Of a DNA stretch of 64,000 nucleotides, positions 1 to 64,000 are shown piece after piece. How positions within the stretch are numbered: position 1 is the stretch's first letter; each line of letters begins with the position of its first letter. This stretch comes from Escherichia virus TH40: the sequence record MT446411.1; one strand, given 5' to 3'. The notes beneath the pieces were generated by a model. That model was not told the origin of the DNA and searched no databases. It was given only the letters and a program-made list of their open reading frames with translations. Position numbers and translations under genes: made by a program.

Positions 1-8
1 ATAATTCA

Positions 9-467
9 TTATGAATTTGTTTTGTTCTCGAAGTGGATTACCGGACACATCTTAGATTTACGAGCTTTAATATATTGAATGAAAACATTTTCTTTAATTT
101 CCTTTCCTTCACGTTTAGCTTTAATGCGTTCCCATTCTTTTTCTTCTTTACGTAAATCGTACCAGGCCCATAAATTCATTAGACCATACATTAGACCAAA
201 TGCTACCGTCAGAATAAGAGCCAGTGTAGCTAGTCCTAAAATAAACCCTAAGCCTAAACCGACCGGGGTGCTTAATACAAAGAAATGCTCTAATACACCT
301 GCACCCGCGACAGTTAATCCAAAAACCATACTACCGATAAAAACGGCACAAACAAAACAAGCCCAAACCATTTTCCAGAAATAAGCACACAAAGAGTGTG
401 GACGAGAATGACGGTCATAAAAACGGTCGTGGAAACGAGCATGCCATGAGTTTGTATTGATAATCAT
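9..467 (-). CDS. hypothetical membrane protein
   Basis: 152-aa ORF with long hydrophobic segments (GLGLGFILGLATLALILTVAFGLMYGL) and charged C-terminus; no recognisable family. Confidence 0.45.
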   Translation of the reverse strand: MIINTNSWHARFHDRFYDRHSRPHSLCAYFWKMVWACFVCAVFIGSMVFGLTVAGAGVLEHFFVLSTPVGLGLGFILGLATLALILTVAFGLMYGLMNLWAWYDLRKEEKEWERIKAKREGKEIKENVFIQYIKARKSKMCPVIHFENKTNS

Positions 468-478
468 AATAATTTTCC

Positions 479-1039
479 TTAAGAGTTCATAGTTGGGATA
501 ACAGAGTTCAGATAAGAGACTAAAACTTTTAGCTCGTCCTTAGTAAATACCACTTCATTAAAACCATCGTGTACTTGGGTAATACATAGTTGGTCACGGC
601 CGCCATGTTGAACAACAGCCAGTTCAGTATTATAATTCAATTCTTCTTCGTCGCCATCAAAGGTTTCACTGGAGTGAATCAGCGCATCTTGACCTGGCAC
701 TTTCCATTCAACTTCTGGCTTACATTCTTCCTGGAAGAGTTTGAAAATACAATCAAAGAATTTATCAGAATCGCTGATACTTAGACATTTTTCATCTGTT
801 TCAATATTAAACCCGCCATCGTGCTTATAAATGCGAGCGCATACGTCATCGTTAATATCAAATACACCACTAAAACTACCGCTAAGATATTCATCTTTAT
901 CCAAAACCTTTAAATCATAAAGTGGTTTGATATCTTGGATAGTCAGTACGATTTTATCGTCTTCTTGACAAAGCTCAATTGCGTTATTAACTACTTTAGC
1001 GGTCAGTTCGCCAAACAATTCAGTTGTTTCAATAATCAT
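479..1039 (-). CDS. hypothetical acidic protein
   Basis: 186-aa ORF, tightly packed with neighbours on same strand. Confidence 0.5.
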   Translation of the reverse strand: MIIETTELFGELTAKVVNNAIELCQEDDKIVLTIQDIKPLYDLKVLDKDEYLSGSFSGVFDINDDVCARIYKHDGGFNIETDEKCLSISDSDKFFDCIFKLFQEECKPEVEWKVPGQDALIHSSETFDGDEEELNYNTELAVVQHGGRDQLCITQVHDGFNEVVFTKDELKVLVSYLNSVIPTMNS

Positions 1040-1051
1040 TTTAATTTCCTC

Positions 1052-1342
1052 TTAACGGTTATGTTTTAAAATACTATAAAGAGCTTCTACTTGGCTTGCA
1101 TCCAGGTAAATAACATCATCATCTTGCTCAATGGAAATACCACCAGTATTACCTGCAACAAAATTACATTCGCACACTTCAACGGGACGGTATACGTCAC
1201 CAACTGGATGCTCAGGCTCCAGAACAATAATACCATTTTCAGAATTACCACTAGGGTCATATAACATTACAGTTTCCTCGCTAACCATGAAAAGAATAAA
1301 CCAATTAAAACAGGCCCTACAGCCATTATTAACCAAGCCCAA
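1052..1342 (-). CDS. hypothetical protein (start uncertain; track start is TTG, first ATG at 1288)
   Basis: ORF in same-strand gene array. Confidence 0.4.
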   Translation of the reverse strand: MGLVNNGCRACFNWFILFMVSEETVMLYDPSGNSENGIIVLEPEHPVGDVYRPVEVCECNFVAGNTGGISIEQDDDVIYLDASQVEALYSILKHNR

Positions 1343-1358
1343 GGTTCAAGATAGTAAA

Positions 1359-1616
1359 TCATCTCATGCTCCTATGCCAACAGTTTCTTGGTTCACGTTT
1401 AAAAACTTTATCATGCATTGATTGGCAACCAACACAATATATCACACCTTTAATCGCTTGTCTCCGCGCTTCAGGAATTTTTTCATCGCAGTCAAAACAG
1501 AATTCAGCAGACTCCCTTTCAACTGCAACCTGTGCTCTTGCATGGGTGATAGCGGCTTGTACAACCGCTTCCATCTCTAACTGTTCAGCGCCATCTTTTG
1601 CAAATCCAACAGCCAT
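1359..1616 (-). CDS. DksA/TraR-type C4 zinc-finger protein
   Basis: 85-aa ORF with CFDC-x17-CVGC spacing typical of TraR/DksA zinc fingers. Confidence 0.5.
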   Translation of the reverse strand: MAVGFAKDGAEQLEMEAVVQAAITHARAQVAVERESAEFCFDCDEKIPEARRQAIKGVIYCVGCQSMHDKVFKREPRNCWHRSMR

Positions 1617-1798
1617 TATGCTTTCAACTCATTCAGATACTCAACCAAGGCTGCTTTAGAGTTAGCCAAATCTCGTTTACACTGCTCTATTCCGGAATAT
1701 GAATATCCTTCACAATGTTCTACTGCAATATCATAAGAATCACGTTCAATAGCAGTAGCAAGTTTAAGGATTTTTTCAATTTGTTCTAAAGTAATCAT
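1616..1798 (-). CDS. hypothetical small protein
   Basis: 60-aa ORF, ATGA-type overlap with downstream gene. Confidence 0.4.
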   Translation of the reverse strand: MITLEQIEKILKLATAIERDSYDIAVEHCEGYSYSGIEQCKRDLANSKAALVEYLNELKA

Positions 1799-1801
1799 AT
1801 G

Positions 1802-2005
1802 TCACCAGTATTTGTTAATGGTAGAAATTAATTCTTGGACTTGAGTATTTTTCAGTTTACACCCACAACTTTTTAATGTTTCTTTAAAAAGTTCAACATC
1901 TTTAAGTTGTTCCTTTTCCAGGCGGATTCTGTACCCCCCTGTAATCAGCAAATATACTTCTGTCATCAAATATCTTAATTTCAAGAATATGATTATTGGT
2001 TTCAT
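1802..2005 (-). CDS. hypothetical small protein
   Basis: 67-aa ORF; start not verified. Confidence 0.35.
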   Translation of the reverse strand: MKPIIIFLKLRYLMTEVYLLITGGYRIRLEKEQLKDVELFKETLKSCGCKLKNTQVQELISTINKYW

Positions 2006-2038
2006 ATTCCAATGAAACCATGGTATTTGTAAGTTTCA

Positions 2039-2242
2039 TTATTCCACCACATATGATAATGAGAAAATTGCTGATGAAAGATGAGTAGCATCTTCTTCAC
2101 ACAGTTCAAATGGAGCTTTCTGTAAGAGTTCAACCACTTCTTCATCAGTGGCACTGTCCATAAAGATTGCATAATCATTAAGATAGATAACAACCTCATC
2201 ACCAGTATTAACTGCATCAATCTTGATATTTTTAATTCTCAT
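2039..2242 (-). CDS. hypothetical small acidic protein
   Basis: 67-aa ORF preceded by GAGGAG SD and early-promoter cassette. Confidence 0.5.
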   Translation of the reverse strand: MRIKNIKIDAVNTGDEVVIYLNDYAIFMDSATDEEVVELLQKAPFELCEEDATHLSSAIFSLSYVVE

Positions 2243-2285
2243 TGTGTTCTCCTCAGTAGTTGATGGGATAATAGTACACCCTTTT
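2243..2285 (-). promoter_or_regulatory. early-promoter-like cassette (inverted repeat with -10-like element, then SD)
   Basis: minus-strand gggtgTACTATtatcccatcaactactGAGGAG upstream of ATG; member of repeated family. Confidence 0.4.
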
Positions 2286-2307
2286 TATGAGGATGTAAAC
2301 CCCTAAA

Positions 2308-2336
2308 TGAAAAAGGTCCACCCGAAGGCAGACCTT
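2308..2336 (-). terminator. putative intrinsic terminator (imperfect hairpin + T-run)
   Basis: ggtctgcc-ttcg-ggtggacc followed by tttttcattt on minus strand after stop of 2342..2725. Confidence 0.35.
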
Positions 2337-2341
2337 TTGAA

Positions 2342-2725
2342 TTACTCTAGTGTTAACAGATACTTAGTTTGAAAGAAAACTCCAACGATATCGTCCAGAG
2401 TCGATTGAATAGCCTTAGGTACAACTTTATAGACTCTTTCAGAGCTTTTAATCATTTCATCTAAAAACAAAATTGTATCTTTCGGCAAGTCCGAGGCGGA
2501 CGGTAATGCAGCTTTGTATTGTTTCCCACTGTAACCTAACCATTGTTCACTGAACTGGTCGAGTGGACCTTGGATTTCTGTGAAGTAGAAATCATAAGCT
2601 TTATGGCGGGCGTAACTTTTGGTTTCAAGATGGGCGGACTTAAAATATGCTAAAGAGGTTAATAGCCACCCAATGTATGAATCCACCTCAGACCCACGAC
2701 CTGTTACGAAATCATCGAATTTCAT
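2342..2725 (-). CDS. hypothetical protein
   Basis: 127-aa ORF. Confidence 0.5.
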   Translation of the reverse strand: MKFDDFVTGRGSEVDSYIGWLLTSLAYFKSAHLETKSYARHKAYDFYFTEIQGPLDQFSEQWLGYSGKQYKAALPSASDLPKDTILFLDEMIKSSERVYKVVPKAIQSTLDDIVGVFFQTKYLLTLE

Positions 2726-3008
2726 CTTCCAATTTTACCTTCATTAATTTAGCGTATTCGACTGCAGCAGCCCGGCCATCAATTTGACATGTGATTTCAT
2801 TTACACATTGACTCTTATTGTTCCATTCAGTTTTAATAAAAGCCCAAAATTGTTCGGACTGCTCGACGCTGGGTTCTTTGAATTGCGAATAGATTTGCAT
2901 CGCACTATCTGCATATTGTGTAAATTTACCATCTGTAGCAGAGGACAGATTTGGGCCTAAACAGCCCATTAGTAATAGACTTAGAGAAAGTCCTCGAATA
3001 AGGTCCAT
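2712..3008 (-). CDS. putative lipoprotein
   Basis: ATG at 3008 preceded by AAGGAG; N-terminus MDLIRGLSLSLLLMGC has signal peptide plus lipobox (L-M-G-C). Confidence 0.5.
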   Translation of the reverse strand: MDLIRGLSLSLLLMGCLGPNLSSATDGKFTQYADSAMQIYSQFKEPSVEQSEQFWAFIKTEWNNKSQCVNEITCQIDGRAAAVEYAKLMKVKLEDEIR

Positions 3009-3082
3009 AAAGGACTCCTTATTGTTGGTCATGATTACGCTTTGCAGCCTTAACATAGCGGAATACTAGTTAGTAACTGTAT

Positions 3083-3358
3083 TTATAATCTTTTAAACTT
3101 GAAACAATATATTGCAAATAAATCAGAAAAATGTCTATCAACCCATATTCTTTGCACTGGACTAGTAACAGTCAGCATATAATGTGCTTTTTGTAAATTT
3201 ATTCCATTTTTATTCGGGCATTCTTTATTAACAGAATGGTACGTGCTTGCTACTATTTCAATTTCCCTTTCATATCTCTCGCTATCTGTTTGTGTGGGGA
3301 TAAATGCAATTCCAGCAATAACAAAAATAGAGATATACGTCCAAATCTTATATATCAT
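3083..3358 (-). CDS. hypothetical protein with N-terminal transmembrane helix
   Basis: 91-aa ORF; IWTYISIFVIAGIAFIPT hydrophobic stretch. Confidence 0.45.
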   Translation of the reverse strand: MIYKIWTYISIFVIAGIAFIPTQTDSERYEREIEIVASTYHSVNKECPNKNGINLQKAHYMLTVTSPVQRIWVDRHFSDLFAIYCFKFKRL

Positions 3359-3365
3359 AAGGACC

Positions 3366-3938
3366 TCAGCTTGTCAATTCGAGCCAATGTTTCCTGCATA
3401 AAGATACGTACGATTCATTCCCACCAACTAACACTTGCTCGCCGTCCTTTACAGCAGCACCGTCGATTACTCGAGCGGTCATGGTTGCTTTCCGGCCGCA
3501 ATGGCAGACGCCCTTTAATTCAACCAGTTTATCCGAAATAGCCAGAAGTCTGGCTGAACCGGGAAATAACTGACCCCGAAAATCTGTTCTTAGCCCGTAA
3601 CACATAACGGGGATATTGTAATTATCAACCACTCGTGCTAACTGGTCAATTTGCTCTGGTAGCAAAAATTGAGCTTCATCGACCAGGACACAATGGATAT
3701 CCTTTTGAGACTCGGCCCATTTATAGAATTCAAACAGGTTCATGTCGGCCGTTACCAGGTTTGCTTCCTGGCTAATACCAATACGTGATTTAATTTCAGA
3801 TTCCGAGTCCCGATTATCAATAACAGGTTTTAGCAAAAGCACACTCATTCCACGCTCTTTATAGGAATAAGCTGCAGTCAGCAATGAAGCTGTTTTGCCT
3901 GCATTCATTGCTGCGTAATGATAAATTAAACTCGCCAT
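3366..3938 (-). CDS. tk: thymidine kinase
   Basis: 190 aa; P-loop AAMNAGKT and C-terminal zinc-ribbon Cys pairs typical of type II thymidine kinase; position as in T4. Confidence 0.9.
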   Translation of the reverse strand: MASLIYHYAAMNAGKTASLLTAAYSYKERGMSVLLLKPVIDNRDSESEIKSRIGISQEANLVTADMNLFEFYKWAESQKDIHCVLVDEAQFLLPEQIDQLARVVDNYNIPVMCYGLRTDFRGQLFPGSARLLAISDKLVELKGVCHCGRKATMTARVIDGAAVKDGEQVLVGGNESYVSLCRKHWLELTS

Positions 3939-3947
3939 ATCACCTTC

Positions 3948-4133
3948 TTATTCTGTAATACTTTCCAGATAATTTTCTAAATCGTCTGAAGCCTTATTAA
4001 GGGCTTCTAGCGCTTTATAATAGTCTTCACGGGAGTAATATTCTGTATGAAGTTCTTCGTCGTATTCGCTTTTAGCATCAACAACAGTTTCAATCATATC
4101 CAGAATTTTATTTTTCTGTTCTTTAGTAATCAT
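3948..4133 (-). CDS. hypothetical small acidic protein
   Basis: 61-aa ORF. Confidence 0.4.
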   Translation of the reverse strand: MITKEQKNKILDMIETVVDAKSEYDEELHTEYYSREDYYKALEALNKASDDLENYLESITE

Positions 4134-4141
4134 AATATACC

Positions 4142-4327
4142 TTAAAGAGTATTCACATAAGCAATTAATTCGTTTTCTTTCTCATCAAACCGATTAGCAA
4201 ATTCTTCCTGATGTTCGGCATCTATCGGGCCGTATCCATCATAAAAAGCGTTCGCTTCCGTATGCTCGTCCAAAAGCTCATGGATAAGCTCAAACAATCT
4301 ACTTTTCTGACTAATACTTAAACTCAT
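4142..4327 (-). CDS. hypothetical small acidic protein
   Basis: 61-aa ORF. Confidence 0.4.
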   Translation of the reverse strand: MSLSISQKSRLFELIHELLDEHTEANAFYDGYGPIDAEHQEEFANRFDEKENELIAYVNTL

Positions 4328-4530
4328 TTCGGTTCACCTTGTTTTACAAAGTCTGGATACGGTTGAAACCCGGAATAGAAACCAGCGCCTGCATGATTCA
4401 CACACCCTTTATTAGAACAATAGCACCAATAATCAAAGTCACATATCATTTCATCGTTGCATAAAGCAAAAACAACTGGCCATTTACACTTTTCACAGTG
4501 AGCATTTTTAAGAATACTAGTTTGACTCAT
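4324..4530 (-). CDS. hypothetical Cys-rich small protein
   Basis: 68 aa with multiple CxxC-like pairs. Confidence 0.4.
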   Translation of the reverse strand: MSQTSILKNAHCEKCKWPVVFALCNDEMICDFDYWCYCSNKGCVNHAGAGFYSGFQPYPDFVKQGEPK

Positions 4531-4981
4531 AATCCACCACTATCAAATCAATATCAGGAGTAAACATATCAATTAACCGGGAAACCTTATCCCAATCACC
4601 ACCTGCAATACCACAACCAATCCTGGGAATATAAATCACAGGCTTGAACAAAAGTGATTCTGCTTGTCGATTTAATTCTATCATGCAATTTACTAAAGCA
4701 CCATAATCCAGATTTGGACCCGGTTCATACTGGGTATAAAGGTTATAACACATACCAAATCCAGTTGGTTTATGTTTAAAAACGATAGACATATCACCGA
4801 GTTTTTCCCGGGAACCGTACTCAGTTGATGTCTTATCCATTTCTAAAATTTTTGGGTAAGCCTTTGCCAGTTGACCAGCAACGCCTGAACCCATTGTATG
4901 GAAGCAGTTACAGCCATGAGCTATGATGTTTCCTTCGAGAAAGAGGGCGACAATATCGCCCTTAATATAGTTAACAATCAT
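4517..4981 (-). CDS. macro-domain protein (ADP-ribose binding/processing fold)
   Basis: 154 aa; GDI...IIAHGCNCFHTMGSGVAGQL and IPRIGCGIAGGD match macro-domain motifs (compare E. coli YmdB N-A-A-N...GGGV and ISTGVYG). Confidence 0.6.
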   Translation of the reverse strand: MIVNYIKGDIVALFLEGNIIAHGCNCFHTMGSGVAGQLAKAYPKILEMDKTSTEYGSREKLGDMSIVFKHKPTGFGMCYNLYTQYEPGPNLDYGALVNCMIELNRQAESLLFKPVIYIPRIGCGIAGGDWDKVSRLIDMFTPDIDLIVVDYESN

Positions 4982-5337
4982 TTAGAGTTCAATCCTCTAT
5001 TATAGGAATCGACTAACCTGTCAACCATACTGGTGCAGGCCGCTTTATATTTGGCACTCGACAGAATACAATCCATTTCAAATAGTTTCTTTTCATATTT
5101 GTTGGATAAAGTACTCTTTTTCATAAGAGTGTGTTCAACATCATTTTGGCCGTCTTTATATGCCGCGGTGAGCTTGGCACTAAACCGGATTACACAATCC
5201 ACATTGCTTGATGCGCAATAATCTTTGGCCGTCCTCGTTGCATATTCTATGATGCTATTATTATCATCGCTCTGTACTGAAGCTATTCCTCCCGTGCTGA
5301 ATACTAACCCTATGGCTAAAGTTATGACTCTTACCAT
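4978..5337 (-). CDS. hypothetical secreted protein
   Basis: 119 aa with N-terminal signal-peptide-like MVRVITLAIGLVFSTGGIASVQS. Confidence 0.5.
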   Translation of the reverse strand: MVRVITLAIGLVFSTGGIASVQSDDNNSIIEYATRTAKDYCASSNVDCVIRFSAKLTAAYKDGQNDVEHTLMKKSTLSNKYEKKLFEMDCILSSAKYKAACTSMVDRLVDSYNRGLNSK

Positions 5338-5880
5338 TTAATCCACCATTTTTAATAGGCCTCGTGATTTTAAGTAGTTAGCTTTTTCTAGGACCTGTGA
5401 AGCATACGTATTTCCAGCTTTCACATTCCACCCTGCGTTATATGATGATAGTGTTTTTCTTATGTCCCCCTTGTGAATGTTCAACCAGTATGAAAGCTCA
5501 ATATAAGCCCAGCGCGCGCTGTTTTCTCTCTTGCTTATCATCTTGATTATTTCTTTATCTGTCATTGTCCACCCAACCTGTTTCACGCGTTCGCGCACGG
5601 TTGGAAGATAATTTTGGAATATACCATATGCATGATGCTTATCTTTATTTAATCCTGTATTAACACCAGCAGATGATTCCTGCCAGGTTAAACCAGCCAT
5701 GATATATCCCAAACCATTATGTTGGTGCGGATTTTCTTTGTACTTACCATTTTTCTGGAACTGTTCTCCAAATGCATACGCATATTGAAGATTTTCCATC
5801 TGTTCATTACTGAAAGTAGGCTCTACGCTATGGGCAGACATACTAACTGTCAATAGTAAGGTGGCGATTACTTTTTTCAT
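5338..5880 (-). CDS. lytic transglycosylase-like protein with signal peptide
   Basis: 180 aa; signal peptide MKKVIATLLLTVSMSAHS; TWQESS ... AYGIFQ resembles SLT-domain catalytic E-S and G-[LI]-x-Q motifs. Confidence 0.55.
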   Translation of the reverse strand: MKKVIATLLLTVSMSAHSVEPTFSNEQMENLQYAYAFGEQFQKNGKYKENPHQHNGLGYIMAGLTWQESSAGVNTGLNKDKHHAYGIFQNYLPTVRERVKQVGWTMTDKEIIKMISKRENSARWAYIELSYWLNIHKGDIRKTLSSYNAGWNVKAGNTYASQVLEKANYLKSRGLLKMVD

Positions 5881-5890
5881 GAATTCCTCA

Positions 5891-6349
5891 TTAGATATAA
5901 ATCACTTTTGTGCTAATTTTTCCTTCCAGACGATTAGAGTTAACAAACGCCATACGACAACACATGGTCGGAGACTTCCCAGGAAGAGCCGGGTTAACTG
6001 TCATTCCTAGCCATAAGTTCTTGTCTGTGATTTCCAGACGAAGTGGACGGTAGTTCACATTCGGGTCAATTTGTGCTTCAACTTCTGGAAGCGGTTCCAT
6101 TTTTAAGAATTCAACAATTTCTTTTACATGTGGTGTGATTTTTCCAAACAAGTCAAAAACATATTGTTCGTCAATTTCACGTTGGATTGCACGGTCCAAC
6201 AGGTGCGGACTGTACTTAATGAAGAATGCTTCAAGGCCTGCTTCTTTACAAGCCTTGTTGATAGCATTATTAATTTTGAGGAACTCCGTTTCAAAAATAC
6301 GACGAAGTTTATTGCGGCGAATGTAAACACTTGAATCGATAGTAGTCAT
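5891..6349 (-). CDS. regB: RegB endoribonuclease
   Basis: From ATG at 6349 (GGAG SD) the protein MTTIDSSVYIRRNKLRR...HLLDRAIQREIDE...RLEITD...CRMA closely matches T4 RegB. Confidence 0.8.
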   Translation of the reverse strand: MTTIDSSVYIRRNKLRRIFETEFLKINNAINKACKEAGLEAFFIKYSPHLLDRAIQREIDEQYVFDLFGKITPHVKEIVEFLKMEPLPEVEAQIDPNVNYRPLRLEITDKNLWLGMTVNPALPGKSPTMCCRMAFVNSNRLEGKISTKVIYI

Positions 6350-6392
6350 GATTATCTCCTTTTGTTTGATGGGATAATCATAACTCATTTCA
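6350..6392 (-). promoter_or_regulatory. early-promoter-like cassette
   Basis: minus-strand gagttatgattatcccatcaaacaaaaGGAGataatcATG; member of repeated family. Confidence 0.35.
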
Positions 6393-6405
6393 ACCTGCTT
6401 GTACA

Positions 6406-6711
6406 CTATTCTTTAAAACGAATTAGCTTATTTAATGACTGTGAGACTTCAGCACGAACAGCGTGTAAATTCTTAAGCTGTTCAAGGCGTTGCTCGTAGT
6501 AAGCAATTTCATCTTCTTCAAGACAGTCGTTTGAATCTTCTTTAAGATAGTTCCCGTAGTCCTGAAAGGCCTTACGAATAACTTCTTGGAAATCGTCTAG
6601 ACTTTGAATTTTTGGTTGTTTCGATGTGAATCCAAACGGATTGGAATCATTTATGCGGCGATGAGAAGCGGTTGATAACTCATAACCAAAACCAGAATTA
6701 ATCTGCGCCAT
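6406..6711 (-). CDS. hypothetical protein
   Basis: ATG at 6711 overlaps upstream stop (TAATG). Confidence 0.45.
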
Positions 6712-6974
6712 TAGTATTTTTCCTCGGGTCGAAATACTGCACGACATGCCCACATGCTGGCTTCTTTTAGATGTTGCTTAGCATACTTAAGAGCCTGCAC
6801 TGCATCCATATCTTCTTTGGTTTGTTGCTCTGTTTCATTTTCTTTCAAGATATATGCTTCTTCAATCAGAGCATCAAACATCAATCCAAGACGGACTTCT
6901 GCATCTTTAATAGCGTTCACTTTACCGATTTTATCATCGGTATGTGGCTTGTAACCTTTGATATCTTCAATCAT
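6711..6974 (-). CDS. hypothetical protein
   Basis: ATG at 6974 with GAGGAAG SD; ATGA overlap with upstream gene. Confidence 0.4.
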
Positions 6975-7189
6975 TTCACTTCCTCGCCAGTTGCGATATC
7001 GTATTCTACCAAACGAAGTCCGTCGGTCCACCCTTGCACGGAGATATAAGTGCTAGGATAAACCAGTTCTTTACCGTTCCACTGACCACCGTCCCAAACT
7101 TCCAGAAAGTCTTGTTCGCCCGGGCCATTAAACCATTCAACGAATCTTTTCAAGGCTGCATCAGAGCCTTCAATCGTCAGTTTAGACAT
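6971..7189 (-). CDS. hypothetical protein
   Basis: ATG at 7189; track start at 7204 is GTG. Confidence 0.4.
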   Translation of the reverse strand: MSKLTIEGSDAALKRFVEWFNGPGEQDFLEVWDGGQWNGKELVYPSTYISVQGWTDGLRLVEYDIATGEEVK

Positions 7190-7478
7190 ATTTTTTCCAG
7201 TCACTAATTAATCGCACATCCTGGTCATACGTCAGGAGGCTACGAGTTATAATACCCTTACATGGTCCAGAAATAAATTCCAGAGTAAAGTAAGGAACCA
7301 ACTTCATCAAGCGAATACTCGGAGCAGTGCAACGAAATCTGGACCCAATAAAAGGTCCAGACAAAAACACATACTCAAAGAAATTAGCTTTATTAAAGAT
7401 TTCAAAATTCTTTACGAAATCCTCAGACCTAACCTTTGGAATAAAATAGATTTGGTCAAAAAGCTCTTCATGGGTCAT
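7182..7478 (-). CDS. hypothetical protein
   Basis: 98-aa ORF. Confidence 0.4.
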   Translation of the reverse strand: MTHEELFDQIYFIPKVRSEDFVKNFEIFNKANFFEYVFLSGPFIGSRFRCTAPSIRLMKLVPYFTLEFISGPCKGIITRSLLTYDQDVRLISDWKKYV

Positions 7479-8023
7479 TATTGCATTCCAATCACAAAAA
7501 ATTGAGGACGAACTGTTTCACCCGTTTTAAAACAATGAGCATGACAGCAGTGTTGTACAGTTTTCATATGGATATCGTAAATCTTGTCCATATCAGGAGC
7601 TTTAATAGGTTCATCAATTATATACAATACGCGTGAAAGTGCAAGGCCACGGAATTTAGAACCTTCATTACCGATAAAGCTACGTAATGAATCATGGAAA
7701 AGCCGGTAACGAATATCTTCCGCGCTAAAACGAATAAAATCATTTTTGATAGAATCGGATGAAATTCTTGCATAAGCCGAGGTATTAGACAGGACAATTA
7801 CTGTACCTCCGTCATAAATCCAGTTAGCGGCAAAATTAGTTACTGCAGTAGATTTACCTGATTGTCGCCCGCCATCCATACGGAGTGTGCAGTATTCTTT
7901 GAGCAAGACTTCCATTGGAGGAATATAACAATCGGTCTTACAAAGTTCTTCTATTCGAGCATCAGAATGGTGGGTAAAAGCATTCATCAGGGATAGATAA
8001 GGTCCAGTTAAAAAAGTTCTCAT
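7478..8023 (-). CDS. P-loop NTPase-like hypothetical protein
   Basis: 181 aa; Walker-A-like GGRQSGKST and Walker-B-like LYIIDEP. Confidence 0.5.
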   Translation of the reverse strand: MRTFLTGPYLSLMNAFTHHSDARIEELCKTDCYIPPMEVLLKEYCTLRMDGGRQSGKSTAVTNFAANWIYDGGTVIVLSNTSAYARISSDSIKNDFIRFSAEDIRYRLFHDSLRSFIGNEGSKFRGLALSRVLYIIDEPIKAPDMDKIYDIHMKTVQHCCHAHCFKTGETVRPQFFVIGMQ

Positions 8024-8110
8024 ATTGTTTCTCTTAAGGTTTTGGGGCCATTCCTTGGCACATTAATTCGTCCATGTATCCGAATGTAAACCCCTTACCG
8101 CACTCGGGCT
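8024..8110 (-). promoter_or_regulatory. putative early promoter
   Basis: minus-strand GTTTAC -35-like, about 17 nt, ATTAAT -10-like, then AAGAG SD and ATG. Confidence 0.3.
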
Positions 8111-8187
8111 CGACCTTATTACAGGTAGGGAAAGGTCCATCACTCAGAGGACACGACGTTCATGAGGAGAGGGTCGGTTTGCCTTTA

Positions 8188-8487
8188 TTAAAAAGAACCA
8201 GAGCCTTTAATTGTGTTCTGGCGACCTTTATTTTCGAATTCAGAATGGTCGATTTCGTATGCTTGTGCTACGCCAAAGGCCTTTTTAACTTTAGCTAAAG
8301 AACCTTTAGTTGTAACAATATTAAAAGTATTGCCTTTGGTAAAATCAACCAAATCCACTTGCACCCCTTGTTTACCAAGGCTTGCTACAATAGCATCAAC
8401 ATATTGTTGGTCTAAATTGCCTTGAACCCCAATTTGAAATGCTTTAGGAACTTTGGCTTCTGTGATAAATTCTTGATATGTTTTCAT
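8188..8487 (-). CDS. internal-protein-like head protein with capsid-targeting sequence (CTS)
   Basis: N-terminus MKTYQEFITE matches T4 IPII/IPIII CTS MKTYQEFIAE, with I-x-E prohead-protease cleavage motif. Confidence 0.7.
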   Translation of the reverse strand: MKTYQEFITEAKVPKAFQIGVQGNLDQQYVDAIVASLGKQGVQVDLVDFTKGNTFNIVTTKGSLAKVKKAFGVAQAYEIDHSEFENKGRQNTIKGSGSF

Positions 8488-8500
8488 ATTGTTTCTTTAA

Positions 8501-8815
8501 TCAAGCTTTAGGGAAATCGCGCAAAAATGCATCATAAAGTTTATTACCAATGCGACGAAATGCTTTTGCTGCATGAACGTTATCTGGGTTTGCAATTTTA
8601 ATCTGCATTACATGACTACCAGCCCATGATTTAGCTTCGTCATAATAACCTTTAATTTCTTTAATAGTCTTGCGTTTTCCACCAGGACCATCAACAGTAA
8701 TTTTCCACGAACCAGTGCTTGTTTCACTTGGTGGGGTTAACTGTTCAATCCAGACATAACCACCTTCAACACGTTGTTGAGTAGATTCAGTAATAAATTC
8801 TTGATAAGTTTTCAT
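8501..8815 (-). CDS. internal-protein-like head protein with CTS
   Basis: ATG at 8815 gives MKTYQEFITEST...; track start 8854 is an upstream extension. Confidence 0.7.
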   Translation of the reverse strand: MKTYQEFITESTQQRVEGGYVWIEQLTPPSETSTGSWKITVDGPGGKRKTIKEIKGYYDEAKSWAGSHVMQIKIANPDNVHAAKAFRRIGNKLYDAFLRDFPKA

Positions 8816-8863
8816 TTTATATTCCATTGTTTGGTTGATAAAATCATTATACAACCTTTTTAG

Positions 8864-9280
8864 TTAAGCGTACACAGCTTTCCCATAGTATTTGTACCAG
8901 GTAGGCTTTTGAGAAATTTTCTCATTCAGTCTGGCTTGACTGATTTCAATTGACCAGATTGATGGTTGATAATCATTCTTCCATTCATCAGGAATATCAT
9001 TTAAATCTTGGGTAGAAATATCTTTTATATTAAACCCTCGCTTTAAACATTCAGCAATAAGTTCTTGATGACGGTTTTTAAGGAACAAAAGCTTATCATA
9101 AAAGAAGGTGACATGACCAGTCCCTAAAAGAAAAGATGATGGGATTTTAAAGTCAGACACCTTTTTACCATTTTGTACATGCTTACGAACAGCACCAAAC
9201 ACGCGAGGAAGCTCACGATATTCAGCCATAAGGTGTTGGTCAGCAAGTTCAGATACCAGGGTTAAATTAATGCGAGTCAT
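8864..9280 (-). CDS. denV: endonuclease V (pyrimidine-dimer DNA glycosylase)
   Basis: 138 aa; [35 protein letters not shown]... near-identical to T4 DenV. Confidence 0.92.
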
Positions 9281-9322
9281 GTTTGTTCTCCGTAGTTGAT
9301 AGGGTCATTATAACCCTATCGT
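9281..9322 (-). promoter_or_regulatory. early-promoter-like cassette
   Basis: minus-strand gataGGGTTATAATGACCCtatcaactacGGAGaacaaacATG; TATAAT in loop of inverted repeat. Confidence 0.4.
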
Positions 9323-9335
9323 TTGGAGATGTAAA

Positions 9336-9824
9336 CTAATAAGCGTCAAAAGTTCCAGTACGGAAAGTTTCAATAACTCGTTTGGCCCGGTTCGGAGTCT
9401 GGACTTTATACCATCTTGAGTCCGCCAGTTCCTTAGCAGCAGCTTCCCATGATTTAGCCTTGAGCAATCGCATACCCTTAGGAAAACCAGCAACACCAGC
9501 TACACCCATTTGGAATACCATATTAATGAGTGCGCAACGACGAACTTCATCCAGTACATCATAAACAGGTTTTAAGACAGGATGTTTCAAGATTCCAGAT
9601 TTAGCTTTTTCGACCGAACGATTAAACAATGTTTCGGCTTCGTGCTGGGTTATACGGCCATTACAGACGCGACCCATGAGCTTATCGAGCTCGGCACGAG
9701 CAACATCTTTCGATGGGTTCTTAGTTATCAGTTGTCCGATACCAATGGTCCAATAACCTTCGGTATCTTTATACAAATCCAACTTACAACCTTCATCTAT
9801 GCGTAACATTTCGAATATATTCAT
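9336..9824 (-). CDS. e: lysozyme (endolysin, T4 e type)
   Basis: 162 aa; [12 protein letters not shown]...[13 protein letters not shown]...[15 protein letters not shown] matches T4 lysozyme including catalytic E11/D20/T26 context. Confidence 0.95.
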
Positions 9825-9850
9825 AATACCCCCTTATATAGGGGTATTTA

Positions 9851-10312
9851 TTATCCGAAAATTTGAGTCAAAACCTTATACATCGATTTACCCATTACGT
9901 ATTGCCATTGACTTGGTTTAATCAGAGCAAATGCATCAAACTCTGGGACCGAACTACCATCCGGGAAGGTATGATATGCGGAGCATTTACTATGTCTGAA
10001 TTGCTCATGCTCGACCGGAACCGTGTACAAAAACAGGTGAAGGTTTTTATTATCTGAATAACGAAACTCGCCTAGGTCTTTTAAGAATGCCGGGTCATAC
10101 TTGGTAAAACCTGTTTCTTCTTCACATTCACGCATAGCTGCTTCAATCAGGGATTCACCGGCTTCAACATGACCCTTAGGGATATCCCATTTATGCGCAG
10201 GCATACCCGGTTTGCGAGAACCAGTCACGCGCCCCATGAATAACTCTTTATCTTCAGTCATGAAAATAATACCAGCAGATAATTCTTTCGCCGCGTTTTT
10301 CTTACTCATCAT
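9851..10312 (-). CDS. nudE: Nudix hydrolase
   Basis: ATG at 10312; Nudix box GHVEAGESLIEAAMRECEEETG; position after e as in T4. Confidence 0.8.
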   Translation of the reverse strand: MMSKKNAAKELSAGIIFMTEDKELFMGRVTGSRKPGMPAHKWDIPKGHVEAGESLIEAAMRECEEETGFTKYDPAFLKDLGEFRYSDNKNLHLFLYTVPVEHEQFRHSKCSAYHTFPDGSSVPEFDAFALIKPSQWQYVMGKSMYKVLTQIFG

Positions 10313-10538
10313 CACGTTCCCAAGATTTTTTAAAGATTTCAGCCATAATAATTTCAATGCGTGTTTCTGTTGAAGGAGATTCACTACTAGAAGTTTGAAC
10401 TCTGTATTCAGAAATCGGGCGGAACAAGTCCAGGTCAATTTCTAAATCATCTTTGATTTCAACTTCGGGTGTACCTTTATCATAGGAATACAGGTAAGAA
10501 TCACATGACTCTGATTTAATATAAATTGCAATACTCAT
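10302..10538 (-). CDS. hypothetical acidic protein
   Basis: 78-aa ORF overlapping nudE start. Confidence 0.4.
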   Translation of the reverse strand: MSIAIYIKSESCDSYLYSYDKGTPEVEIKDDLEIDLDLFRPISEYRVQTSSSESPSTETRIEIIMAEIFKKSWERDDE

Positions 10539-11116
10539 TTACGACATTCCTCAATAAAAGAGTTCAATGTATTTTTCTTTGTGATATTGTCATATACCTT
10601 TTTAACTTTAGAAATACGAAAAGGTACTTCAATAATCGCAGTCCATAAAAATGAGGCGATAATACCTGCAATGGCCGCAGTCACTGCTGCCCCGAATATG
10701 CAAATTGGCAAGTCATTTTTCGTTGTCAGGAAAAACCACAGGATTGGAAAAAATAGTATTCCCATCCAGGCATAGAACCTGGAGCACACTAACTTGTCAT
10801 ATTCATCGCTCCATGTACGAAAACCATATTTTTCACTATAACAAATCAATGGGTCAGGTGTTTGTTCTTTATGTGGTTCTGGTTGCCAACCTTTAACGAT
10901 GTGCTTCATTTTATATTCCTCAATTAAAAGCTCTTTCATATGGCGATTGCATCGCGACCAATCAACGTTTTCCACCTTGATTCCTTCATCGCCATCATCA
11001 AGGTCAGCCCAATATCTTTTGGTAATCATAAATTCATCCCTTGGAACTGGAATACCTGCACATCCTTGTGGACCTTTCATATCACCCATGCAACCGGGTT
11101 CATACATCATTACCAT
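10535..11116 (-). CDS. hypothetical membrane protein, C-terminal F-I-E-E-C motif family
   Basis: 193 aa; two hydrophobic helices; ends NSFIEECRK. Confidence 0.5.
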   Translation of the reverse strand: MVMMYEPGCMGDMKGPQGCAGIPVPRDEFMITKRYWADLDDGDEGIKVENVDWSRCNRHMKELLIEEYKMKHIVKGWQPEPHKEQTPDPLICYSEKYGFRTWSDEYDKLVCSRFYAWMGILFFPILWFFLTTKNDLPICIFGAAVTAAIAGIIASFLWTAIIEVPFRISKVKKVYDNITKKNTLNSFIEECRK

Positions 11117-11796
11117 CCCTCCATAGGGAATTCCAGATATACTTGAGCATTAACGCGGATTTCATTGGTAATATTTTTAACACGGTCAGTGTTACGAGAT
11201 ACACGACCAAACCAGCGCCAACCGTTACTTACTGCACGAGAACCTGTATGCCATGTCTGCCAATCAAACTGGAGCAACGTGCGGTCAGGAGCATCCCACT
11301 TGGTTAATTCATTGGACTCAATTTTTTCCAGAACTTCTTTATGCCACTGGCGATAGATAAGTTCGCCTTCAGGAATCTGACTAAATTGTGCAGTTCCGGT
11401 TGCAAAATAAGTAGGGCACACATCAGCGTTAACAAGACCAAGAATATGTTCAGAATGGTAACGAGGATTATCATAATCAGGTTGCCCTGCAGTAATAAAG
11501 TGTTGACCAACCGGAATATCCGGGCGTGGTACATCGTCATGATGATAGCCAGGGATAGCTGGATACCAACCAGGCATCAACATATGAACCCGAGAATCAA
11601 ACACAACATGTTGATTAGTCCAATCAATTGGGAGATTGGCAATAAAGCTACGAGTGATTGGCCCGCCATTATCCCAAGCAAAACTCAAATCACAGTTAAA
11701 GAACATTGGTTCATTTTTGATTTGGTCATTTTGTACGTTATGTGCAAAACCACCTACTGCACGAGCTTGACTATTAAAAGTTTTAGGACCGTTCAT
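11110..11796 (-). CDS. hypothetical protein
   Basis: 228 aa; GAGGA SD before ATG 11796; no confident family assignment. Confidence 0.5.
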   Translation of the reverse strand: MNGPKTFNSQARAVGGFAHNVQNDQIKNEPMFFNCDLSFAWDNGGPITRSFIANLPIDWTNQHVVFDSRVHMLMPGWYPAIPGYHHDDVPRPDIPVGQHFITAGQPDYDNPRYHSEHILGLVNADVCPTYFATGTAQFSQIPEGELIYRQWHKEVLEKIESNELTKWDAPDRTLLQFDWQTWHTGSRAVSNGWRWFGRVSRNTDRVKNITNEIRVNAQVYLEFPMEGW

Positions 11797-11855
11797 AATA
11801 TTTTCCTCATTGATTGTGGGACCATTATGTCATAGCCCCATTTGGTTGTACACAC

Positions 11856-12815
11856 TTATTTTGAAAAAGGACGAATTAAATGTTGGTTAGCCTTGAAACG
11901 TTTAACATAGTCTTCGCGACCCAGGGTGTTGTACATATTCACTACTTCCTGGTAATGTTCCCAGGCATACTCACGAAACCATCCAGAAGTAATGGAGGTG
12001 CAGACTTTTTCCAGAGCAATATGGAAGCTCACGGATGGAGAGATACTAAACTCGTTAGGAACCTGCGAACGCTCCAGAGCGAGCACACATGCTTCTTCAT
12101 AAACCCCTGCCAGTTTAATAACATCAGGGAGTGCTTCAAATTTTTCACGCGAGGTCATGACTTCCGAATCATCCTTCATATAGAACTTATATGCAGGCTT
12201 ATCAGCAAGCGCCACGGCCTCGTGGATGGAGTCATGGTCAAGGGTATAGATTGTATCATTAAAGAAAGTTTTCTTGCCCACGTCTAGTTTAGGGTGGCTA
12301 TATGACAGTGTTTCTGCCTGACGTTGTAACATAATTTTCTGCAGTTCATCATTAAGAACAACACCCTTATTACGAAGGTAATTAATATGGCTCATGGTCT
12401 TCAGGAAGAATGGATTGTTCTTCAGGTAACGATGAGACAATTTAATTGCCAGACAAATATCAGGGGTCGCCCAATAGAAACCTGTAAGACGGTCTTTCTT
12501 AATATGATTTTCAGCGTATTTCAAGAGACGATAACTTGAGGTGAAATCTTCATCTTGAAGCTCACCAGTAATTTCTCGTACGTTGGTCAGGGCACGGACA
12601 ATATAAGCTTCAAAATAGGTTTCTTTGCCATTGTACATACATTTAAAAGCTTGGACATCAGGGTTATCCACAGGAACATGAGCACCGAACATACGTGCTT
12701 TAAAGTGGTTCCATGAGCCCTGGTCAGCGATGAAGTCCCAATCAGAGTTTTCAATTTTCTGACTTTCAATCAGACCAGCGTTATGTAATGCACGAGAACC
12801 AATAACTAACATCAT
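11856..12815 (-). CDS. hypothetical protein, possible nucleotidyltransferase-fold
   Basis: ATG pair at 12815/12812 with GAGGA SD; VIGSRALHNAG...SDWDFIA weakly resembles NTase h-G-S / D-x-D motifs. Confidence 0.45.
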   Translation of the reverse strand: MMLVIGSRALHNAGLIESQKIENSDWDFIADQGSWNHFKARMFGAHVPVDNPDVQAFKCMYNGKETYFEAYIVRALTNVREITGELQDEDFTSSYRLLKYAENHIKKDRLTGFYWATPDICLAIKLSHRYLKNNPFFLKTMSHINYLRNKGVVLNDELQKIMLQRQAETLSYSHPKLDVGKKTFFNDTIYTLDHDSIHEAVALADKPAYKFYMKDDSEVMTSREKFEALPDVIKLAGVYEEACVLALERSQVPNEFSISPSVSFHIALEKVCTSITSGWFREYAWEHYQEVVNMYNTLGREDYVKRFKANQHLIRPFSK

Positions 12816-12834
12816 AATATTTTCCTCAGATAAC

Positions 12835-13065
12835 TTAAATTTCAGCAGCAGAGATATTAGATTCATCTATCATCTCGGAGGCGGACCCCTTAACGATAGG
12901 AACCAATTTGCCATAGAGGTCTTCATTATAAGGGTCGTTGATACAGTGCGCATCTTCAAAACGAACACCGTAATCAGACTTCTTATAAACGAGACCGTAA
13001 ATCTTTGTAAACTTAGCGCGACTAATTTTTACGGGCTCATCAGCCATTGGAGCATAATACCACAT
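12835..13065 (-). CDS. hypothetical small protein
   Basis: 76-aa ORF. Confidence 0.4.
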   Translation of the reverse strand: MWYYAPMADEPVKISRAKFTKIYGLVYKKSDYGVRFEDAHCINDPYNEDLYGKLVPIVKGSASEMIDESNISAAEI

Positions 13066-13168
13066 AATATTTTCCTCATTAGTTGACGAGATAATGATAC
13101 TACGTTTCTTTAGGCTTGTACACTAAATTTCTGCGCATAAGTCCTCCTATCACATCCTTGTGATTAAA

Positions 13169-13396
13169 TTATTTTCCTAACGAAATACGAGTAGGTTTTT
13201 TACCGAAATATTCTTCATAGGAACCATCTAAACGGCCCGCTTTAGACCGACAGTACGAATCATACTTTTTGTAATAAGTCAACTCTGTATTGTAACGTGG
13301 ATGTCTATCAGCCATAATAATACTTAACGGCCAACCTTTGGCGTAATCACGAAGACCATTTATTTTACGAATATATCTTTTCTTTAATTTTAACAT
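13169..13396 (-). CDS. hypothetical small basic protein
   Basis: 75-aa ORF; ATG overlaps upstream stop. Confidence 0.4.
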   Translation of the reverse strand: MLKLKKRYIRKINGLRDYAKGWPLSIIMADRHPRYNTELTYYKKYDSYCRSKAGRLDGSYEEYFGKKPTRISLGK

Positions 13397-13614
13397 GAGC
13401 TCGGATACCAGATTTTACCATCCGGGTGAGCAACAAAGGTGCGTCCAGCTTCTTCACCATAACAAGAGCTATTCAACCAGTCTTCAAGACGAACTTCACC
13501 ATCATAATCGTCGAGCTCAATACCGAAATCTTGGGCAGAAGCCATATCTTTAACTTTCTTATACAGCGCAGCCAGTTCAAGAGCTGCTTTTTCTAATTCA
13601 TTAATATCAGACAT
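13390..13614 (-). CDS. small protein, C-terminal SS-C tail family
   Basis: 74 aa ending ...WYPSSC; SD overlapping upstream stop. Confidence 0.45.
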   Translation of the reverse strand: MSDINELEKAALELAALYKKVKDMASAQDFGIELDDYDGEVRLEDWLNSSCYGEEAGRTFVAHPDGKIWYPSSC

Positions 13615-13623
13615 TTTTATTCC

Positions 13624-13821
13624 TTAGCATTCGTAAGAGGAGGACACCCAAGAGGTACCACTAATAGTAATACAACCGTTATAAAGCGTGATATGTCGTT
13701 CTAGGTCACGAACACCGTCGATATAGATATCAGCTTCTTCTCGTTCTTCTTTACAAATCTGGATAACGTTTTCAATAGCTGCGGCTGCAGTACGGATTGC
13801 ACAATCTAATTCACGAGACAT
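13624..13821 (-). CDS. small protein, C-terminal W-V-S-S-S-x-E-C tail family
   Basis: 65 aa ending SWVSSSYEC. Confidence 0.45.
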   Translation of the reverse strand: MSRELDCAIRTAAAAIENVIQICKEEREEADIYIDGVRDLERHITLYNGCITISGTSWVSSSYEC

Positions 13822-13830
13822 AATAATTCC

Positions 13831-14112
13831 TTAACATTCAGAAGAGGAGGACACCCAACCACCTTTTTCCAGGTCAGTTGTATAGTCATGTTGGTTAACG
13901 ATAGCGTATTGGGCTTCACCGTAGTTTTCCCAATGAGCAAGGTCAGCTTTCAGGGCGCCAGGAGAATAATAGTCACCGCCCATACCGCGAGCAGGGTATA
14001 TATTAAAATGAGTCTCATATTTGTTTGCAATTTCCTCGGCACGACGAATAGCTTTATGGATATCATTTACTGCGTTGGCCAGTTCTTTATTTTTACTGTA
14101 ATCGTTCATCAT
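13831..14112 (-). CDS. small protein, C-terminal W-V-S-S-S-x-E-C tail family
   Basis: 93 aa ending GWVSSSSEC. Confidence 0.45.
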   Translation of the reverse strand: MMNDYSKNKELANAVNDIHKAIRRAEEIANKYETHFNIYPARGMGGDYYSPGALKADLAHWENYGEAQYAIVNQHDYTTDLEKGGWVSSSSEC

Positions 14113-14121
14113 ACCATTTCC

Positions 14122-14412
14122 TTAACACATCTCAGAAGAGGAGACCCAAGCACCAACGGTAACAACACCATTTTCAACCCGACCGCCATTGGCTTCAATA
14201 TGATGGGTAAACCATTCAGAGCATTCATAACCAACTGGATGATATGTACGGCCGGTGCCGTAATCACCAGTGCTGAATTCGATACCATATTCATCTGCGA
14301 TTTCTTCACAGTGTTTTTCAATTTCAGAGGTCTTATTTAGAAGAGAATAGATAGCTTTTTCTGCAGATTTCTCATCATAATACTTGGGGATAGCAATTTC
14401 AATTTTATTCAT
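14122..14412 (-). CDS. small protein, C-terminal W-V-S-S-S-x-x-C tail family
   Basis: 96 aa ending AWVSSSEMC. Confidence 0.45.
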   Translation of the reverse strand: MNKIEIAIPKYYDEKSAEKAIYSLLNKTSEIEKHCEEIADEYGIEFSTGDYGTGRTYHPVGYECSEWFTHHIEANGGRVENGVVTVGAWVSSSEMC

Positions 14413-14762
14413 GATTTACATTCCTTAATAAAGGTTTCAAGGTCATTACGTTTTGTTTTGTCTAGGAACTTATTATACTCAGCCATTGCTGAAGCATATC
14501 TCTTATATATGGGAGCATTCAAGGCGTTTGTATAACAGATATCATACACAACCGGGATAAAATAGGCCACAACAGCCGGAGCAATTATCATAAAGAAGCC
14601 CATCTCAATAGGCATGACTCCCTCGATTGCAGCCATAACCGTGGTCATTACCAGACCAACCAGACCACCGAGCATGGCAGTGACAATCCCTAATAATAAA
14701 TTGGCACCAATATCATATTCAGCCAATTGATAAACATGTGATGCAAGACTAGGCCGTTCCAT
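14409..14762 (-). CDS. hypothetical membrane protein, C-terminal F-I-K-E-C family
   Basis: ATG at 14762 with AAGGAGG SD; 2-3 TM helices; ends ETFIKECKS. Confidence 0.5.
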   Translation of the reverse strand: MERPSLASHVYQLAEYDIGANLLLGIVTAMLGGLVGLVMTTVMAAIEGVMPIEMGFFMIIAPAVVAYFIPVVYDICYTNALNAPIYKRYASAMAEYNKFLDKTKRNDLETFIKECKS

Positions 14763-15108
14763 TACGAACCTCCTTAATAAATTCTTCGGCACATTTAATT
14801 TTGTGCTCTTCTTGTAGGGAAACACATTTTTGTTCCCACTCTTTAACTCGTCCACGATATCCTTTATTCATATGATTTTGATGCCACACATTTATCAATA
14901 TCATACACAAGACCGTAATAAAAGGAGCGGCGATTATTAGTGCCCAGGCAACTCCAACACTAATGATATCCATATCCCCACAAAGCACCATCATTATAAC
15001 CCCAACAATGCATATAGACAGAGCCCCAAATGGAGGCATAAGGTCTTTATCAATTTTGTCTGCGTATACAAATTTTTCTGGTTTACTTGGTAGATATAGC
15101 GTTCGCAT
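14749..15108 (-). CDS. hypothetical membrane protein, C-terminal F-I-K-E-V family
   Basis: ATG at 15108; TM helices; ends EEFIKEVRNGTA, where the F-I-K-E codons carry the downstream SD. Confidence 0.45.
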   Translation of the reverse strand: MRTLYLPSKPEKFVYADKIDKDLMPPFGALSICIVGVIMMVLCGDMDIISVGVAWALIIAAPFITVLCMILINVWHQNHMNKGYRGRVKEWEQKCVSLQEEHKIKCAEEFIKEVRNGTA

Positions 15109-15637
15109 TTTGAGCCCCTTTAGCATATTCACGACATTCAGTAATAAAACGATTAAGCTTCCGTTGTTGTTTACGACTCTCTGATGTGTATTCAGCCGCC
15201 AAATCAAGAAGTTCAGCTTTATCATAATTTTTAATATCAGCATAAGCTGGACGACGGTCAACCATTCCAAAGTGGTCACCATTTTCTAACATCAAATAAC
15301 ATACCAAATGGTCATCATCATCCGCATCAATAAGTCGTTTATAATCGCTTGGGTCGTTTAATGCATACACTGAATAACGTAGTCCAGCGAATTCCACTCG
15401 TTGGATACCCAGATTTACGTCAATAATTTCCAAGGCATCTGCAAAAGAAAGGTCTTCAGCTAAAGCAAAAATAAAAGGCAATTTTGTAGTATCACCACGG
15501 CTAGTTGTTCTTCTTAAGAAATCATTGGAATAACCTAGGTCACCACGGATTCTATAAAGAACTGTATTAGTTTCAGTGGCAAGACCACTACCGCCAAACC
15601 ATTCTACATTTGATATAAGATTATCGTATGAAGTCAT
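15083..15637 (-). CDS. hypothetical protein, C-terminal F-I-T-E-C family
   Basis: ATG at 15637 with GAGGAG SD; ...LNRFITECREYAKG. Confidence 0.5.
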   Translation of the reverse strand: MTSYDNLISNVEWFGGSGLATETNTVLYRIRGDLGYSNDFLRRTTSRGDTTKLPFIFALAEDLSFADALEIIDVNLGIQRVEFAGLRYSVYALNDPSDYKRLIDADDDDHLVCYLMLENGDHFGMVDRRPAYADIKNYDKAELLDLAAEYTSESRKQQRKLNRFITECREYAKGAQNANAISTK

Positions 15638-15655
15638 AATATTCTCCTCTCCCAA

Positions 15656-15680
15656 TTAAGGGGGCAAAGCCCCCTTTTAT
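15656..15680. terminator. GC hairpin with flanking A/T runs
   Basis: gggggc-aaa-gccccc then tttt on plus strand, between two minus-strand genes; orientation ambiguous. Confidence 0.35.
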
Positions 15681-15681
15681 C

Positions 15682-16275
15682 TTACTTAAGTGAATTGATG
15701 TATTCTTCAATGTCAGCGGATGTGGTATCCACACCGACCTGCGGGCCTTTGAAGGTTTCAACACGCATCAGAGTGTCTTCAATATCAATCTTAGTCAATG
15801 CAGCGATTTCAACAACATCATCTGCAGTCGCAATACCCAGGGCAGATACCTTACGAGTTTCGCGGATGTATTCCAGTTTAACAGCTAGTTCCTGACGAGA
15901 ATCATCCAGCTCTTTAACTTTCAATTTAATTTCATTACGCATTTCAACATAATCATCTGCCTTCTTACGAAGTTGTTTAGCAGTGCGACGATACAGAAGA
16001 CCCAGTTTAGCATGGACTTGCACATCTGCTCCATCAGCAATCAGTTTACGGATTTCACGCTCTTTTGAAGCAGCGAGCTGGTCTTTTTCATTCGCTAACT
16101 CGCGGATGCGTTTTTCTTCATTAACAGACTTAACGTGGGCAGTCTGGAGCTCAGTAATCTTGTCAATCAGGGTAGAAGCCGCTTTGGTATACTGGTCTTC
16201 AATAGACAGGTTTTGTGCCATTGCAGTACCCAGTTTGGAGCGGATGAATTCAACAAGTTTCTTTAAAGTATTCAT
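15682..16275 (-). CDS. hypothetical coiled-coil protein
   Basis: 197 aa rich in heptad-like charged repeats. Confidence 0.5.
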
Positions 16276-16351
16276 GGTATTTCCTTCAGTTGGTTAATGT
16301 TTTATTATCCAGGGAACATACTATCATGTTCCCGTTAAAGCGTACACTGAT

Positions 16352-16657
16352 TTAGATTTTATTTTCCTGCACACCATAATACAGTTCATCAGATACAATA
16401 TTCAGGATGTGGCGAACATATTCATCATGGTATTGACAGTCAAAATCAAATGCAACAGTAGTTTCCGCTTCACGAGTGAATTTAACTTGCACATTCAGGT
16501 GATTAGTAACGTGAGTTAATTTATCAGTAAAGAACTCTTTTGCTACCGCCTGCTGGACTTGCACTTTGAACTTGGTGTTGCGAATCATATTTTCAGCAGA
16601 TGCGAAATTACCAGTTTTATCAAAGTCAACAAGCGCCAGGTTGATGATGAATTTCAT
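16352..16657 (-). CDS. hypothetical protein
   Basis: 101-aa ORF with GGAG SD. Confidence 0.5.
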   Translation of the reverse strand: MKFIINLALVDFDKTGNFASAENMIRNTKFKVQVQQAVAKEFFTDKLTHVTNHLNVQVKFTREAETTVAFDFDCQYHDEYVRHILNIVSDELYYGVQENKI

Positions 16658-16737
16658 TTTATTCTCCAGTTTTATTTGGTAACTCAGTATGGAATCATTA
16701 TGCCTTAAAGCAGGGGGCTTGTATACCCCCTTTTGAA
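16658..16737 (-). promoter_or_regulatory. hairpin plus early-promoter cassette
   Basis: minus-strand aaaaGGGGGtatacaaGCCCCC...gcATAATgattccatactgagttaccaaataaaactGGAGaataaaATG. Confidence 0.4.
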
Positions 16738-17169
16738 TTAAATTTCAAATTCTTTGCGGAAGTTGGAAGCATAAGATTGAACTGATGCTTTGTTGAATCC
16801 AAACTCACGCACAATCATATCAATAACAGCTCTGCGAGCAGCACCATTAGACATATTAACAGTTTTGAACATATCATAGCATAAATCTTTGTTGCTCATA
16901 CCGGAGCGTTTAGGTGCCTTACGCTCAGCTTTTGGTTCAGCTTTAGGAGTAGGTTTAACCTGTCCATCATTCAGACCTTTAAAAATTTTACCCGCCAGAG
17001 TTGCCAGTTTAGCAGCTTCGCCACGAGTGATACCAAATACTGCCGGGTTAAATGAAATACCTTCAGCTGTTAAACGTTTGAAGAACATACGCGCTGCGGA
17101 TTGCGCTTCAGCTTCAGAAGAGTTGTTTAATGCCAGTTTAACGTACTTAATCAGTTTTGAAGTTTTCAT
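16738..17169 (-). CDS. hypothetical protein, paralog of 17253..17678
   Basis: ATG at 17169 (MKTSKLIKYVK...); shares AARRA(V/L)ID...VQSYASNFRK C-terminal block with neighbour. Confidence 0.5.
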   Translation of the reverse strand: MKTSKLIKYVKLALNNSSEAEAQSAARMFFKRLTAEGISFNPAVFGITRGEAAKLATLAGKIFKGLNDGQVKPTPKAEPKAERKAPKRSGMSNKDLCYDMFKTVNMSNGAARRAVIDMIVREFGFNKASVQSYASNFRKEFEI

Positions 17170-17240
17170 TTTATTATCCCGTTTGTTTATTTGGTAACTC
17201 AGTATGGGATAATTATACACTATCCCACCTGGAAGTAAAA
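17170..17240 (-). promoter_or_regulatory. early promoter cassette (-35 GTTTTAC, -10 TATAAT inside inverted repeat)
   Basis: minus-strand gtGTTTTACttccaggtGGGATAgtgTATAATTATCCCatactgagttaccaaataaacaaacGGGAtaataaaATG. Confidence 0.5.
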
Positions 17241-17252
17241 CACTTTTCTCAA

Positions 17253-17678
17253 TTATTTTTGAGCTTTGCGGAAGTTAGAAGCATAAGACTGAACAACAGT
17301 CTTTTTGATATCATGGGTAGTAACCAGAACATCAATCAGAGCGCGGCGAGCTGCATTATCATTCATATCAATTTCTGCAAATGCCTGGAAGCAAATGTCA
17401 CGGGCGTTACCAGATTTGGACTGGATTTTTTCTTCTTTAACTTCTTCAATTGGGAATTCAATCATTTCAGCTTGGATTAATTCAATGATGGACTCTTTTG
17501 ACTGTTTGGTGTTTACCTTCAGTTCAGAATTAAGGGACTTAGCGATGGCAACAATCTGGGTTGAAGTCAGATGGATAAGGGCATCTTCACGAATGCAGAT
17601 TTCACATACTTCGTCAGCAACCATTTTGTTAGTGATGCGGGTAACAGAAAATGCAGAGGTCAGGGTCAGAAAGTTCAT
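17253..17678 (-). CDS. hypothetical protein, paralog of 16738..17169
   Basis: 141 aa; C-terminal ...NAARRALIDVLV...VVQSYASNFRKAQK. Confidence 0.5.
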   Translation of the reverse strand: MNFLTLTSAFSVTRITNKMVADEVCEICIREDALIHLTSTQIVAIAKSLNSELKVNTKQSKESIIELIQAEMIEFPIEEVKEEKIQSKSGNARDICFQAFAEIDMNDNAARRALIDVLVTTHDIKKTVVQSYASNFRKAQK

Positions 17679-17745
17679 TTTATTTCTCCAAAGTTTTTGT
17701 GATTCAGTGTGTAACTCAGTATGGAATCATTATGCACCCGGTCAA
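17679..17745 (-). promoter_or_regulatory. early promoter cassette
   Basis: minus-strand GTGTACA, 17 nt spacer, CATAATgattccatactgagtta...GGAGaaataaaATG. Confidence 0.4.
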
Positions 17746-17805
17746 TTCGGATGTACACTACTTTTTGAAGAAATATTAAAAATAAACCCGCCGGAGCGGG
17801 TTTGA

Positions 17806-18360
17806 TTAGTTCTTATAAAAACGGAAGGGATTGATATGAAAGGCTAACATAGCTTTCGGGATAGGACGGGACAGAAGACTTTTTAGCTTCCAACCACAAT
17901 ACACGCGCAGATAAAAGGTGATTCCACCAACTTTAAGATAAGGTACGGAAGCGAACACGCCCCATGCATTATCATTCCACATCCAGAGCCAGCCATGGTG
18001 AGCTTTATCCGGGGAGCCCGATTCAACATCAGGATTACCTTTATAATGGAATTTAGAATCACAATCGCGGCCCAGCTTATGATAAGCAAAATTGTAGGCT
18101 TTGTTTCGCCAGAGCCAGGCCACTCGCTGGAAGTAAACGCCTAACGGCCATTTTCTGATTTTTTCCCAGCGTTTAACATGACCACGGTCGCCATCAATTG
18201 GGTTGTCGTATGTCATCATCCAGTCAAATCCAAACGGAAGCTTACCAGTCTTTTTGTTATGGAACGGCACTACAAATGGTGTAAGGATAACAGCCAGAAT
18301 CATGGAGATAAAATCCAGTGGCACTAACAGAATCCAGCTTAGATATTTTAAAAGTTTCAT
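17806..18360 (-). CDS. hypothetical protein with N-terminal transmembrane segment, late-promoter driven
   Basis: 184 aa; N-terminal ILLVPLDFISMILAVILTPFVV; TATAAATA about 27 nt upstream on minus strand. Confidence 0.55.
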   Translation of the reverse strand: MKLLKYLSWILLVPLDFISMILAVILTPFVVPFHNKKTGKLPFGFDWMMTYDNPIDGDRGHVKRWEKIRKWPLGVYFQRVAWLWRNKAYNFAYHKLGRDCDSKFHYKGNPDVESGSPDKAHHGWLWMWNDNAWGVFASVPYLKVGGITFYLRVYCGWKLKSLLSRPIPKAMLAFHINPFRFYKN

Positions 18361-18386
18361 AAATTTCCTTAGTTATGGGTACGTTA

Positions 18387-18394
18387 TATTTATA
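18387..18394 (-). promoter_or_regulatory. T4-type late promoter motif TATAAATA
   Basis: exact TATAAATA on minus strand (plus tatttata) immediately after terminator hairpin and before ATG 18360. Confidence 0.5.
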
Positions 18395-18396
18395 AA

Positions 18397-18425
18397 AAAG
18401 CCCCAACCTTTCGGAAGGGGCTATA
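18397..18425 (-). terminator. intrinsic terminator
   Basis: minus-strand GCCCCttccgaaaggttGGGGC followed by TTTTTT. Confidence 0.55.
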
Positions 18426-18459
18426 CCTTGTCGGGGTTCCACCTGCAAGGCAAGTGTTC

Positions 18460-18843
18460 TTATCCGCGGGCGAATGCCATTGCAGCGCGTTCGTTGGCAC
18501 GGTCAGTGATGTTCAAGAATTTATCACGAGCGATTTCGATTGGAGCGCCAACCCAGTCAGCGGCTCCATTACCTGGAGATTGTTTAGGACGAACCATATA
18601 AGTTGAAACTTTGGAACCAGCTAGTTTAGCACCAGGTGCAGCGGCATTCTTAACGTCTTTAGCTTTGATACCAAAACCAGTTACAATGCCCCAAGAAACA
18701 CCATTAACTGGTTTCTTGAACATAACACGGTCGCCAATTGAAACCCCAGCTTTTTCTGGAGCTACTAAAGAAAATTTACCGGCTTCAGTCAGTACGGATT
18801 CGGTGATGGTATTGCGATTTAAAAATTCTGCATATGTAAGCAT
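18460..18843 (-). CDS. candidate internal protein with degenerate CTS, late-promoter driven
   Basis: 127 aa; N-terminus MLTYAEFLNRNTITE resembles CTS MKTYQEFIAE and carries an I-T-E cleavage motif; TATAAATA upstream. Confidence 0.5.
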   Translation of the reverse strand: MLTYAEFLNRNTITESVLTEAGKFSLVAPEKAGVSIGDRVMFKKPVNGVSWGIVTGFGIKAKDVKNAAAPGAKLAGSKVSTYMVRPKQSPGNGAADWVGAPIEIARDKFLNITDRANERAAMAFARG

Positions 18844-18874
18844 TTTGTTTTTCCATTATTAGGGTTGTTGTTAA

Positions 18875-18882
18875 TATTTATA
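18875..18882 (-). promoter_or_regulatory. T4-type late promoter motif TATAAATA
   Basis: minus-strand ggaaTATAAATAttaac about 32 nt upstream of ATG 18843. Confidence 0.5.
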
Positions 18883-18892
18883 TTCCATAGTA

Positions 18893-18945
18893 CCGGATGC
18901 ACCACCCGCTCGGATTTCTCATACTACCGGGCGCACCGCCCGCTC
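18893..18945 (-). repeat. tandem direct repeat (two ~24-nt GC-rich units, each a short hairpin)
   Basis: plus taccggatgcaccacccgctcgg ... taccgggcgcaccgcccgctctgg separated by 11 nt. Confidence 0.6.
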
Positions 18946-19084
18946 TGGAAAAACTCCGTAAAAGGTGCGCCGTTTCAGCTGTGATATAAGGGGCCATTAA
19001 CAAAACATAAAGATTTATTAATGTCAGTCCTTAAACAGGGAACTTCAGTCCGACGACTTACCGGTAGCGACCCGGTTTCTTGTT

Positions 19085-19160
19085 TGGTCGAGACAGTAGG
19101 AATCGAACCTACGACCCAGGACTTAGAAGGTCCTTGCTCTTCCTTCTGAGCTATGCCTCG
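19085..19160 (-). tRNA. tRNA-Arg (anticodon UCU)
   Basis: 76-nt cloverleaf folded by hand: acceptor CGAGGCA/TGTCTCG, D-arm GCTC-AGAAGGAA-GAGC, anticodon stem AGGAC/GTCCT with loop CTTCTAA, T-arm GTAGG-TTCGATT-CCTAC, encoded CCA. Confidence 0.8.
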
Positions 19161-19293
19161 TGCTTGTTCATAGCGGGGTGGACTCGAACCACCAATATTA
19201 AGTCACTCATGCTCCAAGCATGCAGGGCACTTACCCCGGACGGAATCGAACCGCATCTACAATACCTATCGCCATGATAATTTAAAATAAGTT
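19161..19293 (-). ncRNA. unresolved tRNA-like / small stable RNA region
   Basis: two T-arm-like motifs (GGTTCGATTCC, GGTGGTTCGAGTCCACC) but no canonical cloverleaf could be folded by hand. Confidence 0.25.
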
Positions 19294-19367
19294 TGGTGGC
19301 CCTGGGTGGAATCGAACCACCATCCAGCGATTATGAGTCGCTCGCTTGACCGTCCAGCTACAGGGCC
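19294..19367 (-). tRNA. tRNA with CAU anticodon (Met, or Ile if lysidine-modified as in T4)
   Basis: 74-nt cloverleaf: acceptor GGCCCTG/CAGGGCC perfect 7 bp, anticodon stem AGCGA/TCGCT with loop CTCATAA, T-arm GGTGG-TTCGATT-CCACC, encoded CCA. Confidence 0.75.
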
Positions 19368-19445
19368 TTAATTCTATTATGAAAGGCTCTTTGAGGGAAG
19401 AACCTTTGGTAATAGAGGGTACTTATTAATAATAACGCGTTTTTA

Positions 19446-19922
19446 TTAAAGCATATCAAGTGCTTTAACGTTCAGGATTTGGATTTCTTCTTCGATGATG
19501 TATAATTTCACCCACGAAACTACGCGTATAAAATCACTATCATATTCCACTGGCTCGCCCAGCAATTCCTGGAGAGAACACAATAATTCAAATTCCTGGT
19601 CATTGTCACCTTCAACCAGATTTTCAATACAAAGTGTTTTGTTAATGAATTCAGGAGTTAATTGACCAGATTTTACACCAGATTCAATGTGTGCGATAAT
19701 CAAGTCTTTAACTATGTCCCATTCTGAATTACCACATTTATTGCGGTTATTACAATGAGAGCCTTGAAAAAGTTCCAGGATATATTTGTACTGCTGGATT
19801 TCTTGTTCTTCTACACCAAATATTGTCTGGGTTTTATAGTTGTCACCATCATTTTCCAAGGTTTCAATTTCAATCACATAACCTTTAGGGATGGTCTGAC
19901 CAAATTTAATATTCATAATCAA
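19446..19922 (-). CDS. hypothetical acidic protein
   Basis: 158-aa ORF. Confidence 0.5.
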   Translation of the reverse strand: MIMNIKFGQTIPKGYVIEIETLENDGDNYKTQTIFGVEEQEIQQYKYILELFQGSHCNNRNKCGNSEWDIVKDLIIAHIESGVKSGQLTPEFINKTLCIENLVEGDNDQEFELLCSLQELLGEPVEYDSDFIRVVSWVKLYIIEEEIQILNVKALDML

Positions 19923-20299
19923 CCTTCATCAACAATAGTATGGGTATTAGCATTAACAATCTGCCACCAGTCAAAACGGTTAGAACCATATTGAGGCTTA
20001 TTCTCGTTTTCTTTAATGATATCACGCAGTTCATCTTCGGTAGCGGCTTTTGCGATTAGGTCTGCATAACCGCCACGGGGATAATAGTTATCGCCAGCAA
20101 AGAGTAAAAAGTTTGTTTTGATATTCTTGAATTCTTCAAGAGTAATAACCGTTCCAGATGGTTGAACAATATCTACGTAACTATATCCTAATTTCTGGGC
20201 ATTATCTACCGCTTCAAGCAGGGTGTCATGTGCCCACCCAATTTGACATTCTGGTTTTTCAGATGGATTTGCCTGATAATCTGCATACACTTTATACAT
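19919..20299 (-). CDS. hypothetical protein
   Basis: ATG at 20299 with SD; track start 20347 is an upstream extension. Confidence 0.5.
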   Translation of the reverse strand: MYKVYADYQANPSEKPECQIGWAHDTLLEAVDNAQKLGYSYVDIVQPSGTVITLEEFKNIKTNFLLFAGDNYYPRGGYADLIAKAATEDELRDIIKENENKPQYGSNRFDWWQIVNANTHTIVDEG

Positions 20300-20300
20300 T

Positions 20301-20486
20301 TTACTCACCTTTAGAGATTTTATCCATAACGAAAGAGATTGAACCAATTAAGAATGCAACTACTAAAGAGATTATATTCTCAGAAGTTGAAAGCATATTC
20401 AACATAAAGCCAGCAAACATGCTAAAACCAAAAGCGGTAACAGCAACAAGGGCAGTAACATTTCTAATTAATTCGCAACGTTTCAT
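20301..20486 (-). CDS. hypothetical small membrane protein
   Basis: 61 aa, two hydrophobic helices; GAGGAG SD and promoter cassette upstream. Confidence 0.5.
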   Translation of the reverse strand: MKRCELIRNVTALVAVTAFGFSMFAGFMLNMLSTSENIISLVVAFLIGSISFVMDKISKGE

Positions 20487-20530
20487 TTTATTCTCCTCAG
20501 TAGTTAATGGGATAATTATGCACTATCCCA
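20487..20530 (-). promoter_or_regulatory. early promoter cassette
   Basis: minus-strand GGGATAgtgCATAATTATCCCattaactactGAGGAGaataaaATG. Confidence 0.45.
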
Positions 20531-20543
20531 TTCAAAAGTACAC

Positions 20544-20777
20544 TTATTTTTTACGGAAAATTGATTTATACTGTTTAGCCCATTTCTCGATAACTTCTGC
20601 CGGACCCTGGATAACAAAATAGTCCCCAAACTCTTCACCGCCGAGCTGACCGTAATTATCTAAGGCGTCGCGGAGAGTTCCATAAGGCATTTCGCCCATT
20701 TTATCTTTCTTGCCGGTGTAAATGAATTGCACTTTAACATCAGCAGTTTCATTAATAAATTCTTGATAAGTTTTCAT
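20544..20777 (-). CDS. internal-protein-like small protein with CTS
   Basis: 77 aa; N-terminus MKTYQEFINE (CTS with I-N-E cleavage motif). Confidence 0.7.
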   Translation of the reverse strand: MKTYQEFINETADVKVQFIYTGKKDKMGEMPYGTLRDALDNYGQLGGEEFGDYFVIQGPAEVIEKWAKQYKSIFRKK

Positions 20778-20832
20778 GTTGTCTCCAGTAGTTGATGGGA
20801 TAATTATACTGCAGTTATCCCAGCGCGTATAC
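20778..20832 (-). promoter_or_regulatory. early promoter cassette
   Basis: minus-strand GTATAC...GGGATAactgcagTATAATTATCCCatcaactactGGAGAcaacATG. Confidence 0.45.
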
Positions 20833-21075
20833 TTATTTTAAGTCTTCCAGACGTTTTTTCATCTTGGTACCATTCTTAGCAATTTCGCCTGCATCAGAAC
20901 AAAGAGCAAGGAGAGCTTTAACTTTACCCTGGTCGCCTTTAAAAGATGATGCATCTACAGAATCAGCAAGTTCTTTGATGCGAGCAAACAGACGCTCTGC
21001 TTCAGCAAGGGCTTGACCAAGTTTAACTTCCATACCATGAGAAGATTCATTAATAAATGTTTGATAAGTTTTCAT
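20833..21075 (-). CDS. internal-protein-like small protein with CTS
   Basis: 80 aa; N-terminus MKTYQTFINE. Confidence 0.7.
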   Translation of the reverse strand: MKTYQTFINESSHGMEVKLGQALAEAERLFARIKELADSVDASSFKGDQGKVKALLALCSDAGEIAKNGTKMKKRLEDLK

Positions 21076-21083
21076 TTGAAATC

Positions 21084-21356
21084 CTATTTTAGATAAATTG
21101 CGTATTTTTTATACCCAGCTGTCTCATGGCGGAGACCCTTGTCATTGGCAAAACGCTCAATGTTATTAATTTGGTTCTGGTCAAGTTCTGAAATGTCAAA
21201 CGCGAAAAAGTTGCGTTTGTTTCCAATTGTTATATGGTCAGTTAAGTCAATGCTATACAGGTGATTGATATTGTCAATCATAGCTTTGACTGCTTTACTA
21301 ATTTTTACTTCTTCATTCAGTTGGGACTCGTTGAAAAGTTCATTAAAAGTTTTCAT
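21084..21356 (-). CDS. internal-protein-like small protein with CTS-like N-terminus
   Basis: 90 aa; N-terminus MKTFNELFNE. Confidence 0.6.
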   Translation of the reverse strand: MKTFNELFNESQLNEEVKISKAVKAMIDNINHLYSIDLTDHITIGNKRNFFAFDISELDQNQINNIERFANDKGLRHETAGYKKYAIYLK

Positions 21357-21364
21357 AAGAAACC

Positions 21365-21697
21365 TTATTTATACAGTTTAGCTAGTTCTTTACGTCCGCG
21401 AGCAGACATAATGAATTGTTCATCACCAATTTTGAAATAAGCCATGCCGCCGTCAACAGCGATACCAATTTCTTTAGTACCTTCTTTACCTTTCCACTTG
21501 CCACCAGATTTTAGGACAGCTTCAACTGCAGCTTTGGAATATTTGGATGTTTGAAAACGTTCATTACCAATCTGAAAGAAAACACCATCTGCATTTTTGG
21601 ATAAACCAAATTTCAGAGAGCCTTCACTATCATCAATTGATTTAGTCTCATTGATGGCGGATTCGGCTAAAAACTCATTATAAGTCTTGATGTTCAT
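21365..21697 (-). CDS. internal-protein-like protein with CTS-like N-terminus
   Basis: ATG at 21697 with GGAG SD gives MNIKTYNEFLAES... Confidence 0.6.
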   Translation of the reverse strand: MNIKTYNEFLAESAINETKSIDDSEGSLKFGLSKNADGVFFQIGNERFQTSKYSKAAVEAVLKSGGKWKGKEGTKEIGIAVDGGMAYFKIGDEQFIMSARGRKELAKLYK

Positions 21698-21750
21698 TTT
21701 AACTCCGTTTGTTCGTTGGTGTAGGAACATAATACTGTGCCTACACTCAT
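21698..21750 (-). promoter_or_regulatory. early promoter cassette
   Basis: minus-strand GTGTAGGcacagTATTATgttCCTACACcaacgaacaaacGGAGttaaaATG. Confidence 0.4.
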
Positions 21751-21757
21751 TTGTACA

Positions 21758-22448
<691 letters not shown>

Positions 22449-22449
<1 letters not shown>

Positions 22450-23126
22450 TATATTACCTTATTAATTTTATCAAAAAGTTCTTCGAGTGTGCCATCGTTT
22501 TTAATAACAATGTCACTAGCTAGTGGTGGAAGTCCAGCTTCCGTAATGTGTGTATCAGTAGAATGATTTGCTTCATCGCGTTCTACAAAGATTATTGTAG
22601 CACCCATCGCCCGAAGCGAATCAAGTTCGTTCTTTTGGCGAACATCAGGGACAACGTAATATTTATATCCAGAATAGAGGTTGTCAAGATAATCGCACGC
22701 AAAAGTTTTAATCCAAAACATGCTGTCGAACTCTGTACAAACGATGTCAGTTCCAAGGGTCTGCATGAAACGTCTAACTGTCCAGGGCTCAACATTATTT
22801 AGTGTGTGAAATTCAATGATTTTACGAACCATATCTGGATTCGGAAGGTCAAGATTATATTGTTGTTTTAACCATTCAAGAGCATCAACCAGAAGAATAT
22901 AAGCTTCGGTATTGTTCATTATCAAGGTTTTTTCACGGTCATAACCTTGTCCATCAAAATTTTCCAGGGTCAAATTGTGTGGCAGGTCTTGACGAACCCA
23001 CGCTTTATAAAGCGCTTCTTTAATTGGACCAGCAAGTTGCCACTTTGTTCCGTTTTGACTAATAACATAATCAGCGGTCGTATCTTTACCACTGCGTTTT
23101 TTACCCACAATCGCAATTAATTTCAT
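22449..23126 (-). CDS. 1: deoxynucleoside monophosphate kinase
   Basis: 225 aa; MKLIAIVGKKRSGKDTTADYV... matches T4 gp1 P-loop N-terminus. Confidence 0.9.
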
Positions 23127-23722
23127 ACGTTTCTCATAGATGGATGCATTGACTTAGACCTGATTTCCTGTTGCATTGCTGCATTACTATCAATCTGTGG
23201 TCTACCTTCTATTATTATACCATCAATTTCTACAGCAAAAGACTTAAAGTTAAAAGTTGCTGTTGCGTTGATAGCAGGGTCAGAATCTTCTTTATATGAA
23301 TACTGAATCTCTGACAGGTCGGACGGCCATGCTCCATAGTAATGGATTGACATGACAATTTTGTCCTTGTTGTTATCTAAGATATGAAGCGTGACCGCTT
23401 CGGGACGACCCTTTGGATGCCATGCCTTTGATTCGTGTGTGATGTAGTTATTAAGCGAGAGCATCCATTTATAGATATCAAGCCATGCTCTTAAGTCTTT
23501 GTCACACAGAAAGTTAACAATCAGCGGGTCGAATTCTATTGTACTACCAGGAAGGCTGGAGCGATTTATACCTTGCGTTCCGCCGGGGACATCTGTAACA
23601 GGAATGTGAACTCCTGGGAGGGTAACGTCTTGAACGTTGAGTTTAAAAGTCTGTGTGAGGTTTGAGTCGCTTACCTCTAATATAAAGTTAGTCGTGTTAG
23701 TTTGATTATATAAACCTGACAT
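23123..23722 (-). CDS. 3: tail tube terminator / sheath stabiliser gp3
   Basis: ATG at 23722 (MSGLYNQ...); gene order 1-3-2-4 as in T4; track start 23887 is an extension. Confidence 0.7.
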   Translation of the reverse strand: MSGLYNQTNTTNFILEVSDSNLTQTFKLNVQDVTLPGVHIPVTDVPGGTQGINRSSLPGSTIEFDPLIVNFLCDKDLRAWLDIYKWMLSLNNYITHESKAWHPKGRPEAVTLHILDNNKDKIVMSIHYYGAWPSDLSEIQYSYKEDSDPAINATATFNFKSFAVEIDGIIIEGRPQIDSNAAMQQEIRSKSMHPSMRNV

Positions 23723-23807
23723 AGTGCACCTTGTTTGCTTTAAACCAATCAGTGTTATAATGGTTCTAGACCTTTTGTCCTTACCAATAACACTGACCGA
23801 TAATAGA

Positions 23808-24632
23808 TTATGAATTTCTCCATACTTTCTGGGAAGAGAATCTTTTGCCTTTCGACATGAACTGCTGAAGGGGGAGTAATACCACATTTGCCCAGTCGCT
23901 GGGCTTGATTTCAGTGATACTACCTTTTATATTACCAGGTATATATGCTTTAATCATCTGGTCAGCCCCTTTAAATCCCTTCACCTTTGACCAATCAATC
24001 TTCAGATGAGTCTTGTTTGTAATCGTAGGAGTATTAGCATATTGCTTAAGAAGTTCCTCAAGGAACTCTTGACGTGCCTTCGGTGGAATATAGTGCAAGT
24101 TCAAACCGTACATCAAATTATGCTTACCTAGACCAAGATAAATGATTAACGGATATTTATCCCAGTATGGAAGAGTATCCTTATGCTTTGCATCATAGAT
24201 ATAAGCATAAAGTTTGCCTGGTTGAGGTTTAGCCGTTACGTGACCGCGAACTGATTTCTTAATTGTCTCTGCGAACCATCTGGCGGATTTGGTGTTGCTT
24301 GCAGCGCCTTCGTTAGCAATCTTATCTCTTATGCTCTTCCTAAAGCTATTCACCATTATCAGCTGGCGTTCCGCCTTCGTAAGTTTACCAGCAGGTTTCT
24401 TTTTGAGCTTAGATACTTTATAAGCAGTCTGAATTCTTGAATGATACCTCGACATGCTTTTGGTAAAGGTCGAATAGTTGATTCCTTTCTCTTCAGCAAA
24501 CTTCTTCGAGGTCATTCCTTTTTCTTTTGCTGTATAAAATTCAACCCCTATCTCAACCCATTGTTGTTCGGATTTACTGGGTTTCGGACCTGGTTTATCT
24601 GCAGATTCATTGATAAATGTAAAAATACTCAT
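23808..24632 (-). CDS. 2: DNA end protector protein gp2
   Basis: ATG at 24632 forms ATGA overlap with gene 4 stop and gives 274 aa, the size of T4 gp2. Confidence 0.75.
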
Positions 24633-25078
24633 CCTTTCCATCCTAATTTTTTCAGTGAGTTTTCAGTGATTATCCTGAACGTTATACCCATCTTATCCGC
24701 GGTAGCTTGCGCAGCTTTCCATTTGTCAGAGTTAACGCTCCAGGTGTACATCTCGTTAATAAATCTCTTTTTACTCGCGGCTGTATTATTAACCGGTTTG
24801 GTTGGAGGTCTTGTTTCTTTTAATGGCTTAACTTCAAAAAAGAACTGTTGTCCTGTATCAAACTTAACCCAGAAATCCATATAATATCTGCGCTTTTTCC
24901 CTTCAGCATTGCAGAAGTATGGAATAATCACAGTCTCAGAGCCCCATTGAACAACGTTCGGATGGTTGTCGAGCCATCTCATCAACCAAGCCTCCCAGCT
25001 TGACCGGTATTGTATTTTCTTCCAGTCGCCCTTATATTTTTCTATATTAGTGGGCTTAAATTTCCCGGAGTATGCCAT
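24629..25078 (-). CDS. 4: head completion protein gp4
   Basis: 149 aa at divergent junction with gene 53 as in T4. Confidence 0.8.
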
Positions 25079-25110
25079 ATAGCCTCCTAATAAATATTGA
25101 TATACTTATT

Positions 25111-25118
25111 TATAAATG
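25111..25118 (+). promoter_or_regulatory. late-promoter-like motif TATAAATG
   Basis: 7 of 8 match to TATAAATA, about 9 nt before GGAGG SD of gene 53. Confidence 0.4.
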
Positions 25119-25126
25119 GAGGCTTT

Positions 25127-25729
25127 ATGCTTTTTTCATTTTTTAACCCAATTGATTATGATGCTAAAACAATCAGAAAAAACTCGGCATCATTAACGAA
25201 AGAAGATGTCTTAAGCATCCCAATGACTGACATCTTCAGAAACTATCGTGCGTATTTTGATAAGGTTGCGGTTAATTATACACCGAAAACATATTACATC
25301 GCCGGAGCTCCGAGACCTGAAGAACTTGCATATCAGCTCTATGGTAATACTCAACTCTATTGGGTTCTCCTTATGCTTAATAATATCTATGACCCGTATT
25401 ATGGTTGGATATGTTCACAAGAATCATCATATCAGGCATCAATTCAACGCTATTCGAATATAGGTGGTAATCAGGTTCTTTATCATGTAAATGAAGATGG
25501 TGAAAAATTCTGGAATCTTGTTTCTTATCCTGATAATCCATACACATGGTATGATAAAGGTGATAAGAACAAATTATACCCACAGTATGAAGGCCCATTA
25601 GCTGCAGTGGATATCTACGAAGATGCTATTCGCAAAAATGAATATAAACGAGAAATAAAGATAATCGACCCTAATGATATCGAATCATTTATTTCGGCAT
25701 TAATCCGCGAGATGGAGAAGGCGCTATGA
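25127..25729 (+). CDS. 53: baseplate wedge protein gp53
   Basis: From ATG 25127: MLFSFFNPIDYDAKTIRKN...PMTDIFRNYRAYF matches T4 gp53. Confidence 0.9.
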   Translation: MLFSFFNPIDYDAKTIRKNSASLTKEDVLSIPMTDIFRNYRAYFDKVAVNYTPKTYYIAGAPRPEELAYQLYGNTQLYWVLLMLNNIYDPYYGWICSQESSYQASIQRYSNIGGNQVLYHVNEDGEKFWNLVSYPDNPYTWYDKGDKNKLYPQYEGPLAAVDIYEDAIRKNEYKREIKIIDPNDIESFISALIREMEKAL

Positions 25730-27468
25730 TTAATATGTCAGATAGTGTAAGTTGGTTCGTCGGTGTTGTCGAAGACCGAATGGACCCACTTCAACAAGGT
25801 CGTGTTCGTGTTCGGGTATGGGGTATGCATCCATATGAGAAATCACAAGGGCCTGTAAAAGGTATCAGAACTGAAGACCTACCATGGATGTCCGTACTGA
25901 TGCCAACATCATCTGCATCGGTTTCCGGTATTCAAACTGCCATGACTGGTATGGTACCAGGGACTCAGGTATATGGTCACTTTTTGGACAAGTGGAAGCT
26001 CAATGGATTAGTCCTTGGTACATATGGCTCAGCATCAAGACAGAAGGCAAACACAACAGAAGGTTTTAGTGACCCCACAGGGCAATATCCACTTTATGTG
26101 GGCAATGATGCTGCTGCGCTTAACCGAGGCGGTGAGGTCGGTTATGATGACACTTCAAACGTAATACAAGATGCAAACACTGATGTAGGTATTAATCCAG
26201 ACGGGTTAGATTTAAGCCAAGTTAAGCCTGATGATAATCCTAATTTCACAATAGAAAACATGCTTCACCGCGATGAAGGTCTTCGTCTGAAAGTATATTG
26301 GGACACTGAAGGTTATCCTACTATAGGTATAGGACACTTAATTACACCACAACCTATTAGAGATATGAATCAGATAAACAAAATATTATCTAATCAAATA
26401 GGCCGTGAAGTTAAAGGTAACCCTGGTGCAATATCAATGGACGAGGCTTCTAAGTTATTCCAAGAAGACCTTAAAAAAGTCCAAAATGATATAGGTAGAC
26501 ATAGTGTTGTAGGTCCGGTTTACAATAAAGAAAACCGTTCAAGACAAATGGCTCTTGAAAACATGGCTTTCCAAATGGGATTAGGTGGACTTGCTAAATT
26601 CCGTGGAATGCTTAGTGCAATGTTAATAGGCGATTATAAAAAGGCATTTGAAGAAGCTCGCAATTCAGTATGGTTTAACCAAACTAAAGGACGTGCATCA
26701 AGGGTATCAATGATTATCCTCACCGGTAATATGGAATCATACGGTATTATGGCCCCAAAAGAAATGGAATTTAATGGGCGTTCTTATAGGATGATTCAAA
26801 CCTTTGCAGCCCCTACAAATTCCGACCCGGCCGACCCGTGGACTCCAGAAGATACGAGGATTCTGTTTAAAGAGCCAGAATCAAGTTACAAGGGCGAATA
26901 TCCTTATGTGCAGACAATGCAAACTGAAGGCGGTCATATTCAGGAATTCGATAACACTCCAGGACAAGAACGTTATCGACTGATTCATCCGACCGGTTCC
27001 TATGAGGAAGTTGCACCAGATGGTCGTAAGACTTCGAAGACGGTAGCCGATGGCTATTATATGACCCAGGGCGATTCAAGCACTTATGTTGGTGGGAATA
27101 ATAAAGTCAACGTTGGTGGTGATGAAACCTATTACAATATGGCTAACGTTCGTCGTCAGACCGATGGAAACGAAACCATCCATATTCGTGGTAACGAAGA
27201 GAAAACTGTAGAAGGTAATGGAACACTCAGAGTTAAAGGCAACGTTACTGTTATTGTTGAAGGAAATGCTGATGTTACTGTTAAGGGTGATGCGACTACC
27301 TTAGTAGAAGGTAATGAAACTCGCACGACTAATGGTAATTTAAACTGGACTGTAAATGGTACCGTATCTTGGACTTGTGCAGGTGCTTGGTCCGAGACTA
27401 TGGCTTCAATGAGTTCTATTACATCTAGTCAATATACTATTGATGGTTCGAGGATTGACATTGGCTAA
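25726..27468 (+). CDS. 5: baseplate hub / cell-puncturing protein gp5 with lysozyme domain
   Basis: 580 aa; OB-fold N-terminus, central lysozyme domain (LRLKVYWDTEGYPTIGIGHLI) and C-terminal VxGxxxV beta-helix repeats. Confidence 0.92.
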   Translation: MINMSDSVSWFVGVVEDRMDPLQQGRVRVRVWGMHPYEKSQGPVKGIRTEDLPWMSVLMPTSSASVSGIQTAMTGMVPGTQVYGHFLDKWKLNGLVLGTYGSASRQKANTTEGFSDPTGQYPLYVGNDAAALNRGGEVGYDDTSNVIQDANTDVGINPDGLDLSQVKPDDNPNFTIENMLHRDEGLRLKVYWDTEGYPTIGIGHLITPQPIRDMNQINKILSNQIGREVKGNPGAISMDEASKLFQEDLKKVQNDIGRHSVVGPVYNKENRSRQMALENMAFQMGLGGLAKFRGMLSAMLIGDYKKAFEEARNSVWFNQTKGRASRVSMIILTGNMESYGIMAPKEMEFNGRSYRMIQTFAAPTNSDPADPWTPEDTRILFKEPESSYKGEYPYVQTMQTEGGHIQEFDNTPGQERYRLIHPTGSYEEVAPDGRKTSKTVADGYYMTQGDSSTYVGGNNKVNVGGDETYYNMANVRRQTDGNETIHIRGNEEKTVEGNGTLRVKGNVTVIVEGNADVTVKGDATTLVEGNETRTTNGNLNWTVNGTVSWTCAGAWSETMASMSSITSSQYTIDGSRIDIG

Positions 27469-27478
27469 TATACTTCCG

Positions 27479-28000
27479 ATGAGCACTGACCTAGGAGACT
27501 CCATGGAAGGAGCCTCAATCGATGTTACGTTTACAGCTCAATTAGAAACAAACGAAACATTAGTCGAAATAAATATAACTGAATATGAGGCCACCCCTGG
27601 CGTTAATGTTGAGGGAAATCATCTTTATGGTGTTTATGAATCCGTGTTCGGATTTGCAGATGATGCACTTAAATATCGGCTTAATGATGAATTTAAAACT
27701 GCTGGTTCATGGGAAGACCTTCCTACCGATAAGAGTACTCAATTGTATCTCTGGAGGGCCCCATCGAGCCTCCAGAAGGTCTTTTCATACACGGTAACCC
27801 TAACCTATGATTTTCAAGAAGAGAGCTCTGGTGGAGACACAGGGAACTCTGGTGGCAGTAATAGCCGTACAGGTAATGAGACCGACCCACCTCCTGCTCC
27901 AGTAAGAAAGACAATGACAAAAGTTTACACAAAAACTATCGTTGGCAACTGGTCAAGATGGGCCGATAAATTGCGTTCATACGTATACGCGAGGGATTAA
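27479..28000 (+). CDS. hypothetical protein in gene 5.1 position (start uncertain; alternatives 27443 ATG, 27440 TTG)
   Basis: ORF between gene 5 and 5.4. Confidence 0.5.
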
Positions 28001-28293
28001 TGGCTGGATTAAGTTTTAATCAATGTGTTACAGCAGGCCACGAAGCATGGCCGCCGACTGTAATTAATGCAACTCAAGGTAAAGTATTCACCGGGGGAAT
28101 TCCAGTATTAGTTGCCGGAGACCCTATTACCGAGCATACCGAAATTAAAAAACCATATGAAACCCACGGCGGAGTAACACAACCGCGTACATCAAAGGTA
28201 TTCGTTACCGGTAAGAAAGCTGTTCAAATGGCAGACCCGATTTCATGTGGTGATACTGTGGCTCAAGCCTCATCAAAAGTCTTTATAAAATAG
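28000..28293 (+). CDS. 5.4: PAAR-like baseplate spike tip protein gp5.4
   Basis: 97 aa; [20 protein letters not shown]...[18 protein letters not shown] matches T4 gp5.4. Confidence 0.9.
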
Positions 28294-28301
28294 GAAATAA
28301 A

Positions 28302-30248
28302 ATGGCTACTCCTACGAATTACCAATTAACAAGAACCGTTAACGCTATCCCAAAAGTATTTGTGGGAGCTACGTTTGAAGAAATTAAAAAGAACATCATC
28401 GACTGGTTATCAAGCCAGGATGAATTTAAGGATTATGATTTCGTAGGTTCGCGAATGAATATCCTGATTGACATGCTTGCATATAATACATTGTATATGC
28501 AGCAGTTTGCTAATACAGCGGTTTATGAATCATTTATCGGAACTGCAAACTTAAGGTCTTCAGTTGTTCAGGCTGCGCAGGATAATGGATATCTTCCATC
28601 TTCTCGCTCGGCTGCAAAGACTTCGGTTATGTTGACATGTTCTCATGCTCTACAACCATCGAATATTGAAATCCCACGAGGAACTAAATTCCTGGCTTAT
28701 GCTCGTGATACATCAGCTGACCCTTATGTTTTTGTTACCACGGAAAACGTTATCGCGGTTAAAGATATTAACAACCAATACCTTCCGATTGTATCTCTGG
28801 CACAGGGTCGTATTATTCGTACGGAACTTTTATATGACCCGAAACAACCTATTCTTATCCGCGACCCGGATATTGACCGCAAAGAAGTTAAGTTATATGT
28901 GAATGGTGTTGAGTGGGATGACTGGACGAACAAATCAATGGTTCACGCTGGTTCGACTTCCACCATATTTTATATGCGTGAAACAATTGATGGCTATACC
29001 GAATTTTTCTTCGGTGAAGGTGAATCCACCAAATCTGTGGCCGGTGGCGTTATGGAAGCCAACTATATTGGCGGTCTTAAACCTGTGCAAGATTCAACAA
29101 TTGTTATTGAGTATCTTCGCACTTCCGGGGCAGATGCAAACGGCGCTGTTGATTTTAGTTATGCTGATACTTTGTCTTATATTACAGTGGATAAAATTAC
29201 CGAAAACTATAATAACGACCCTGATTATGTCGGTGCTGATGGTGGCGGTGACCCAGAAGATATCGAACGTATCCGTGAACTGGCTGTTGTTAAACGTGAA
29301 GCGCAGATGCGTGCTGTCACCGGAACAGATTATGATACCTTCGTATCCGAAAGATTTGGGTCAATTGTACAAGCCGTGCAGACGTTTACAGACGCTAATA
29401 AACCTGGATATGCGTTTATATCAGTTAAGCCTAAATCGGGCTTGTATCTCACTGCAGTGCAGCGTGAGGACATCCAGAACTACCTTAGCGAGTTCAACGT
29501 ATCAACAATTACACCATCGGTAATTTCTCCGGATTATTTGTTCCTTAAACATAATATCAAAGTGTCTTATGCGCTGAACAAATTGCAAGAATCTGAACAA
29601 TGGTTGCAAGCACAAATCATTAATCAGATTGACCGTTATTATATTGATGAAGTTGAAATCTTTAACAGAAGTTTTGCTAAGTCAAAAATGCTTACATACG
29701 TGGATAATACCGACCATAGTATTCTTGGCTCGTCTGCAACCATTTCGATGGTGCGTGAAGTCCTGAACTTCTTTAAGACTCCGGAATCCGGCATTAAATA
29801 CTATAACCAGTATGGCAACCGTTCAGTCGAATCAAGCGAATTTGAATTTGTTCCGACTACGGGTGAAGCCTATAACGTTCGCATTGTTGCAACTGATAAA
29901 GATTCTCGCGGTGATGGCAAAATGGTAATTGGTCCATTCCGTCCGGGTGATGTTATCGAAAACGTAAACATCCAGCCTTACCTACAAGATGACTTTAATA
30001 AAATGGAAGCTCCGGCTGACCAAACAGTTTATTACGCAATTGGCGAAATTGACTATTACTCTGACTATATTTTTTGGGATATCGCCGCGATTGGATTGAC
30101 ATCCGAGCGCTTTGAAGTTCAATCAATCGAACTTTATGCAAGTCCCAACCAAGATAATATATACACGCAAGATGGTTCACTGATTGTATTTGAGAATGAC
30201 CTTCGTCCGCAATATACAAAGATTGACCTTGAACCGATTACACTATAA
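28302..30248 (+). CDS. 6: baseplate wedge protein gp6
   Basis: 648 aa; size and order match T4 gp6. Confidence 0.88.
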   Translation: MATPTNYQLTRTVNAIPKVFVGATFEEIKKNIIDWLSSQDEFKDYDFVGSRMNILIDMLAYNTLYMQQFANTAVYESFIGTANLRSSVVQAAQDNGYLPSSRSAAKTSVMLTCSHALQPSNIEIPRGTKFLAYARDTSADPYVFVTTENVIAVKDINNQYLPIVSLAQGRIIRTELLYDPKQPILIRDPDIDRKEVKLYVNGVEWDDWTNKSMVHAGSTSTIFYMRETIDGYTEFFFGEGESTKSVAGGVMEANYIGGLKPVQDSTIVIEYLRTSGADANGAVDFSYADTLSYITVDKITENYNNDPDYVGADGGGDPEDIERIRELAVVKREAQMRAVTGTDYDTFVSERFGSIVQAVQTFTDANKPGYAFISVKPKSGLYLTAVQREDIQNYLSEFNVSTITPSVISPDYLFLKHNIKVSYALNKLQESEQWLQAQIINQIDRYYIDEVEIFNRSFAKSKMLTYVDNTDHSILGSSATISMVREVLNFFKTPESGIKYYNQYGNRSVESSEFEFVPTTGEAYNVRIVATDKDSRGDGKMVIGPFRPGDVIENVNIQPYLQDDFNKMEAPADQTVYYAIGEIDYYSDYIFWDIAAIGLTSERFEVQSIELYASPNQDNIYTQDGSLIVFENDLRPQYTKIDLEPITL

Positions 30249-30250
30249 GC

Positions 30251-30270
30251 CTCTTCGGAGGCTTTTTAAG
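30251..30270 (+). terminator. intrinsic terminator
   Basis: gcctc-ttcg-gaggc followed by ttttt right after gene 6 stop. Confidence 0.6.
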
Positions 30271-30276
30271 GAAACC

Positions 30277-33200
30277 ATGATGAGTGTTAAAGCCCCTTAT
30301 GTAACCAGCTTACGGATTGATAAACTATCTGCTAACCAGGTTAGCATAAAATGGGATAATGTTGGCGCCAACTTTTATTATTTTGTTGAGATTGCTACGA
30401 CAAAAGAAAATGGTGTTGCTATTCCAGAAGAAAATCTGTTATGGAGGAATTTAGGTTATACTCCAGACAATGAATGGTTCGAACAAAATTTTATTCGTCC
30501 AGTATCATTTTACAAAATGCGTGTTGCTGTTGCAGCAATGGGTTTTGAACAATCTGATTGGGTTTATACCGAAGAATTTGAAACCTTTGCAACTAACGCA
30601 TATACATTTGAGCACATGCGTGAATTTACATTAACAAATAAATTCATCGAAGAAAAATTTACAAACAATAACCAAGCTTATATCAACTTTAATAATGATG
30701 CAATTATGGCATCGCTGATGTCTGAAGATTTTAGCTTTACTCCTGCGTATTCTCATTTGTCTTCAATTTCAAACTATGTATTAAAAGAAGACCAATACCA
30801 CGAAATCCAGGGTAGCATTCAGCCGGTGTGTAACGATGTTAATCGTACGATGATTGCTGAACTCGGTGGCGTACTGTATTTGTTTGAACGATTCCAGACA
30901 ACTGTCAAAGTCTCCAATGATAAAGGGCAGAACTGGTATTATGTAAAATTGTTTAATGACCGTATCGGTAACCCGGTATCGCGCACAATTTATTATCAAT
31001 CAGATACGACAACTTATGTACTCGGGTATGACCGAATTTTTTACGGCCGCAAATCAAGTGACATAAGATGGTCTGCTGATGATATTCGATTCAGTTCCCA
31101 GGATATAACATTTGCAAAAATTGGTTCGGATATCAATCTTGGATTTGATATTGAAATATTTGGCACATACGCAAGACTTCCTGCTTATATCTCGACAATT
31201 GCCGAAGCAATCACTACGACCGATTCCATGATTTACGTTGCCGGGCGCGACCGCGTGTACAAAGCTAAATCTTCTGATGCTCCAATTGATAACGACCCCA
31301 ACTCCCCAACATTCGGTGAAAAATTATTTGAAGCTGGATATAGCACAATAAGTGGTAACCCAAAAGCTGTTTGTTATAAGATGGATGCAATTGATGGTGA
31401 AGTATTTGCATTAATCACGGGGGAAGTAAAAGAAGAGCGACAAGACCCGACTAAACCTGAAAACGTTGTCGATTCGTTATCTAAGGGCGTTTATAAATTA
31501 AATGCTGACACCGATACATGGACACGAGTTTTTGGTAACACAGAGGATGAACGTCGACGTATTGAACATGGTTACACAAGCATGTCAACCGACGGAATTG
31601 AACTTTTTATCAGTTCAAGTAACTTCCGTTATTCCGTAGAGCCGGATACTGAACTCCCTGCTAAGTATCCTGAAGAAGTTAATGAAGCAGTCAAATATGT
31701 GTATGACGAACAATGGATACATGACAAGCATTATTTGATGATGAGTTTTAGGTCGAATAAAGATTCAGGTTGGGAAGAGTTTAAACCTGGCCGTATGTCA
31801 TATTACGCTGAACCGTTCTTTAACTGGTCTCGTCGTGATGATACTCGTTGTTGGATTACTACGTCAGACAGAGCTCTGGTTGTATATAATGACATGCTGT
31901 ATCAAAAGATTATCGATACCTTTGGTGGTTCATCCCCTGAACGTATTGTACACGAATACTGGAATAAAGGTCAAGTAAAAGTTACTTCTCCTAACATCGA
32001 ATTCAATGGCTTTAAAAAATACGCCTCGGGTATTATGTTACACAAAAATACTGGAGAGCTTATTGGCTATTTTGAATTTGACTATCGTAGGCGTGATGAA
32101 GTTAGATTAATCTGGAAACCGAAAGAAGTTATGTTCACTGCAGAATTACAGAACCAGGAACATGATATTCCATGGACACCAGATAATGACGAACAAGAGA
32201 AAGACCCAGACTTGCGTCCTCTTTTAACAAAGATGGTTCCAGATAGTTATTTGCTCCAGGATAGCAACTTTGAAAAATTCTGTGAATATTATTTGCAGTT
32301 TATCAGTGATGGCTCTGGTACATATTATAACAACCTTTTGAACTTAATTCGCAACCAGTACCCGCGCGAGGAAGATGCATGGGAATACCTTTGGAGCGAA
32401 ATGTACAAAAGAAATATATATTTGTCAAAGACCAAGCGTGACGAAGTAGTTCGTTTCTTTGAAGCAAGACAGTCTGATTTTTGGGCCACTAAGGGTACTG
32501 AAGCATCCTATAAATTTTTGTTCAAATTGTTATATAATGAAGACGTTGAAATCGATATTGAATCCAAGAACGGAACCGAGTATGACATAATCGTCGAATC
32601 TGATAACATCAGCGAAGATATTGTTGGACAAACAATTTACACACCAACTGGTCGCAGTAACGTTACTTATATGGAACGTGACTACAAACAGGGTAAATTG
32701 AGATGGCGTATCACGATTCATAACTTACTTGGTCGCTTTATTGTTGGGCAAGAAATTAAATCCGAAAGGACTTCCTTTGAAGGTATGATTGTTCAGGGTG
32801 TTCGTGGGAAAGAATTACTTAGCAACAACATCGATTATATCAACCGAAATCGTTCTTACTATGTAATGACCATTAAATCAAGTCTCCCAACATCTCGTTA
32901 TCGTAATGACGTATTGCGATTTGTTCATCCGGTTGGATTTGGATTCGTTGGAATTACATTATTGACAATGTTTGTTAATGCTGGTCTGTCATTAAAACAT
33001 ACCGAAACTATTATCAATAAACTGAACAACTATCGTTGGTCGTCAGGTATTCCGTCAGAATGGTGCGACCGTATCGCAGTTATTGGGGCCGATGGAAACA
33101 TTGAGCGTAGTCCTGTTACAGGTGAAGCGGTATATAATATTGCTCCTAATGCAGGTTTACCATTCCCATTACCAGCAGATTATGATGCCGAAAACGATTT

Positions 33201-33375
33201 TTCAGATTTTCATGGGACTCTCCCGTCTGAACGTCGTAAAAAATACAGTCCATTGTTTGACCAGTCTGCCGTGACTTTTGCTAACTGGCGCAATTTGGTT
33301 AATCAACGTCTTAAGGATGATATTGGTAATCCACGCGACCCGAAAGAACCCACACAGGTAAAGGTAAATGAATAA
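30277..33375 (+). CDS. 7: baseplate wedge protein gp7
   Basis: ATG at 30277 (AAGGA SD) gives 1032 aa = T4 gp7 length; MMSVKAPYVTSLRIDKLSANQV matches T4 gp7. Confidence 0.9.
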   Translation: MMSVKAPYVTSLRIDKLSANQVSIKWDNVGANFYYFVEIATTKENGVAIPEENLLWRNLGYTPDNEWFEQNFIRPVSFYKMRVAVAAMGFEQSDWVYTEEFETFATNAYTFEHMREFTLTNKFIEEKFTNNNQAYINFNNDAIMASLMSEDFSFTPAYSHLSSISNYVLKEDQYHEIQGSIQPVCNDVNRTMIAELGGVLYLFERFQTTVKVSNDKGQNWYYVKLFNDRIGNPVSRTIYYQSDTTTYVLGYDRIFYGRKSSDIRWSADDIRFSSQDITFAKIGSDINLGFDIEIFGTYARLPAYISTIAEAITTTDSMIYVAGRDRVYKAKSSDAPIDNDPNSPTFGEKLFEAGYSTISGNPKAVCYKMDAIDGEVFALITGEVKEERQDPTKPENVVDSLSKGVYKLNADTDTWTRVFGNTEDERRRIEHGYTSMSTDGIELFISSSNFRYSVEPDTELPAKYPEEVNEAVKYVYDEQWIHDKHYLMMSFRSNKDSGWEEFKPGRMSYYAEPFFNWSRRDDTRCWITTSDRALVVYNDMLYQKIIDTFGGSSPERIVHEYWNKGQVKVTSPNIEFNGFKKYASGIMLHKNTGELIGYFEFDYRRRDEVRLIWKPKEVMFTAELQNQEHDIPWTPDNDEQEKDPDLRPLLTKMVPDSYLLQDSNFEKFCEYYLQFISDGSGTYYNNLLNLIRNQYPREEDAWEYLWSEMYKRNIYLSKTKRDEVVRFFEARQSDFWATKGTEASYKFLFKLLYNEDVEIDIESKNGTEYDIIVESDNISEDIVGQTIYTPTGRSNVTYMERDYKQGKLRWRITIHNLLGRFIVGQEIKSERTSFEGMIVQGVRGKELLSNNIDYINRNRSYYVMTIKSSLPTSRYRNDVLRFVHPVGFGFVGITLLTMFVNAGLSLKHTETIINKLNNYRWSSGIPSEWCDRIAVIGADGNIERSPVTGEAVYNIAPNAGLPFPLPADYDAENDFSDFHGTLPSERRKKYSPLFDQSAVTFANWRNLVNQRLKDDIGNPRDPKEPTQVKVNE

Positions 33376-34372
33376 TTCATCTGTAGTTTATCGTTCGATA
33401 ATTACCTCGAAATTTCGAACTGAAAAAATGTATAACTTTTATAAAATGATTGGTAACGAGCCTGACCAGAATACGATGTATGTAACATTCGGTCGTGCTG
33501 AACCCTGGGCTTCGAATGAGAATGACCCGGGGTTCGCCCCTCCTTATCCGGTTGATACAGCACAAGGTGTTGAAGATACTTGGACCAATATGATGGGGGC
33601 AGTCAAAGTTTATAAATCAATGCTTGATTGTGTTGTCCCACGTAAAGACTGGGGCGATATCAGATATCCTAATCCGCTTAACTTCCAGGTAGGGGAAATT
33701 GTTGTAGCTAACAGTGCTCCATATAACCGAACTGATGTTGGTAAAGGTTGGATGGTTTATCGTTGCGTGGATGTTCCTGATGTTGGGACTTGCTCCATTT
33801 ATTCCATTATCAATAAAGAAGAGTGCTTAAAACTCGGTGGTAAATGGACGGCAGAATATAACTCGACGAGAGCTCCAGCAGGGACTGGCGACACTGAAGG
33901 ACGAGTTGATATGGGCGATGGTTATCTCTGGGAATATTTGTATGAGATTCCGCCTGATGTATCCATCAACCGTTGTACTAACGAATATATTGTTGTTCCA
34001 TGGCCTGAAGAAATCGAAGAAGACCCGTCACGTTGGGGTTACAAAGACAATATCAGCTGGCAACAAGATGATTTCGGTTTAATATATAGAATCAAAGGAT
34101 ATACAATCAGATTTAAAGCATTTATGGATTCCATTTACTTCCCGGAATTCAGTCTCCCGGGAAACAAAGGCTTCCGACAGCTGTCGATTATATCCAACCC
34201 ACTTGAAGTTAAAGTACATCCTAATGACCCAAATATCAAAGCAATCAAAGAATACTACGATGCAATTGATTTGGACCGTCATTCTGGGGAAATGATTTAT
34301 ATGGAAAACCGCCCACCAATTATTCGTGCAATGGACCAGACAGAAGAAGTTAACATTATTTTTGAATTCTAA
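33368..34372 (+). CDS. 8: baseplate wedge protein gp8
   Basis: 334 aa, same as T4 gp8. Confidence 0.88.
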   Translation: MNNSSVVYRSIITSKFRTEKMYNFYKMIGNEPDQNTMYVTFGRAEPWASNENDPGFAPPYPVDTAQGVEDTWTNMMGAVKVYKSMLDCVVPRKDWGDIRYPNPLNFQVGEIVVANSAPYNRTDVGKGWMVYRCVDVPDVGTCSIYSIINKEECLKLGGKWTAEYNSTRAPAGTGDTEGRVDMGDGYLWEYLYEIPPDVSINRCTNEYIVVPWPEEIEEDPSRWGYKDNISWQQDDFGLIYRIKGYTIRFKAFMDSIYFPEFSLPGNKGFRQLSIISNPLEVKVHPNDPNIKAIKEYYDAIDLDRHSGEMIYMENRPPIIRAMDQTEEVNIIFEF

Positions 34373-34374
34373 CT

Positions 34375-34396
34375 AGGGACCTTCGGGTCCCTTTTT
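34375..34396 (+). terminator. intrinsic terminator
   Basis: gggacc-ttcg-ggtccc followed by tttttt. Confidence 0.7.
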
Positions 34397-34400
34397 TATT

Positions 34401-34408
34401 CTATAAAT
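34401..34408 (+). promoter_or_regulatory. T4-type late promoter TATAAATA
   Basis: exact motif 29 nt upstream of gene 9 ATG. Confidence 0.6.
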
Positions 34409-34436
34409 ATAGCTATATCAATAACGAGGCTTACCT

Positions 34437-35306
34437 ATGATTAATCAAACCCCAAAATTATTAGTAGACATCGGCGAGATTGGTAACGCCAGCACCGGTG
34501 ATATTCTATATGAAGGCGGTCGTAAACTGAACGTGGATTTAGACAGTTTGTATAATACATTTGGCGACCAGCGTCTGTACTCTGTGAACAATGGAGAAAA
34601 CACCCAGGTCCTTCATGCGACTGGGTACTATCAAAAAGCTACAAATATCATCGAATGGAACTCAACTGTTGCTCTCGGTTCTATGCGTGATGTCAATACT
34701 GCCGAAGGTGTTATCACCGCAAGAATTGCAAAAGGTAAAGCAGGCGAAGGTGTTATCTTTATTAACTCCAATGGTTCATTATCTACCTCGATGCCTCTGG
34801 AAGTTGAACTACAAGGCACGGATTCATTCCTGACCGCTGCAACGAACAAAATGAAATTTACTCAGCCTTATACAAAAATTACATTGTGGTGTATTGACGA
34901 TGCTAACGGCGTAGGGACCTGGGACTACAAAATTGAAAGTATGTTTGGTAACCAATCTGTATTGCTCGACAAAACATACAATATGAGCTCGGTTGTTCGT
35001 GATATTCCAATCGCTTACCGCGCAGATTATAAAACTATCAAATTGATGCTGACAGCTATTTCAACAGACGAAACTAAATACAAAGCATCAGAAATGTTAC
35101 TTTACATCGACCTTAAAGCCCGCAAGGTATATAGCACAGAATACGCTGTAATCAGACGTGGACAAGCTAACGACGATGATGAGATATATGCTATCGATTT
35201 TAGAATTGATAACCAGGACATCATACAGGCGGCTATAAGCTCACCCACTGCCATGAAGCTCGCTATTAAAGTAATTTCCGCCCAAACAATCGGAGTACCG
35301 GTATAA
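34437..35306 (+). CDS. 9: baseplate protein gp9 (long tail fiber socket)
   Basis: 289 aa (T4 gp9 288 aa). Confidence 0.88.
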   Translation: MINQTPKLLVDIGEIGNASTGDILYEGGRKLNVDLDSLYNTFGDQRLYSVNNGENTQVLHATGYYQKATNIIEWNSTVALGSMRDVNTAEGVITARIAKGKAGEGVIFINSNGSLSTSMPLEVELQGTDSFLTAATNKMKFTQPYTKITLWCIDDANGVGTWDYKIESMFGNQSVLLDKTYNMSSVVRDIPIAYRADYKTIKLMLTAISTDETKYKASEMLLYIDLKARKVYSTEYAVIRRGQANDDDEIYAIDFRIDNQDIIQAAISSPTAMKLAIKVISAQTIGVPV

Positions 35307-37117
35307 TGAAACAGAATTTAAAAATTGGAAATATGGTTGATGATGGTACGGGTGATTACCTTCGTCTCGGCGGTCAAAAAATAAATAATAACTTTGATGA
35401 CCTTTATTATCAGCTAGGGGACGGTGAAAATCCCCATGCAGCTGGTGCATGGAAAACTTGGACTACGCAAGAAGGTACCGAGTTGTCCGCTGTTATGGGC
35501 CGAAGCTATACCATCGATACATCAGCGGGTGCCGTTCGAGTCGTCCTTCCGAAAGGAACAACTCAAGAATACAATTATGTAATTCGCTTGCGTGATGTGT
35601 TTGCTACCTGGCAAATCAACCCGGTGACAATTGTTCCTGCAGTCGGGGATACGATTAAAGGCTCACCGAATCCAGTAGAAATTAAACGCAACTTAGCCGA
35701 CCTTGAACTTGTATATTGTTCACCAGGTCGTTGGGAATATATCGATAATAAACAAGTCGATAAAATTTCAAATAACGACGTTGCCACAGTTGCATCCCAA
35801 CAGTTTATTGCCACCGAAGGACAAACTGACTTTATCAATGTGTTTGGTGCTATTCCATATAGCGTATCGAACTTAGAAGTCAAACATCGTGGTAACGACC
35901 TGTTTTATGGTAAAGATGATATTTTTGACCCGGTGAATGCTGAATTTGGTTCCCCTGGTGCAAACCCTGGTGAAATCGTTGCGCTTGATGGTAAAAGCAT
36001 CCGTCTGAAAATGCCATGTGCTGAAGGTGATACTGTTATCATCCGAACATTTAATGATGGTATTGCTCAATGGCGTAGTTCGTATAATCGTCGTGATATA
36101 CTTGTTCGTAGTCAAGACAGGACCAAAGAAACAACAATTAATGGTTCTTTGATTGTTACAGATTTGGCAACCAAACACACCTTTACAATTGAAGAACTTG
36201 GTATTTCTCCGGGTAGCCCAATTAACCCAAACGCATGTCAGGTATTCATTAACAGTATTTTACAACATCAGGCTGGTACTGCGGGAACTCCAGTATTTTA
36301 TTGTGAAGGTGCACAAGGTTCTACTGCTGCAGAATGTAGTGCAAATGGTGGTAGCTGGTCTGAATCAAACCAGGATTATTTGCTGCAATTTGATGATGAT
36401 AACCGTATCGAAGGCATTAGCATTTACCGTGAATTTGAAGACGGTGATATTCTGTCGGTCATTTGGTACAATAACGATATCGGCACAACTATGACCATGG
36501 ATGAAATCCGTGATGAGACTGATACTCTTTATGTTTCTCAGGGCAATACGTTGAGCCTAACCGGTCGTGTGCGTATTACAGATTTTGATAATCCGTTTGC
36601 ACCAAACGTTGAACCAGTCGGTCTTCAGGAAGTTGTTCCATCTTCTGTTGGCGCTATCTTTGAATTATTCTATCCGGTCGGTACAATTTACGAAAATACG
36701 GTTAACCCAAATAACCCGGTTACTTATATGGGATTTGGTTCATGGAAACGTTTGAAAGAACGTGTAATTGTTGCCTGGTCAGACGACCCTGCCTCAAACT
36801 TCCATACAAACAATAATGACCTGGATTCTGGTGGTAACCCACAAGCGACAGCAGGTGGTACAGGTGGTAGCGTTGAAGTTCATATTAAAGATATAAACGT
36901 ACCTAAACTTGAAACTGATGAGAAGGTTTTAGTTGTTGATGATAATGGCCCGATTGTTGTCGGTGGTTGTCAGGTAGACCCGGATGCACAAGGTCCAGCC
37001 TATACCAAATACAGAGAAGACAAAGCCACCATTAACCAGGCGCAAGACCCTCAAGCTCAACCGGTTTATACAATGCCTCCATATTTGATTGCTCATCGCT
37101 GGGTAAGGATTGCTTAA
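35306..37117 (+). CDS. 10: baseplate wedge protein gp10
   Basis: 603 aa (T4 gp10 602 aa). Confidence 0.88.
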   Translation: MKQNLKIGNMVDDGTGDYLRLGGQKINNNFDDLYYQLGDGENPHAAGAWKTWTTQEGTELSAVMGRSYTIDTSAGAVRVVLPKGTTQEYNYVIRLRDVFATWQINPVTIVPAVGDTIKGSPNPVEIKRNLADLELVYCSPGRWEYIDNKQVDKISNNDVATVASQQFIATEGQTDFINVFGAIPYSVSNLEVKHRGNDLFYGKDDIFDPVNAEFGSPGANPGEIVALDGKSIRLKMPCAEGDTVIIRTFNDGIAQWRSSYNRRDILVRSQDRTKETTINGSLIVTDLATKHTFTIEELGISPGSPINPNACQVFINSILQHQAGTAGTPVFYCEGAQGSTAAECSANGGSWSESNQDYLLQFDDDNRIEGISIYREFEDGDILSVIWYNNDIGTTMTMDEIRDETDTLYVSQGNTLSLTGRVRITDFDNPFAPNVEPVGLQEVVPSSVGAIFELFYPVGTIYENTVNPNNPVTYMGFGSWKRLKERVIVAWSDDPASNFHTNNNDLDSGGNPQATAGGTGGSVEVHIKDINVPKLETDEKVLVVDDNGPIVVGGCQVDPDAQGPAYTKYREDKATINQAQDPQAQPVYTMPPYLIAHRWVRIA

Positions 37118-37782
37118 TGAAAACATTAACGAATAAAAAGGCTGGAGTAATTTCCCGCCTTGCTAGTTGCTTAGAATTTCAAAATACATCAAAAAATATT
37201 ACGGCTGTCATGGGTCAACGAGCAATCGGCGGCCCATCTGCAACACAAACAACCGAGGGTATTTTTTATCCAACAGTTCAGAGCGCAATAGATGATATTG
37301 CGTTTCGATATGAGCTTCCGGTTGGCAGTGTAATTACTAATACGAATAACCTTTCTCCTGCGGCAATCAGTCAGTCGGATAAAATTAAATTTACCGGGTC
37401 TATTTCTGGTGCTGGAGTTGGTGATACTGTTTTATTTTTCATTTTTGGTATTCCAGTTGAGGTTATTGTCGGGGATTCGGCTGTATTAGTTGCTTCCAAG
37501 GTTAACGATGCTTTGTTAGCGGCTGTTGCTGATAGTTTAATTGTGTCAAGCTCTGCAATTGATAGTGTAGACCAGTCTATATTAAATATTACATATAACG
37601 ATTATCAAAACCATAATTTTGCACCTTTTGCTCAATATGGTTGTACGCTTAGCCAGACTATTATACAACAACCGCGCGGTGGTTATGGTTCCTGGGAATA
37701 TCTTGGAACTTCAACCCAGACATTATCAGGTGGCACAGCAGATGGCGCAATTTCACTTTACCATTATAAGCGAGTATCGTAA
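37117..37782 (+). CDS. 11: baseplate wedge protein gp11 (short tail fiber connector)
   Basis: 221 aa. Confidence 0.85.
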   Translation: MKTLTNKKAGVISRLASCLEFQNTSKNITAVMGQRAIGGPSATQTTEGIFYPTVQSAIDDIAFRYELPVGSVITNTNNLSPAAISQSDKIKFTGSISGAGVGDTVLFFIFGIPVEVIVGDSAVLVASKVNDALLAAVADSLIVSSSAIDSVDQSILNITYNDYQNHNFAPFAQYGCTLSQTIIQQPRGGYGSWEYLGTSTQTLSGGTADGAISLYHYKRVS

Positions 37783-39332
37783 TGACAACGACTAACACGC
37801 TAAAACACATTAGCGATAAATCCGAATATAAAACATTCGACCCGACGGGAACAGCTTTCCCGTCGACTGTTACCAACGTACAAGAGGCTTTAGGGTCTCT
37901 TAATAAAATTGCGTTAGATGGATATATCCCAGCCTCATCCGAAACGACCGCAGGACTCATCAGGCTAGCCACCACACAAGAAGTTATTGATGGTATTAGT
38001 CCAGACTCTGCAGTTACTCCAGCGACCTTAAAAGCTCGTTTAGACATTCCTACGCAAGCTACAGAAACTTATGTAGGTATTACCCGTTATGCAACCAATG
38101 CCGAAGCAATTGCCGGGACAGTAACCGATGCGGCTATTGTTCCATCTTCATTAAAAGCAACAATTGATGATGTTTTTACTGTTCGTGTTGGTACCGAAAA
38201 TAATTTGGGTGTTCTTCGTATTAGTACCGAGGATGCAGCTTTAGCTGGCACAGATGACACAACCGCTATGTCTCCGTTGAAAGTTGCTCTGGCAATTGGC
38301 AAAGCAACAGCGGCGCTTCCAACTTATTCAACTGCCACACAAACTGTTTCTGGTTTAGTACGAATTGCTACAAATGCTGAAGTGCAAGCAGGAACCCTGG
38401 GTGACGGTGTAGCAATTTCTCCAGCAGGTTTAAATGCTCGTACAGCAACACAAGACCGCGCTGGGATTATTCGTCTTGGTAATCAGTCAGAGATTAATAA
38501 CAGTGCTGATGGTGTTGCGGTAACTGGCGCAACTCTTAATGGTCGTGGAGCCACAACCGATAATCGCGGCGTCGTTAGATTAACTACTCAGGCTGGGGTT
38601 GCTCCTGGTGGTGATGGTGCCGGTGCACTGGCTTGGAATGCTGATGTAATCAACACTCGTGGTGGTCAACGAATTAATGGAAGTCTTTTTTTAGATTATA
38701 TTTCCACCGGCAATTTTGATTCCAATACAGCTCATATGGGCGGTCAATTACTTTCTACACAGCGTTATGCTTCTGAACGGGTTCCAGTTGGAACGGTGAT
38801 GATGTTCGCAGGTGATAGTGCTCCTCCTGGCTGGATTATGTGTCACGGCGGCACCGTTAATGGTGACCAATTCCCTGACTATCGAAATACTGTTGGAACT
38901 CGTTTCGGTGGCGATTGGACCAACGTCGGTATTCCTGATATGCGTGGTTTGTTTGTTCGTGGTGCTGGTACCGGTGGACATATTCTGAATAACCGCGGTC
39001 AAGATGGTTATGGCAAAGACCGTTTGGGTGTTGGTTGTGATGGTTCATGGGTCGGTGGTGTACAAGCTCAGCAAATGTCATATCATAAACACGCGGGTGG
39101 TTGGGGTGAATACCAACGTAACGAAGCTCCATTTGGTGCATCAGTTTATCAAGGTTATCTAGGTACAAGAAAATATGCAGACTGGGATAACGCTTCATAT
39201 TTTACTAACGATGGATTTGAACTCGGTGGCGGCAGAGATGCTTTAGGTACGTTAAACCGTGAAGGTCTTATTGGTTATGAAACTCGCCCATGGAATATGT
39301 CTTTAAACTATATTATCAAAATTCATTACTAA
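37782..39332 (+). CDS. 12: short tail fiber protein gp12
   Basis: 516 aa, repetitive G/A/T-rich fibre sequence. Confidence 0.88.
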   Translation: MTTTNTLKHISDKSEYKTFDPTGTAFPSTVTNVQEALGSLNKIALDGYIPASSETTAGLIRLATTQEVIDGISPDSAVTPATLKARLDIPTQATETYVGITRYATNAEAIAGTVTDAAIVPSSLKATIDDVFTVRVGTENNLGVLRISTEDAALAGTDDTTAMSPLKVALAIGKATAALPTYSTATQTVSGLVRIATNAEVQAGTLGDGVAISPAGLNARTATQDRAGIIRLGNQSEINNSADGVAVTGATLNGRGATTDNRGVVRLTTQAGVAPGGDGAGALAWNADVINTRGGQRINGSLFLDYISTGNFDSNTAHMGGQLLSTQRYASERVPVGTVMMFAGDSAPPGWIMCHGGTVNGDQFPDYRNTVGTRFGGDWTNVGIPDMRGLFVRGAGTGGHILNNRGQDGYGKDRLGVGCDGSWVGGVQAQQMSYHKHAGGWGEYQRNEAPFGASVYQGYLGTRKYADWDNASYFTNDGFELGGGRDALGTLNREGLIGYETRPWNMSLNYIIKIHY

Positions 39333-39340
39333 GGACCAAA

Positions 39341-40966
39341 ATGATTAATAAACTCAGTCTCAAAGAACTGCCGTATAGCATCGGTATTCCAGACGAAGGT
39401 CAACAGAGAATTCGTTGGATACAAAACGGCGATTGTATGACTGCGGCCAGTACCAAATATGGTCATGATGGTAATTTGAACGCCGCTGCAGTTGGCGTTC
39501 AAACAAACGTAGATACACTCGACGACAACTCAAATGCATCTAAAGAAAAAATAAACGAAATTATTGATAACGTCAATAATATTCAGGAAGCTTTGAATAT
39601 AACAACTAACACGGAAGTTGTTAAACAAATTGAAAAAAACCGTACAGATATTCTTGACCTTGATGAACGTCAATTTAATACCGAATTGTTATCAAGCGAA
39701 ACATCTGAAGACCTTAAAAAGTTAAAAGAAGATGTTGGTGTTTATGACCCGTTAACCGATTCATATTATCGCACAGTTCGTAATGACCTCGTATGGATTA
39801 AAAATGAATTAGGCCAGTATGTTGACCAAGATATAAATGGTCTCCAGGTTATCGGCAATCCGTCAAGAGGCATGAAACGTCGCATCATCGATAACAGTTC
39901 GGCTATTGTTGCCCATGGAGTTCGTATTAAGACTCTTGAGGATAATTACCATGATTCTGATGTTGGTTCTCTTAACGTAAAAGTAATTAAAATTCGCGAA
40001 GAATTGGGTGAGTCGACTTTAGCAGTAGGTAAACCAGCTGTATTTGTTCGACTGAATACTCTTGACGACAAAGTAGTCGAAATTGACGAAGATATTGCCA
40101 ATATTCAAGAAGATATCGGTTTTGGCACCGGGCTTGCAATTACAACTCGCGTTGAAAATCTTGGTGGACGTGTTTCGGTCAATGAAACAGATATTGCGAA
40201 TATCAAACCAAGACTCACTAAGGTTGAAGCTGATATCGGCACCGCTCTGGAACCATTAACAATTAATGGTCGAATCAGTGCTTTGCGTTCGGATGTTAAT
40301 GGCTTACAGGTTGTTGTTGGCCAGGATTCAAGCTCTGGTTTACGCGGAACCACTGCATGGCTTTCTCAGAGAATCGGTACAGAGCAATCTCCGGAGCCAA
40401 ACACTATCACGTATAAGTTGAATGCGACCACTACACTGGCTAACGAAACTGCATCAGGCCTTCAGGATGTACAGGCCGAAATCGGTACAAATAACACTGG
40501 TATGAAAGGCTCTATTTTGACTTTAACTAGCCAGATGAATGGTACAAACCCTAACGGTGCTACCGTGGCTGAACGTGGTGTTCTTCCGGTTGTAATTAAC
40601 TTGGATATGCTGATGGCGTCCAAGCTGAACGACGCACCATTGGACAATAAGTTATATGGTCGCAAGCAAGGAAACTGGGCTGAAATTATCGATACCAAAA
40701 CCGAGATTGATGCAATTAAACTCGATACTGCAAAAATTGCACCATTAACCACTCGCGTGACAACCCTTGAAGGTACAGTAACTCCGCTCCCTGGTCGCCT
40801 GGATGTGGCCGAGGCGAAGATAACTACTTTAGAAGGTAAAGTATCAGCCTTAGAAACAGAGCTCGCCAAAAGGCCTCCTGTCGCTCCTGCAGCTGATGGT
40901 CTCCCTTATGTGCTCGTTGATAATGCATGGGTTCTTTTGTCTACATTCGTGACTGTTGGACCATAA
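39341..40966 (+). CDS. wac: fibritin (whisker antigen control)
   Basis: ATG at 39341 (AAGGA SD); coiled-coil body; ...IRWIQNG... N-terminus and foldon-like C-terminus PYVLVDNAWVLLSTFV. Confidence 0.88.
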   Translation: MINKLSLKELPYSIGIPDEGQQRIRWIQNGDCMTAASTKYGHDGNLNAAAVGVQTNVDTLDDNSNASKEKINEIIDNVNNIQEALNITTNTEVVKQIEKNRTDILDLDERQFNTELLSSETSEDLKKLKEDVGVYDPLTDSYYRTVRNDLVWIKNELGQYVDQDINGLQVIGNPSRGMKRRIIDNSSAIVAHGVRIKTLEDNYHDSDVGSLNVKVIKIREELGESTLAVGKPAVFVRLNTLDDKVVEIDEDIANIQEDIGFGTGLAITTRVENLGGRVSVNETDIANIKPRLTKVEADIGTALEPLTINGRISALRSDVNGLQVVVGQDSSSGLRGTTAWLSQRIGTEQSPEPNTITYKLNATTTLANETASGLQDVQAEIGTNNTGMKGSILTLTSQMNGTNPNGATVAERGVLPVVINLDMLMASKLNDAPLDNKLYGRKQGNWAEIIDTKTEIDAIKLDTAKIAPLTTRVTTLEGTVTPLPGRLDVAEAKITTLEGKVSALETELAKRPPVAPAADGLPYVLVDNAWVLLSTFVTVGP

Positions 40967-40971
40967 CAAAA

Positions 40972-40989
40972 GGGCTTCGGCCCTTTTTT
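40972..40989 (+). terminator. intrinsic terminator
   Basis: gggc-ttcg-gccc followed by tttttt after wac. Confidence 0.7.
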
Positions 40990-40991
40990 CG

Positions 40992-40999
40992 TATAAATA
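40992..40999 (+). promoter_or_regulatory. T4-type late promoter TATAAATA
   Basis: exact motif upstream of gene 13. Confidence 0.6.
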
Positions 41000-41017
41000 C
41001 AGTAAAGAGGAAAACAT

Positions 41018-41956
41018 ATGGCAACTGAATCATACAACCCGAAACAATTAAAAGATGCAATCCTTCGACGTCTTGGTGCTCCAATTACGAATATCGAAGT
41101 TACGACCGAACAGGTCTATGATTGCATCCAGCGTGCATTAGAATTATATGGTGAATATCATTATAATGGTTATAACAAAGGTTATCAGGCTTTTTATATC
41201 GGTCATGATGACGTTTCACAGCAGAAATTTCGCGATGGCGTTTTCGATTTAAAAGGCCGTAATATTTTTGCAGTAACGCAGATTATTCGTACTAACGTCG
41301 GTTCATTAACTTCGATGGATGGTCAAGCTACATATCCATGGTTCACAGATTTTGTTCTAGGACTGGCCGGGATTAACGGTGGAATGGGTAGCTCATGTAA
41401 CAGCTTTGGTCCAAATGCTTTTGGTGCAGACCTTGGTTATTTTACACAGCTTATGCAATATCGTTCAATGATGCAAGACCTGATGGTTCCGCTTCCGGAT
41501 TACTGGTATAATGACGATACTGAACAACTTAAAATTATGGGTAACTTCCGACAGGGAGATGTGATTGTAATTGAAGTTTATACCAAATCGTATAACGGCG
41601 TGGATTCAATGGTAGGCAATACAGCTGGATATGGTTTTGCTTCGGCCGATTGTGATAATCCGTGGAATGCTGGCGCACAGTGGGATAACCCGGCGCGCAG
41701 AATAAGCGGCATGAGAGCAGGTGAGGACCTTGGACTTCAAGATGGCGCATACAACAACCGTTGGGTGAAAGACTATGCCACGGCGCTCGTTAAGGAAGTT
41801 AACGGCAACGTATTGGCTAAACACCAGGGGATGATGATGCCAGGTGGTACCACGGTTGATGGTGTTCGTTTAATTGAAGAAGCTCGTATGGAAAAAGAAC
41901 GTCTTCGTGAGGAACTTGACCTGCTGGATGCACCGGCTGGAATACTAATTGGGTGA
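41018..41956 (+). CDS. 13: neck protein gp13
   Basis: 312 aa (T4 gp13 309 aa). Confidence 0.88.
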
Positions 41957-41959
41957 TTA

Positions 41960-42595
41960 ATGACTACTTACTATAGACTTTATGTATCAACATTTGAAAC
42001 ATCTAATGGGATAATGGTATATGGCGGTAAACGCCATTCACATTATGAAGATTCTAAAGCGGATAGTTATTTCGGTTCTGGTACTATTGTCAAGCGAGCT
42101 AAACAAAAATACGGAAGGAAATGTTTAGTCGACATTACATGGTCTAAACCTTTTGAATCGCCTGCCCTATTAAAAGAAGCCGAAGCCTTACTAGTCAGTG
42201 AGCTTTTAGAAAGTTTCGATAATTGTGCAAATTTACATCCAACAGGGGGAGGCGGACCAGAAGGTTATAGTTGTCCAGAAGATTCCCCTGCCTTTGGTAA
42301 AAAGAGAACAGCAGAATCAAGAAAACGAATGTCAGACGCAGCAAAACAAAGGGAATGGTCAGAAGAAGGATTAAAACGTCGTAAAGAATCAACAGCTCGA
42401 ATGTGGATTGATTTTAAGGACAGACATCCAGATTTTTCTGATGATAAAAATCCGGCCGCGCGTAAAATTATTACCGGCGACCTAGAATTTTGTACCGGAA
42501 GAAAATGTGCAGAATATTATTCGATAACACCGGCGACGGTCATTTACAGATGTAAAAGTACAGCCGAAAAATGGAAATTATGGAATTATGCGTAA
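41960..42595 (+). mobile_element. freestanding GIY-YIG-family homing endonuclease gene (Seg / I-TevI-like)
   Basis: 211 aa; N-terminal YRLYV...NGIMVYGG...YFGSG (GIY-YIG-like), NUMOD-like basic linker, C-terminal [34 protein letters not shown] aligning with I-TevI DNA-binding tail FDCAADAARHFKISSGLVTYRVKSDKWNWFYI; inserted between genes 13 and 14. Confidence 0.6.
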
Positions 42596-43376
42596 TTCTT
42601 ATGATGCAAGCTTATTCGCTCGGCTCGAAGATGGAACCGGGTATGACAATACAAACTCGTCAGAGATACTCAACCAATATGTAAACTTTATGCATCATGA
42701 AAATACCCAGACTTTAGCAGATGCTATTGTTGCTGAAAGTATTCAGATGCGCGGAATGTCTCTCTATTATATCCCAAGACAATTCGTTAAACCGGATTTA
42801 TTATTCGGTGAAGACCTCCAGAGTAAATTTGATAAAGCATGGAAATTTGCTGGATATCTGGATACGTTCGATGCATATCAGGGTGATGGTTCTATCTTTA
42901 GTAAATTCGGTATGACTGTGAACGATGAAATTACAATATCGATTAACCCTAATCTGTTTAAACACCAATGTAACGGAACTGAACCTATCGCCGGGGATTT
43001 GATTTATTTCCCTCTTGATAACAGCCTGTTCGAAATTACATGGGTGCAACCTTATGACCCATTCTATCAGGTAGGTCAAAATGCTATCCGTAAAATCACC
43101 GCGAGCAAATACATTTACTCCGGGGAAGAACTTAAACCTGAATTGCAACGGAATGAAGGTATTAATATTTCAGAATTCAGCGAGCTCGATTTACAACCAA
43201 TCCACAATATTGATGGCCTTACAGATATCAGCGATATCCCTTATGCTGAATCCAATGAGATTAACGCAGAAGCAGCTGAATATGTTAAACCATATTTTGT
43301 GCAGAATGGTCGTGGACTTGAGGCTCCACCTAAGGCAAAACAGGATAGCTTTGACGATAGTTTCTTTGATGAATAA
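42588..43376 (+). CDS. 14: neck protein gp14
   Basis: 262 aa (T4 gp14 256 aa). Confidence 0.85.
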
Positions 43377-43419
43377 ATACATTTATTAATGCGCCCGAAC
43401 TGGGCGCCTGGAGGTTACT

Positions 43420-44291
43420 TTGTTTGGGCATTTTTATAATTCGTCTCTGCGTCGCTATATCGTTTTAATGGGCGATTTATTTTCCCATGTACAAGTGGCC
43501 AGAACCAGAGAAGACACTGGACTTAAATATATTAAGGTCCCTATTTCTTATGCTTCAAAAGAAAAATTCATGATGCAGCTTGGAAAATGGACCGCTATTC
43601 AGAATACACCGACTCCTGACATGTCACCACAAGAACGTGCTGCTCAGAAGGCTAAAATCGAGACCGTATTGCCCCGTATGAACCTGCATATGGTTGACTT
43701 GATGTATAACGGGCAATATAAAACGGCTCTCCAGAATCACACACAGGCGCGATTTGCTAATAACGACCCTCGCAAGCAGATATCTCAATATTCTCCTGTA
43801 CCGGTCAAAATGATTTTCGAGCTTGGAATATATACAAGGCATCAAGATGATATGTTCCAGATTATCGAACAAATCATGCCTTACTTCCAACCACATTTTA
43901 ATACAACTATCACCGAACTTTACACGAATGAAATTACATTCGAACGTGATATAAGAATCGTATTGCAGTCAATTGCTATGGATGAGCAAATTGAAGGTGA
44001 TGCAATGACTCGTCGTAGACTCGAATGGTCCATTATGTTCGAAGTTAACGGTTGGTTATATCCACCGGTCAAGGAAGTAGCCGGGGAAATCCGTACTATC
44101 TATCTTGACTTCTTTGCAAATTCCAGAGAGCTTGCACCGGAGGGCAATTTCGAATCTGTTGACTCGGAAGCTGTTCCACGAGACGTCGACCAAGAAGACT
44201 GGCAAGGTGAATCTGTTCAAACATATTCGCAGGATATTCCTGTACCGGTTGACCCAGCGCCGCCAGCCCCAAGAAAAAATAGGGTACCACT

Positions 44292-44295
<4 letters not shown>
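43420..44295 (+). CDS. 15: tail sheath stabiliser / tail completion protein gp15 (TTG start)
   Basis: (M)[24 protein letters not shown] matches T4 gp15 MFGYFYNSSFRRY...; initiation codon is TTG preceded by GGAGG. Confidence 0.85.
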
Positions 44296-46602
<2,307 letters not shown>

Positions 46603-46631
46603 AAGTAAAGCAAACTATTAGAGGACTCAAA

Positions 46632-48611
46632 ATGGCTTTATTATCCCCGGGCATTGAGCTCAAAGAAACAACGGTACAAAGCACTGTTGTTCGTAACGCG
46701 ACGGGTCGTGCGGCGCTGGTTGGTAAATTCCAGTGGGGCCCAGCTTTCCAGGTAACTCAAATTACAAACGAAGTTGAACTTGTTGATTTGTTTGGTGGTC
46801 CGAATAATGAAACAGCAGATTACTTTATGAGTGGGATGAACTTCCTGCAATATGGTAACGACCTCCGTACTGTACGTGTTGTTAACCGTGACGAAGCTAA
46901 AAACGCATCCCCTATTGCTGGCAATATTGAAACTACCATCGTAACTGCTGGTACAAACTATGCTGTCGGTGATGTTATTCAGGTTAAACACAACCAGACT
47001 GTTGTTGAACCGGCTGGCCGTGTGACCAAGGTCGACGTTGATGGTAAAATTCAGGCAATCTTTATTCCTACCGATAAGATTATTGCATTTGCCAAAACTA
47101 TTAACCAGTATCCTAATTTAGGTAGTGCATGGACTGCAGAAGTTACGACCACTTCTTCCGGTGTATCTGGTACCATCACTGTTGGGAAAATTGTTACCGA
47201 TTCTGGCATTCTGTTGACTGAAGCAGAAAACAGTGAAGAAGCAATTACTTCTCTGGAATTCCAGGCATCACTGGCAAAATATGCAATGCCGGGTGTTGTT
47301 GCTCTTTATCCAGGCGAAATCGGTTCGACTCTGGAAGTTGAAATCGTATCTAAAGCTGAATTTGAAAAAGGCGCAGCTGCAAATCTGAATATTTTCCCGG
47401 GCGGCGGAACGCGTGCTTCTGTGGCTCGTGCCGTGTTTAACTATGGCCCTCAGTCTGAAAACCAATATGCAATTATCGTTCGCCGCGATGGTGCAATCGT
47501 CGAAAACGTTGTTTTGTCTACCAAGCAGGGCGAAAAAGATGTTTACGGTAATAACATTTATCTGGATGACTACTTTGCAAAAGGTACTTCCAACTACATC
47601 TATGCAACATCTCGCAACTGGCCTGTAGGCTTCAGTGGTATCATCAATCTGTCTGGTGGTATTTCTGCAAACGATAAGATTACCGCTGGTGATTTGATGC
47701 AAGGTTGGGACCTGTTTGCTGACCGTGAAGCACTGCATATTAACCTGCTTATCGCTGGTGCAGTAGCTGGTGAAGGTGATGCGACCGCTTCCACTGTTCA
47801 GAAACACGTGGTTTCTATTGCTGACGAACGTCAGGATTGTCTGGCATTTATTTCCCCGCCGAAAGGTCTGTTGGTTAACGTTCCTCTGACCCGTGCAGTG
47901 GATAACCTGATTGACTGGCGTACAGGTGCTGGCGCATTTGATACTGATAACATGAATATCAGCACGACTTATGCAGCGATTGATGGCAACTATAAATATC
48001 AGTATGATAAATATAATGACGTTAACCGTTGGGTTCCTCTGGCAGCTGATATGGCTGGTCTGTGTGCTCGTACTGATGATGTTTCTCAGCCTTGGATGTC
48101 TCCGGCTGGTTATAACCGCGGTCAGATTCTGAACGTTCTGAAATTGGCTGTTGAACCACGTCAGACCCAACGTGACCGCATGTATCAAGAAGCTATCAAC
48201 CCGGTTGTTGGTTTCGCAGGTGGTGATGGTTTTGTTCTGTACGGTGATAAGACTGCAACTAAAGTTCCATCTCCGATGGACCATATTAACGTTCGTCGTC
48301 TTACGAATATGCTGAAGAAAAATATCGGTGATGCATCCAAATATAAACTGTTTGAGCTTAACGATAACTTCACTCGTGCATCATTCCGTATGGAAACTTC
48401 TCAATACTTGGATGGTATTCGTGCACTTGGTGGCATTTATGAAGGTCGTGTAGTTTGTGATACTACTAACAACACCCCGTCGGTCATAGACCGAAATGAG
48501 TTTGTTGCTAGCATTTATTTTAAACCTGCGCGCAGCATCAACTACATCACTCTTAATTTCGTAGCCACTAGCACTGGTGCTGATTTTGATGAGCTGATTG
48601 GGCCACAATAA
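46632..48611 (+). CDS. 18: tail sheath protein gp18
   Basis: 659 aa, same as T4 gp18; N-terminus M-x-LLSPGIELKETTVQSTVV. Confidence 0.95.
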   Translation: MALLSPGIELKETTVQSTVVRNATGRAALVGKFQWGPAFQVTQITNEVELVDLFGGPNNETADYFMSGMNFLQYGNDLRTVRVVNRDEAKNASPIAGNIETTIVTAGTNYAVGDVIQVKHNQTVVEPAGRVTKVDVDGKIQAIFIPTDKIIAFAKTINQYPNLGSAWTAEVTTTSSGVSGTITVGKIVTDSGILLTEAENSEEAITSLEFQASLAKYAMPGVVALYPGEIGSTLEVEIVSKAEFEKGAAANLNIFPGGGTRASVARAVFNYGPQSENQYAIIVRRDGAIVENVVLSTKQGEKDVYGNNIYLDDYFAKGTSNYIYATSRNWPVGFSGIINLSGGISANDKITAGDLMQGWDLFADREALHINLLIAGAVAGEGDATASTVQKHVVSIADERQDCLAFISPPKGLLVNVPLTRAVDNLIDWRTGAGAFDTDNMNISTTYAAIDGNYKYQYDKYNDVNRWVPLAADMAGLCARTDDVSQPWMSPAGYNRGQILNVLKLAVEPRQTQRDRMYQEAINPVVGFAGGDGFVLYGDKTATKVPSPMDHINVRRLTNMLKKNIGDASKYKLFELNDNFTRASFRMETSQYLDGIRALGGIYEGRVVCDTTNNTPSVIDRNEFVASIYFKPARSINYITLNFVATSTGADFDELIGPQ

Positions 48612-48645
48612 TTATCATCGCTTAGAATGAATTAATCAGTTAGAA

Positions 48646-48696
48646 ACCGTAGAACCATTATACAGTGGTATAAATAAAAGCATAATCGGTTCTACG
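48646..48696 (+). promoter_or_regulatory. late promoter TATAAATA (48669-48676) inside the loop of a 10-bp perfect inverted repeat
   Basis: ccgtagaacc ... gtggTATAAATAaaag ... ggttctacgg. Confidence 0.5.
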
Positions 48697-48755
48697 GGCT
48701 CCTGTGGTTGATTCTGGGAAGCCATTATCTTGAGATGATGAATCATATTACCTAG

Positions 48756-48763
48756 TATAAATA
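48756..48763 (+). promoter_or_regulatory. T4-type late promoter TATAAATA
   Basis: exact motif about 50 nt upstream of gene 19 ATG. Confidence 0.6.
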
Positions 48764-48815
48764 CATGCATCAGGGACGCGTTCGCGCGACCTGTGTCTAT
48801 AAAGAGGATTCCTTA

Positions 48816-49307
48816 ATGGAGTTGACCGATATCACACGCGCTTTCGAATCCGGCGACTTTGCTCGCCCTAACCTGTTCGAAGTCGAAATCCCATTCCTGG
48901 GTAAAAACTTTGCTTTCCATTGTAAAGCAGCCCCGATGCCAGCAGGCATTGTAGAAAAAGTTCCTGTCGGCTACATGAACCGTAAAATCAACGTTGCGGG
49001 CGACCGTACATTTGATGACTGGACTATTACGATTTATAACGACGATGCTCATAAAGTTCGTCAAGCAATTGTTGATTGGCAAAACCTGTGTCACGGTATG
49101 ACTAACGAAATCACCGGTGCAGCTCCTGCTGATTATAAGAAAACCGCTACTGTCCGCCAGTTCCATCGTGATGGTAAGACCGTTACGAAAGAAGTTGTTA
49201 TTACCGGCATGTGGCCAACCAACGTTGGGGAAGTCCAGATGGATTGGGACTCCAATAATGAGATTGAGACGTTCGAAGCAACGTTCGCAATTGACTGGTG
49301 GGAATAA
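48816..49307 (+). CDS. 19: tail tube protein gp19
   Basis: From ATG 48816: MELTDITRAFESGDFARPNLFEVEIPFLG matches T4 gp19; track start 48765 is an extension. Confidence 0.92.
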   Translation: MELTDITRAFESGDFARPNLFEVEIPFLGKNFAFHCKAAPMPAGIVEKVPVGYMNRKINVAGDRTFDDWTITIYNDDAHKVRQAIVDWQNLCHGMTNEITGAAPADYKKTATVRQFHRDGKTVTKEVVITGMWPTNVGEVQMDWDSNNEIETFEATFAIDWWE

Positions 49308-49308
49308 G

Positions 49309-49316
49309 TATAAATA
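49309..49316 (+). promoter_or_regulatory. T4-type late promoter TATAAATA
   Basis: exact motif right after gene 19 stop, upstream of gene 20. Confidence 0.6.
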
Positions 49317-49326
49317 AAGTTATTAT

Positions 49327-49346
49327 GAGGCTTCGGCCTCATTTCC
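49327..49346 (+). terminator. hairpin, weak terminator or 5'UTR structure
   Basis: gaggc-ttcg-gcctc followed by atttccc (poor T-run). Confidence 0.35.
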
Positions 49347-49364
49347 CAAACTTCGGAGACTCTA

Positions 49365-50939
49365 ATGGCAGGTTTTAACACAATACTAAATTTTCTTAAG
49401 CCTTGGGCTAAAGAAGATGAACAAGAATATAAGCAACAAGAAAAAAATAATTTAGAGTCAATGACCGGGCCGAAGTTTGACGATGGGGCTCGCGAAATTG
49501 AGTCACAAGAACAAAACGTCCCGTATAATGCATTGATGCAACAGATGTTCGGGAGTAATGAACCTGAAGTAAAAAATACCAGGGAATTAATTGACACTTA
49601 CCGCAACTTACTAAATAATTATGAAGTTGATAACGCGGTGCAAGAAATTGTGTCTGATGCTATCGTTTTTGAAGACGGTAAAGATGTTGTATCTCTTAAC
49701 CTTGATGCTACCGAATTTAGTCAGAAAATTAAAGACCGAATCCTCGAAGAATTCTCGGAAGTTAATAACCTCCTTAATTTCGAGCGTAAAGGTTCTGACC
49801 ACTTTAAACGTTGGTATGTGGATTCTCGAATTTTCTTCCACAAAATTATCAACCCAGCAAAACTTAAAGATGGGGTCCAAGAACTTCGTCGCCTTGACCC
49901 AAGACAAATCCAGTTCATCCGTGAAATCGTTACACGCATGGAAAATGGTACAAAAATTGTCGACGGTTACAGAGAATATTTTGTATACGATACTGGCCAT
50001 GAAAGTTATTGTGCCGATGGTCGTATATATGAAGCGGGTACTAAAATAAAAATTCCTCGTGCGGCGATTGTATATGCGCATTCTGGATTACTCGATTGCT
50101 GTGGTAAGAATATCATCGGATACTTACAACGAGCAATTAAACCTGCAAACCAATTAAAACTATTAGAAGATGCTTTAGTCATTTATCGTATAACTCGTGC
50201 ACCAGACCGCCGAGTCTTTTATATCGATACCGGGAATATGCCGTCTCGTAAAGCAGCAGCACACATGCAACATATTATGAATACGATGAAAAACCGTGTC
50301 GTATATGATGCAACCACGGGTAAAATCAAAAATCAACAGCACAACATGTCTATGACAGAAGACTATTGGTTGCAACGTCGTGATGGTAAAGCAGTCACCG
50401 AAGTTGATACTCTCCCGGGCGCGCAAGGCATGTCGGATATGGACGATGTTCGCTGGTTTAAGAACAACCTATATCAGGCTCTCCGAATTCCATTATCTCG
50501 TATCCCTAATGACCAAAACAGCGGCGTTATGTTTGATGCGGGCGCGACAATTACTCGCGATGAATTGAATTTCTCTAAATGGATTAGGCAGCTACAGAAT
50601 AAATTTGAAGAAGTTTTCCTCGACCCGCTTAAAACCAACCTTATCCTGAAAAAAATTATTTCAGAAGAGGAATGGGAAAAGGAACTAAATAATATTAAAG
50701 TTACGTTCAACCGTGATAGCTATTTCACTGAAATGAAAGACGCAGAAATCATGGAACGCAGAATCAATATGCTAACGATGGCTGAACCGTTTATCGGTAA
50801 ATATATTTCGCATCAAACGGCTATGAAGGACTTCCTCCAGATGTCTGATGAAGAAATTAATCAAGAAGCTAAGCAAATTGAATTGGAGTCCAAAGAGGCT
50901 CGTTTCCAAAACCCTGAAGAAGAAGAAGAGGATTTCTAA
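49365..50939 (+). CDS. 20: portal vertex protein gp20
   Basis: 524 aa, same as T4 gp20. Confidence 0.92.
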
Positions 50940-51193
50940 TGGATGATTTATTTGAAGCCATTAAATCAAACGACCTCGTAGCCGTTCGCAAATATTTTGC
51001 TGAAAACATTGGCCCAGTATGCGGTAGTTTGATTGAAGAACGTAAGATTGAAATTGCACGTTCCATCATGATTGAAGGCGAAGAGCCTAAAGAAGATGAT
51101 GAAGACGGTAAAGCAGAAAAGAAAGACAAAAAAGAATCTGATGACGCTGACGAAGGCGACGATGACGAAGATGATGATGAGGACGATGAATAA
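50939..51193 (+). CDS. 67: prohead core protein gp67
   Basis: 84 aa with poly-acidic C-terminus, between 20 and 68 as in T4. Confidence 0.8.
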
Positions 51194-51621
51194 TGTTTAT
51201 TATCCCTGATGATTACGAATTAACTCTTGAAAACATTGAAAGTGTTTCCGAAGAAGCTCAGGGACAATTTGATTCATTATCTGAAGCCTTAGAAAAAGAC
51301 GATATAAATATTATTGTAGAAAACATGTTTGCAGCCGGTGAATATGAAAAAGCAACGGTTATCGGCGCGCTGAATGAAGGTGTTCAGCTTAACGAATTTA
51401 TCGTTAAACATGTATCGTCTCGCGGCGAGTTAACCCGCACAAAAGACCTAGCTACTCGTAAGCGTAATGCTTTCCAAACAACTGGTCTTTCTAAAGCTAA
51501 ACGTCGTCAAATTGCCCGTCTGGCTACTAAAACAAAAAGAGCAAACCCATCTACGCAAATCAGAGCAGAGCGCAAGCGCAAAAAAGCTCGAGCTAAGCGT
51601 AAAGCATTCGGACTTGATTAA
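51193..51621 (+). CDS. 68: prohead core protein gp68
   Basis: 142 aa, position as in T4. Confidence 0.8.
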
Positions 51622-52259
51622 TGGAACAGAAACCAGAGTTACTAATTGAACACTGGGGTCAACCGGGCGAAATTAAAGATGGTGTACCGATGTTGGAATC
51701 TCATGACGGTTCCAGCAGCGGTTTAAAGCCAGGACTTTATATTGAAGGTATTTTCCTACAAGCTGAAGTTGTTAACCGTAATAAACGACTTTATCCTAAA
51801 CATATTTTGGAAAAAGCCGTTGCTGATTATATGACAGAACAGGTTGCTACTAAACAAGCTTTAGGAGAATTAAATCATCCGCCCCGTGCTAACGTCGACC
51901 CTATGCAAGCCGCTATTATTATTGAAGATATGTGGTGGAAAGGTAATGATGTATATGGCCGAGCGCGTATTATCGAAGGCGACCATGGCCCAGGTGATAA
52001 ACTTGCTGCAAATATAAGAGCAGGTTGGATTCCAGGTGTATCTAGTCGTGGACTTGGTTCCTTGACTAAATCAGCAAAAGGTTATAGCATCGTTAATGAA
52101 GGTTTTAAATTGACGGTTGGAGTAGATGCAGTATGGGGGCCAAGTGCTCCGGACGCTTGGGTCAAACCAAAGCAGATTACAGAATCACAAACGGCAGTTG
52201 CCGATACCAGTGCCGATGACGCCTTTATGGCTCTCGCAGAGGCTTTAAAGACGTTATAA
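51621..52259 (+). CDS. 21: prohead core protease gp21
   Basis: 212 aa, same as T4 gp21. Confidence 0.9.
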   Translation: MEQKPELLIEHWGQPGEIKDGVPMLESHDGSSSGLKPGLYIEGIFLQAEVVNRNKRLYPKHILEKAVADYMTEQVATKQALGELNHPPRANVDPMQAAIIIEDMWWKGNDVYGRARIIEGDHGPGDKLAANIRAGWIPGVSSRGLGSLTKSAKGYSIVNEGFKLTVGVDAVWGPSAPDAWVKPKQITESQTAVADTSADDAFMALAEALKTL

Positions 52260-52262
52260 ATA
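52255..52262 (+). promoter_or_regulatory. T4-type late promoter TATAAATA
   Basis: exact motif overlapping gene 21 stop, upstream of gene 22. Confidence 0.6.
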
Positions 52263-52291
52263 AATGTATATCTTAACAACAGGACTACAAA

Positions 52292-53110
52292 ATGCTTAAA
52301 GAACAACTCATTTCTGAAGCTCAGAATATCGATGCTTCCGTTGCTCTCGATAGTATTTTCGAATCAGTTAATTTGTCCCCGGAAGCGAAAGCTACCTTCG
52401 GCACTGTATTCGAAGCTACCGTCAAGCAACACGCCATCAAACTGGCAGAATCTCACATTCACGCCATCGCTGAAAAAGCTGAAGAAGAAGTCGAAAAGAA
52501 TAAAGAAGAAGCCGACGAAAAAGCAGAGAAAAAACTGAAAGAATCTGCAGCTAAATTCCTGGACCACGTTGCTAAAGAATGGCTCGCTGAAAATAAACTG
52601 GCTGTCGACCGTGGCATTAAAGCTGACCTGTTCGAATCCATGTTCACCGGCATGAAAGAACTGTTCGTTGAGCACAACGTTGTTGTTCCAGAAGAATCTG
52701 TCGATGTTGTTGCAGAAATGCAGGAAGAACTGGCTGAACAGAAAGAAGAAACCGCTAATCTGTTCGAAGAAGTTGCTAAGCGTGATGCTTATATCAATTA
52801 TGTCCAACGTGAAGTTGCGTTGACTGAAGCGACTAAAGACCTGACTGAATCTCAAAAAGAAAAAGTTGGTTCTCTGGTAGAAGGCATGGAATACTCTGAT
52901 GCATTCGGTACCAAAATTGGCGTTATCGTTGAAATGGTTAAAGGTCAGGTAGAACCCACCGACAAACCAATCACCGAAGCCGCTATAAATAAAAATGTAG
53001 ACGATGCTGCGGCACTGAATTACATTTCAGAAGCAGTTGAAGAAAAAGGCGCCAAGCCTACCCTGTCCTTCGCGGACTTGTCTGCTCTCGCAGCATCACG
53101 AATTTCTTAA
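52292..53110 (+). CDS. 22: prohead core scaffold protein gp22
   Basis: 272 aa, acidic coiled-coil. Confidence 0.88.
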   Translation: MLKEQLISEAQNIDASVALDSIFESVNLSPEAKATFGTVFEATVKQHAIKLAESHIHAIAEKAEEEVEKNKEEADEKAEKKLKESAAKFLDHVAKEWLAENKLAVDRGIKADLFESMFTGMKELFVEHNVVVPEESVDVVAEMQEELAEQKEETANLFEEVAKRDAYINYVQREVALTEATKDLTESQKEKVGSLVEGMEYSDAFGTKIGVIVEMVKGQVEPTDKPITEAAINKNVDDAAALNYISEAVEEKGAKPTLSFADLSALAASRIS

Positions 53111-53131
53111 TTTAATAAGGTTATACAACAC

Positions 53132-54691
53132 ATGAAAAAGAATGCATTAGTTCAAAAATGGTCCGCTCTGCTGGAAAACGAAGCTCTTCCGGAAATCGTT
53201 GGTGCTTCTAAACAAGCTATCATCGCTAAAATCTTTGAAAACCAGGAACAAGATATTCTGACCGCTCCTGAATACCGTGACGAAAAAATCTCCGAAGCAT
53301 TTGGTTCTTTCCTGACCGAAGCTGAAATCGGTGGTGACCATGGTTATGATGCTACCAATATCGCTGCTGGCCAGACCTCTGGTGCAGTAACTCAGATTGG
53401 GCCGGCAGTTATGGGTATGGTTCGTCGTGCTATCCCGCATCTGATTGCGTTTGATATTTGTGGCGTACAGCCTCTGAACAACCCGACTGGCCAGGTATTT
53501 GCCCTGCGTGCAGTTTACGGTAAAGACCCTGTAGCTGCTGGTGCTAAAGAAGCTTTCCACCCGATGTATGCTCCAAATGCTATGTTCTCTGGTCAGGGCG
53601 CTGCTGAGGCTTTCGAAGCTCTGGCTGCAAGCAAAGTTCTTACCGTTGGTAAAATTTATTCTCACTTCTTCGAAGCAACCGGTGCCGCGCACTTCCAGGC
53701 TGTTGAAGCTGTAACCGTTGATGCTGCTGCTACTGATGCCGCTAAACTTGACGCCGAAGTTACCAAACTGCTCGAAGCTGGTAAGCTGGCCGAAATCGCT
53801 GAAGGTATGGCTACCTCTATCGCCGAATTGCAGGAAGGCTTCAACGGTTCTACTGATAACCCGTGGAACGAAATGGGCTTCCGTATCGATAAACAAGTTA
53901 TCGAAGCTAAATCCCGTCAGCTGAAAGCAAGTTACTCCATCGAACTGGCACAGGACCTGCGCGCTGTTCATGGTATGGATGCTGATGCCGAATTGAGTGG
54001 TATTCTGGCTACCGAAATTATGCTGGAAATCAACCGCGAAGTTATCGATTGGATTAACTACTCCGCACAGGTTGGTAAATCTGGTATGACCAACACCGTT
54101 GGCGCTAAAGCTGGTGTGTTTGACTTCCAGGACCCGATTGATATCCGTGGCGCTCGTTGGGCTGGTGAAAGCTTCAAAGCTTTACTGTTCCAGATTGATA
54201 AAGAAGCCGCTGAAATCGCTCGTCAGACTGGCCGTGGTGCAGGTAACTTCATCATCGCTTCCCGTAACGTAGTTAACGTACTGGCTGCAGTTGATACCTC
54301 CGTATCTTATGCTGCTCAGGGTCTGGGTAAAGGTTTCAACGTTGACACCACTAAAGCTGTGTTCGCTGGTGTTCTGGGTGGCAAATACCGTGTATACATC
54401 GACCAGTATGCTCGTGCAGACTATTTCACCATCGGTTACAAAGGCGCTAACGAAATGGATGCTGGTATCTACTACGCACCATATGTTGCACTGACCCCGC
54501 TGCGTGGCTCTGACCCGAAAAACTTCCAGCCGGTTATGGGCTTCAAAACCCGTTACGGTATCGGTATTAACCCGTTCGCTGACCCGGTAGCTCAGGCTCC
54601 AACCAAGCGCATTCAGAACGGCATGCCGGACATCGTTAACAGCCTCGGCTTGAACGGTTACTTCCGCCGCGTATATGTTAAAGGAATTTAA
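53132..54691 (+). CDS. 23: major capsid protein gp23
   Basis: 519 aa (T4 gp23 521 aa). Confidence 0.95.
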   Translation: MKKNALVQKWSALLENEALPEIVGASKQAIIAKIFENQEQDILTAPEYRDEKISEAFGSFLTEAEIGGDHGYDATNIAAGQTSGAVTQIGPAVMGMVRRAIPHLIAFDICGVQPLNNPTGQVFALRAVYGKDPVAAGAKEAFHPMYAPNAMFSGQGAAEAFEALAASKVLTVGKIYSHFFEATGAAHFQAVEAVTVDAAATDAAKLDAEVTKLLEAGKLAEIAEGMATSIAELQEGFNGSTDNPWNEMGFRIDKQVIEAKSRQLKASYSIELAQDLRAVHGMDADAELSGILATEIMLEINREVIDWINYSAQVGKSGMTNTVGAKAGVFDFQDPIDIRGARWAGESFKALLFQIDKEAAEIARQTGRGAGNFIIASRNVVNVLAAVDTSVSYAAQGLGKGFNVDTTKAVFAGVLGGKYRVYIDQYARADYFTIGYKGANEMDAGIYYAPYVALTPLRGSDPKNFQPVMGFKTRYGIGINPFADPVAQAPTKRIQNGMPDIVNSLGLNGYFRRVYVKGI

Positions 54692-54714
54692 TCCTAGATT
54701 AAGTTAAATAAAAA

Positions 54715-54741
54715 GGGACCCTTGAGGTCCCTTTCTTGTTT
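54715..54741. terminator. bidirectional intrinsic terminator
   Basis: gggacc-cttga-ggtccc then tttcttgtttt on plus strand; lies between convergent gene 23 (+) and ORF 54742..55023 (-). Confidence 0.65.
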
Positions 54742-55023
54742 TCATACCATACCATTTAAATGAACTTCTACCCGGCGCTTGATGAGGTCTCTGAAGTTAA
54801 CATTGTTTTCTTGAAGTTTCAACCAGTTACCATTTTTATCTTTAGTGTGAGTAGAATAATTACCATTCCACCAGAAATCAGTGTCATATGCTAAGTTTTC
54901 ATATTTTTTAACTAGTTTGTTCAGAGCATTACCATTAACACCATTTGGGTATTTGTTGACCAATGCAATAACTTCAATTTCCAATTTTTTAAAGGTGTTC
55001 AGAAGGAAAGTTGCTTTGTTCAT
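54742..55023 (-). CDS. hypothetical protein (accessory gene between 23 and 24)
   Basis: 93-aa ORF on opposite strand with its own early-type promoter and GGAG SD. Confidence 0.55.
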   Translation of the reverse strand: MNKATFLLNTFKKLEIEVIALVNKYPNGVNGNALNKLVKKYENLAYDTDFWWNGNYSTHTKDKNGNWLKLQENNVNFRDLIKRRVEVHLNGMV

Positions 55024-55090
55024 TTTTAAACTCCAGGTTTTGTTTGTTAACTCAGTATGGAATCATTATGTCTTATCTTAATCTGGTTGT
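55024..55090 (-). promoter_or_regulatory. early promoter cassette
   Basis: minus-strand GTTTACaaccagattaagataagaCATAATgattccatactgagttaacaaacaaaacctGGAGtttaaaaATG. Confidence 0.45.
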
Positions 55091-55100
55091 AAACAACTTT

Positions 55101-55108
55101 TATAAATA
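55101..55108 (+). promoter_or_regulatory. T4-type late promoter TATAAATA
   Basis: exact motif upstream of first gene 24 copy. Confidence 0.6.
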
Positions 55109-55134
55109 AAGTATATCACAAAAGGAAAGCGCAA

Positions 55135-56415
55135 ATGGCAAAGATTAACAAATTACTGCGCGAGTCAACTATTACTACCAGCAACTCCTTGGGCCGCCCG
55201 AATCTTGTTGCTTTGACCCGCGCTACGACTAAATTGATTTACCGCGATATCATCGCTGAACAACGTACTAACCAACCTGTTGCTGCACTGTATGGTGTTA
55301 AATATCTTACTCCTGATAATGAATTCAGTTTCCAGACGGGCGCTACTTATGGAGGCGAAGTCGGTTCTAAAGACCGCACAACTATTCCAGAATTAACTAC
55401 AGCCACTCAGCCTGTGGCTAAAGGCGAATATGTAAAATACCAAAATATCGTTTACAAAGCTCTGGTTGATAATCCATTTGCATCGACCACAGAAACAGTG
55501 TTATCTGATGTTCTGCAAGAAGGTCTTATTGCATCGACTATTCGCCTTGTTCCTGATGCCGCACACACTGAAAAATTCGAAGCCGGTGATGTTGAAATTA
55601 GCAATGCTGTATTCCAGGTTAATAAATGGAATGCTCCGGTTAAAACACGTAAATTGAAAACTGCATTAACTGTTGAACTTGCTCAGGATATGGAAGCAAA
55701 TGGTTTTAACGCTCCTGCTTTCTTGGAAGACCTGCTTGCCACTATTATGGCAGATGAAATTAACAAAGATGTTCTTCAGTCTCTTATTACCGTTTCCAAG
55801 CGTTATAAAGTAACTGGCGTTTCTGACAATGGCACCATCGATTTAACATATGATGCAGCTCCAGAAGGCGCACGTAAACTGTATGAACTGGTTTGCGAAA
55901 TGAACTCCGAAATTCAGAAAACTACATCTTATTCCGGTACCTTTGTTGTTGCCTCTAGCCGTGTTGCTGCTATGTTGGCCGGTTCTGGTTGGTTGAAACA
56001 CAGACCAGAAGACGAACAGTGGCTCCCCGAAACAGCGTACGGTTATTTGATTAATGGCCTCCCTGTATTCTGTGATGTTAACAGTCCATTGGATTATGTA
56101 ACTGTTGGTGTTAAAGAAAATTACGGCGGAAACGAAGTCGTAGGCTCAATTTTCTATGCTCCTTATACCGAAGGCCTGGACTTGGATGATGAAGAGCACG
56201 TTGGTGCGTTTAAGGTCATTGTGGACCCAGACAGCTTGCAGCCATCTATCTCTCTGATGGTTCGTTACGCACTTTCAGCTAACCCGTACACCGTTGCTAA
56301 AGACGATAAAGAAGCTCGTATTATCGATGCAACCAATATGGATTTAATGGCCGGTCAGAGCAATATGTCTTATCTGCTCGGTGTTAAACTTCCGCCAATC
56401 ATTTATGAGGCGTAA
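55135..56415 (+). CDS. 24: capsid vertex protein gp24
   Basis: 426 aa; MAKINKLLRESTITTSNSLGRPNLVALTRATTKLIY close to T4 gp24. Confidence 0.92.
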   Translation: MAKINKLLRESTITTSNSLGRPNLVALTRATTKLIYRDIIAEQRTNQPVAALYGVKYLTPDNEFSFQTGATYGGEVGSKDRTTIPELTTATQPVAKGEYVKYQNIVYKALVDNPFASTTETVLSDVLQEGLIASTIRLVPDAAHTEKFEAGDVEISNAVFQVNKWNAPVKTRKLKTALTVELAQDMEANGFNAPAFLEDLLATIMADEINKDVLQSLITVSKRYKVTGVSDNGTIDLTYDAAPEGARKLYELVCEMNSEIQKTTSYSGTFVVASSRVAAMLAGSGWLKHRPEDEQWLPETAYGYLINGLPVFCDVNSPLDYVTVGVKENYGGNEVVGSIFYAPYTEGLDLDDEEHVGAFKVIVDPDSLQPSISLMVRYALSANPYTVAKDDKEARIIDATNMDLMAGQSNMSYLLGVKLPPIIYEA

Positions 56416-57699
56416 ATGCAAAAGATTAATGCACTAATTCACGAATCAACATTAACGGCGGCCAACCAGGTCGCCCGTCCTAATTTGCTTTCTTATACTC
56501 AGGCTACGAATAAACGAATTTTTAAAGCACTCGTGGCCGAACAGAAAACTACCCAGCCTGTTGCAGCCCTGTATGGTGTTCGTGTTCTGAACCCAGATGA
56601 TAAAATGACTTATCTCGGTGGAGCAACATTTGCAGGTCAGATTGGTATGTTCGAGCGTAAGAATATTCCAGAATTTACAAACAAAGACGAAGCTTATGCA
56701 GTCGGCGATATGTTCCAGTTTGAAAGTGTTGTGTTCAAAGTTTTGGAAGCATCCCCATTCGCCGGTACACTCGAAACTGATTTAGGTGAAGTTATTTCTG
56801 AAGCCATTGCTGCTGGGCATATAAGAATGATGTCAGATGCTGCTTTCACTGATAAATTTGAAAAGGGGCATCCTGAAATTGCTGAAGCTGGTTTTCGTAT
56901 CGATAAATGGCAGACTGAAGTTAAATCCAGAAAGTTGAAAACTTCTTTAACTGTCGAGCTTGCCCAGGACCTGGAAGCAAACGGTTTTGATGCAACAGAC
57001 TTCATCGATAATATTCTCGGCATTCAAATGGCAGAGGAAATTAATAAGGATGTATTGCAATCCCTTATTACTGTTAGTTCCCGCTTCAAGGTGCAAGGTG
57101 TTTCGGAAAAAGGTGTATTGAATCTTACTGACCCGAAATATGATAATGCCCAGGACCGCGCACGAACCCTGTATTATTATATGTGTGAAATGAATTCTGC
57201 AGTTCAACGTCAGACTTCGTTTGCTGGTACATATGCAGTTGCTTCTTCCCGTTGTGCAGCTATTTTAGCCGCTTCTGGCTGGGTTGAGAAAAAGGAAGAC
57301 CAGGATGAATTGGCCTATGGTGTTCTGAAGAACGGTTTGCCTCTTTACGCTGATATGAATAGTCCATGCGATTATGTTATTGTTGGTGTAAATGCGGATA
57401 TGGGTGAAGGTCAGACGGTCGCATCTTTATATTATGCGCCTTATACGGAAGGACTTAGCGAAGTTGATGATGAGGGTGATACCTCGGTTGGGGAATTCAA
57501 GGTTATTGTTGACCCCGAAAGCTTACAACCTACGGTTGCACTGTTAGCTCGTTATGCTTTGACTGCGAACCCTTACACCGTTGCTAAAGATGATAAAGAA
57601 GCTCGCCTTATTGATGGAGCTGATATGGATAAGATGGCTAACCAAAGTCAATTGAGTTCTTATCTTGGTGTTAAACTTCCACCGCTGGAAAAAGAATAA
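56416..57699 (+). CDS. capsid vertex protein gp24 paralog (second tandem copy)
   Basis: 427 aa; MQKINALIHESTLTAANQVARPNLLSYTQATNKRIF... collinear with upstream gp24 but diverged. Confidence 0.85.
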   Translation: MQKINALIHESTLTAANQVARPNLLSYTQATNKRIFKALVAEQKTTQPVAALYGVRVLNPDDKMTYLGGATFAGQIGMFERKNIPEFTNKDEAYAVGDMFQFESVVFKVLEASPFAGTLETDLGEVISEAIAAGHIRMMSDAAFTDKFEKGHPEIAEAGFRIDKWQTEVKSRKLKTSLTVELAQDLEANGFDATDFIDNILGIQMAEEINKDVLQSLITVSSRFKVQGVSEKGVLNLTDPKYDNAQDRARTLYYYMCEMNSAVQRQTSFAGTYAVASSRCAAILAASGWVEKKEDQDELAYGVLKNGLPLYADMNSPCDYVIVGVNADMGEGQTVASLYYAPYTEGLSEVDDEGDTSVGEFKVIVDPESLQPTVALLARYALTANPYTVAKDDKEARLIDGADMDKMANQSQLSSYLGVKLPPLEKE

Positions 57700-57719
57700 G
57701 GGCCTTGCGGCCCTTTTTT
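57700..57719. terminator. bidirectional intrinsic terminator
   Basis: gggcc-ttgc-ggccc with flanking T/A runs, between convergent gp24 paralog and rnlB. Confidence 0.65.
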
Positions 57720-58725
57720 ATTCACTAATTAATGCAATCCATACATGTCTTAATGTTTCTTTTACATTTGCGATAAGTTGCTTTTTAACTTCAACAGGAT
57801 TTTCTGTCTGGGTTAATTCAAGTCCTTCACGACCCGCTTCTTCCAGGATATCCTGGACAGTCAAACCCATTACCTTTCCAAAATCCTTAGGTGTTACTTC
57901 CCCAATCTTACTGATAACATTATTGATACGGTTGACAGTCACATAATCAGTAAACTTCCATAAAACATCCAGGTCTTCCTGTGACAACACAACTGCAGCT
58001 TTAATAGGCTTATCAGACTTTTTCTTTTCACTGAATTTAGAGTTCTTGCATTTAATCGCTACGCGCTCACCGTTAGGTAACCATGCAGGAACATCAGGTT
58101 TTAATACAAATCCTTCAGCAGTGAATACTTTACCTTCCACCTTTGCATCAAAATCAGTGGTATTTGCTGTAGTCAATCCTGCGTTATCCACTGTAAAATT
58201 GTAATCAGGGACCACAGAATCCAGGTCATTAGGGAGCTTAATCAAGTCTTCAAAGCTACCTGTGGCCAGGCGTGGGGCAACTTTAAACTTATGAATAATA
58301 CAAAAGGCTTCCATAAGTGTGTCAGTCAGGACGGATTCAGAGCCATCTTCCTTAGTAACGCGGATATCAAACACATAGAAATCTTTATCGCCGTAATCCA
58401 CATTCTTCTGAATACCTGTACCAGCAAACTCGCCATAAATCTGGTAAGCCTGGTAATTAATATCCTGCAAAAGTTTCTGCACAGATTTAATAGAATCTGT
58501 GTAGTTCTTTAATACAATTTCATAACCATAGAAATCTTCTGCAGGTAGAATAGGTCCAGTGCGTTTCGCGCATGTCACATTGTCTTGTTCAATGATTAAT
58601 GAAAAGTTGGTACCATGAATTTTCTCACGAGCTACCCATTCACCGCTGGTGAAGCCTTGCAGGCGAATCTTTTCAATGAACTTGTTATTATAGTGATTTT
58701 CAAGGCTGTTGTATTTCTTAAACAT
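57718..58725 (-). CDS. rnlB: RNA ligase 2
   Basis: 335 aa; [19 protein letters not shown]...[12 protein letters not shown] (KxHG adenylation motif) matches T4 Rnl2. Confidence 0.92.
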
Positions 58726-58855
58726 AATCTCTCACTTTTGATGTTATAAATATCATTATAAATTAGACCCGCTATACTTTCTTTCTCTGAAAGGAATTAA
58801 TAGTCACAAAGGGTCTAGAACCATTATACCGCATTTTTATTTGAAGCAAAAAGGG

Positions 58856-59119
58856 TCAGAATTTTACATACAGCATTGGCTTGGATTCTTGCCAATCATA
58901 ATTCCAGGTAAAAGATGTAAATTTTTCTGCTCGCAGAAATTCAGATATCTTTGCGCGGTTTCCTTCTTCATACTCTTTTTCAGAAACTGCCATATTAACA
59001 GCATCTTTGCCGTTCTCGGCGGCGGCAATAGCCACTTTGCGAAATATAGAAATAAAGTCATTTGCAACTTTATCTTGTGACTCTTTGTCTATTTGGCGTA
59101 GTTCTTCTGCGAATGTCAT
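58856..59119 (-). CDS. hypothetical protein (gene 24.2 position)
   Basis: 87-aa ORF. Confidence 0.5.
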   Translation of the reverse strand: MTFAEELRQIDKESQDKVANDFISIFRKVAIAAAENGKDAVNMAVSEKEYEEGNRAKISEFLRAEKFTSFTWNYDWQESKPMLYVKF

Positions 59120-59319
59120 TTCTTCACCTTTTTGTTATTCAAACGTTTACGATAAACAATCTTTTCTTTCGCTTTAAATTTAGCTTTGGCTTGTTCTACA
59201 TCAACCCAGGCCTTTGCCATCTCTTTAGCAGTCCCGCCTAATACCTTGGCGATTTCAATAAATGTCATGCCAGATTCATGCAGAAAATGTACTTTAACCT
59301 TATCCATAATGATTCTCAT
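59116..59319 (-). CDS. hypothetical protein (gene 24.3 position; start 59319 or 59307)
   Basis: 67-aa ORF; -35 GTTTAC / -10 TAAGAT-like promoter upstream. Confidence 0.45.
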   Translation of the reverse strand: MRIIMDKVKVHFLHESGMTFIEIAKVLGGTAKEMAKAWVDVEQAKAKFKAKEKIVYRKRLNNKKVKK

Positions 59320-59464
59320 GTTGAGTTAGTGAAGCTATCTTAACATGGAATTTTTAACTTGTAAACATGATTTTTATGCCAGATGAACAATTGTTATGGT
59401 ATGACCACAAGGACTTACCGGAGAAGGGGCCCAGGCAATGTTTGCTCAGTACCATAAAAATAAA

Positions 59465-59484
59465 GGGACCGAAGGTCCCTTTTT
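59465..59484. terminator. bidirectional intrinsic terminator downstream of hoc
   Basis: gggacc-gaa-ggtccc with T-runs on both strands. Confidence 0.65.
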
Positions 59485-59486
59485 AA

Positions 59487-60620
59487 TTAATAAACGTAAT
59501 CGTATATAATACCAGTTTCTAAAGCGGTGCGATGAATAACTCGACCATTACGAGATTCTTGTACATCAACCTCTGGATAGTCGGTAATCATTTTTTGAAG
59601 TGTGTATCGGTGCAAATAATACGGGCTATCCGGGTCATCAGTTTTCCAGTCTTGGCCGGCAAGAGTCATTTTCTGAATTTCATCCATAACCCACCAACCA
59701 CACCAGATATAAGCTGAATTACGTACTGGCAATGGGTGAATATATGGTAATTCGCCATCTGGAACTGGTGCGACTTTAGCCGTGACTGTTACATTACCAG
59801 TTTTGGTAACGGTTACAGGGTTATAATCTGTAGCAGATACAACAACAGAAACTTCAATTAACTGGGAACCTTCGGCGCTTGTATCGATTGCTAAAGTATC
59901 CGTGGTACCAGCGACTGGTGAACCATCTTTCTTCCAAGAATAGGCAAAAGTAGCACCGGCAGGCGCACCGGCTACAGTAGCTTTAAAAGAAGCCGGAGTT
60001 CCTGAAGGAACATTAATAGAGGTCGGTGCTAAAGTAACAGAAACACCCGACATAGTTTTCTTAACAAAAGTTACCGCAGCTCCTTTAGATGCGGTGCCAT
60101 TATTATAATCGGGTGCAGAAACAGTAACTTCACAGTTCAATGTATAATTTGCTTCTGCTGATTCGGTGACGGTAATAGTTTTACCAGTTTGACCTGCGAT
60201 TACGCTAGTGTTACGTTTCCAAACGTAAGCGATTGTTGCACCAGAAGGAGCGCCTGTCACGTTAGCAGTAACAACTTGAGATTGCCCCACTTCTTTAGTA
60301 ACAGAGGCAGGGTCTAAAGTCAATGTAATAGCAGGCATTGTTTTATTCTGGATAGTTAAAGTTGTCTCAGCCTCAGCAGTTTCCGGTTCACCGTCTGCCG
60401 GAGTGGTAGTTGCAACAACTTTAATAGTCTTACTGCCTGCTGGGCCAACAGCGACATAAGCCATTGCTGCAGTCACAGAAGATTGAGGAACGCCATCAAC
60501 GGTCCATACAAATGATTCAACACCTTCAGCTGCAGCACCAGAGCCGGTTGCAGTGAAATTGGTTGTTGCTCCAATAACGGCCGTAGCCGCCAAAGGAGCA
60601 ATAGCTACGGTATAAGCCAT
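59487..60620 (-). CDS. hoc: head outer capsid protein Hoc
   Basis: 377 aa; Ig-like repeats and C-terminal capsid-binding region ...YIHPLPVRNSAYIWCGWWVMDEIQKMT...YYLHRYTLQKM matching T4 Hoc. Confidence 0.9.
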   Translation of the reverse strand: MAYTVAIAPLAATAVIGATTNFTATGSGAAAEGVESFVWTVDGVPQSSVTAAMAYVAVGPAGSKTIKVVATTTPADGEPETAEAETTLTIQNKTMPAITLTLDPASVTKEVGQSQVVTANVTGAPSGATIAYVWKRNTSVIAGQTGKTITVTESAEANYTLNCEVTVSAPDYNNGTASKGAAVTFVKKTMSGVSVTLAPTSINVPSGTPASFKATVAGAPAGATFAYSWKKDGSPVAGTTDTLAIDTSAEGSQLIEVSVVVSATDYNPVTVTKTGNVTVTAKVAPVPDGELPYIHPLPVRNSAYIWCGWWVMDEIQKMTLAGQDWKTDDPDSPYYLHRYTLQKMITDYPEVDVQESRNGRVIHRTALETGIIYDYVY

Positions 60621-60629
60621 AATAAACCC

Positions 60630-61295
60630 TTATTTTAAAGTGACAAAAGATGAGTTACGAGTTTCTCGTACTAGAACAGACCCATTACGATTGATGTAAT
60701 AAATCAAACTGAATAGGGTTTGATGCGCGGTGGGATGTGGGAAAGCAGTTGGACGTTCTTTCCAATCCGGAGTCTCAGAAATCCACTGATAAATCCACCA
60801 TGGAACAGTACAGAATCCAGGGTTCTTGCCAATAAGCATAAGATTTGGACTAAAGTTTTTTGGTAGAGCAAATACAGGTTTTTCAGATTCGATAACCTTA
60901 GCAACAGCTGCTTCGAACTTTTCTTCGATAAAAGGAACATCTTCTTCGACCAAAACAACTGGTTCTTTGATTTCAACAACTTCAACCTTTGCTTCGGTTG
61001 GAGCATCAAATAAGAGTTTAGCTTCTTCTTTAGCTGACTCATCGCCATCAAATTTAGCACCTGACAATTCATCGTCAGCATCAATAAGGTCGGTGATGCT
61101 CAGGCCTTCATTATCATCAGGCATAGGCATGTCAGCAAATGCTTTAAGTCCTGCTTCCAGGTCAGCCAACATATTATCAAAGGTTTTTGTTTTCTTAACA
61201 TCAACGCCAAGTGATGCTGCATATTCGGCTAATTTTTCTTTGGCTTCTTTTTTCTCGAGGACACGAATTTCCTCAATGTAGTTCTTGTCAATCAT
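60630..61295 (-). CDS. inh: acidic protein in inh position (inhibitor of prohead protease-like)
   Basis: 221 aa, position between hoc and uvsW as T4 inh. Confidence 0.65.
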   Translation of the reverse strand: MIDKNYIEEIRVLEKKEAKEKLAEYAASLGVDVKKTKTFDNMLADLEAGLKAFADMPMPDDNEGLSITDLIDADDELSGAKFDGDESAKEEAKLLFDAPTEAKVEVVEIKEPVVLVEEDVPFIEEKFEAAVAKVIESEKPVFALPKNFSPNLMLIGKNPGFCTVPWWIYQWISETPDWKERPTAFPHPTAHQTLFSLIYYINRNGSVLVRETRNSSFVTLK

Positions 61296-61313
61296 GATGA
61301 ACCTCGGTTAGTG

Positions 61314-61321
61314 TATAAATA
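61314..61321 (+). promoter_or_regulatory. T4-type late promoter TATAAATA
   Basis: exact motif 29 nt upstream of uvsW ATG. Confidence 0.6.
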
Positions 61322-61349
61322 TAGATATATTTATTACCTTGGAATCATC

Positions 61350-62849
61350 ATGGATATTAAAATCAACTTTCTAAATTTTAGTCACGTGCATGTTGAATGT
61401 GAAGATGGAATCTTCTACGAACTCCGTGATTACTTCAGCTTCGAAGCTGAAAACTATCGCTTCAATCCAAAATTCAAGCAGGGAGTTTGGGACGGACGAA
61501 TCCGCCTCCTGGATTACAATCGTAAATTACCATACGGTTTGGTTAATCAAATTAAAAAGTTCGCTGACCAGTTTGGCTATTCATTCTGGATTGACCCACA
61601 AATCACCGAGAAAGAAGAAATCTCTCGCGAAGAATTCGACAAATGGGTCGAGTCAAAAGAAATCTATTCAGGCAATACTAAGATAACGCCCCATTGGTAT
61701 CAATCTGACGCCGTATATGATGGTCTGGTCAACAGAAGAAAGATTCTGAACTTACCTACGTCTGCAGGTAAAAGTCTCATCCAGGCGCTTCTGGCGCGAT
61801 ATTATCTCGAGAACTATGAAGGCAAGGTACTTATCCTTGTTCCTACAACCGCGCTTGTTGACCAGATGATTAATGACTTTGTTGATTATCGTCTGTTCCC
61901 TCGTGAAGCTTGTCTGGGTATTCGTTCTGGTACCAAACGCGATTCTGATGCGATGATTTATGTATCGACTTATCAGACGGCTGTAAAACAACCTAAAGAA
62001 TGGTTTGAACAGTTTGGTCAGTTTATGAATGACGAATGTCATATGGCTACAGGTAAATCAATTTCGACGGTTATCGAAGGCCTTACGAATTGTATGTTTA
62101 AATTTGGTTTGTCCGGTTCACTCCGTGACGGCAAAGCCAACCTTATGCAATATATGGGTCTGTTTGGTGATATCTTTAAACCAGTATCAACATCTAAATT
62201 GATGGAAGATGGTCAGGTCACTGACCTTAAAATAAATAGTATTTTCCTTCGTTACCCTGATGAATTTACCGTTAAAATGAAAGGTAAAACTTATCAGGAT
62301 GAAATTAAGGTAATTACAAAAGCTACACGCCGAAATAAATGGGTAACAAATCTTGCTCTCAAGCTTGCTAAAAAAGATGAAAACGTCTTTTTGATGTTTA
62401 AGAATATCGAGCACGGTAAATCGATGTTTGAAATGCTTAAGGAAGCTGGTCATGAGAAAGTGTATTATGTTTCCGGGGAAGTTGATACCGAAACTCGTAA
62501 TGCATTAAAGGTCATGGCAGAGAATGGAAAGGGAATTATCGTTGTAGCTTCATATGGCGTATTCTCGACGGGTATTTCCGTTAAAAACCTCCATCATATT
62601 ATTTTCGCCCACCCGGTCAAGTCAAAGGTAATTGTACTCCAGACAATTGGTCGTGTGCTTCGAAAACATGAATCCAAATCACAAGCAAACGTTTTTGATA
62701 TCGTGGATGATATGGGGGTTAAACCTAAATCGGTAAATGCTAAAAAGAAATATGTTCATTTGAACTTTGCCCTAAAACATGGTCTTGAACGTATACAACG
62801 ATATGCTGATGAACGTTTTAACTATGTAATTAAACAGGTGGAAATTTGA
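61350..62849 (+). CDS. uvsW: UvsW ATP-dependent DNA/RNA helicase
   Basis: From ATG 61350: MDIKINFLNFSHVHVECEDGIFYELRDYF..., DExH helicase motifs (LPTSAGKS, MNDECH) match T4 UvsW. Confidence 0.92.
   Translation: MDIKINFLNFSHVHVECEDGIFYELRDYFSFEAENYRFNPKFKQGVWDGRIRLLDYNRKLPYGLVNQIKKFADQFGYSFWIDPQITEKEEISREEFDKWVESKEIYSGNTKITPHWYQSDAVYDGLVNRRKILNLPTSAGKSLIQALLARYYLENYEGKVLILVPTTALVDQMINDFVDYRLFPREACLGIRSGTKRDSDAMIYVSTYQTAVKQPKEWFEQFGQFMNDECHMATGKSISTVIEGLTNCMFKFGLSGSLRDGKANLMQYMGLFGDIFKPVSTSKLMEDGQVTDLKINSIFLRYPDEFTVKMKGKTYQDEIKVITKATRRNKWVTNLALKLAKKDENVFLMFKNIEHGKSMFEMLKEAGHEKVYYVSGEVDTETRNALKVMAENGKGIIVVASYGVFSTGISVKNLHHIIFAHPVKSKVIVLQTIGRVLRKHESKSQANVFDIVDDMGVKPKSVNAKKKYVHLNFALKHGLERIQRYADERFNYVIKQVEI
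62827..62845 (+). repeat. 19-bp direct repeat, copy 1 (3' end of uvsW)
   Basis: taattaaacaggtggaaat, identical to 63519..63537. Confidence 0.8.
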
Positions 62850-63541
62850 ATTATCAAAAAATATATGATGATTTAATTGGGAGTCGAAAGGCTTCCAAAC
62901 CGATTGGATATACAGAATCTCACCATATCATTCCAGAATGTATGGGTGGGCCTGATACACAAGAAAACAGAGTCAACCTTACTCCGGAAGAACATTTCAT
63001 TGCACATAAATTATTGGCCAAAATTCATCCCAATCATTACGGTCTTATAAAGGCCGTCATTGCTATGGGTATGAGCTCTCGGACACACCAACGACAATTT
63101 AATAAATCGTATGGATGGGAGCGTAGACAAATGTCAGTTCTTCAAACGGGTGAAGGTAATCCTTTTTATGGTAAGCACCATACTGAAGAACATAAAGAAT
63201 ATATGAGTCAATTATTGAAGGGTCGCAAAATAACTTGGGCTGATAAAATATCCGTGACAAAGAAAGCGAATCCGTATAAATACTCTCAAGCACAATGTCA
63301 AGCTATATCAGAAAGAAATAAAGGTGAAGGCAATTGGATGTATGGTAAATCACATACACCAGAAGCATCGAAGAAAATTTCAGATAAAGCGAAAGAACGT
63401 TATAAAGACCCGTCTAAAAATCCGGCAGCTAAAAAGGTTGTTATAGGTGGAGTTGAATATGGTTCAATGAAACAAGCTTCAGAAGCTACGGGGCTTTCTA
63501 AATATAAAATTAGAAATTTAATTAAACAGGTGGAAATATAA
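62846..63541 (+). mobile_element. freestanding HNH-family homing endonuclease gene with NUMOD-like repeats
   Basis: 231 aa; HNH core ESHHIIPECMGG...ENRVNLTPEEHFIAH, NUMOD-like GNPFYGKHHTEEHK and GNWMYGKSHTPEASKK, helix-turn-helix-like C-terminus; TTG start overlapping uvsW stop; inserted between uvsW and uvsW.1. Confidence 0.65.
63519..63537 (+). repeat. 19-bp direct repeat, copy 2 (3' end of HNH gene)
   Basis: taattaaacaggtggaaat; both uvsW and the HNH ORF end with residues ...IKQVEI. Confidence 0.8.
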
Positions 63542-63768
63542 TGAAATCCTTCGAAGAAATTATGTACGAAGCATCAATTGAAGGCTTTATGGCTAAGATT
63601 GGTTCCTGCCAGACCATAGACGGTCTGAAGGAGTTGGAAAGCTATTATAAAAAACGCAGTAAAGAAGCTGAACTAAAAGATTCCGATGATATCAGTGTTC
63701 GTGATGCTCTTGCCGGTAAACGCGCCGAGCTTGAGGATATGGACGATGATGAAGACGAAGATTTCTAA
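63541..63768 (+). CDS. uvsW.1: UvsW.1-like small acidic protein
   Basis: 75 aa beginning MKSFEE, ATG overlapping upstream stop (TAATG). Confidence 0.7.
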   Translation: MKSFEEIMYEASIEGFMAKIGSCQTIDGLKELESYYKKRSKEAELKDSDDISVRDALAGKRAELEDMDDDEDEDF

Positions 63769-63774
63769 ATAAAA

Positions 63775-63800
63775 AGGCCCCAACCAAAAGGAAGGGGCAA
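63775..63800 (-). terminator. intrinsic terminator for minus-strand transcript
   Basis: minus-strand gcccc-ttccttttggtt-ggggc followed by ctttttattta. Confidence 0.5.
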
Positions 63801-63825
63801 AACCAAAAATGGTTAACAACACTAG

Positions 63826-63993
63826 CTAAATTAAAAGTTGGGTCTCGTTCAGTTGCTCTTCTGTATTTTCCGTAACTGGCAAACTCTGAACATAATTATA
63901 ACAGGCGCCCGGATGCACCGGACCTTGGTCTGTATCCACAACCAATGCAGAATCGATTGGAGTTTTACAGACAACACAAATCTTATCTGACAT
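63826..63993 (-). CDS. hypothetical small Cys-containing protein (below ORF-track length cutoff)
   Basis: 55-aa ORF translated by hand: MSDKICVVCKTPIDSALVVDTDQGPVHPGACYNYVQSLPVTENTEEQLNETQLLI; followed by terminator. Confidence 0.35.
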   Translation of the reverse strand: MSDKICVVCKTPIDSALVVDTDQGPVHPGACYNYVQSLPVTENTEEQLNETQLLI

Positions 63994-64000
63994 GATTGTC

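Follow-up and report, generated by a model that had tools for sequence, protein, structure and literature searches.

Between the vs and tk genes of Escherichia virus TH40 (MT446411.1) lies a short open reading frame (ORF) whose product looks like a free-standing macrodomain. The locus raises two questions: whether such a gene is new to this part of a T4-like genome, and which ADP-ribose conjugate its product would act on. We analyzed the ORF within the whole 64,000-nt stretch of TH40 DNA, referred to here as the window, and compared it with the genes of T4, with relatives in phages and bacteria, and with macrodomains of known structure.

Genomic position and the T4 ortholog

The ORF runs from ATG to stop on the minus strand and encodes 154 amino acids, while the plus strand is riddled with stops over this stretch. 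The Gaprivervirus phages TH15, vB_EcoM_VR25, VR20, VR7, and UPEC01, which are T4-like Tevenvirinae, share 95-98% nucleotide identity with the region, and the protein of phage TH15 is 100% identical to that of the window. Using tblastn, we found a homolog in 2,782 of 50,697 phage records. The labels carried by the relatives varied and included 'tk.4', 'phosphatase', 'macro domain-containing protein', 'Poa1p-like family protein', and 'Appr-1-p processing domain protein'. Copies that are identical or nearly so already carry a macrodomain label in GenBank.

In T4, the gene tk.4 (T4p110, NP_049723) is annotated as 'contains A1pp phosphatase motif' and lies between tk.3 and vs, an arrangement that is the same in T6. 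The window protein aligned with T4 Tk.4 over 152 residues with 59% identity, 75% positives, and 0 gaps (E=8e-71). BLASTP against the T4 genes gave collinear matches for 16 neighboring genes, in the series rI.-1, rI, tk, tk.1, tk.2, (tk.3 slot), tk.4, vs, vs.1, regB, vs.3, vs.4, vs.7, vs.8, denV, and e. T4 Tk.4 occupies the same genomic slot, its gene keeps the 4-nt ATGA overlap with vs (T4 coordinates 61386-61733 for vs and 60922-61389 for tk.4), and it shares the invariant residues described below, including Q84. The two proteins differ only by ordinary ortholog divergence, for example in the phosphate loop, which reads IGAGIGKGNW in T4 and IGCGIAGGDW here. Judged by sequence and gene order, the ORF is the ortholog of T4 tk.4 in a T4-like Gaprivervirus phage. 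The initial annotation knew of no macrodomain gene at this position in T4; a syntenic one is present at exactly the same position, so the novelty that this remark implied was mistaken. The gene is already known, both as an annotated member of the T4 family and through the counter-defense role of the T4 copy, which was reported in 2025 under the name AdfM.

Table 1 Features of the tk.4 locus, with coordinates in the window.
Feature	Position	Strand	Basis
tk.4 / adfM ortholog, 154-aa stand-alone macrodomain protein, ALC1-like (TARG1/DarG/SCO6735) class	4517..4981	(-)	
ATGA, overlap of vs stop codon and tk.4 start codon	4978..4981	(-)	sequence reading
vs (valyl-tRNA synthetase modifier), upstream neighbor, synteny anchor	4978..5337	(-)	46% identity to T4 Vs; PHROG 1256
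tk.3-slot ORF, 68 aa, Cys-rich, downstream neighbor	4324..4530	(-)	ORF list; PHROG 2306
H22-G23-C24-N25-C26 codons	4904..4918	(-)	conservation in 121 sequences; alignments
G31-S32-G33, GxG loop after second strand, lines ADP-ribose cleft	4883..4891	(-)	conservation; alignment
N80-L81-Y82-T83-Q84	4730..4744	(-)	HMMER, hhalign, and hmmalign alignments
I121-G-C-G-I-A-G-G-D-W130, Gly-rich phosphate-binding loop	4592..4621	(-)	conservation; alignment

The start of tk.4 overlaps the stop of vs and its 3' end is overlapped by 14 nt by the tk.3-slot ORF, which places it in a tightly packed minus-strand cluster that extends from 8023 to 3366 with no intergenic gap longer than ~10 nt. The ATGA overlap suggests translational coupling of vs and tk.4. 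Based on the gene packing, from which we also take its timing, tk.4 is probably co-expressed with the regB-vs-tk cluster.

We also searched for promoters around the cluster. No MotA box was found upstream of tk.4 in a pattern search. One MotA-box-like middle-promoter pattern (TGCTTTA-N12-TAGAAT, at 4675-4700 (-)) lies inside the tk.4 coding sequence and faces the tk.3-slot, tk.2, tk.1, and tk genes; across the window the pattern matched 7 times, against a chance expectation of 2.6, and 7 was reached in 1 of 100 shuffles. A sigma-70 promoter and terminator scan of 3000-8500 was uninformative, with 12 promoter-like sites against 16.4 expected. The sole sizeable non-coding gap upstream of the vs.8-to-tk block is a relatively G+C-rich stretch of ~165 nt at 8024-8187 (-). 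It holds a possible early promoter for the cluster with tk.4 (GTTTACA, then ATTAAT 17 nt on), but the -10 element is poor and the match is unconvincing.

Several other features of the window were noted. The tk.3-slot ORF encodes a Cys-rich sequence (CEKCKW...CNDEMICDFDYWCYCSNKGCVNH) and had no BLASTP match to T4 Tk.3. The products of the tk.1 and tk.2 orthologs, at 3948-4133 and 4142-4327 (-) and of 61 aa each, both match PHROG 653, and the two genes are thus tandem paralogs. Two adjacent ORFs at 8188-8487 and 8501-8854 (-) have the peptide MKTYQEFITE in common; it matches the first residues of T4 IPII and IPIII (81-85% over 13-16 aa), and beyond it each protein is unrelated. These look like variable internal head proteins with a capsid-targeting leader, and the true start of the second is probably an internal Met. 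Two tRNA genes, Arg (TCT) and Met (CAT), were found at 19085-19160 and 19294-19367 (-), a set much smaller than that of T4. A Nudix hydrolase gene at 9851-10438 (-) (PHROG 1185, E=1e-73) occupies the position of T4 nudE/e.1, a gene annotated in the T6 record as active on ADP-ribose, NADH, and FAD. As a speculation, this enzyme could consume ADP-ribose freed by the macrodomain.

Macrodomain class and active site

The protein matched positions 2-117 of the 118 in the Pfam Macro profile (PF01661), with E=1.4e-8 and a score of 35.1 bits (cut-off 22), and it matched PHROG 335 with E=5e-70. The initial annotation had proposed a macrodomain on the strength of three hallmark motifs, all of which are present, at residues 8-10 (GDI), 19-38 (IIAHGCNCFHTMGSGVAGQL), and 121-129 (IGCGIAGGD) of the protein. 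An AlphaFold2 model based on 95 homologs (mean pLDDT 96.1, pTM 0.90) has the three-layer alpha/beta/alpha macro fold, with the ADP-ribose cleft that the initial annotation had taken as decisive. Both Gly-rich loops of this cleft are conserved, namely G31-S-G33 after strand 2 and the phosphate loop G122-C-G124-I-A-G127-G128. We conclude with high confidence that the protein is a macrodomain, as family profiles and structure prediction both bore out.

Within the macrodomains, the protein is a member of the ALC1-like class, which holds TARG1, DarG, and SCO6735, and not of the MacroD or viral Mac1 class. Among solved relatives, BT1257 gave the best profile score (72 bits), followed by TARG1 (63), SCO6735 (61), Poa1p (59), and DarG (45-49), and the pairwise scores agreed. 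The curated DarG models gave low and partial matches: the DarG2 equivalog NCBIfam NF048014 scored 30.1 bits against a cut-off of 250 and covered only model positions 2-138 of 338, and PADLOC DarG scored 29 bits and covered only positions 3-143 of 329. Scores with the curated NCBIfam models for deacetylases and for ADP-ribose binding were 13-18 bits, against cut-offs of 252-291.

The latter scores bear on the possibility that the protein is a metabolite-directed hydrolase, disposing of small ADP-ribose derivatives either as a phosphatase of ADP-ribose-1''-phosphate, as yeast Poa1p does, or as a deacetylase of O-acetyl-ADP-ribose, and they argue against it. The label 'phosphatase' on relatives most likely comes from the old domain name A1pp and not from an assay. 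It also counts against this reading that, to our knowledge, T4 RNA repair by Pnk and Rnl generates no Appr>p. Overall, we consider a metabolite-directed enzyme improbable.

To characterize the active site, we analyzed conservation in 121 sequences, consisting of the query and 120 database homologs, mostly from phage-like contigs and down to 37% identity. H22, G23, N25, and C26 were invariant where aligned (119 of 121 sequences, with a gap in 2). N25 aligns with DarG N22, SCO6735 N27, and PhiKZ AdfM N23, while H22 aligns with SCO6735 H24; mutagenesis of the residues equivalent to the H22-C26 motif is described in PMC9411070 and PMC13309987. In the GxG loop, G33 was invariant and G31 was present in 110 of the 121 sequences, and S32 is at the site of SCO6735 K34 and DarG K29. 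In the phosphate loop, G122 and G124 align with SCO6735 G126 and G128, of which a G128E mutant has been characterized (PMC9411070), and the second catalytic residue of TARG1, D125, aligns with Ala126. We rejected the possibility that C24, C26, H28, and C123 form a metal site, given that C123 is Ala in 41 of the 121 sequences and H28 falls below the 90% conservation list.

We found Q84 at the site of the catalytic lysine of DarG (K80) and TARG1 (K84), which corresponds to Gln85 of SCO6735. This placement was obtained with the HMMER profile against TARG1 and BT1257, with hhalign against M. tuberculosis DarG (a reference sequence that exactly matches PDB 5M3I), and with hmmalign of eight reference sequences. 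Q84, N80, and Y82 were invariant in the 121 sequences and also in 80 homologs from bacterial genomes. The search patterns for the bacterial loci did not include Q84, N80, Y82, or D49, so the invariance of these residues is no selection artifact; one pattern did include H22, N25, and C26.

Comparison with bacterial, human, and PhiKZ macrodomains

SCO6735 and BT1257 (PDB 5E3B and 2FG1, from S. coelicolor and Bacteroides) belong to a Gln-type subclass of ALC1-like macrodomains, in which the lysine is replaced by glutamine just as in Tk.4-type proteins. SCO6735 outpaces DarG and TARG1 in stripping thymidine-linked ADP-ribose from DNA, and it rescues DarT toxicity (PMC9411070). Its activity is abolished by Q85A and nearly abolished by N27S, and the mechanism proposed for it is water-initiated, with Asn27 holding Gln85 and Gln85 positioning the distal ribose (PMC9411070). 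The residues of the window protein equivalent to those of SCO6735 are H22, N25, Q84, G122, and G124. In DarG and TARG1, K80 and K84 are the key catalytic lysines. Because Gln84 is a substitution of the SCO6735 type, the absence of the DarG lysine is no argument against reversal of DarT2 modification, and Gln84 itself points to SCO6735-like chemistry.

However, the window protein differs from this subclass in several respects. It is phage-encoded and only 27-29% identical to SCO6735 and BT1257. Relative to the Tk.4 profile, these two proteins carry an insertion of 5-6 residues after the Gln, the 'mobile loop', which is about five residues longer in the SCO6735 subclass than in DarG and TARG1 (PMC9411070). 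The mobile loop of SCO6735 carries Lys89, and the window protein and other Tk.4-type proteins are without the insertion. In the GxG loop, the DNA-positioning Lys34 of SCO6735 is replaced by Ser32 in the window protein and by Ala in most relatives; among the 80 bacterial homologs, this position was Ala in 59 and Lys in 3. This alignment sets the window protein apart from ordinary members of the SCO6735 subclass, as it has neither the long mobile loop nor Lys34.

The differences from DarG2 and human TARG1 concern both the active site and the gene context. The DarG2 macrodomain (M. tuberculosis 5M3I, T. aquaticus 5M31/5M3E) has K80 where the window protein has Gln. DarG2 further has a DarT-binding domain at its C terminus and a darT gene next to its own, whereas the window protein is a macrodomain only, with vs and the 68-aa ORF as its neighbors. 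TARG1 (OARD1, PDB 4J5R) has the dyad K84/D125 in place of Gln84 and Ala126.

These comparisons are relevant to whether the protein could protect without catalysis, either through binding to DarT2 or because it shields or occupies DNA that carries ADP-ribose (interaction-inhibition). The catalytically dead mutants SCO6735 Q85A, DarG K80A, and TARG1 K84A retain the ability to inhibit DarT in vitro, SCO6735 most strongly (PMC9411070). However, the strict invariance of H22, N25, and Q84 down to ~33% identity argues for an enzyme, and the 154-aa protein, which matches positions 2-138 of the 338-position DarG model, is without the DarT-binding C-terminal domain. Purely non-catalytic protection is accordingly a reading to which we assign a small chance.

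PhiKZ gp104, also named AdfM, is a nucleus-imported macrodomain that removes thymidine-ADP-ribose formed by DarT2 in vitro (Morgan et al., Cell Rep 2026, PMC13309987). Like the Tk.4 type, it is a phage-encoded stand-alone macrodomain countering DarTG2. It differs in being of the Lys type, keeping N23 and K78, whereas T4 Tk.4 is of the Gln type. We found that gp104 scores 72-91 bits with DarG macrodomains and 5-12 bits with Tk.4-type proteins. Since gp104 is DarG-like and barely similar to Tk.4, two groups of phages have recruited different sub-lineages for the same job. The name AdfM was given independently to these two proteins, which is likely to confuse annotation.

Scanning one genome per species, we located at least 498 bacterial loci with relatives at 32-43% identity, although some of the contigs may be phage or prophage. 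At the sampled loci, Pfam and NCBIfam scans of the neighbors showed the gene to be free-standing beside housekeeping genes, including rpoC, ileS, metH, and genes for PLP-dependent (PALP) enzymes. It lies directly downstream of rpoC in Ruegeria (L014) and of ileS in Hyphomicrobiaceae (L009) and Jannaschia (L053), on the same strand in each case. A neighboring ORF of similar size and position was seen in the Ruegeria loci L015, L018, L038, L039, and L055 and in the loci L019, L047, and L049. We rejected the idea that the adjacency to a tRNA-synthetase gene echoes T4 vs, as the neighbor encodes IleRS and not ValRS. A tblastn search for DarT2 within 4 kb on each side of 80 loci, a weak test with a single P. 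aeruginosa query, gave no match below E=0.68. As this search found no darT beside the bacterial homologs, gene context does not link the family to DarT. In being orphans, these free-standing relatives of Tk.4 resemble SCO6735.

Candidate role against DarT2

DarT2 ADP-ribosylates thymidine in single-stranded DNA and thereby blocks phage replication. In a November 2025 preprint, T4 transposon insertions were screened on E. coli that expressed DarTG2; tk.4 alone was a significant hit, and its clean knockout became sensitive to DarTG2 (bioRxiv 10.1101/2025.11.20.689424). The authors noted the structural similarity of Tk.4 to M. tuberculosis DarG, renamed the gene adfM (anti-DarT factor macrodomain), and wrote of enzymatic removal of ADP-ribose from DNA only that it 'seems likely' (bioRxiv 10.1101/2025.11.20.689424). 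A different T4 protein, AdfN (gene 30.3), is a NADAR enzyme for the guanosine adducts of DarT1. The leading idea of the initial annotation, that the protein reverses DNA ADP-ribosylation by DarT, agrees with the DarTG2 sensitivity of the T4 knockout. As this phenotype is known for the T4 copy alone, at 59% identity, we infer both its transfer to the window ortholog and the action of that ortholog by hydrolysis.

By analogy with these systems, the protein is probably a thymidine-ADP-ribose DNA glycohydrolase resembling an orphan antitoxin, which would counter DarT2 through Gln-type, water-mediated chemistry. The macrodomain would bind the ADP-ribose that host DarT2 has attached to single-stranded phage DNA at thymidine N3 and would hydrolyze the glycosidic bond, so that the DNA is freed for replication and ADP-ribose is released. 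The chemistry would probably not be the lysine-based one of DarG and TARG1 but would use Gln84, as in SCO6735, and be water-initiated. Against this explanation stand the absence of Lys34 and of the long mobile loop with Lys89, both linked to DNA handling in SCO6735, the score of 30 against 250 bits with the curated DarG model, and the bacterial homologs, beside which the single-query search found no darT.

Other ADP-ribose conjugates could also be the target. The initial annotation put forward two further roles, breakdown of immune signals and control of the phage's own ADP-ribosyltransferases, neither of which gained support in our analysis. Degradation of ADP-ribose-derived immune signals or toxins, such as the cyclic ADPR isomers of Thoeris or other soluble derivatives, is a generic proposal for phage macrodomains (PMC9503650). 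The nearest structural and sequence relatives of the window protein are nucleic-acid or protein de-ADP-ribosylases and DarTG2 is the only reported phenotype, which makes a signal degrader very improbable.

The protein might instead regulate or erase the marks set by the phage's own ADP-ribosyltransferases, including RNAylation. The known transferases Alt, ModA, and ModB modify arginine, and we know of no cleavage of the arginine linkage by TARG1-class enzymes, which counts against such a role. T4-like phages do carry Alt, ModA, and ModB (PMC9503650), and SCO6735 and TARG1 act on protein substrates too (PMC9411070). However, no alt or mod gene is linked to tk.4 within the window, the end of which lies near uvsW and gene 24, and the T4 screen found tk.4 as a DarTG2-specific hit and reported no DarTG2-independent requirement for it. 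We therefore hold this role to have only a very small chance of being correct. All four alternatives, including the metabolite-directed hydrolase and non-catalytic protection, leave the DarTG2-specific phenotype of the T4 knockout unexplained, and removal of DarT2-attached ADP-ribose from DNA is the reading that we favor.

Two points, the Gln-for-Lys active site and the division of AdfM into a Tk.4 type and a PhiKZ type, go only slightly beyond the cited papers. They are of modest specialist value: they suggest Q84A and N25A as the mutants to make and SCO6735, not DarG, as the comparator.

The substrate range may also be wider than this reading implies. The invariant Tk.4-type signature HGCNC...D...NxYTQ is present in many phages and at the free-standing bacterial loci counted above. 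TARG1, DarG, and SCO6735 also cleave N3-uracil-ADPr on RNA (PMC13036486), which makes a wider range plausible. Tentatively, Tk.4-type proteins could represent a third catalytic variant of the TARG1/DarG class, combining an SCO6735-like Gln with a loop as short as in DarG and TARG1 and having no DNA-positioning lysines, with substrates possibly broader than DarT2 damage. If this were true, they may act on N3-uracil-ADPr RNA or on the products of undiscovered host ADP-ribosyltransferases, and the family would be a general eraser of ADP-ribosylation rather than a DarTG2-specific antidote.

Follow-up and report, generated by a model that had tools for sequence, protein, structure and literature searches.

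Seven leader-tagged genes in a Gaprivervirus genome segment

The window analyzed here, a 64-kb stretch of the genome of Escherichia virus TH40 (MT446411.1), is Gaprivervirus DNA from a T4-type coliphage (myovirus), with VR7 and TH15 being 97-98% identical to it. It contains seven small genes, all on the minus strand, that begin with the leader of T4-type internal proteins (Ips), the capsid targeting sequence (CTS) by which T4 brings proteins into its head for injection along with the DNA, or with a variant of it (Table 1). Six of these genes form two groups, B and A between denV and vs.8, and G, F, E, and D between 57B and trna.4, in the classical ipI hot-spot; the seventh, gene C, lies alone in the slot that is occupied in relatives by the stable RNA gene rnaC. 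Six of the seven belong to named or classified Ip families, and gene C is annotated only as hypothetical. With their names or families already on record, those six add nothing new; the new part is gene C.

The original prediction, made from the sequence without database searches, had pointed to a pair of genes opening with MKTYQEFITE, a third gene combining a CTS-like start with an exact TATAAATA upstream, and a total of seven candidate head-packaged proteins, more than the three of T4. Both members of the pair were found where they had been placed, as were the CTS-like start and the upstream motif of the third gene, all on the minus strand. The count of seven holds as well, yet is to be expected, given that large, variable sets of Ips have been known in T-even phages since 1994, when, by later accounts, at least 10 were reported (PMC12373910; PMC3012670, citing Repoila et al. 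1994).

Table 1. Leader-tagged genes and associated features in the 64-kb window
Feature	Position	Strand	Properties
Gene A, Ip7-family internal head protein precursor	8188..8487	-	99 aa; starts MKTYQEFITEAKV; leader MKTYQEFITE
Gene B, Ip10-family internal head protein precursor	8501..8815	-	104 aa; starts MKTYQEFITESTQ; leader MKTYQEFITE
Terminator-like hairpin	18394..18422	-	AGCCCCTTCC-GAAA-GGTTGGGGCT and T-run; downstream of gene C
Gene C, candidate internal protein	18460..18843	-	127 aa; starts MLTYAEFLNRNTITESVLTE
Exact T4-type late promoter motif TATAAATA	18875..18882	-	31 nt before the gene C ATG; first base at -39
rnaD (species 2 stable RNA) homolog	18964..19080	-	85% identical to T4 rnaD; directly downstream of tRNA-Arg
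Gene D, Ip6-family internal protein precursor	20544..20777	-	77 aa; leader MKTYQEFINE; phrog_8111, E 2.5e-51
Gene E, internal head protein precursor	20833..21075	-	80 aa; leader MKTYQTFINE; phrog_3499, E 2.3e-41
Gene F, Ip9-family internal head protein precursor	21084..21356	-	90 aa; leader MKTFNELFNESQLNE; phrog_7673, E 3.3e-56
Gene G, CTS-tagged protein	21365..21697	-	110 aa; leader MNIKTYNEFLAE; phrog_3966, E 1.2e-33
gp21 prohead protease	51621..52259	+	Pfam Peptidase_S77, E 6e-102; 87% identical to T4 gp21
gp22 scaffolding core protein	52292..53110	+	Pfam T4_CASP, E 9e-91; 73% identical to T4 gp22

Genes of known internal protein families

Genes A and B are homologous over their full length to the named genes ip7 and ip10, respectively. 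Over 97-99 residues, gene A shares 98% identity with VR7 ip7 and 50% with its RB15 namesake; T2 ip7 is likewise 50% identical. The match of A to phrog_2667, 'internal head protein', spans profile positions 1-101 of 101 (E 3.6e-42). Gene B is 100% identical to VR7 ip10 and belongs to phrog_3966 (E 1.8e-32, profile positions 1-111 of 117), the family that also includes its paralog, gene G. VR7 already annotates the two genes as ip7 and ip10, and the two families are represented in 283 (Ip7) and 189 (Ip10) phage records. With the predicted gp21 cut after E10, gene A would yield a mature protein of 89 aa with a computed pI of 9.3; the predicted mature product of gene B is 94 aa long, with a computed pI of 9.6. 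The mechanically delimited ORF of gene B extends upstream to a TTG at 8854, with a further ATG at 8827; of these starts, the ATG at 8815 alone combines a GGAA Shine-Dalgarno-like element with the canonical leader, and VR7 annotates the same 315-nt gene. An extended -10-like element, TGTATAAT, is located about 45 nt upstream of gene B, which lacks an exact TATAAATA. The GC-rich 160-nt spacer downstream of gene A (8020-8190) folds as RNA no better than its shuffles (z -0.4).

The PHROGs of genes D, E, and F are all labeled 'internal head/virion protein'. D and F match VR25 ip6 and ip9 at 97-98% identity, with the same first 24 residues, gene length, and place, and gene E has a near-identical counterpart in EAWsc9 (leader MKTYQTFITE) that is annotated 'internal head protein'. 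Gene F starts with MKTFNELFNE and is preceded by an exact TATAAATA, the first base of which lies at -17 from the ATG. Gene G has an unnamed counterpart in VR25 (95% identity) and carries its tag with an offset of two residues (MN-IKTYNEFL); its ATG at 21697 is preceded by a GGAG Shine-Dalgarno element, and a 333-nt gene is annotated at its place in both VR25 and EAWsc9. Gene D is bordered by repeated hairpin/-10 elements, with an 86% identical copy after the gene; a hairpin with a -10-like TATAAT/TATTAT is found before D and, by eye, before G.

Leaders, promoters, and head machinery

In T4, the CTS resembles MKTYQEFIAE, and residues 4 (Y/F) and 7 (F) determine targeting (PMC9026906). All seven ORFs start with a CTS of this type or a close variant, with the determinants at positions 4 and 7, followed by the gp21-type motif (I/L)-x-E, so the prediction of a CTS tag stands for the entire set. 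The leaders end in ITE-10 (A and B), INE-10 (D and E), LAE-12 and INE-17 (G), ITE-15 and LTE-20 (C), or LNE-15, with FNE at position 10 (F). The pattern M.[TS][YF].[ET][FL] has six matches across the six translated frames of the 64-kb window, all at the first codon of tagged ORFs, compared to 0.54 matches in shuffled sequence and none there at the head of ORFs of at least 60 codons. On a leader position matrix trained without gene C, gene C scores 11.7 bits and ranks 6th among the 642 Met-started frames; the best unrelated start scores -0.4 bits. The ORF at 63541..63768, with the faintly CTS-like start MKSFEEIMYE, is a UvsW.1-type helicase piece (phrog_1143) that scores -0.9 on this matrix and was rejected.

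The late promoter motif TATAAATA occurs 21 times in the window, against 5.3 expected, always co-oriented with the local genes. Among the tagged genes, only C and F have an exact copy upstream; A, B, D, E, and G are preceded by one-mismatch variants or sigma-70-like elements only, so that the timing of their expression is assigned by analogy. The T4 ip genes likewise have no exact motif immediately upstream.

Also encoded in the window are the prohead protease and the scaffolding core, both of T4 type, that the tag requires: gp21 and gp22 are accompanied by gp67 and gp68, and the cleavage sites of gp23 (GSFLTE↓AEIGG) and gp24 (LLRE↓S) are conserved.

Gene C, a candidate new internal protein

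In each of the 15 phage records with gene C, the gene is labeled 'hypothetical' and has no Ip annotation; it matched no PHROG or Pfam family. The protein opens with MLTYAEFL, retaining T3, Y4, E6, and F7, and departs from the consensus MKTYQEFIxE at positions 2, 5, and 10, with no (I/L)xE at 8-10. Leucine at position 2 does occur in an accepted Ip, given that Ip7 of VR7 and TH15 starts with MLTYQEFITE. The leader reads MLTYAEFLNRNTITE↓SVLTE↓, with the two gp21-type sites, ITE-15 and LTE-20, marked by arrows; the predicted mature part is basic and 107-112 aa long, with a computed pI of 10.1 for the 112-aa form (cut after E15).

A full HMMER search yielded only two distant homologs of gene C, P0003 and P0004 (42-47% identity), from T4-like metagenomic contigs, in a place syntenic with C. 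The best-scoring stretches on C, residues 27-120 for P0003 and 13-122 for P0004, lie mostly or wholly outside the leader, and the two proteins start with MYTFKEFLVESELDLITE and MKSFKEFMLSE, respectively. Both distant homologs keep a CTS-like leader next to a linker that is not conserved and that, in one of them, carries an 80-residue insertion, which strengthens the CTS-like reading of gene C originally proposed from its sequence; because the family consists of three divergent members, this conservation is drawn from few sequences. Among 5.8 billion proteins searched through a word index, gene C retrieved only its own cluster, and a leaderless family profile searched against the same collection added only P0004, itself part of the query profile. 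Scans of IMG/VR with protein patterns and with a degenerate DNA pattern for the core each found one contig, with an identical gene C; a metagenome scan with a relaxed core pattern returned 22 stretches, with one true relative among them, again identical to C. The carriers are only a subset of the Gapriverviruses, among them VR20, UPEC01/07, EAWsc9, and DK-13, and the two distant T4-like metagenomic phages.

In the AlphaFold2 model of gene C, a disordered segment (residues 1-32) is followed by a folded core, predicted to be an SH3-like barrel with a C-terminal helix; single-sequence AlphaFold gave an unusable model (pLDDT 36). A Foldseek search of BFVD with the C model found only an identical VR20 protein. 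A profile search of the PDB retrieved only one match, made via a GDxV hairpin motif, to a designed protein with a double-psi barrel; with an E-value of 0.67 it was non-significant and was set aside.

The segment at 18459-18962, with rnaD as its upstream edge, stands in place of rnaC. No match to rnaC was detected in the window; VR25 has one that is 97% identical to T4 rnaC. The hairpin downstream of gene C, which a simple terminator scan missed because of two internal mismatches, is homologous to the sequence after rnaC in T4 and VR25 (80-84% identity) and overlaps the next TATAAATA, at 18387-18394. The 83 nt between rnaD and the promoter of gene C fold as RNA no better than shuffles (z -0.6), and the only Rfam matches in the window are two tRNAs.

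The chances appear roughly even that gene C founds a new family of T4-type internal (injected) proteins, with an IPI-style leader, a basic SH3-like domain, its own late promoter, and a third ip locus in which it replaces rnaC. Gene C might instead encode an unpackaged, ordinary late accessory protein, such as a small one that binds nucleic acid within the infected cell, its resemblance to the CTS being fortuitous or vestigial. The deviations of its leader and the missing early cleavage site fit this alternative, as do a locus outside the two classical ip loci and the lack of any PHROG, Pfam, or Ip annotation, and a basic domain of the predicted SH3/KOW/Tudor-like type would suit intracellular binding of DNA or RNA as well. 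Nevertheless, we regard this alternative as possible but unlikely: the leader outscores all unrelated starts of the window by 12 bits and persists in both distant homologs despite the unconserved linker; ITE and LTE are known gp21 sites, T4 Alt being processed at ITE-6 and LTE-619 (PMC5694885); the T4 IPI leader has the same long architecture, with 19 residues ending in ITE (PMC9026906); and the late promoter motif is suited to synthesis during head assembly.

Proposed packaging, processing, and function

For the tagged products as a set, we infer packaging, processing, injection, and an anti-defense role, and the entire chain, from loading on the core through cleavage by gp21 to action against host defense, is probably correct. 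The tagged proteins would be made while heads assemble, and the leader, via residues 4 (Y/F) and 7 (F/L), would bind them to the gp22/gp67/gp68 scaffolding core. Once the shell is closed, gp21 would cut after the leader-final (I/L)xE: at E10 in A, B, D, and E, at E12 in G, at E15 and/or E20 in C, and at E15 (LNE) in F, unless gp21 accepts the FNE at E10. The mature proteins, predicted to be small (7.5-11.7 kDa) and mostly basic, would stay in the head and be injected with the DNA. A literature search for virion proteomics or N-terminal sequencing of any Gaprivervirus Ip found none, so packaging and processing are presented as predictions.

By analogy with T4 Ip1, Ip2, and Ip3, each of which blocks a distinct GmrSD variant (PMC12373910), each protein most likely would neutralize one particular first-line defense of the host, with variants of the GmrSD-family type IV restriction enzymes as the strongest candidate targets. 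Growth of T4 on ECOR17 requires IPIII (PMC9391042). Comparison by BLASTP and PHROG revealed in none of the seven proteins any sequence common to Ip1-3 beyond the leader.

It is quite unlikely that the proteins are packaged but play a mainly structural or physical role, by neutralizing the charge of the DNA or aiding head assembly or ejection, and inhibit no specific defense. Such a role would accord with the basic character of the predicted mature forms in six of the seven (pI 8.3-10.1; D, at 7.8, is near neutral), with the contacts that T4 internal proteins, present at about 1000 copies per head, make with DNA phosphates via lysines (PMC3012670), and with the slower head assembly in T4 IPIII mutants (PMC9026906). 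However, the families have no sequence relationship to one another and come and go even among very close relatives, with VR7, VR25, EAWsc9, and others holding different CTS genes at the same loci, a pattern indicative of an arms race rather than of a generic polycation, and specific GmrSD targets are now known for all three T4 Ips (PMC12373910).

Relationship of genes A and B to T4 IPII and IPIII

Genes A and B had also been assigned to the ipII/ipIII position. They do lie in the same neighborhood, with e, denV, and vs.8, but not in the T4 slot: the gene order is e-ipIII-ipII-denV-vs.8 in T4 and e-denV-B-A-vs.8 in the window, which places the pair on the other side of denV. The alignment proposed as a check does not support a relationship to IPII or IPIII beyond the leader. 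The BLASTP matches of A and B to T4 IPII and IPIII end within residues 10-18, so that only the leader, roughly 10-17 residues, is shared, and no homology of the mature regions was found. The PHROG families differ as well (phrog_2667 and phrog_3966 for A and B; phrog_7857 and phrog_5341 for IPII and IPIII), and the cross-matches of T4 IPII and IPIII to the profiles of A and B are confined to positions 1-14 and 1-21. With the likeness limited to the leader, different families, and a location between denV and vs.8, the 'ipII/ipIII' label is only loosely right.

It is therefore highly improbable that A and B are, as the original prediction implied, diverged orthologs of IPII and IPIII at an ancestral ipII/ipIII locus, even though, besides the shared neighborhood, their leader matches that of T4 except for one residue and gene A (99 aa) is close in size to IPII (100 aa): the Ip7 family of gene A is found also in T2 and in RB15, where the ip7 record is a separately deposited 1.4-kb fragment, and gene B has its paralog G in the ipI locus of the same window, a distribution that points to mobile cassettes rather than vertical orthologs.

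Implications

Of all phage products, internal proteins arrive first in the host cytoplasm. Because all three T4 Ips disarm GmrSD enzymes (PMC12373910), each further leader-tagged family is a candidate source of anti-defense proteins, and such families are possible determinants of the host range of therapeutic T4-like phages. If it is injected, the product of gene C becomes a candidate for inhibiting a host defense outside the range of the known Ips. It extends the catalog by a family missing from PHROGs, from Pfam, and from the annotation of every carrier genome; with rnaC displaced here, it suggests that ip cassettes are able to insert away from the two classical hot-spots; and, as a putative second natural long leader with a displaced cleavage site after that of IPI, it could help define the requirements of the CTS.

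Comparison with known systems

The tagged proteins resemble the T4 IPs in the MKT(Y/F)xEF... leader of 10-19 residues, with its determinants at positions 4 and 7 and its end in (I/L)xE for gp21, in the small, basic character of the products (computed here; for T4, PMC9026906), and in their loci, one near e/denV and one between 57B and the tRNA region; gene C, in addition, shares with IPI the long leader ending in ITE. They differ from the T4 IPs in the mature parts, which show no sequence similarity and belong to different PHROGs, in the position of A and B downstream of denV, where the T4 genes lie upstream, and in number, with seven genes here compared to three and with gene C at a third locus, the rnaC slot. 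The candidate sites of gene C, ITE and LTE, are the same tripeptides as those of T4 Alt. Unlike gene C, with its 127 residues and no enzyme signature, Alt is a 70-kDa ADP-ribosyltransferase with a propeptide of six residues.

Genes A, B, D, and F have counterparts among Ip5-Ip12 of the T-even phages, as far as these are represented in accounts of Repoila et al. 1994 and in the annotations of VR7, VR25, SP18, JS98, T2, and RB15; gene E joins them through its 'internal head protein' PHROG and its EAWsc9 counterpart. VR7 and SP18 differ from the window in having a third CTS-tagged gene (VR7 ORF127c, RB69 ORF125c-like) between ip10 and ip7. Gene C, in contrast, has no counterpart among the named Ips.

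Promoter-early stem-loop (PeSL) elements were reportedly described by Arbiol et al. in 2010 as mobile regulatory cassettes of T4-type phages. The hairpins with a -10-like element before D and G resemble such cassettes, judging by eye and by one repeat comparison, and the regions upstream of T4 ipI, ipII, and ipIII look similar; gene C differs in having a late promoter motif instead.

Leader-tagged genes in the window

Megablast of regions 7400-9900 and 17700-22300 against GenBank phages assigns the window to a T4-type coliphage of the genus Gaprivervirus, with TH15 (98%) and VR7 (97%) as the top relatives, followed by VR26, SP18, VR25, and EAWsc9. The minus strand carries every gene of the first ~25 kb, and the order vs.8, (A, B), denV, e, nudE ... 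tRNA-Arg/tRNA-Met ... (D, E, F, G), 57B, 57A, gene 1 parallels that of T4. All ORFs of the original prediction were found exactly as described, in both their coordinates and their leaders, that is, N-terminal capsid targeting sequences (CTS) of the T4 MKTYQEFIxE type or close variants. The mechanical ORF of B is longer, with alternative starts at 8854 (TTG) and 8827 (ATG); the ATG at 8815 was chosen as the sole candidate with a correctly spaced GGAA, and the same 315-nt gene is annotated in VR7.

Leader-tagged genes and neighboring features
Feature	Coordinates	Strand	Description
A (Ip7 family)	8188..8487	-	99 aa, start MKTYQEFITEAKV
B (Ip10 family)	8501..8815	-	104 aa, start MKTYQEFITESTQ
Predicted membrane protein	17806..18360	-	184 aa; Pfam DUF7338, phrog_2143; exact late motif TATAAATA at 18387-18394
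C	18460..18843	-	127 aa, start MLTYAEFLNRNTITESVLTE
rnaD homologue	18964-19080		85% identity to T4 rnaD
tRNA-Arg	19085-19160		followed by the rnaD homologue
D	20544..20777		leader MKTYQEFINE
E	20833..21075		leader MKTYQTFINE
F	21084..21356		leader MKTFNELFNE
G	21365..21697		leader MNIKTYNEFLAE, GGAG ahead of start
Gene 57B homologue	21758..22213	-	EAWsc9 annotation: anti-CBASS protein Acb1

The pattern M.[TS][YF].[ET][FL] matches six times in the six-frame translation of the 64 kb, each time at the first codon of one of the genes A-F, compared to 0.54 matches in shuffled sequence. Because this pattern was designed with C already known, we trained a position matrix on the leaders without C. On this matrix, C scores 11.7 bits and ranks 6 among 642 frames that start with Met and span 50 codons or more, right after five of the six other leader-tagged genes, whereas the top-scoring unrelated start reaches -0.4 bits. 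G is missing from this ranking because the matrix is anchored on the start Met, whereas the tag of G lies two residues further in. The leaders are far from a chance feature. Leaders are present on all seven ORFs that had been proposed as head-packaged. The count of seven, which had been singled out, is unremarkable for T-even phages.

A UvsW.1-type helicase piece (63541..63768) starts with MKSFEEIMYE, but its CTS-like reading was dropped on the leader score. It is separated from uvsW (61311..62849) by a homing-endonuclease-like gene (62846..63541, plus strand; phrog_655).

Genes A and B belong to a variable hot-spot

The pair A and B had been placed in the ipII/ipIII position. However, T4 has the order e-ipIII-ipII-denV-vs.8, whereas the window has e-denV-B-A-vs.8, with the pair between denV and vs.8. 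The proposed alignment with T4 IPII and IPIII revealed likeness confined to the leader: BLASTP alignments end at residues 11-18, and the T4 IPs touch the PHROG profiles of A and B at positions 1-14 and 1-21 only. The T4 proteins belong to other families (IPI, phrog_4363; IPII, phrog_7857; IPIII, phrog_5341). Leader-only similarity, different PHROGs, and different position rule out a copy of ipII/ipIII.

B shares 100% identity with VR7 ip10 and falls in phrog_3966, a family present in 189 records. In VR7 and SP18, a third CTS gene separates ip10 from ip7; in phage 212 and UPEC07, ip10 is missing and a different CTS gene (MKTYQEFLAE, phrog_8765) lies between e and denV. TH15 also lacks ip10. Given these differing sets in near relatives, the VR7 annotation, and the non-T4 position, the pair is a known, annotated part of a variable internal head protein (Ip) hot-spot. 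The third gene of VR7 and SP18 (87 aa, MKTYQEFITES..., RB69 ORF125c-like, phrog_2667; 2568-2873 in the VR7 stretch L001) contrasts with a 13-nt B-A gap (8488-8500) in the window.

The D-G cassette

B and G fall within one PHROG and so are distant paralogues. phrog_3966 is filed under function unknown, and the VR25 and EAWsc9 counterparts of G are not annotated as Ips, so only the leader of G and its relationship to Ip10 speak for it. Given the Acb1 annotation of the 57B homologue, a known anti-defence gene directly adjoins the cassette.

Gene D is flanked by an 86%-identical intergenic repeat (20491-20519 and 20779-20807), a GGGATAA...TTATCCC hairpin enclosing a TATAAT-like hexamer, and a similar layout precedes G (~21700-21745) and T4 ipI, ipII, and ipIII. 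These repeats presumably resemble the promoter-early stem-loop cassettes that have been proposed as agents of gene shuffling in T4-type phages. The CTS-coding DNA itself forms a 29-43-nt direct repeat, 76-93% identical, that opens D, E, and F (20735-20777, 21033-21075, and 21328-21356) and could be a recombination site for ip cassette swapping.

Gene C occupies the rnaC slot

In T4 and VR25, rnaD is followed by rnaC, which encodes a stable RNA (species 1 RNA) and is 97% identical between the two phages; rnaC is absent from the entire 64-kb window, with rnaD retained. Alignment with VR25 places the replacement breakpoints at ~18962 and ~18459, where the 146-nt rnaC segment (1673-1818 in the VR25 stretch L003) gives way to 504 nt comprising ~80 nt of unique sequence, a late promoter, and C. 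Downstream of C, the window retains the terminator-like hairpin found after rnaC in T4 and VR25. That the C-carrying phages do without rnaC shows this RNA to be nonessential in nature. Compared to VR25, the window has a further, separate insertion (17782-18390, ~610 nt), which carries the DUF7338 gene with its own late motif; in one relative, this gene is named 'amidase-6 domain-containing'. The G+C content is 0.45 for C and 0.43 for the DUF7338 gene, compared to 0.41 for the window and 0.36-0.37 for the other ip genes.

The exact late-promoter motif noted upstream of C, TATAAATA, is indeed present (18875-18882, minus strand), 31 nt from the ATG. The window contains 21 copies of this motif versus 5.3 expected (~four-fold enrichment), all co-oriented with the local genes. 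Among A-G, only C and F have it upstream, with its first base 39 and 17 nt from the ATG, respectively. A TGTATAAT element lies ~45 nt upstream of B, and D and G have the hairpin with a -10-like hexamer. The upstream regions of T4 ipI, ipII, and ipIII resemble those of the window and likewise lack the exact motif, so that the timing of A and B is not readable from sequence.

C has no match in PHROG or Pfam. It was detected by tblastn in 15 of 50,697 phage records, all Gaprivervirus, with at least 99% identity, either without annotation or as a "hypothetical protein"; the BFVD entry for the VR20 copy is "uncharacterized". A word-indexed search of 5.8 billion proteins returned only its own cluster, and a full HMMER scan covering 1.84 billion representatives yielded two genuine but remote homologues, P0003 (202 aa, 47% identity, best-scoring stretch C residues 27-120) and P0004 (125 aa, 42%, residues 13-122). 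Both come from T4-like metagenomic contigs, at places syntenic with C: P0003 follows a tRNA gene after ~185 nt and has neighbors from the T4 families Phage_30_3, Y06R, and Y16K, and P0004 lies directly upstream of a homologue of window gene 17253..17678. Their leaders are CTS-like (MYTFKEFLVESELDLITE and MKSFKEFMLSE; 15.2 and 10.2 bits, respectively). The leader-core linker is unconserved among the three proteins, with an 80-residue insertion in P0003. Retention of the leader across this divergence, in a family of three divergent members only, is the strongest computational support for a functional leader. The structure model of C is of medium confidence.

Mutational work identified CTS positions 4 and 7 as targeting residues and positions 8 and 10 as processing residues (PMC9026906). 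C keeps the former and lacks the latter; its candidate cleavage sites are instead I13-T14-E15 and L18-T19-E20, exactly the tripeptides at which T4 Alt is cut, ITE-6 and LTE-619 (PMC5694885). T4 IPI, MKTFKEFTSTTTPVSTITE, shares this layout, with a leader of 19 residues (PMC9026906). L2 of the C leader has a natural precedent in Ip7 of VR7 and TH15 (MLTYQEFITE).

Head packaging and possible anti-defence role

The window encodes gp21, the prohead protease (Peptidase_S77; 87% identity to T4), gp22 (73%), and gp23 (85%), as well as gp67, gp68, gp24, and the protease inhibitor Inh. The processing sites of gp23 (GSFLTE/AEIGG) and gp24 (LLRE/S) are conserved, so T4-like targeting and cleavage specificity are expected. 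Unlike T4, with one gene 24, the window has two tandem genes for gp24-like vertex proteins (55135..56415 and 56416..57699, plus strand; Pfam Gp23 family, 56% mutual identity), both bearing a gp24-type N-terminal cleavage site (LLRE/S and LIHE/S).

The leaders, cleavage motifs, families, machinery, promoter motif, and cassette turnover are read here directly; by extension from T4, the leader would dock the proteins onto the scaffolding core, gp21 would cut it off after (I/L)xE, and the mature proteins would remain inside the head and be delivered into the cell together with the DNA (PMC9026906, PMC3012670). By analogy with the T4 Ips, the injected proteins may act as first-response anti-defence factors: Ip1, Ip2, and Ip3 are inhibitors of GmrSD type IV restriction enzymes, each with a different target (PMC12373910), and IPIII is needed on ECOR17 (PMC9391042). 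A generic DNA-coating role would agree with the basic charge of the proteins and the assembly phenotype of T4 IPIII but fits less well because the mature domains are mutually unrelated and are gained and lost between near-identical phages, a pattern that appears to favor the arms race.

Comparison with known internal head proteins

T-even phages carry, at polymorphic loci, many non-homologous proteins with only the CTS in common, as recognized since Repoila et al. in 1994 and repeated in recent work. A, B, D, and F are already named in relatives' annotation, and E belongs to a classified internal-head-protein family. The new element is C, a putative CTS-tagged family, unannotated and outside PHROGs and Pfam, with an IPI-like long leader, located at the place of rnaC with a predicted late promoter of its own; it is a directly testable candidate anti-defence protein. 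C would join the Ips of T-even phages, "at least 10 reported" (PMC12373910), which share "only a conserved CTS" (PMC3012670).

Follow-up and report, generated by a model that had tools for sequence, protein, structure and literature searches.

A C-terminal motif shared by the e.2- to e.5-like proteins of T4-like phages as a candidate docking peptide

Four small minus-strand genes in the 64-kb window (the whole stretch of DNA analysed here) are, by sequence, the homologues of e.2, e.3, e.4 and e.5 of T4, the best-studied lytic phage, in a Gaprivervirus-like (T4-like) phage, and their products carry a common short C-terminal tail. Comparison across T4-like phages shows that this tail is maintained by selection acting on the protein and that it is restricted to the gene array linked to e.6. 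We propose as its candidate function that of a docking peptide recognised by one common partner, a reading for which we consider the odds to be even. Through its binder, the tail provides a concrete handle on e.2–e.6 and on dozens of lineage-specific ORFans; in the literature searched, no description of a function or of a shared motif of T4 e.2–e.5 was found.

Identity and arrangement of the genes

The e.2-like gene (10535..11116; 193 aa) ends in LNSFIEECRK and matches phrog_2203 (E = 3.6e-68), and the e.3-like gene (14409..14762; 117 aa), which is JS98 gp130-like, ends in LETFIKECKS and matches phrog_2330 (E = 4.6e-44). The e.4-like gene (14749..15108; 119 aa) matches phrog_2604 (E = 8.1e-45) and PF26873 and ends in AEEFIKEVRNGTA, with Val where Cys stands in the other tails, and the e.5-like gene (15083..15637; 184 aa), which encodes a soluble, JS98 gp131-like protein, ends in LNRFITECREYAKGAQNANAISTK and matches phrog_8788 (1.8e-110). 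GenBank notes for SP18 give the names e.2 and e.4 to the homologues, and the e.5 lineages, with their tails cut off, reach mutual hhalign probabilities of 53% and 83%. The first-pass annotation had listed the four ORFs with the ends FIEECRK, FIKECKS, FIKEVRNGTA and FITECREYAKG...; reading frames, ends and common motif were all borne out on the minus strand, and what had been overlooked is the identity with T4 e.2–e.5 and the tie to the e.6 array.

The gene order in the window and in T4, all on one strand, is e.6 - e.5 - e.4 - e.3 - (insert) - e.2 - (78-aa ORF) - nudE - e. In T4, the same genes by sequence and synteny lie between e.6 and nudE/e in the e-segB intergenic region, belong to PHROGs 2203, 2330, 2604 and 8788/2607 (Pfam PF26873 for e.4), and end in EFVIDCRKIK (e.3), KFVKESRCKSQS (e.4) and KFVKECREYVKAITIPSK (e.5). 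The window phage differs in that about 3.3 kb of other genes separate e.3 from e.2, and in that its e.2 is an intact gene of 193 aa, complete with transmembrane (TM) helices and tail; the T4 reference copy carries a frameshift, and its annotation includes neither. The array is headed by the conserved e.6 gene (15682..16275, minus strand; 197 aa), for whose product a long helical hairpin is predicted, and an e.5-like gene follows e.6 first in every case. Between the two lies a GC-rich palindrome, AAGGGGGCAAAGCCCCCTT (15658..15676), the sole strong stem-loop near the array, which has an equivalent after e.6 in T4 and is the start mark of the translationally coupled tail-gene array.

The tail motif and its conservation

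FI.E[CV] occurs five times in the six frames of the window, and four of these occurrences are the C-termini described above, where the internal rate predicts about 0.18; within the window, the tail is confined to the four genes. The earlier definition as F-I-x-E-C captured a shared tail, but the Glu is not defining, since F/W, I/V, C and R are what stays constant. The general form is an 11-residue C-terminal motif, hydrophobic-[E/D/N]-x-[F/W]-[I/V]-K-x-C-R-[K/R]. When codons and residues were tallied over 22 sequence clusters of small ORFs, F or W (TTT, TTC, TGG) occupied position 0 and I, V or L (nine codons) position 1; Cys (TGT, TGC) accounts for 23/32 at position 4 and Arg for 29/31 at position 5, with all six Arg codons represented. 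Upstream, a hydrophobic residue is present at position -3 in 28/38 and Thr in 6, and E, N or D stands at position -2. About a quarter of the clusters, that of the window e.4-like protein included, have V, I, M, A or S instead of Cys. The motif ends 1 to 16 residues before the protein's own C-terminus, and with so variable a distance it is not a classical C-terminal-carboxylate motif.

The tail of e.5 is its best-conserved block, with an identity of 0.64 against 0.23 overall in 12 lineages; the body changes so rapidly that only two of 1.84 billion representatives were recovered by an HMM search. That selection acts on the protein is shown by the use of all six Arg codons, the alternation of F with W, and the persistence of the motif where the Shine–Dalgarno sequence (SD) lies elsewhere. 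Judging by its residue pattern and by a prediction of low confidence, the tail may form an amphipathic helix; the AlphaFold model of the e.5-like protein itself has a pLDDT of 41 and is unusable.

Distribution and linkage to e.6

Small ORFs of more than 20 sequence clusters carry the motif, and all of them belong to the array that directly follows e.6. The survey covered about 28 loci from distant T4-like lineages, with e.6 identities down to 48% and with Aeromonas phages as well as Yersinia phiR1-RT among them; at every locus the gene directly after e.6 bears the tail, and usually three to seven array genes do. In a scan of all of T4 (566 ORFs of at least 40 aa), the tail is present only on e.3, e.4 and e.5 and on the frameshifted e.2 remnant. 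At one locus, L033, Lys replaces Arg at position 5 in all five tails, compared with about 3/50 elsewhere by a hand tally of the other loci (Fisher p = 1.6e-5). Since the codon contexts differ, gene conversion does not account for these Lys residues, and the concerted change points to a single shared partner, as seen in one lineage whose tails are not fully independent.

Membrane topology and the question of paralogy

Three of the four proteins (e.2, e.3, e.4) are predicted to be membrane proteins with two or three hydrophobic helices, in agreement with the topology proposed in the first-pass annotation. By Kyte–Doolittle analysis, the e.2-like protein has two hydrophobic helices (about 112–132 and 145–167) followed by a basic C-terminal segment; it also has an extra N-terminal soluble domain of 108 aa, homologous to T4 e.2. 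The e.3-like protein has a 62-residue hydrophobic block (2–3 TM) before a basic C-terminal segment of 39 aa, the e.4-like protein has two TM helices before a C-terminal segment of 42 aa, and in the e.5-like protein the same analysis detects no hydrophobic helix. The soluble C-terminal segments are rich in basic residues, with 7–9 Lys+Arg each. As the tail ends the Lys/Arg-rich C-terminal segment of the two-TM proteins and also stands at the end of soluble e.5, we infer that it is cytoplasmic, and because soluble proteins, namely e.5 and three proteins of Aeromonas phage ZPAH1, also bear it, it is not a membrane-insertion feature.

The claim that the genes arose by paralog expansion found no such backing. 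With the tails removed, the e.2, e.3, e.4 and e.5 BLAST clusters remain separate, and profile-profile alignment with hhalign, using shallow profiles, gives 24% at best (e.3–e.4), a value that reversed-sequence controls also reach, 1.6% for e.2–e.3, 0.3% for e.2–e.4 and less than 1% for pairs with e.5; at this profile depth a distant paralogy could have escaped notice. Full-length PHROG cross-matches are weak (e.3 to e.2 and e.4 to e.3, E = 0.002–0.007). One paralogous membrane family is therefore not shown, as no homology links the four families without their tails. A definition of a single family by a shared TM hairpin plus tail was also rejected, given that e.5 has no helices and e.2 has an extra soluble domain.

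Shine–Dalgarno sequences within the tail codons

The tail codons had also been said to contain the SD of the next gene, which holds for three of the four junctions and fails at the one between the e.5-like and e.4-like genes. The e.4-like tail F-I-K-E-V-R (14764..14781, minus strand, as are all features here) contains TAAGGAGG (14769..14776) as the SD for the e.3-like ATG (14762..14760), and in the junction TTTATTAAGGAGGTTCGTAATG a 6-nt spacer separates the two, which verifies the earlier assignment of this SD to the overlapping ATG at 14762. In the e.3-like tail F-I-K-E-C-K-S (14412..14432), TAAGGA (14422..14427) lies 9 nt from the ATG (14412..14410) of the next gene (14122..14412; junction TTTATTAAGGAATGTAAATCATG), and in the e.2-like tail F-I-E-E-C-R-K (10538..10558), GAGGA (10548..10552) lies 9 nt from the overlapping ATG (10538..10536) of the next gene (10302..10538; junction TTTATTGAGGAATGTCGTAAATG). 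The codons of the e.5-like tail F-I-T-E-C-R-E (15128..15148) contain no SD; they are directly followed by a degenerate second copy, Y-A-K-G-A-Q-N (15107..15127), and AAAGGGG (15115..15121), 7–9 codons past the motif in the Y-A-K-G-A codons, serves the e.4-like ATG at 15108 as SD.

Scored over 83 distinct junctions with an SD threshold of 4 nt or more, the SD is located in motif codons 1–4 in 36, in codons 5–7 in 20, downstream in 13 and in an intergenic spacer in 6; 6 further junctions have no SD of at least 4 nt, and 2 lack an ORF in the 45 nt that follow. All 83 keep an intact motif, one example being FLEYCRSDVQL with a 46-nt spacer. Dual coding is real yet secondary, with an SD that slides relative to a fixed motif. 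Tight packing and translational coupling of the genes force the downstream SD into the last codons, and the variable positions of the motif have been enlisted for it, K-E, K-G or E-E giving AAGGA or GAGGA, and R-K, R-G or R-R giving AGGAA, AGAGG or AGGAG. The choice of Arg and Lys/Glu codons is visibly bent towards the SD, making this a clean natural example of dual coding, in which a fixed peptide motif and a sliding SD occupy the same codons.

Proposed docking to a common partner and the candidate e.6

As a docking peptide, the tail would plug unrelated bodies, either membrane hairpins or soluble domains, into the same machinery, which might be encoded or headed by the neighbouring e.6 or be a host factor. 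Simple shared ancestry, with the tail retained for a structural reason, could also account for the motif. We infer e.6 to be a candidate partner of the tails. The predicted structure of e.6 is a long helical hairpin flanked by short helices, and its nine best Foldseek matches in the PDB are all Vipp1 (E = 0.005–0.05, full length); two GenBank records label the e.6 homologue 'shock protein A'. Profile searches gave no PspA match in Pfam at E <= 1 or in the PDB at E <= 10, and an assignment of e.6 to PspA/IM30/Vipp1 by sequence was rejected, as neither Pfam PspA_IM30 nor the sequences of solved PspA/Vipp1 structures matched. In the Psp system, PspA is bound by small inner-membrane proteins via their cytoplasmic segments, and PspA-PspB/PspC and Vipp1/ESCRT-III offer a possible analogy for e.6 as the candidate partner. 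It is conceivable, although decidedly unlikely, that the tail is the address label of an unrecognised phage membrane module with a PspA/Vipp1 (ESCRT-III)-like e.6. Here a changeable set of small inner-membrane and soluble adaptors, namely e.2–e.5 and many lineage-specific replacements, would recruit or regulate e.6 via the conserved [F/W]-[I/V]-K-x-C-R-K helix. In that case T4-like phages would possess a system of their own for remodelling or protecting membranes, into which the adaptors plug.

Alternative explanations

We consider it rather unlikely that the tails bind each other, with the array proteins forming a hetero-oligomeric membrane complex via their C-terminal helices and, in one variant, the Cys residues possibly sharing a metal ion. 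Several tail proteins are always encoded together in one translationally coupled array, the hydrophobic face (i, i+3, i+4, i+7) is typical of helix–helix packing, and the concerted Arg-to-Lys change of L033 is as compatible with self-recognition as with a third-party partner; however, eleven residues are few for a coiled coil to be stable, the Cys position varies, and in Aeromonas phage 31 only a single tail-bearing gene adjoins e.6. The original suggestion of membrane factors that serve superinfection exclusion or host takeover and stem from paralog expansion appears unlikely and amounts to conjecture. The occurrence of three small predicted inner-membrane proteins in an accessory-gene region, the PHROGs category of phrog_2203 (e.2), 'moron, auxiliary metabolic gene and host takeover', and the weak cross-matches given above are consistent with this proposal, yet none of the four proteins matches Imm, Sp or any other characterised protein in Pfam, PHROGs or NCBIfam, tail-free homology is absent, and the tail is also borne by soluble proteins, e.5 and several others. 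Moreover, none of the four confirmed toxic proteins of the phiR1-RT toxicity screen maps to the e cluster (PMC6893735). That the peptide is a mere translated shadow of a conserved RNA element (A/U-rich enhancer plus SD, downstream initiation region) is extremely improbable. The SD lies within motif codons at 56/83 junctions, and the motif, with its A/U-rich UUU-AUU-AAR, is usually placed 17–28 nt ahead of the next ATG. The codon data nevertheless largely refute this explanation, as the six Arg and both Cys codons and the alternation of F/W and I/V/L leave third positions free and amino acids fixed, while the motif stays intact with an intergenic, downstream or absent SD and the window e.5-like tail holds none.

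It is also very unlikely that the conserved gene ends are mainly DNA-level recombination sites, that is, cassette boundaries for in-frame shuffling. PeSL (promoter-early stem-loop) cassettes mediate modular shuffling in T4-type phages (PMC2839356, PMC4122927), with documented crossovers between the SD and -10 boxes (PMC2839356). The array has comparable features: gene content between the tails differs widely among phages, and JS98-like phages (L006–L011) have no e.4 and a chimeric e.5 tail, FIAECREYAKEVQNGTA, with a crossover inside the approximately 22-nt TAARGRGGYTCRWAATG common to the e.5-to-e.4 and e.4-to-e.3 junctions. By sequence, this junction most likely reflects one recombination event that deleted e.4. 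However, it is the only clear event, tail DNA identity is low within and across genomes, codons differ, and selection on the amino acids is visible, so that recombination is better seen as a consequence of the conservation than as its reason. Both PeSLs and tails are short conserved gene-boundary sequences of hyperplastic regions that terminate in the next gene's SD and start codon and at which crossovers delete or move ORFs; in contrast, PeSLs are promoter/terminator elements in non-coding sequence whose conservation is at the DNA level, whereas the tails are coding, lie in overlapping genes and are conserved as amino acids. The four junctions were not accepted as PeSLs, being spacer-free overlapping coding sequence with neither promoter nor stem-loop, and promoter-like sites in the region (26 versus a shuffled expectation of 22.8) are not above background. 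In the main reading, the similar junctions that result from SD overlap occasionally also serve as short homologies for the loss of array genes. Coding junctions, and not non-coding PeSLs alone, appear to be places where crossovers remove genes from the hyperplastic regions of T4-type phages.

Resemblance to the capsid-targeting sequence

The internal proteins of T4 carry an N-terminal capsid-targeting sequence, MKTYQEFIAE, which is cleaved by the gp21 protease after Glu, at a site of the form L/I-x-E; it is a portable peptide on unrelated small T4 proteins, which are late virion proteins, and probably addresses them to one partner. Internal protein (IP)-like ORFs of the window, sited away from the four tail genes, begin with MKTYQEFITE or MKTYQEFINE, and F-I-T-E is common to such a start and to the e.5-like tail. 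The capsid-targeting sequence is N-terminal whereas the tail is C-terminal, and the tail was rejected as a capsid-targeting sequence because Glu occupies position 3 in only about 9/32 clusters and the invariants are C and R; the resemblance is probably coincidental.

Gene content and layout

The DNA belongs to a T4-like phage; over this region it shares about 90% identity with Escherichia phage MN01 and with members of Gaprivervirus, SP18 among them. All genes of the tail-array region lie on the minus strand. Based on annotation transfer and comparison with T4, e.6 (15682..16275) is followed by an e.5-like gene (15083..15637), e.4 (14749..15108), and an e.3-like gene (14409..14762); beyond about 3.3 kb occupied by other small genes come e.2 (10535..11116), a 78-aa ORF, nudE and the lysozyme gene e. 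This order and the T4 comparison identify the four tail-bearing ORFs as homologues of e.2, e.3, e.4 and e.5, which makes them genes already known but uncharacterised. Literature searches covering e.2-e.5, phage-encoded PspA and toxicity screens yielded nothing on the e.2-e.5 cluster and no description of the tail; the toxic genes g136 and g137 of Yersinia phage phiR1-RT are located in its tRNA region, outside this cluster. The four proteins fall into four separate PHROG families, 2203 (e.2), 2330 (e.3), 2604 (e.4) and 8788 (e.5), and Pfam, NCBIfam and PDB sequence searches with them gave nothing usable. Precomputed annotation assigns PF26873.1 to e.4 homologues (P0028-P0034), hence Pfam already has an e.4 family; our local Pfam scan did not report it for the e.4-like protein of the window.

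The interval between e.3 and e.2 contains two larger, inserted genes. The first (11856..12866, minus strand) encodes a 336-aa DUF7277+DUF7275 protein, and the same Pfam families are recorded for genes of two other T4-like loci, L031 and L033. The second (11110..11796, minus strand) encodes a 228-aa protein ending in VYLEFPMEGW, which shows strong conservation among T4-like loci; one record names it phytanoyl-CoA dioxygenase.

A C-terminal tail selected as protein

The window proteins end in LNSFIEECRK (e.2-like), LETFIKECKS (e.3-like), AEEFIKEVRNGTA (e.4-like) and LNRFITECREYAKGAQNANAISTK (e.5-like). The pattern FI.E[CV] occurs five times in the six frames of the 64 kb, and four of these matches are the tails, against about 0.18 expected; the shared motif seen in the first-pass annotation is thus confirmed, and it extends more widely than described there. 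In T4, the corresponding tails are EFVIDCRKIK (e.3), KFVKESRCKSQS (e.4) and KFVKECREYVKAITIPSK (e.5). Among 21 IMG/VR loci fetched via e.6, six more distant loci and phiR1-RT, the same tail is found on small ORFs that fall into more than 20 sequence clusters. Counting each cluster once, F or W stands at position 0, I, V or L at position 1 and mostly K at position 2; position 3 varies freely, C occupies position 4 in 23 of 32 and R position 5 in 29 of 31 (with all six Arg codons in use), and K or R follows at position 6. Upstream, position -2 is E, N or D and position -3 mostly hydrophobic. The core, previously given as F-I-x-E-C, is accordingly corrected to [F/W]-[I/V]-K-x-C-R-[K/R]. Its hydrophobic residues are spaced i, i+3, i+4, i+7, that is, on a single helix face. 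As the amino acids are fixed while third-codon positions are free, a purely RNA- or DNA-level constraint is excluded, and the tail motif is general and under selection as protein. When e.5 is aligned across 12 lineages, columns average 0.23 identity, and the tail is the best 8-column window, at 0.64. So fast does the e.5 body evolve that, of 1.84 billion representatives searched with an HMM, only two were recovered.

The tail is confined to this locus in T4, where it is present on e.3, e.4 and e.5 only among the 566 ORFs of at least 40 aa in the complete genome. The T4 reference e.2 (102 aa) is frameshifted relative to the intact 162-aa e.2 of close relatives, which ends in FITECRKLK; the second transmembrane helix and a tail remnant, NLNNFITEC, are readable in other frames past the annotated e.2 stop, in DNA annotated as intergenic before nudE (e.2 and this DNA together span NC_000866 67491..67960). 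In every locus examined the first gene after e.6 is tail-bearing. Usually three to seven array genes bear the tail, and in Aeromonas phage 31 the gene after e.6 is the sole one. In phiR1-RT (HE956709, ~69900..70550), the ORF of g129, annotated as 49 aa, extends upstream to give a two-helix transmembrane protein ending in FITYCRGNK*, and an unannotated ORF for another, ending in FISECRGR*, lies in the 490 nt that separate g129 from g130.

Overlap with Shine-Dalgarno sequences

The proposal that the tail codons double as the ribosome-binding site of the next gene holds at three window junctions. The e.4-like tail contains the Shine-Dalgarno (SD) sequence TAAGGAGG, separated by a 6-nt spacer from ATG 14762, whereas the e.3-like and e.2-like tails contain TAAGGA and GAGGA, each 9 nt before the start codon (ATG 14412 and ATG 10538, respectively). 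At the e.5-to-e.4 junction, however, the SD (AAAGGGG) lies past the motif, within the Y-A-K-G-A codons. Among 83 distinct tail junctions, the SD falls in motif codons 1-4 in 36 (K-E, K-G and E-E, read as AAGGA or GAGGA) and in codons 5-7 in 20 (R-K, R-G and R-R, read as AGGAA, AGAGG or AGGAG, Arg then being AGR); it is downstream of the motif in 13 and in an intergenic spacer in six, while six have no SD of at least 4 nt and two no ORF within 45 nt downstream. The SD thus slides while the motif is unchanged. Dual coding is real, yet secondary, an adaptation of the free positions of the motif and not its cause, which corrects the earlier reading; the view of the motif as a mere shadow of ribosome-binding sites was rejected on the basis of codon usage. 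The AAGGAGG of the e.4-to-e.3 junction (14769..14776, minus strand) includes GGAG, and SDs of this type are cleaved by the T4 RegB endoribonuclease in early mRNAs.

Relationship of the tail-bearing proteins

Hydropathy predicts two helices each for the e.2-like and e.4-like proteins, a 62-residue hydrophobic block for the e.3-like protein and none for the e.5-like protein, so that the earlier description as membrane proteins fits three of the four, the e.5-like protein being soluble. The soluble C-terminal segments are 25-42 residues long and basic-rich, with 7-9 Lys+Arg each. For the e.5-like protein, AlphaFold modelling from a shallow alignment gave a structure too poor for use (pLDDT 41).

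The family had also been read as a paralog expansion. Once the tails are removed, BLAST clustering leaves e.2, e.3, e.4 and e.5 separate, and tail-less profile-profile comparison gave no cross-family homology above reversed-sequence controls, the best match (24% probability, e.3-e.4) covering 18 columns adjoining the tail and being equalled by the controls. With full-length proteins, PHROG cross-matches reach only E = 0.002-0.007. Deep searches returned close relatives only (27 clusters for the e.5-like and seven for the e.4-like protein), and deeper profiles could therefore not be built. A single family is thus not demonstrable, and common descent is possible for the transmembrane proteins e.2-e.4. 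Judged by the condition that the earlier reading set for its own refutation, it fails on homology and stands on membrane character for three of the four proteins. Homogenisation of the tails within a genome by gene conversion is not supported: codon contexts differ among the tails of locus L033, and those of the window merely track codon bias. A probable recombination at the junctions is seen in other phages: JS98-like phages lack e.4, and their e.5 ends in FIAECREYAKEVQNGTA, an e.5/e.4 tail chimera, the crossover falling within a stretch of about 22 nt (TAARGRGGYTCRWAATG) common to the e.5-to-e.4 and e.4-to-e.3 junctions. The window has, after the e.5 tail, a degenerate second copy of it, Y-A-K-G-A-Q-N, which resembles F-I-K-E-V-R-N. 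The loss of e.4 resembles PeSL-mediated shuffling in T4-type phages, for which crossovers between SD and -10 boxes have been shown (PMC2839356); unlike PeSLs, the tail-junction repeat is coding and has no promoter or stem-loop.

A possible common partner

In L033, all five tails carry Lys for the usual Arg (FIDMCKK, FISQCKGK, FIKRCKNV, FVKLCKGQK and FIKQMKSN), compared with about 3 of 50 in a hand tally of the other loci (p = 1.6e-5). Their differing codon contexts argue that this all-Lys state is not due to recent gene conversion. If the tails co-evolve with a single recognition surface, unrelated proteins of one genome are expected to change in concert in this way; the surface could belong to a third protein or be formed by the tails. 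We hypothesize that the tail is, most probably, a cytoplasmic helix through which these proteins dock onto one shared partner.

As the invariant head of the array, e.6 is a candidate for this partner, a lead and not a finding. Its AlphaFold model (pLDDT 73.5) consists of a long helical hairpin (>90) and short flanking helices. In a Foldseek search of the PDB, Vipp1 takes all nine top places (E = 0.005-0.05), and two GenBank records label an e.6 homologue "shock protein A"; e.6 as a putative PspA homologue has weak fold-level support. At an otherwise invariant column, e.6 from L033 alone carries an E53Q substitution, but as a compensatory change it is not significant, since such singletons occur in 12 of 38 e.6 sequences.

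Other shared termini

Three minus-strand ORFs of the window (~8487, 8815 and 20777) start with MKTYQEFITE or MKTYQEFINE, the sequence that targets T4 internal proteins to the capsid. That these ORFs and the e.5-like tail have F-I-T-E in common is probably coincidental, and a link of the tail to this sequence or to the gp21 cleavage site was rejected. Small soluble ORFs with Cys as last residue form another tandem family, at 13390..14412 on the minus strand (13390..13614, 13624..13821, 13831..14112 and 14122..14412; phrog_899 and phrog_4882), with the C-termini IWYPSSC*, WVSSSYEC*, WVSSSSEC* and WVSSSEMC*. Other T4-like loci also have proteins with the W-x-S-S-S-x-x-C* end, for instance GVWISSSEMC* and GWQSSSYQC*, and in this family the TAA stop together with GGA forms the SD of the next gene.

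What the first reader, a model, noticed from the sequence alone, without database searches (positions are those of the whole stretch)
13390..14412. Four tandem small genes with unrelated bodies but a shared C-terminal tail W-V-S-S-S-x-E-C
The consecutive ORFs end ...WYPSSC, ...SWVSSSYEC, ...GWVSSSSEC and ...AWVSSSEMC. In the three longer tails the codons lie in a conserved nucleotide block (tgg gtg tcc tcc tct tc- ga- tgt taa) that also runs into the SD of the next gene. Either the tail is a functional tag (localisation, metal binding or degradation signal), or the block is a conserved intergenic cassette that mediates modular gene shuffling and incidentally encodes the tail.
Basis: seen in the sequence. 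Interest (0 to 1): 0.6.

Follow-up and report, generated by a model that had tools for sequence, protein, structure and literature searches.

The report
Small phage proteins partnered with nucleotidyltransferase
The shared W-V-S-S-S-x-x-C ending marks a large, uncharacterised family of small acidic phage proteins that almost always sits just upstream of a MenT-like nucleotidyltransferase gene, so the finding exposes a conserved two-part phage module of unknown function rather than a tag or a DNA cassette.

Summary
The four minus-strand ORFs and their tails are real. The motif occurs nowhere else in the window's six frames. "Unrelated bodies" is mostly wrong: ORF96, ORF93 and ORF74 are paralogues (phrog_899). 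Only ORF65 (phrog_4882) shares nothing detectable beyond the tail.

An exhaustive profile search found 112 family clusters. In 106 of them the protein ends G-x-W-x-[SAP]-S-S-x-x-C. AlphaFold (pLDDT 95) makes the tail the last beta-strand plus a short turn.

The nucleotide block is a lineage-specific effect. Ser codons are homogenised only in Gaprivervirus/Dhakavirus. Three gene-loss junctions fall inside the block, so it acts as a recombination site without being a dedicated cassette.

The likely mechanism is inferred, not shown: the small proteins are partners (regulators or acceptors) of the enzyme, and the tail is the contact point.

The parts
14122..14412 (-). ORF96, a small acidic protein of the family (YG-x-G-R-T-Y-HP subtype), ending GAWVSSSEMC
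   Evidence: It matches phrog_899 at E 1e-22. Orthologues are 60-97% identical. The family profile was built from it.
13831..14112 (-). ORF93, a family member of the commonest subtype (A-R-G-M-G-G-D-Y-Y-S-P hairpin), ending GGWVSSSSEC
   Evidence: It matches phrog_899 at E 2e-20. The AlphaFold2 model has pLDDT 94.9 and pTM 0.82, with helix 4-31, hairpin 35-49, helix 51-63, strand 84-88 (GGWVS) and a turn at 89-92.
13624..13821 (-). ORF65, a 'tail-only' relative (phrog_4882) ending TSWVSSSYEC, whose body is not detectably homologous to the others
   Evidence: Orthologues occur in 251 phage records. In Marfa the orthologue sits elsewhere in the locus and ends GWQSSSLDC.
13390..13614 (-). ORF74, a divergent family member with two motif copies: internal WLNSSC (13462-13479) and terminal WYPSSC
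   Evidence: It matches phrog_899 at E 6e-10. hhalign to the family gives probability 95%. Both motif copies are conserved in 9 orthologues from 4 or more phage groups.
14110..14148 (-). Tail codons of ORF96, then the stop, the Shine-Dalgarno GGAA and the start of ORF93 (repeat copy 1)
13819..13857 (-). Tail codons of ORF93, then the stop, the Shine-Dalgarno and the start of ORF65 (repeat copy 2). This is one partner in the recombination seen in CJ20 and L053.
13612..13650 (-). Tail codons of ORF65, then the stop, the Shine-Dalgarno and the start of ORF74 (repeat copy 3). The junction left by loss of the fifth family gene lies here.
11856..12815 (-). DUF7277+DUF7275 protein (319 aa counted from MMLVIGS; an upstream ATG at 12866 would give 336 aa). 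It is a pol-beta-type nucleotidyltransferase of the MenT/AbiEii/ANT structural kind and the conserved partner gene of the tail family.

Best explanation
The four genes are tandem, fast-diverging members of one family of small (about 60-100 aa), acidic phage proteins. The family has a long N-terminal helix (...EAE-x-IAD...), a beta-hairpin (aYGMGGTYYP or gDYGSGRTYYP), a variable acidic linker, and an invariant C-terminal G-x-W-x-S-S-S-x-x-C.

The tail is conserved because the protein needs it. It is neither a transplanted tag nor a DNA cassette.

The family is one half of a phage-restricted two-part module. The other half is a MenT/AbiEii-like nucleotidyltransferase encoded just downstream on the same strand (window 11856-12815).

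Most likely mechanism (inferred, not shown): the small proteins bind this enzyme. They would act either like the small helical antitoxin MenA1 acts on MenT1, or as acceptor substrates. The Trp, the two invariant Ser hydroxyls and the terminal Cys would form the part that reaches the enzyme's active site. The variable linker would diversify what each paralogue does.

Separately, in the Gaprivervirus/Dhakavirus lineage the tail, stop and Shine-Dalgarno DNA has been homogenised between neighbouring paralogues. It serves as a short direct repeat for homologous recombination, which deletes whole genes from the array.
For: Shown:
- The family and tail are conserved. There are 112 representatives at E<=1e-3; 106 carry the tail, 99 have W exactly 8 residues from the end, and S(-4), S(-3) and C(0) are invariant.
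- 56 of 112 have only the terminal Cys, which rules out an intramolecular disulfide or Zn site as the general reason for conservation.
- The tail forms a strand plus a turn in a confident model.
- Synteny from the small-protein side: 36 of 36 IMG/VR loci fetched by the YGMGGTY motif alone, with enough downstream DNA, carry the DUF7275 gene within about 1.5 kb downstream on the same strand.
- Synteny from the enzyme side: 75 of 80 loci fetched by the enzyme alone carry 1-5 tail genes upstream.
- After dereplication to 52 loci, these two are the only universal families, at 52/52 and 48/52. The next real gene family is found in 8 loci or fewer; a 27-locus cluster of antisense ORFs inside the enzyme gene is taken as spurious.
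- All 103 tail-bearing ORFs out of 1902 are on the enzyme's strand.
- The association holds in T4-like, rV5-like, Acinetobacter, jumbo and Ralstonia phages.
- The enzyme has an NTase fold and catalytic motifs.
- The enzyme is essentially absent from bacterial genomes: 5 MAG contigs among 185,579 species.
- The motif is duplicated inside some proteins (ORF74 type; P0046, P0047, P0115). This fits a short functional site.
- DNA level: Ser codons are uniform (TCC TCY TCN) across paralogues only in this lineage and mixed elsewhere. Three deletion junctions lie inside the block.

From the literature: MenA1 is a 68-aa helical antitoxin encoded with MenT1, and it acts through its N-terminal helix (PMC10435456, PMC11375011).
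Against: - No physical or predicted complex was obtained, so contact between the tail and the enzyme is pure inference.
- In T4-like phages two or three unrelated small genes separate the array from the enzyme.
- Five enzyme loci lack any tail gene, and actinophage homologues have none.
- Up to five paralogues per enzyme is unusual for an antitoxin.
- The invariant residues could be purely structural (Trp in the core, Ser capping, Cys packing).
- Conserved gene order in related phages overstates independence, although dereplication and the jumbo, rV5-like and Ralstonia examples reduce this concern.
Confidence: 0.6

Rival explanations
1. The tail is only a structural or oligomerisation element. 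Trp would be buried, the Ser residues would cap the last turn, and the terminal Cys would bridge a metal ion or form an intermolecular disulfide. The nucleotidyltransferase would be just a co-inherited neighbour with no direct functional link.
For: The tail is a strand plus a turn inside a confident fold. The family is cysteine-poor, so an intermolecular Cys role is possible. In T4-like phages other genes lie between the array and the enzyme.
Against: The two gene families are the only ones shared across 52 dereplicated, otherwise unrelated loci, always in the same order and on the same strand. Proteins with other bodies keep the same tail next to the same enzyme. The motif is repeated internally in some members, which a fold-specific C-terminal cap would not explain.
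Confidence: 0.2
2. The tail is a portable functional tag (a degradation, localisation or secretion signal) read by host machinery, independent of the protein bodies.
For: It has a strict C-terminal position: 100 of 112 proteins end exactly at Cys. At least one body type (ORF65) shares only the tail.
Against: Three of the four bodies are homologous. After removing the tail, 91 of 103 tail-bearing ORFs still cluster together. The tail is structured in the model rather than a floppy appendage. No resemblance to a known bacterial C-terminal degron or sorting signal was recognised (from my own knowledge, not a search). Internal copies of the motif exist.
Confidence: 0.07
3. The conserved thing is the DNA: a mobile recombination cassette, analogous to the PeSL elements of T4-type phages, that shuffles genes and only incidentally encodes W-V-S-S-S-x-E-C.
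For: Codon identity between the ORF93 and ORF65 tails exceeds what the amino acids require (P about 0.0015). Three array variants have junctions inside the block. Gene order differs between genera.
Against: In Marfa, Mosigvirus, Moon and other genera the same amino-acid tails use mixed Ser and Val codons (TCA/TCT/AGC/AGT/TCG; GTA/GTT/GTC). The amino-acid motif is invariant across 112 clusters from very different phages. The block has no promoter above chance and no stem-loop; fold z-scores are +0.6 to +1.7. The part after the stop codon is simply the usual TAAGGA Shine-Dalgarno.
Confidence: 0.05
4. The small proteins are precursor-like substrates. Their Ser-Ser-(Ser)-x-x-Cys end would be chemically modified by the enzyme, either by O-nucleotidylylation or phosphorylation, possibly followed by elimination and Cys addition (a lanthionine-like ring).
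For: Two hydroxyl residues and a Cys are invariant at fixed spacing. Multiple tandem 'precursor' genes sit beside one enzyme, and the enzyme transfers nucleotidyl or phosphoryl groups to hydroxyls in its relatives. MenT toxins auto-phosphorylate an active-site Thr/Ser (PMC11375011).
Against: No dehydratase, cyclase, protease or exporter is conserved in the loci. The proteins are folded domains rather than leader-plus-core peptides. No precedent was found in the literature searches.
Confidence: 0.08

Closest known systems
MenA1-MenT1 (and the wider MenAT/AbiE) nucleotidyltransferase toxin-antitoxin systems of Mycobacterium tuberculosis and Streptococcus (PMC10435456, PMC11375011, PMC7450476)
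   Different: The enzyme has no sequence-level match to DUF1814/AbiEii (Pfam gives only DUF7277/DUF7275). It carries about 120 extra, extremely conserved C-terminal residues. The module is found in virulent phage genomes and not in bacterial chromosomes. There are one to five partner genes instead of one. The partners have a helix plus beta-sheet fold with an invariant W-x-S-S-S-x-x-C end, which has no counterpart in the two-helix fold described for MenA1 (MenA1's sequence was not examined here). Toxicity and tRNA modification are untested.
PeSL (promoter-early stem-loop) cassettes that mediate modular shuffling in T4-type phages (PMC2839356, PMC4122927)
   Same: Short repeated sequences at gene boundaries in a hyperplastic region of a T4-like genome act as sites of homologous recombination, removing or exchanging whole small genes. 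The junctions map inside the repeat, including between the Shine-Dalgarno and upstream elements.
   Different: PeSLs are non-coding, about 100 bp long, and consist of a strong sigma-70 promoter plus a terminator stem-loop. The block here is about 39 nt, and about 27 nt of it (the tail and stop codons) is coding. It has no promoter and no stem-loop, and it is repeated only because the neighbouring genes are paralogues.
HEPN-MNT (HepT-MntA) type VII toxin-antitoxin systems, GlnE/GlnD and DrrA: pol-beta nucleotidyltransferases that nucleotidylylate a hydroxyl of a partner protein (from my own knowledge of the literature, not checked here)
   Same: These show that this enzyme superfamily can use a protein side-chain hydroxyl as the acceptor. 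That makes the invariant Ser-Ser of the tail a plausible acceptor.
   Different: Those acceptors are Tyr residues in unrelated proteins. No HEPN or other known partner domain is present here, and no modification has been shown.
phrog_899 / phrog_4882 (small proteins) and phrog_2141, Pfam DUF7277 + DUF7275 (enzyme)
   Same: The window's genes are ordinary members by HMM score.
   Different: All of these families are annotated 'unknown function'. No paper in the library mentions them, and their linkage is not recorded in the family annotations returned here.

Membership tests
phrog_899 (small phage proteins, unknown function) | Significant match to the family HMM | tested here: met
   ORF96 scores 1e-22, ORF93 2e-20 and ORF74 6e-10. 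ORF65 does not match and instead hits phrog_4882 at 2e-36.
W-x-S-S-S-x-x-C tail family as defined here | C-terminal W-x-[SAP]-S-S-x(0-3)-C at, or within 1-2 residues of, the end of a protein under 160 aa | tested here: met
   All four window ORFs meet it, as do 106 of 112 profile hits.
W-x-S-S-S-x-x-C tail family as defined here | Located upstream of, and co-directional with, a DUF7277/DUF7275 gene | tested here: met
   In the window the array is at 13390-14412 and the enzyme at 11856-12815, both on the minus strand. The association holds in 36/36 and 75/80 independent loci.
PeSL recombination cassette (PMC2839356) | Strong sigma-70-like early promoter within the element | tested here: not met
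   The promoter scan found 15 sites against 16.4 expected. Only one weak 9/12 match overlaps a block, at 14135-14108.
PeSL recombination cassette (PMC2839356) | Stem-loop or terminator structure | tested here: not met
   RNA folds of the three WVSSS blocks with their flanks give z-scores of +0.61, +1.68 and +0.95 (the ORF74 end, which lacks the block, gives -0.91). No terminator-like site lies at the junctions.
PeSL recombination cassette (PMC2839356) | Recombination between copies creates gene-sized insertions or deletions with junctions inside the element | tested here: met
   CJ20 and L053 lack ORF65 with two different junctions inside the block. The window and TH22 lack the fifth gene.
MenT / AbiEii (DUF1814) nucleotidyltransferase toxins (for the partner enzyme) | Pol-beta NTase fold with motifs hG[GS], [DE]h[DE]h and h[DE]h | tested here: met
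MenT / AbiEii (DUF1814) nucleotidyltransferase toxins (for the partner enzyme) | Sequence membership in DUF1814/AbiEii, including motif IV KLxAxxxR | tested here: not met
   Pfam returns only PF23940 and PF23942, with no AbiEii hit at E<=0.1. PADLOC, NCBIfam and PDB sequence searches are negative. A K-M-S-H-R helix exists, but its spacing differs from KLxAxxxR (my reading of A8).
MenT / AbiEii (DUF1814) nucleotidyltransferase toxins (for the partner enzyme) | Toxicity through nucleotide addition to tRNA 3' ends, neutralised by the cognate antitoxin | not testable with these tools
   This needs expression and tRNA-sequencing experiments.
MenA1-type small antitoxin (for the small proteins) | Small protein encoded with the NTase that has a long helix used for binding | tested here: inconclusive
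Lanthipeptide-type RiPP precursor | Dedicated dehydratase/cyclase (or kinase-lyase-cyclase) and usually a protease or exporter in the locus | tested here: not met
   Only the NTase is conserved with the small genes. Apart from a spurious antisense-ORF cluster (27 loci), no other family occurs in more than 8 of 52 dereplicated loci.

The most novel reading that the evidence does not exclude
The module would be a phage-encoded protein-modification system. In this reading the MenT-like nucleotidyltransferase transfers a nucleotide (or phosphate) onto the invariant Ser-Ser of the W-x-S-S-S-x-x-C end of a diversifying set of small effector proteins. The modification might be followed by reaction with the terminal Cys. 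This would create a previously unknown kind of post-translationally armed host-takeover or counter-defence factor. The converse is also possible: the tail would act as a nucleotide or tRNA-3'-end mimic that plugs and times a phage tRNA-modifying enzyme.
Probability: 0.2. Interest if true: 0.85.

Novelty: new variant of a known kind. Interest (0 to 1): 0.62.

Why it matters
The enzyme family occurs in at least 731 sequenced phages and about 2,000 protein clusters. Its hosts include Escherichia, Klebsiella, Acinetobacter, Aeromonas, Pseudomonas and Vibrio, and many of these phages are therapy candidates. All members are annotated 'hypothetical'.

Linking the enzyme to a partner family with a single invariant eight-residue motif turns two large groups of unknown phage genes into one testable system. 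There is a clear first experiment: co-express the two, then look for binding, a mass shift, and an effect on tRNA or growth.

MenT-type enzymes are known so far as bacterial toxins and abortive-infection effectors. A phage-restricted branch with its own small partners would bear on how phages control or counter translation-targeting immunity.

The array also gives a clean natural example of how protein-level conservation of a short motif creates micro-homology that drives gene loss in tandem paralogue arrays.

Tried and rejected
1. RNA structure. I tested whether the CCUCC-rich tail pairs with the downstream Shine-Dalgarno for translational coupling. The folds are weaker than shuffled controls, so this was rejected.
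2. Known families for the small proteins. Pfam, NCBIfam and PADLOC gave nothing. PHROGs gave only 'unknown function'.
3. The search for homologous proteins on ORF96 and ORF65 gave only close orthologues (6 and 4 hits) because of its word index. The exhaustive profile search was needed.
5. Sequence search of the enzyme against the PDB returned only chance hits.
It was redone with a 16-sequence subset.
It was redone with database homologues.
9. Literature searches for DUF7275, DUF7277, the PHROG and Pfam identifiers, and phage DUF1814-type enzymes returned nothing relevant.
10. The bacterial-genome scan found only 5 MAG contigs, so a typical chromosomal toxin-antitoxin or defence-island reading is unlikely. 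The caveat is that the scan was limited to two peptide patterns.
Full report
**Observation**

The window is a T4-like phage of the Gaprivervirus/Dhakavirus group. It is 92% identical to TH55, UPEC07 and SP18 over 13000-15000. The region lies between homologues of T4 e.2 and e.4/e.6.

Four consecutive minus-strand ORFs are present:
- ORF96 (14122-14412) ends GAWVSSSEMC.
- ORF93 (13831-14112) ends GGWVSSSSEC.
- ORF65 (13624-13821) ends TSWVSSSYEC.
- ORF74 (13390-13614) ends KIWYPSSC.

In the six-frame translation of the whole window, the motif W..SS.{0,3}C occurs at these four ends and once more inside ORF74 (WLNSSC). The only other match, WNISS*C at 43839-43859, contains a stop codon.

ORF93 and ORF65 share TGGGTGTCCTCCTCTT exactly. 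They then differ at three positions before TAAGGAA, the stop codon plus Shine-Dalgarno of the next gene.

Given the window's codon usage (GTG 12% of Val, TCC 12% of Ser), identical codons at V-S-S-S-E would be expected with probability about 0.0015 if they were chosen independently. The sequence-level observation therefore holds and is more than chance.

**Are the bodies unrelated?**

Mostly they are not.
- ORF96, ORF93 and ORF74 all match PHROG family 899 (E 1e-22, 2e-20, 6e-10).
- ORF96 and ORF93 align end to end (BLASTP E 4e-4).
- An alignment of nine ORF74-type proteins matches the family profile over the N-terminal helix and first strand (hhalign probability 95%, E 3e-8).
- ORF65 is the exception. 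It belongs to phrog_4882. Two profile-profile comparisons, the second using orthologues from five genera, align only the 10-11 tail columns.

**The family**

A profile of ORF96, its orthologues, ORF93 and ORF74 was searched against 1.84 billion representative proteins. It found 112 clusters at E<=1e-3. Reading them and counting gives a uniform architecture:
- an N-terminal helix ending ...EAE-x-IAD-x-x-G-x-x-F;
- a hairpin with aYGMGGTYYP or gDYGSGRTYYP;
- a variable linker of about 25 residues with a net charge of about -4;
- then G-x-W-x-[S/A/P]-S-S-x-x-C at the very end.

In numbers, 106 of 112 carry the tail. In 99 the Trp is exactly eight residues from the C-terminus, and in those 99 S(-4) is invariant, S(-3) is Ser in 98, and the terminal Cys is invariant. 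Median length is 88 aa and median pI is 4.5. Half of the proteins (56) have no cysteine other than the last residue, so an intramolecular disulfide or zinc site cannot be the general reason for conservation.

**The neighbour**

While comparing relatives I saw the same arrangement in Mosigvirus, Moonvirus, Marfavirus and the unrelated Ralstonia phage RSP15. One to five tail genes are followed by a protein of about 300-320 aa. In the window this protein is at 11856-12815. It is Pfam DUF7277+DUF7275 and phrog_2141.

I tested the association in both directions with loci chosen through one partner only.
- Forward test: 39 IMG/VR loci were fetched through the peptide YGMGGTY of the small protein. 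All 36 that extend far enough downstream carry the DUF7275 gene within about 1.5 kb on the same strand. The other three end at a contig edge.
- Reverse test: 80 loci were fetched through two peptides of the enzyme. Of these, 73 have one to five upstream same-strand genes that match the family HMM or end in the motif. Two more do so on inspection.
- After dereplicating all loci to 52 (enzymes under 75% identical), the enzyme (52/52) and the small family (48/52 in one BLAST cluster, 49/52 with a strict tail) are the only widely shared real gene families. A cluster of short antisense ORFs inside the enzyme gene recurs in 27 loci and is taken as spurious. The next real families occur in 8 loci or fewer.
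- All 103 tail-bearing ORFs among 1902 ORFs in these loci lie on the enzyme's strand.

The contigs include T4-like genomes, jumbo phages of 355-389 kb and phages of 45-120 kb. rV5-like coliphages (ESCO13) and Acinetobacter phages show the same arrangement.

The arrays also contain proteins with other bodies but the same ending, for example 140-158 aa proteins ending ...ENSDWNSSRC. With the tail removed, 91 of 103 still join one phmmer single-linkage cluster and the rest form eight small clusters. This looks like one superfamily whose bodies drift out of recognition while the tail does not.

**What the neighbour is**

- further nucleotidyltransferases.

The alignment shows the pol-beta catalytic signature: I-G-S at 5-7, invariant D25-x-D27 and invariant E69. 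It also shows very strongly conserved C-terminal motifs (LKMSHRYLKNSPHF, YDHDxIHEAV, VLALERSQIP, KVCTSITSGWFREYAWENY) with no counterpart in MenT1.

There is no sequence match to AbiEii/DUF1814, PADLOC, NCBIfam or any PDB chain. No paper in the library names the DUFs or PHROGs.

The enzyme family is found in 731 phage records and 2061 protein clusters. A pattern scan of one genome per 185,579 bacterial and archaeal species returned only five MAG contigs. The family therefore appears to be phage-restricted. Short actinophage homologues have no tail genes beside them.

**Mechanism**

Shown: there are two co-inherited, co-oriented gene families. One is an apparently catalytically competent nucleotidyltransferase. 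The other is a set of small acidic proteins whose only invariant feature is the Trp / Ser-Ser / terminal-Cys ending.

Inferred: the small proteins are the enzyme's protein partners.

The closest precedent is MenA1-MenT1. There, a 68-aa helical antitoxin encoded with the toxin blocks it and, through its N-terminal helix, induces auto-phosphorylation of an active-site threonine (PMC10435456, PMC11375011). Relatives of this enzyme class transfer nucleotidyl or phosphoryl groups to hydroxyls. The invariant Ser-Ser is therefore a plausible acceptor or pseudo-substrate, and the Trp and the C-terminal Cys/carboxylate are plausible base and phosphate or metal mimics. This last step is speculation.

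I put about 0.85 on a functional link between the two families. I put about 0.35 on the tail being the element that contacts the active site.

Arguments against the link are the multiple paralogues per enzyme, the intervening genes in T4-like phages, the five enzyme loci without partners, and the lack of any complex model.

**The DNA block**

Within Gaprivervirus/Dhakavirus (L050-L056, SP18, the window), the tails of the ORF96, ORF93, ORF65 and ORF75 types mostly start the conserved Ser run with TCC (TCC TCY TCN in the ORF96, ORF93 and ORF65 types, except ORF65 of L056; TCC TCT in the ORF75 type). In Mosigvirus, Marfavirus, Moonvirus and others the orthologous tails use TCA, TCT, TCG, AGC and AGT in no common pattern.

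The nucleotide identity is therefore a lineage-specific homogenisation among neighbours. That is consistent with gene conversion, not with a universal constraint. RNA folding of the block plus the start region shows no structure (z +0.6 to +1.7). No promoter or terminator lies there. What follows the stop codon is the ordinary TAAGGA ribosome-binding site.

The block does act as a recombination substrate.
- SP18, TH55, AnYang, JS98 and others carry five genes: 96, 93, 65, a 75-aa member ending GFWFNSSMSC, and 74/77.
- CJ20 lacks ORF65, and its ORF93 now ends with ORF65's last codons (TAC GAA TGC).
- L053 lacks ORF65 with a different junction. It keeps TCT GAA TGT, followed by the ORF65/75-type GGAAATAAAATG.
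- The window and TH22 lack the 75-aa gene. The window's junction, TGC TAA GGAATAAAAATGTCTG, equals the ORF75/ORF74 junction of L051.

Gene order also differs between genera: ORF65's orthologue lies after two other genes in Marfa. This resembles the way PeSL cassettes work in T4-type phages (PMC2839356). However, the defining promoter and stem-loop are absent, and most of the repeat (about 27 of 39 nt) is coding sequence.

**Verdict**

The tail is real and functional, but it is the hallmark of a protein family and not a tag on unrelated proteins. The nucleotide block is real and recombinogenic, but it is secondary.

What makes the finding worth more than its face value is the partner gene. Together the two families form a widespread, phage-restricted, uncharacterised module of small W-S-S-C proteins plus a MenT-like nucleotidyltransferase.

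I classify it as a new variant of a known kind (nucleotidyltransferase plus small partner). A minority reading has the tail chemically modified, and that would be new biochemistry.

Noticed in passing
window 13462-13479 (minus strand), inside ORF74: There is a second, internal copy of the motif (D-W-L-N-S-S-C, followed by Y-G-E-E). It is conserved in all nine ORF74-type orthologues examined, from T4-like, rV5-like and metagenomic phages. Some distant family members carry two or three copies (P0046, P0047, P0077, P0115).
   Followed up: partly
L130 3130-3828 (Streptomyces phage Blueeyedbeauty) and L131 3101-3388 (Gordonia phage WilliamBoone): Short actinophage homologues of the enzyme (251-259 aa) have no W-S-S-C genes upstream. 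Instead they are followed by small proteins that share another motif (...GYY[DS]SWD..WDG...VEV.P.E..V..Y), which may be a different partner family.
   Followed up: no
L009 4303-5141, L130 372-1031, L011 1786-2712 and 7971-8750: RNA-repair-type genes lie near the module in several unrelated phages. These are RNA ligase in RSP15 and Blueeyedbeauty, a T4 Pnk-like P-loop protein in 5 dereplicated loci, and a metallophosphatase in 6. This hints at a tRNA or RNA-end context, but the numbers are small.
   Followed up: partly
window 13390-13396; L003 (phage TH22): The stop codon of ORF74 overlaps the start of the next gene (ATGTTAA). That gene is a 75-aa phrog_7065 protein at 13169-13396, and it is absent from phage TH22.
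   Followed up: no
window 15657-15679 and 16712-16731: G+C-rich hairpins followed by T runs (AAGGGGGCAAAGCCCCCTT, AGGGGGCTTGTATACCCCCT) sit in the intergenic gaps between the e.6-like genes. Terminator-like sites are about three times more frequent here than in shuffled controls (9 versus 3.2). These could be PeSL-like elements.
   Followed up: no
L086, L095, L097, L099, L102, L103, L106, L111, L112 (upstream of the enzyme): Some HMM-positive family members of about 105-200 aa (ORF calls, some possibly over-extended upstream) end in ...YDYGWN[IV] or ...YDYGWDL instead of the S-S-x-C tail. They always co-occur with canonical tail genes in the same array. Acinetobacter phage AM101 has a 58-aa member ending ...VWHNSNWSNSES, with no Cys.
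   Followed up: no
L015 6631-6795 and 26 other dereplicated loci, antisense to the enzyme gene: An open frame of about 75 aa on the opposite strand of the DUF7275 gene recurs in 27 of 52 loci at the same relative position. It is probably a by-product of the strongly conserved sense-strand codons rather than a gene.
   Followed up: no
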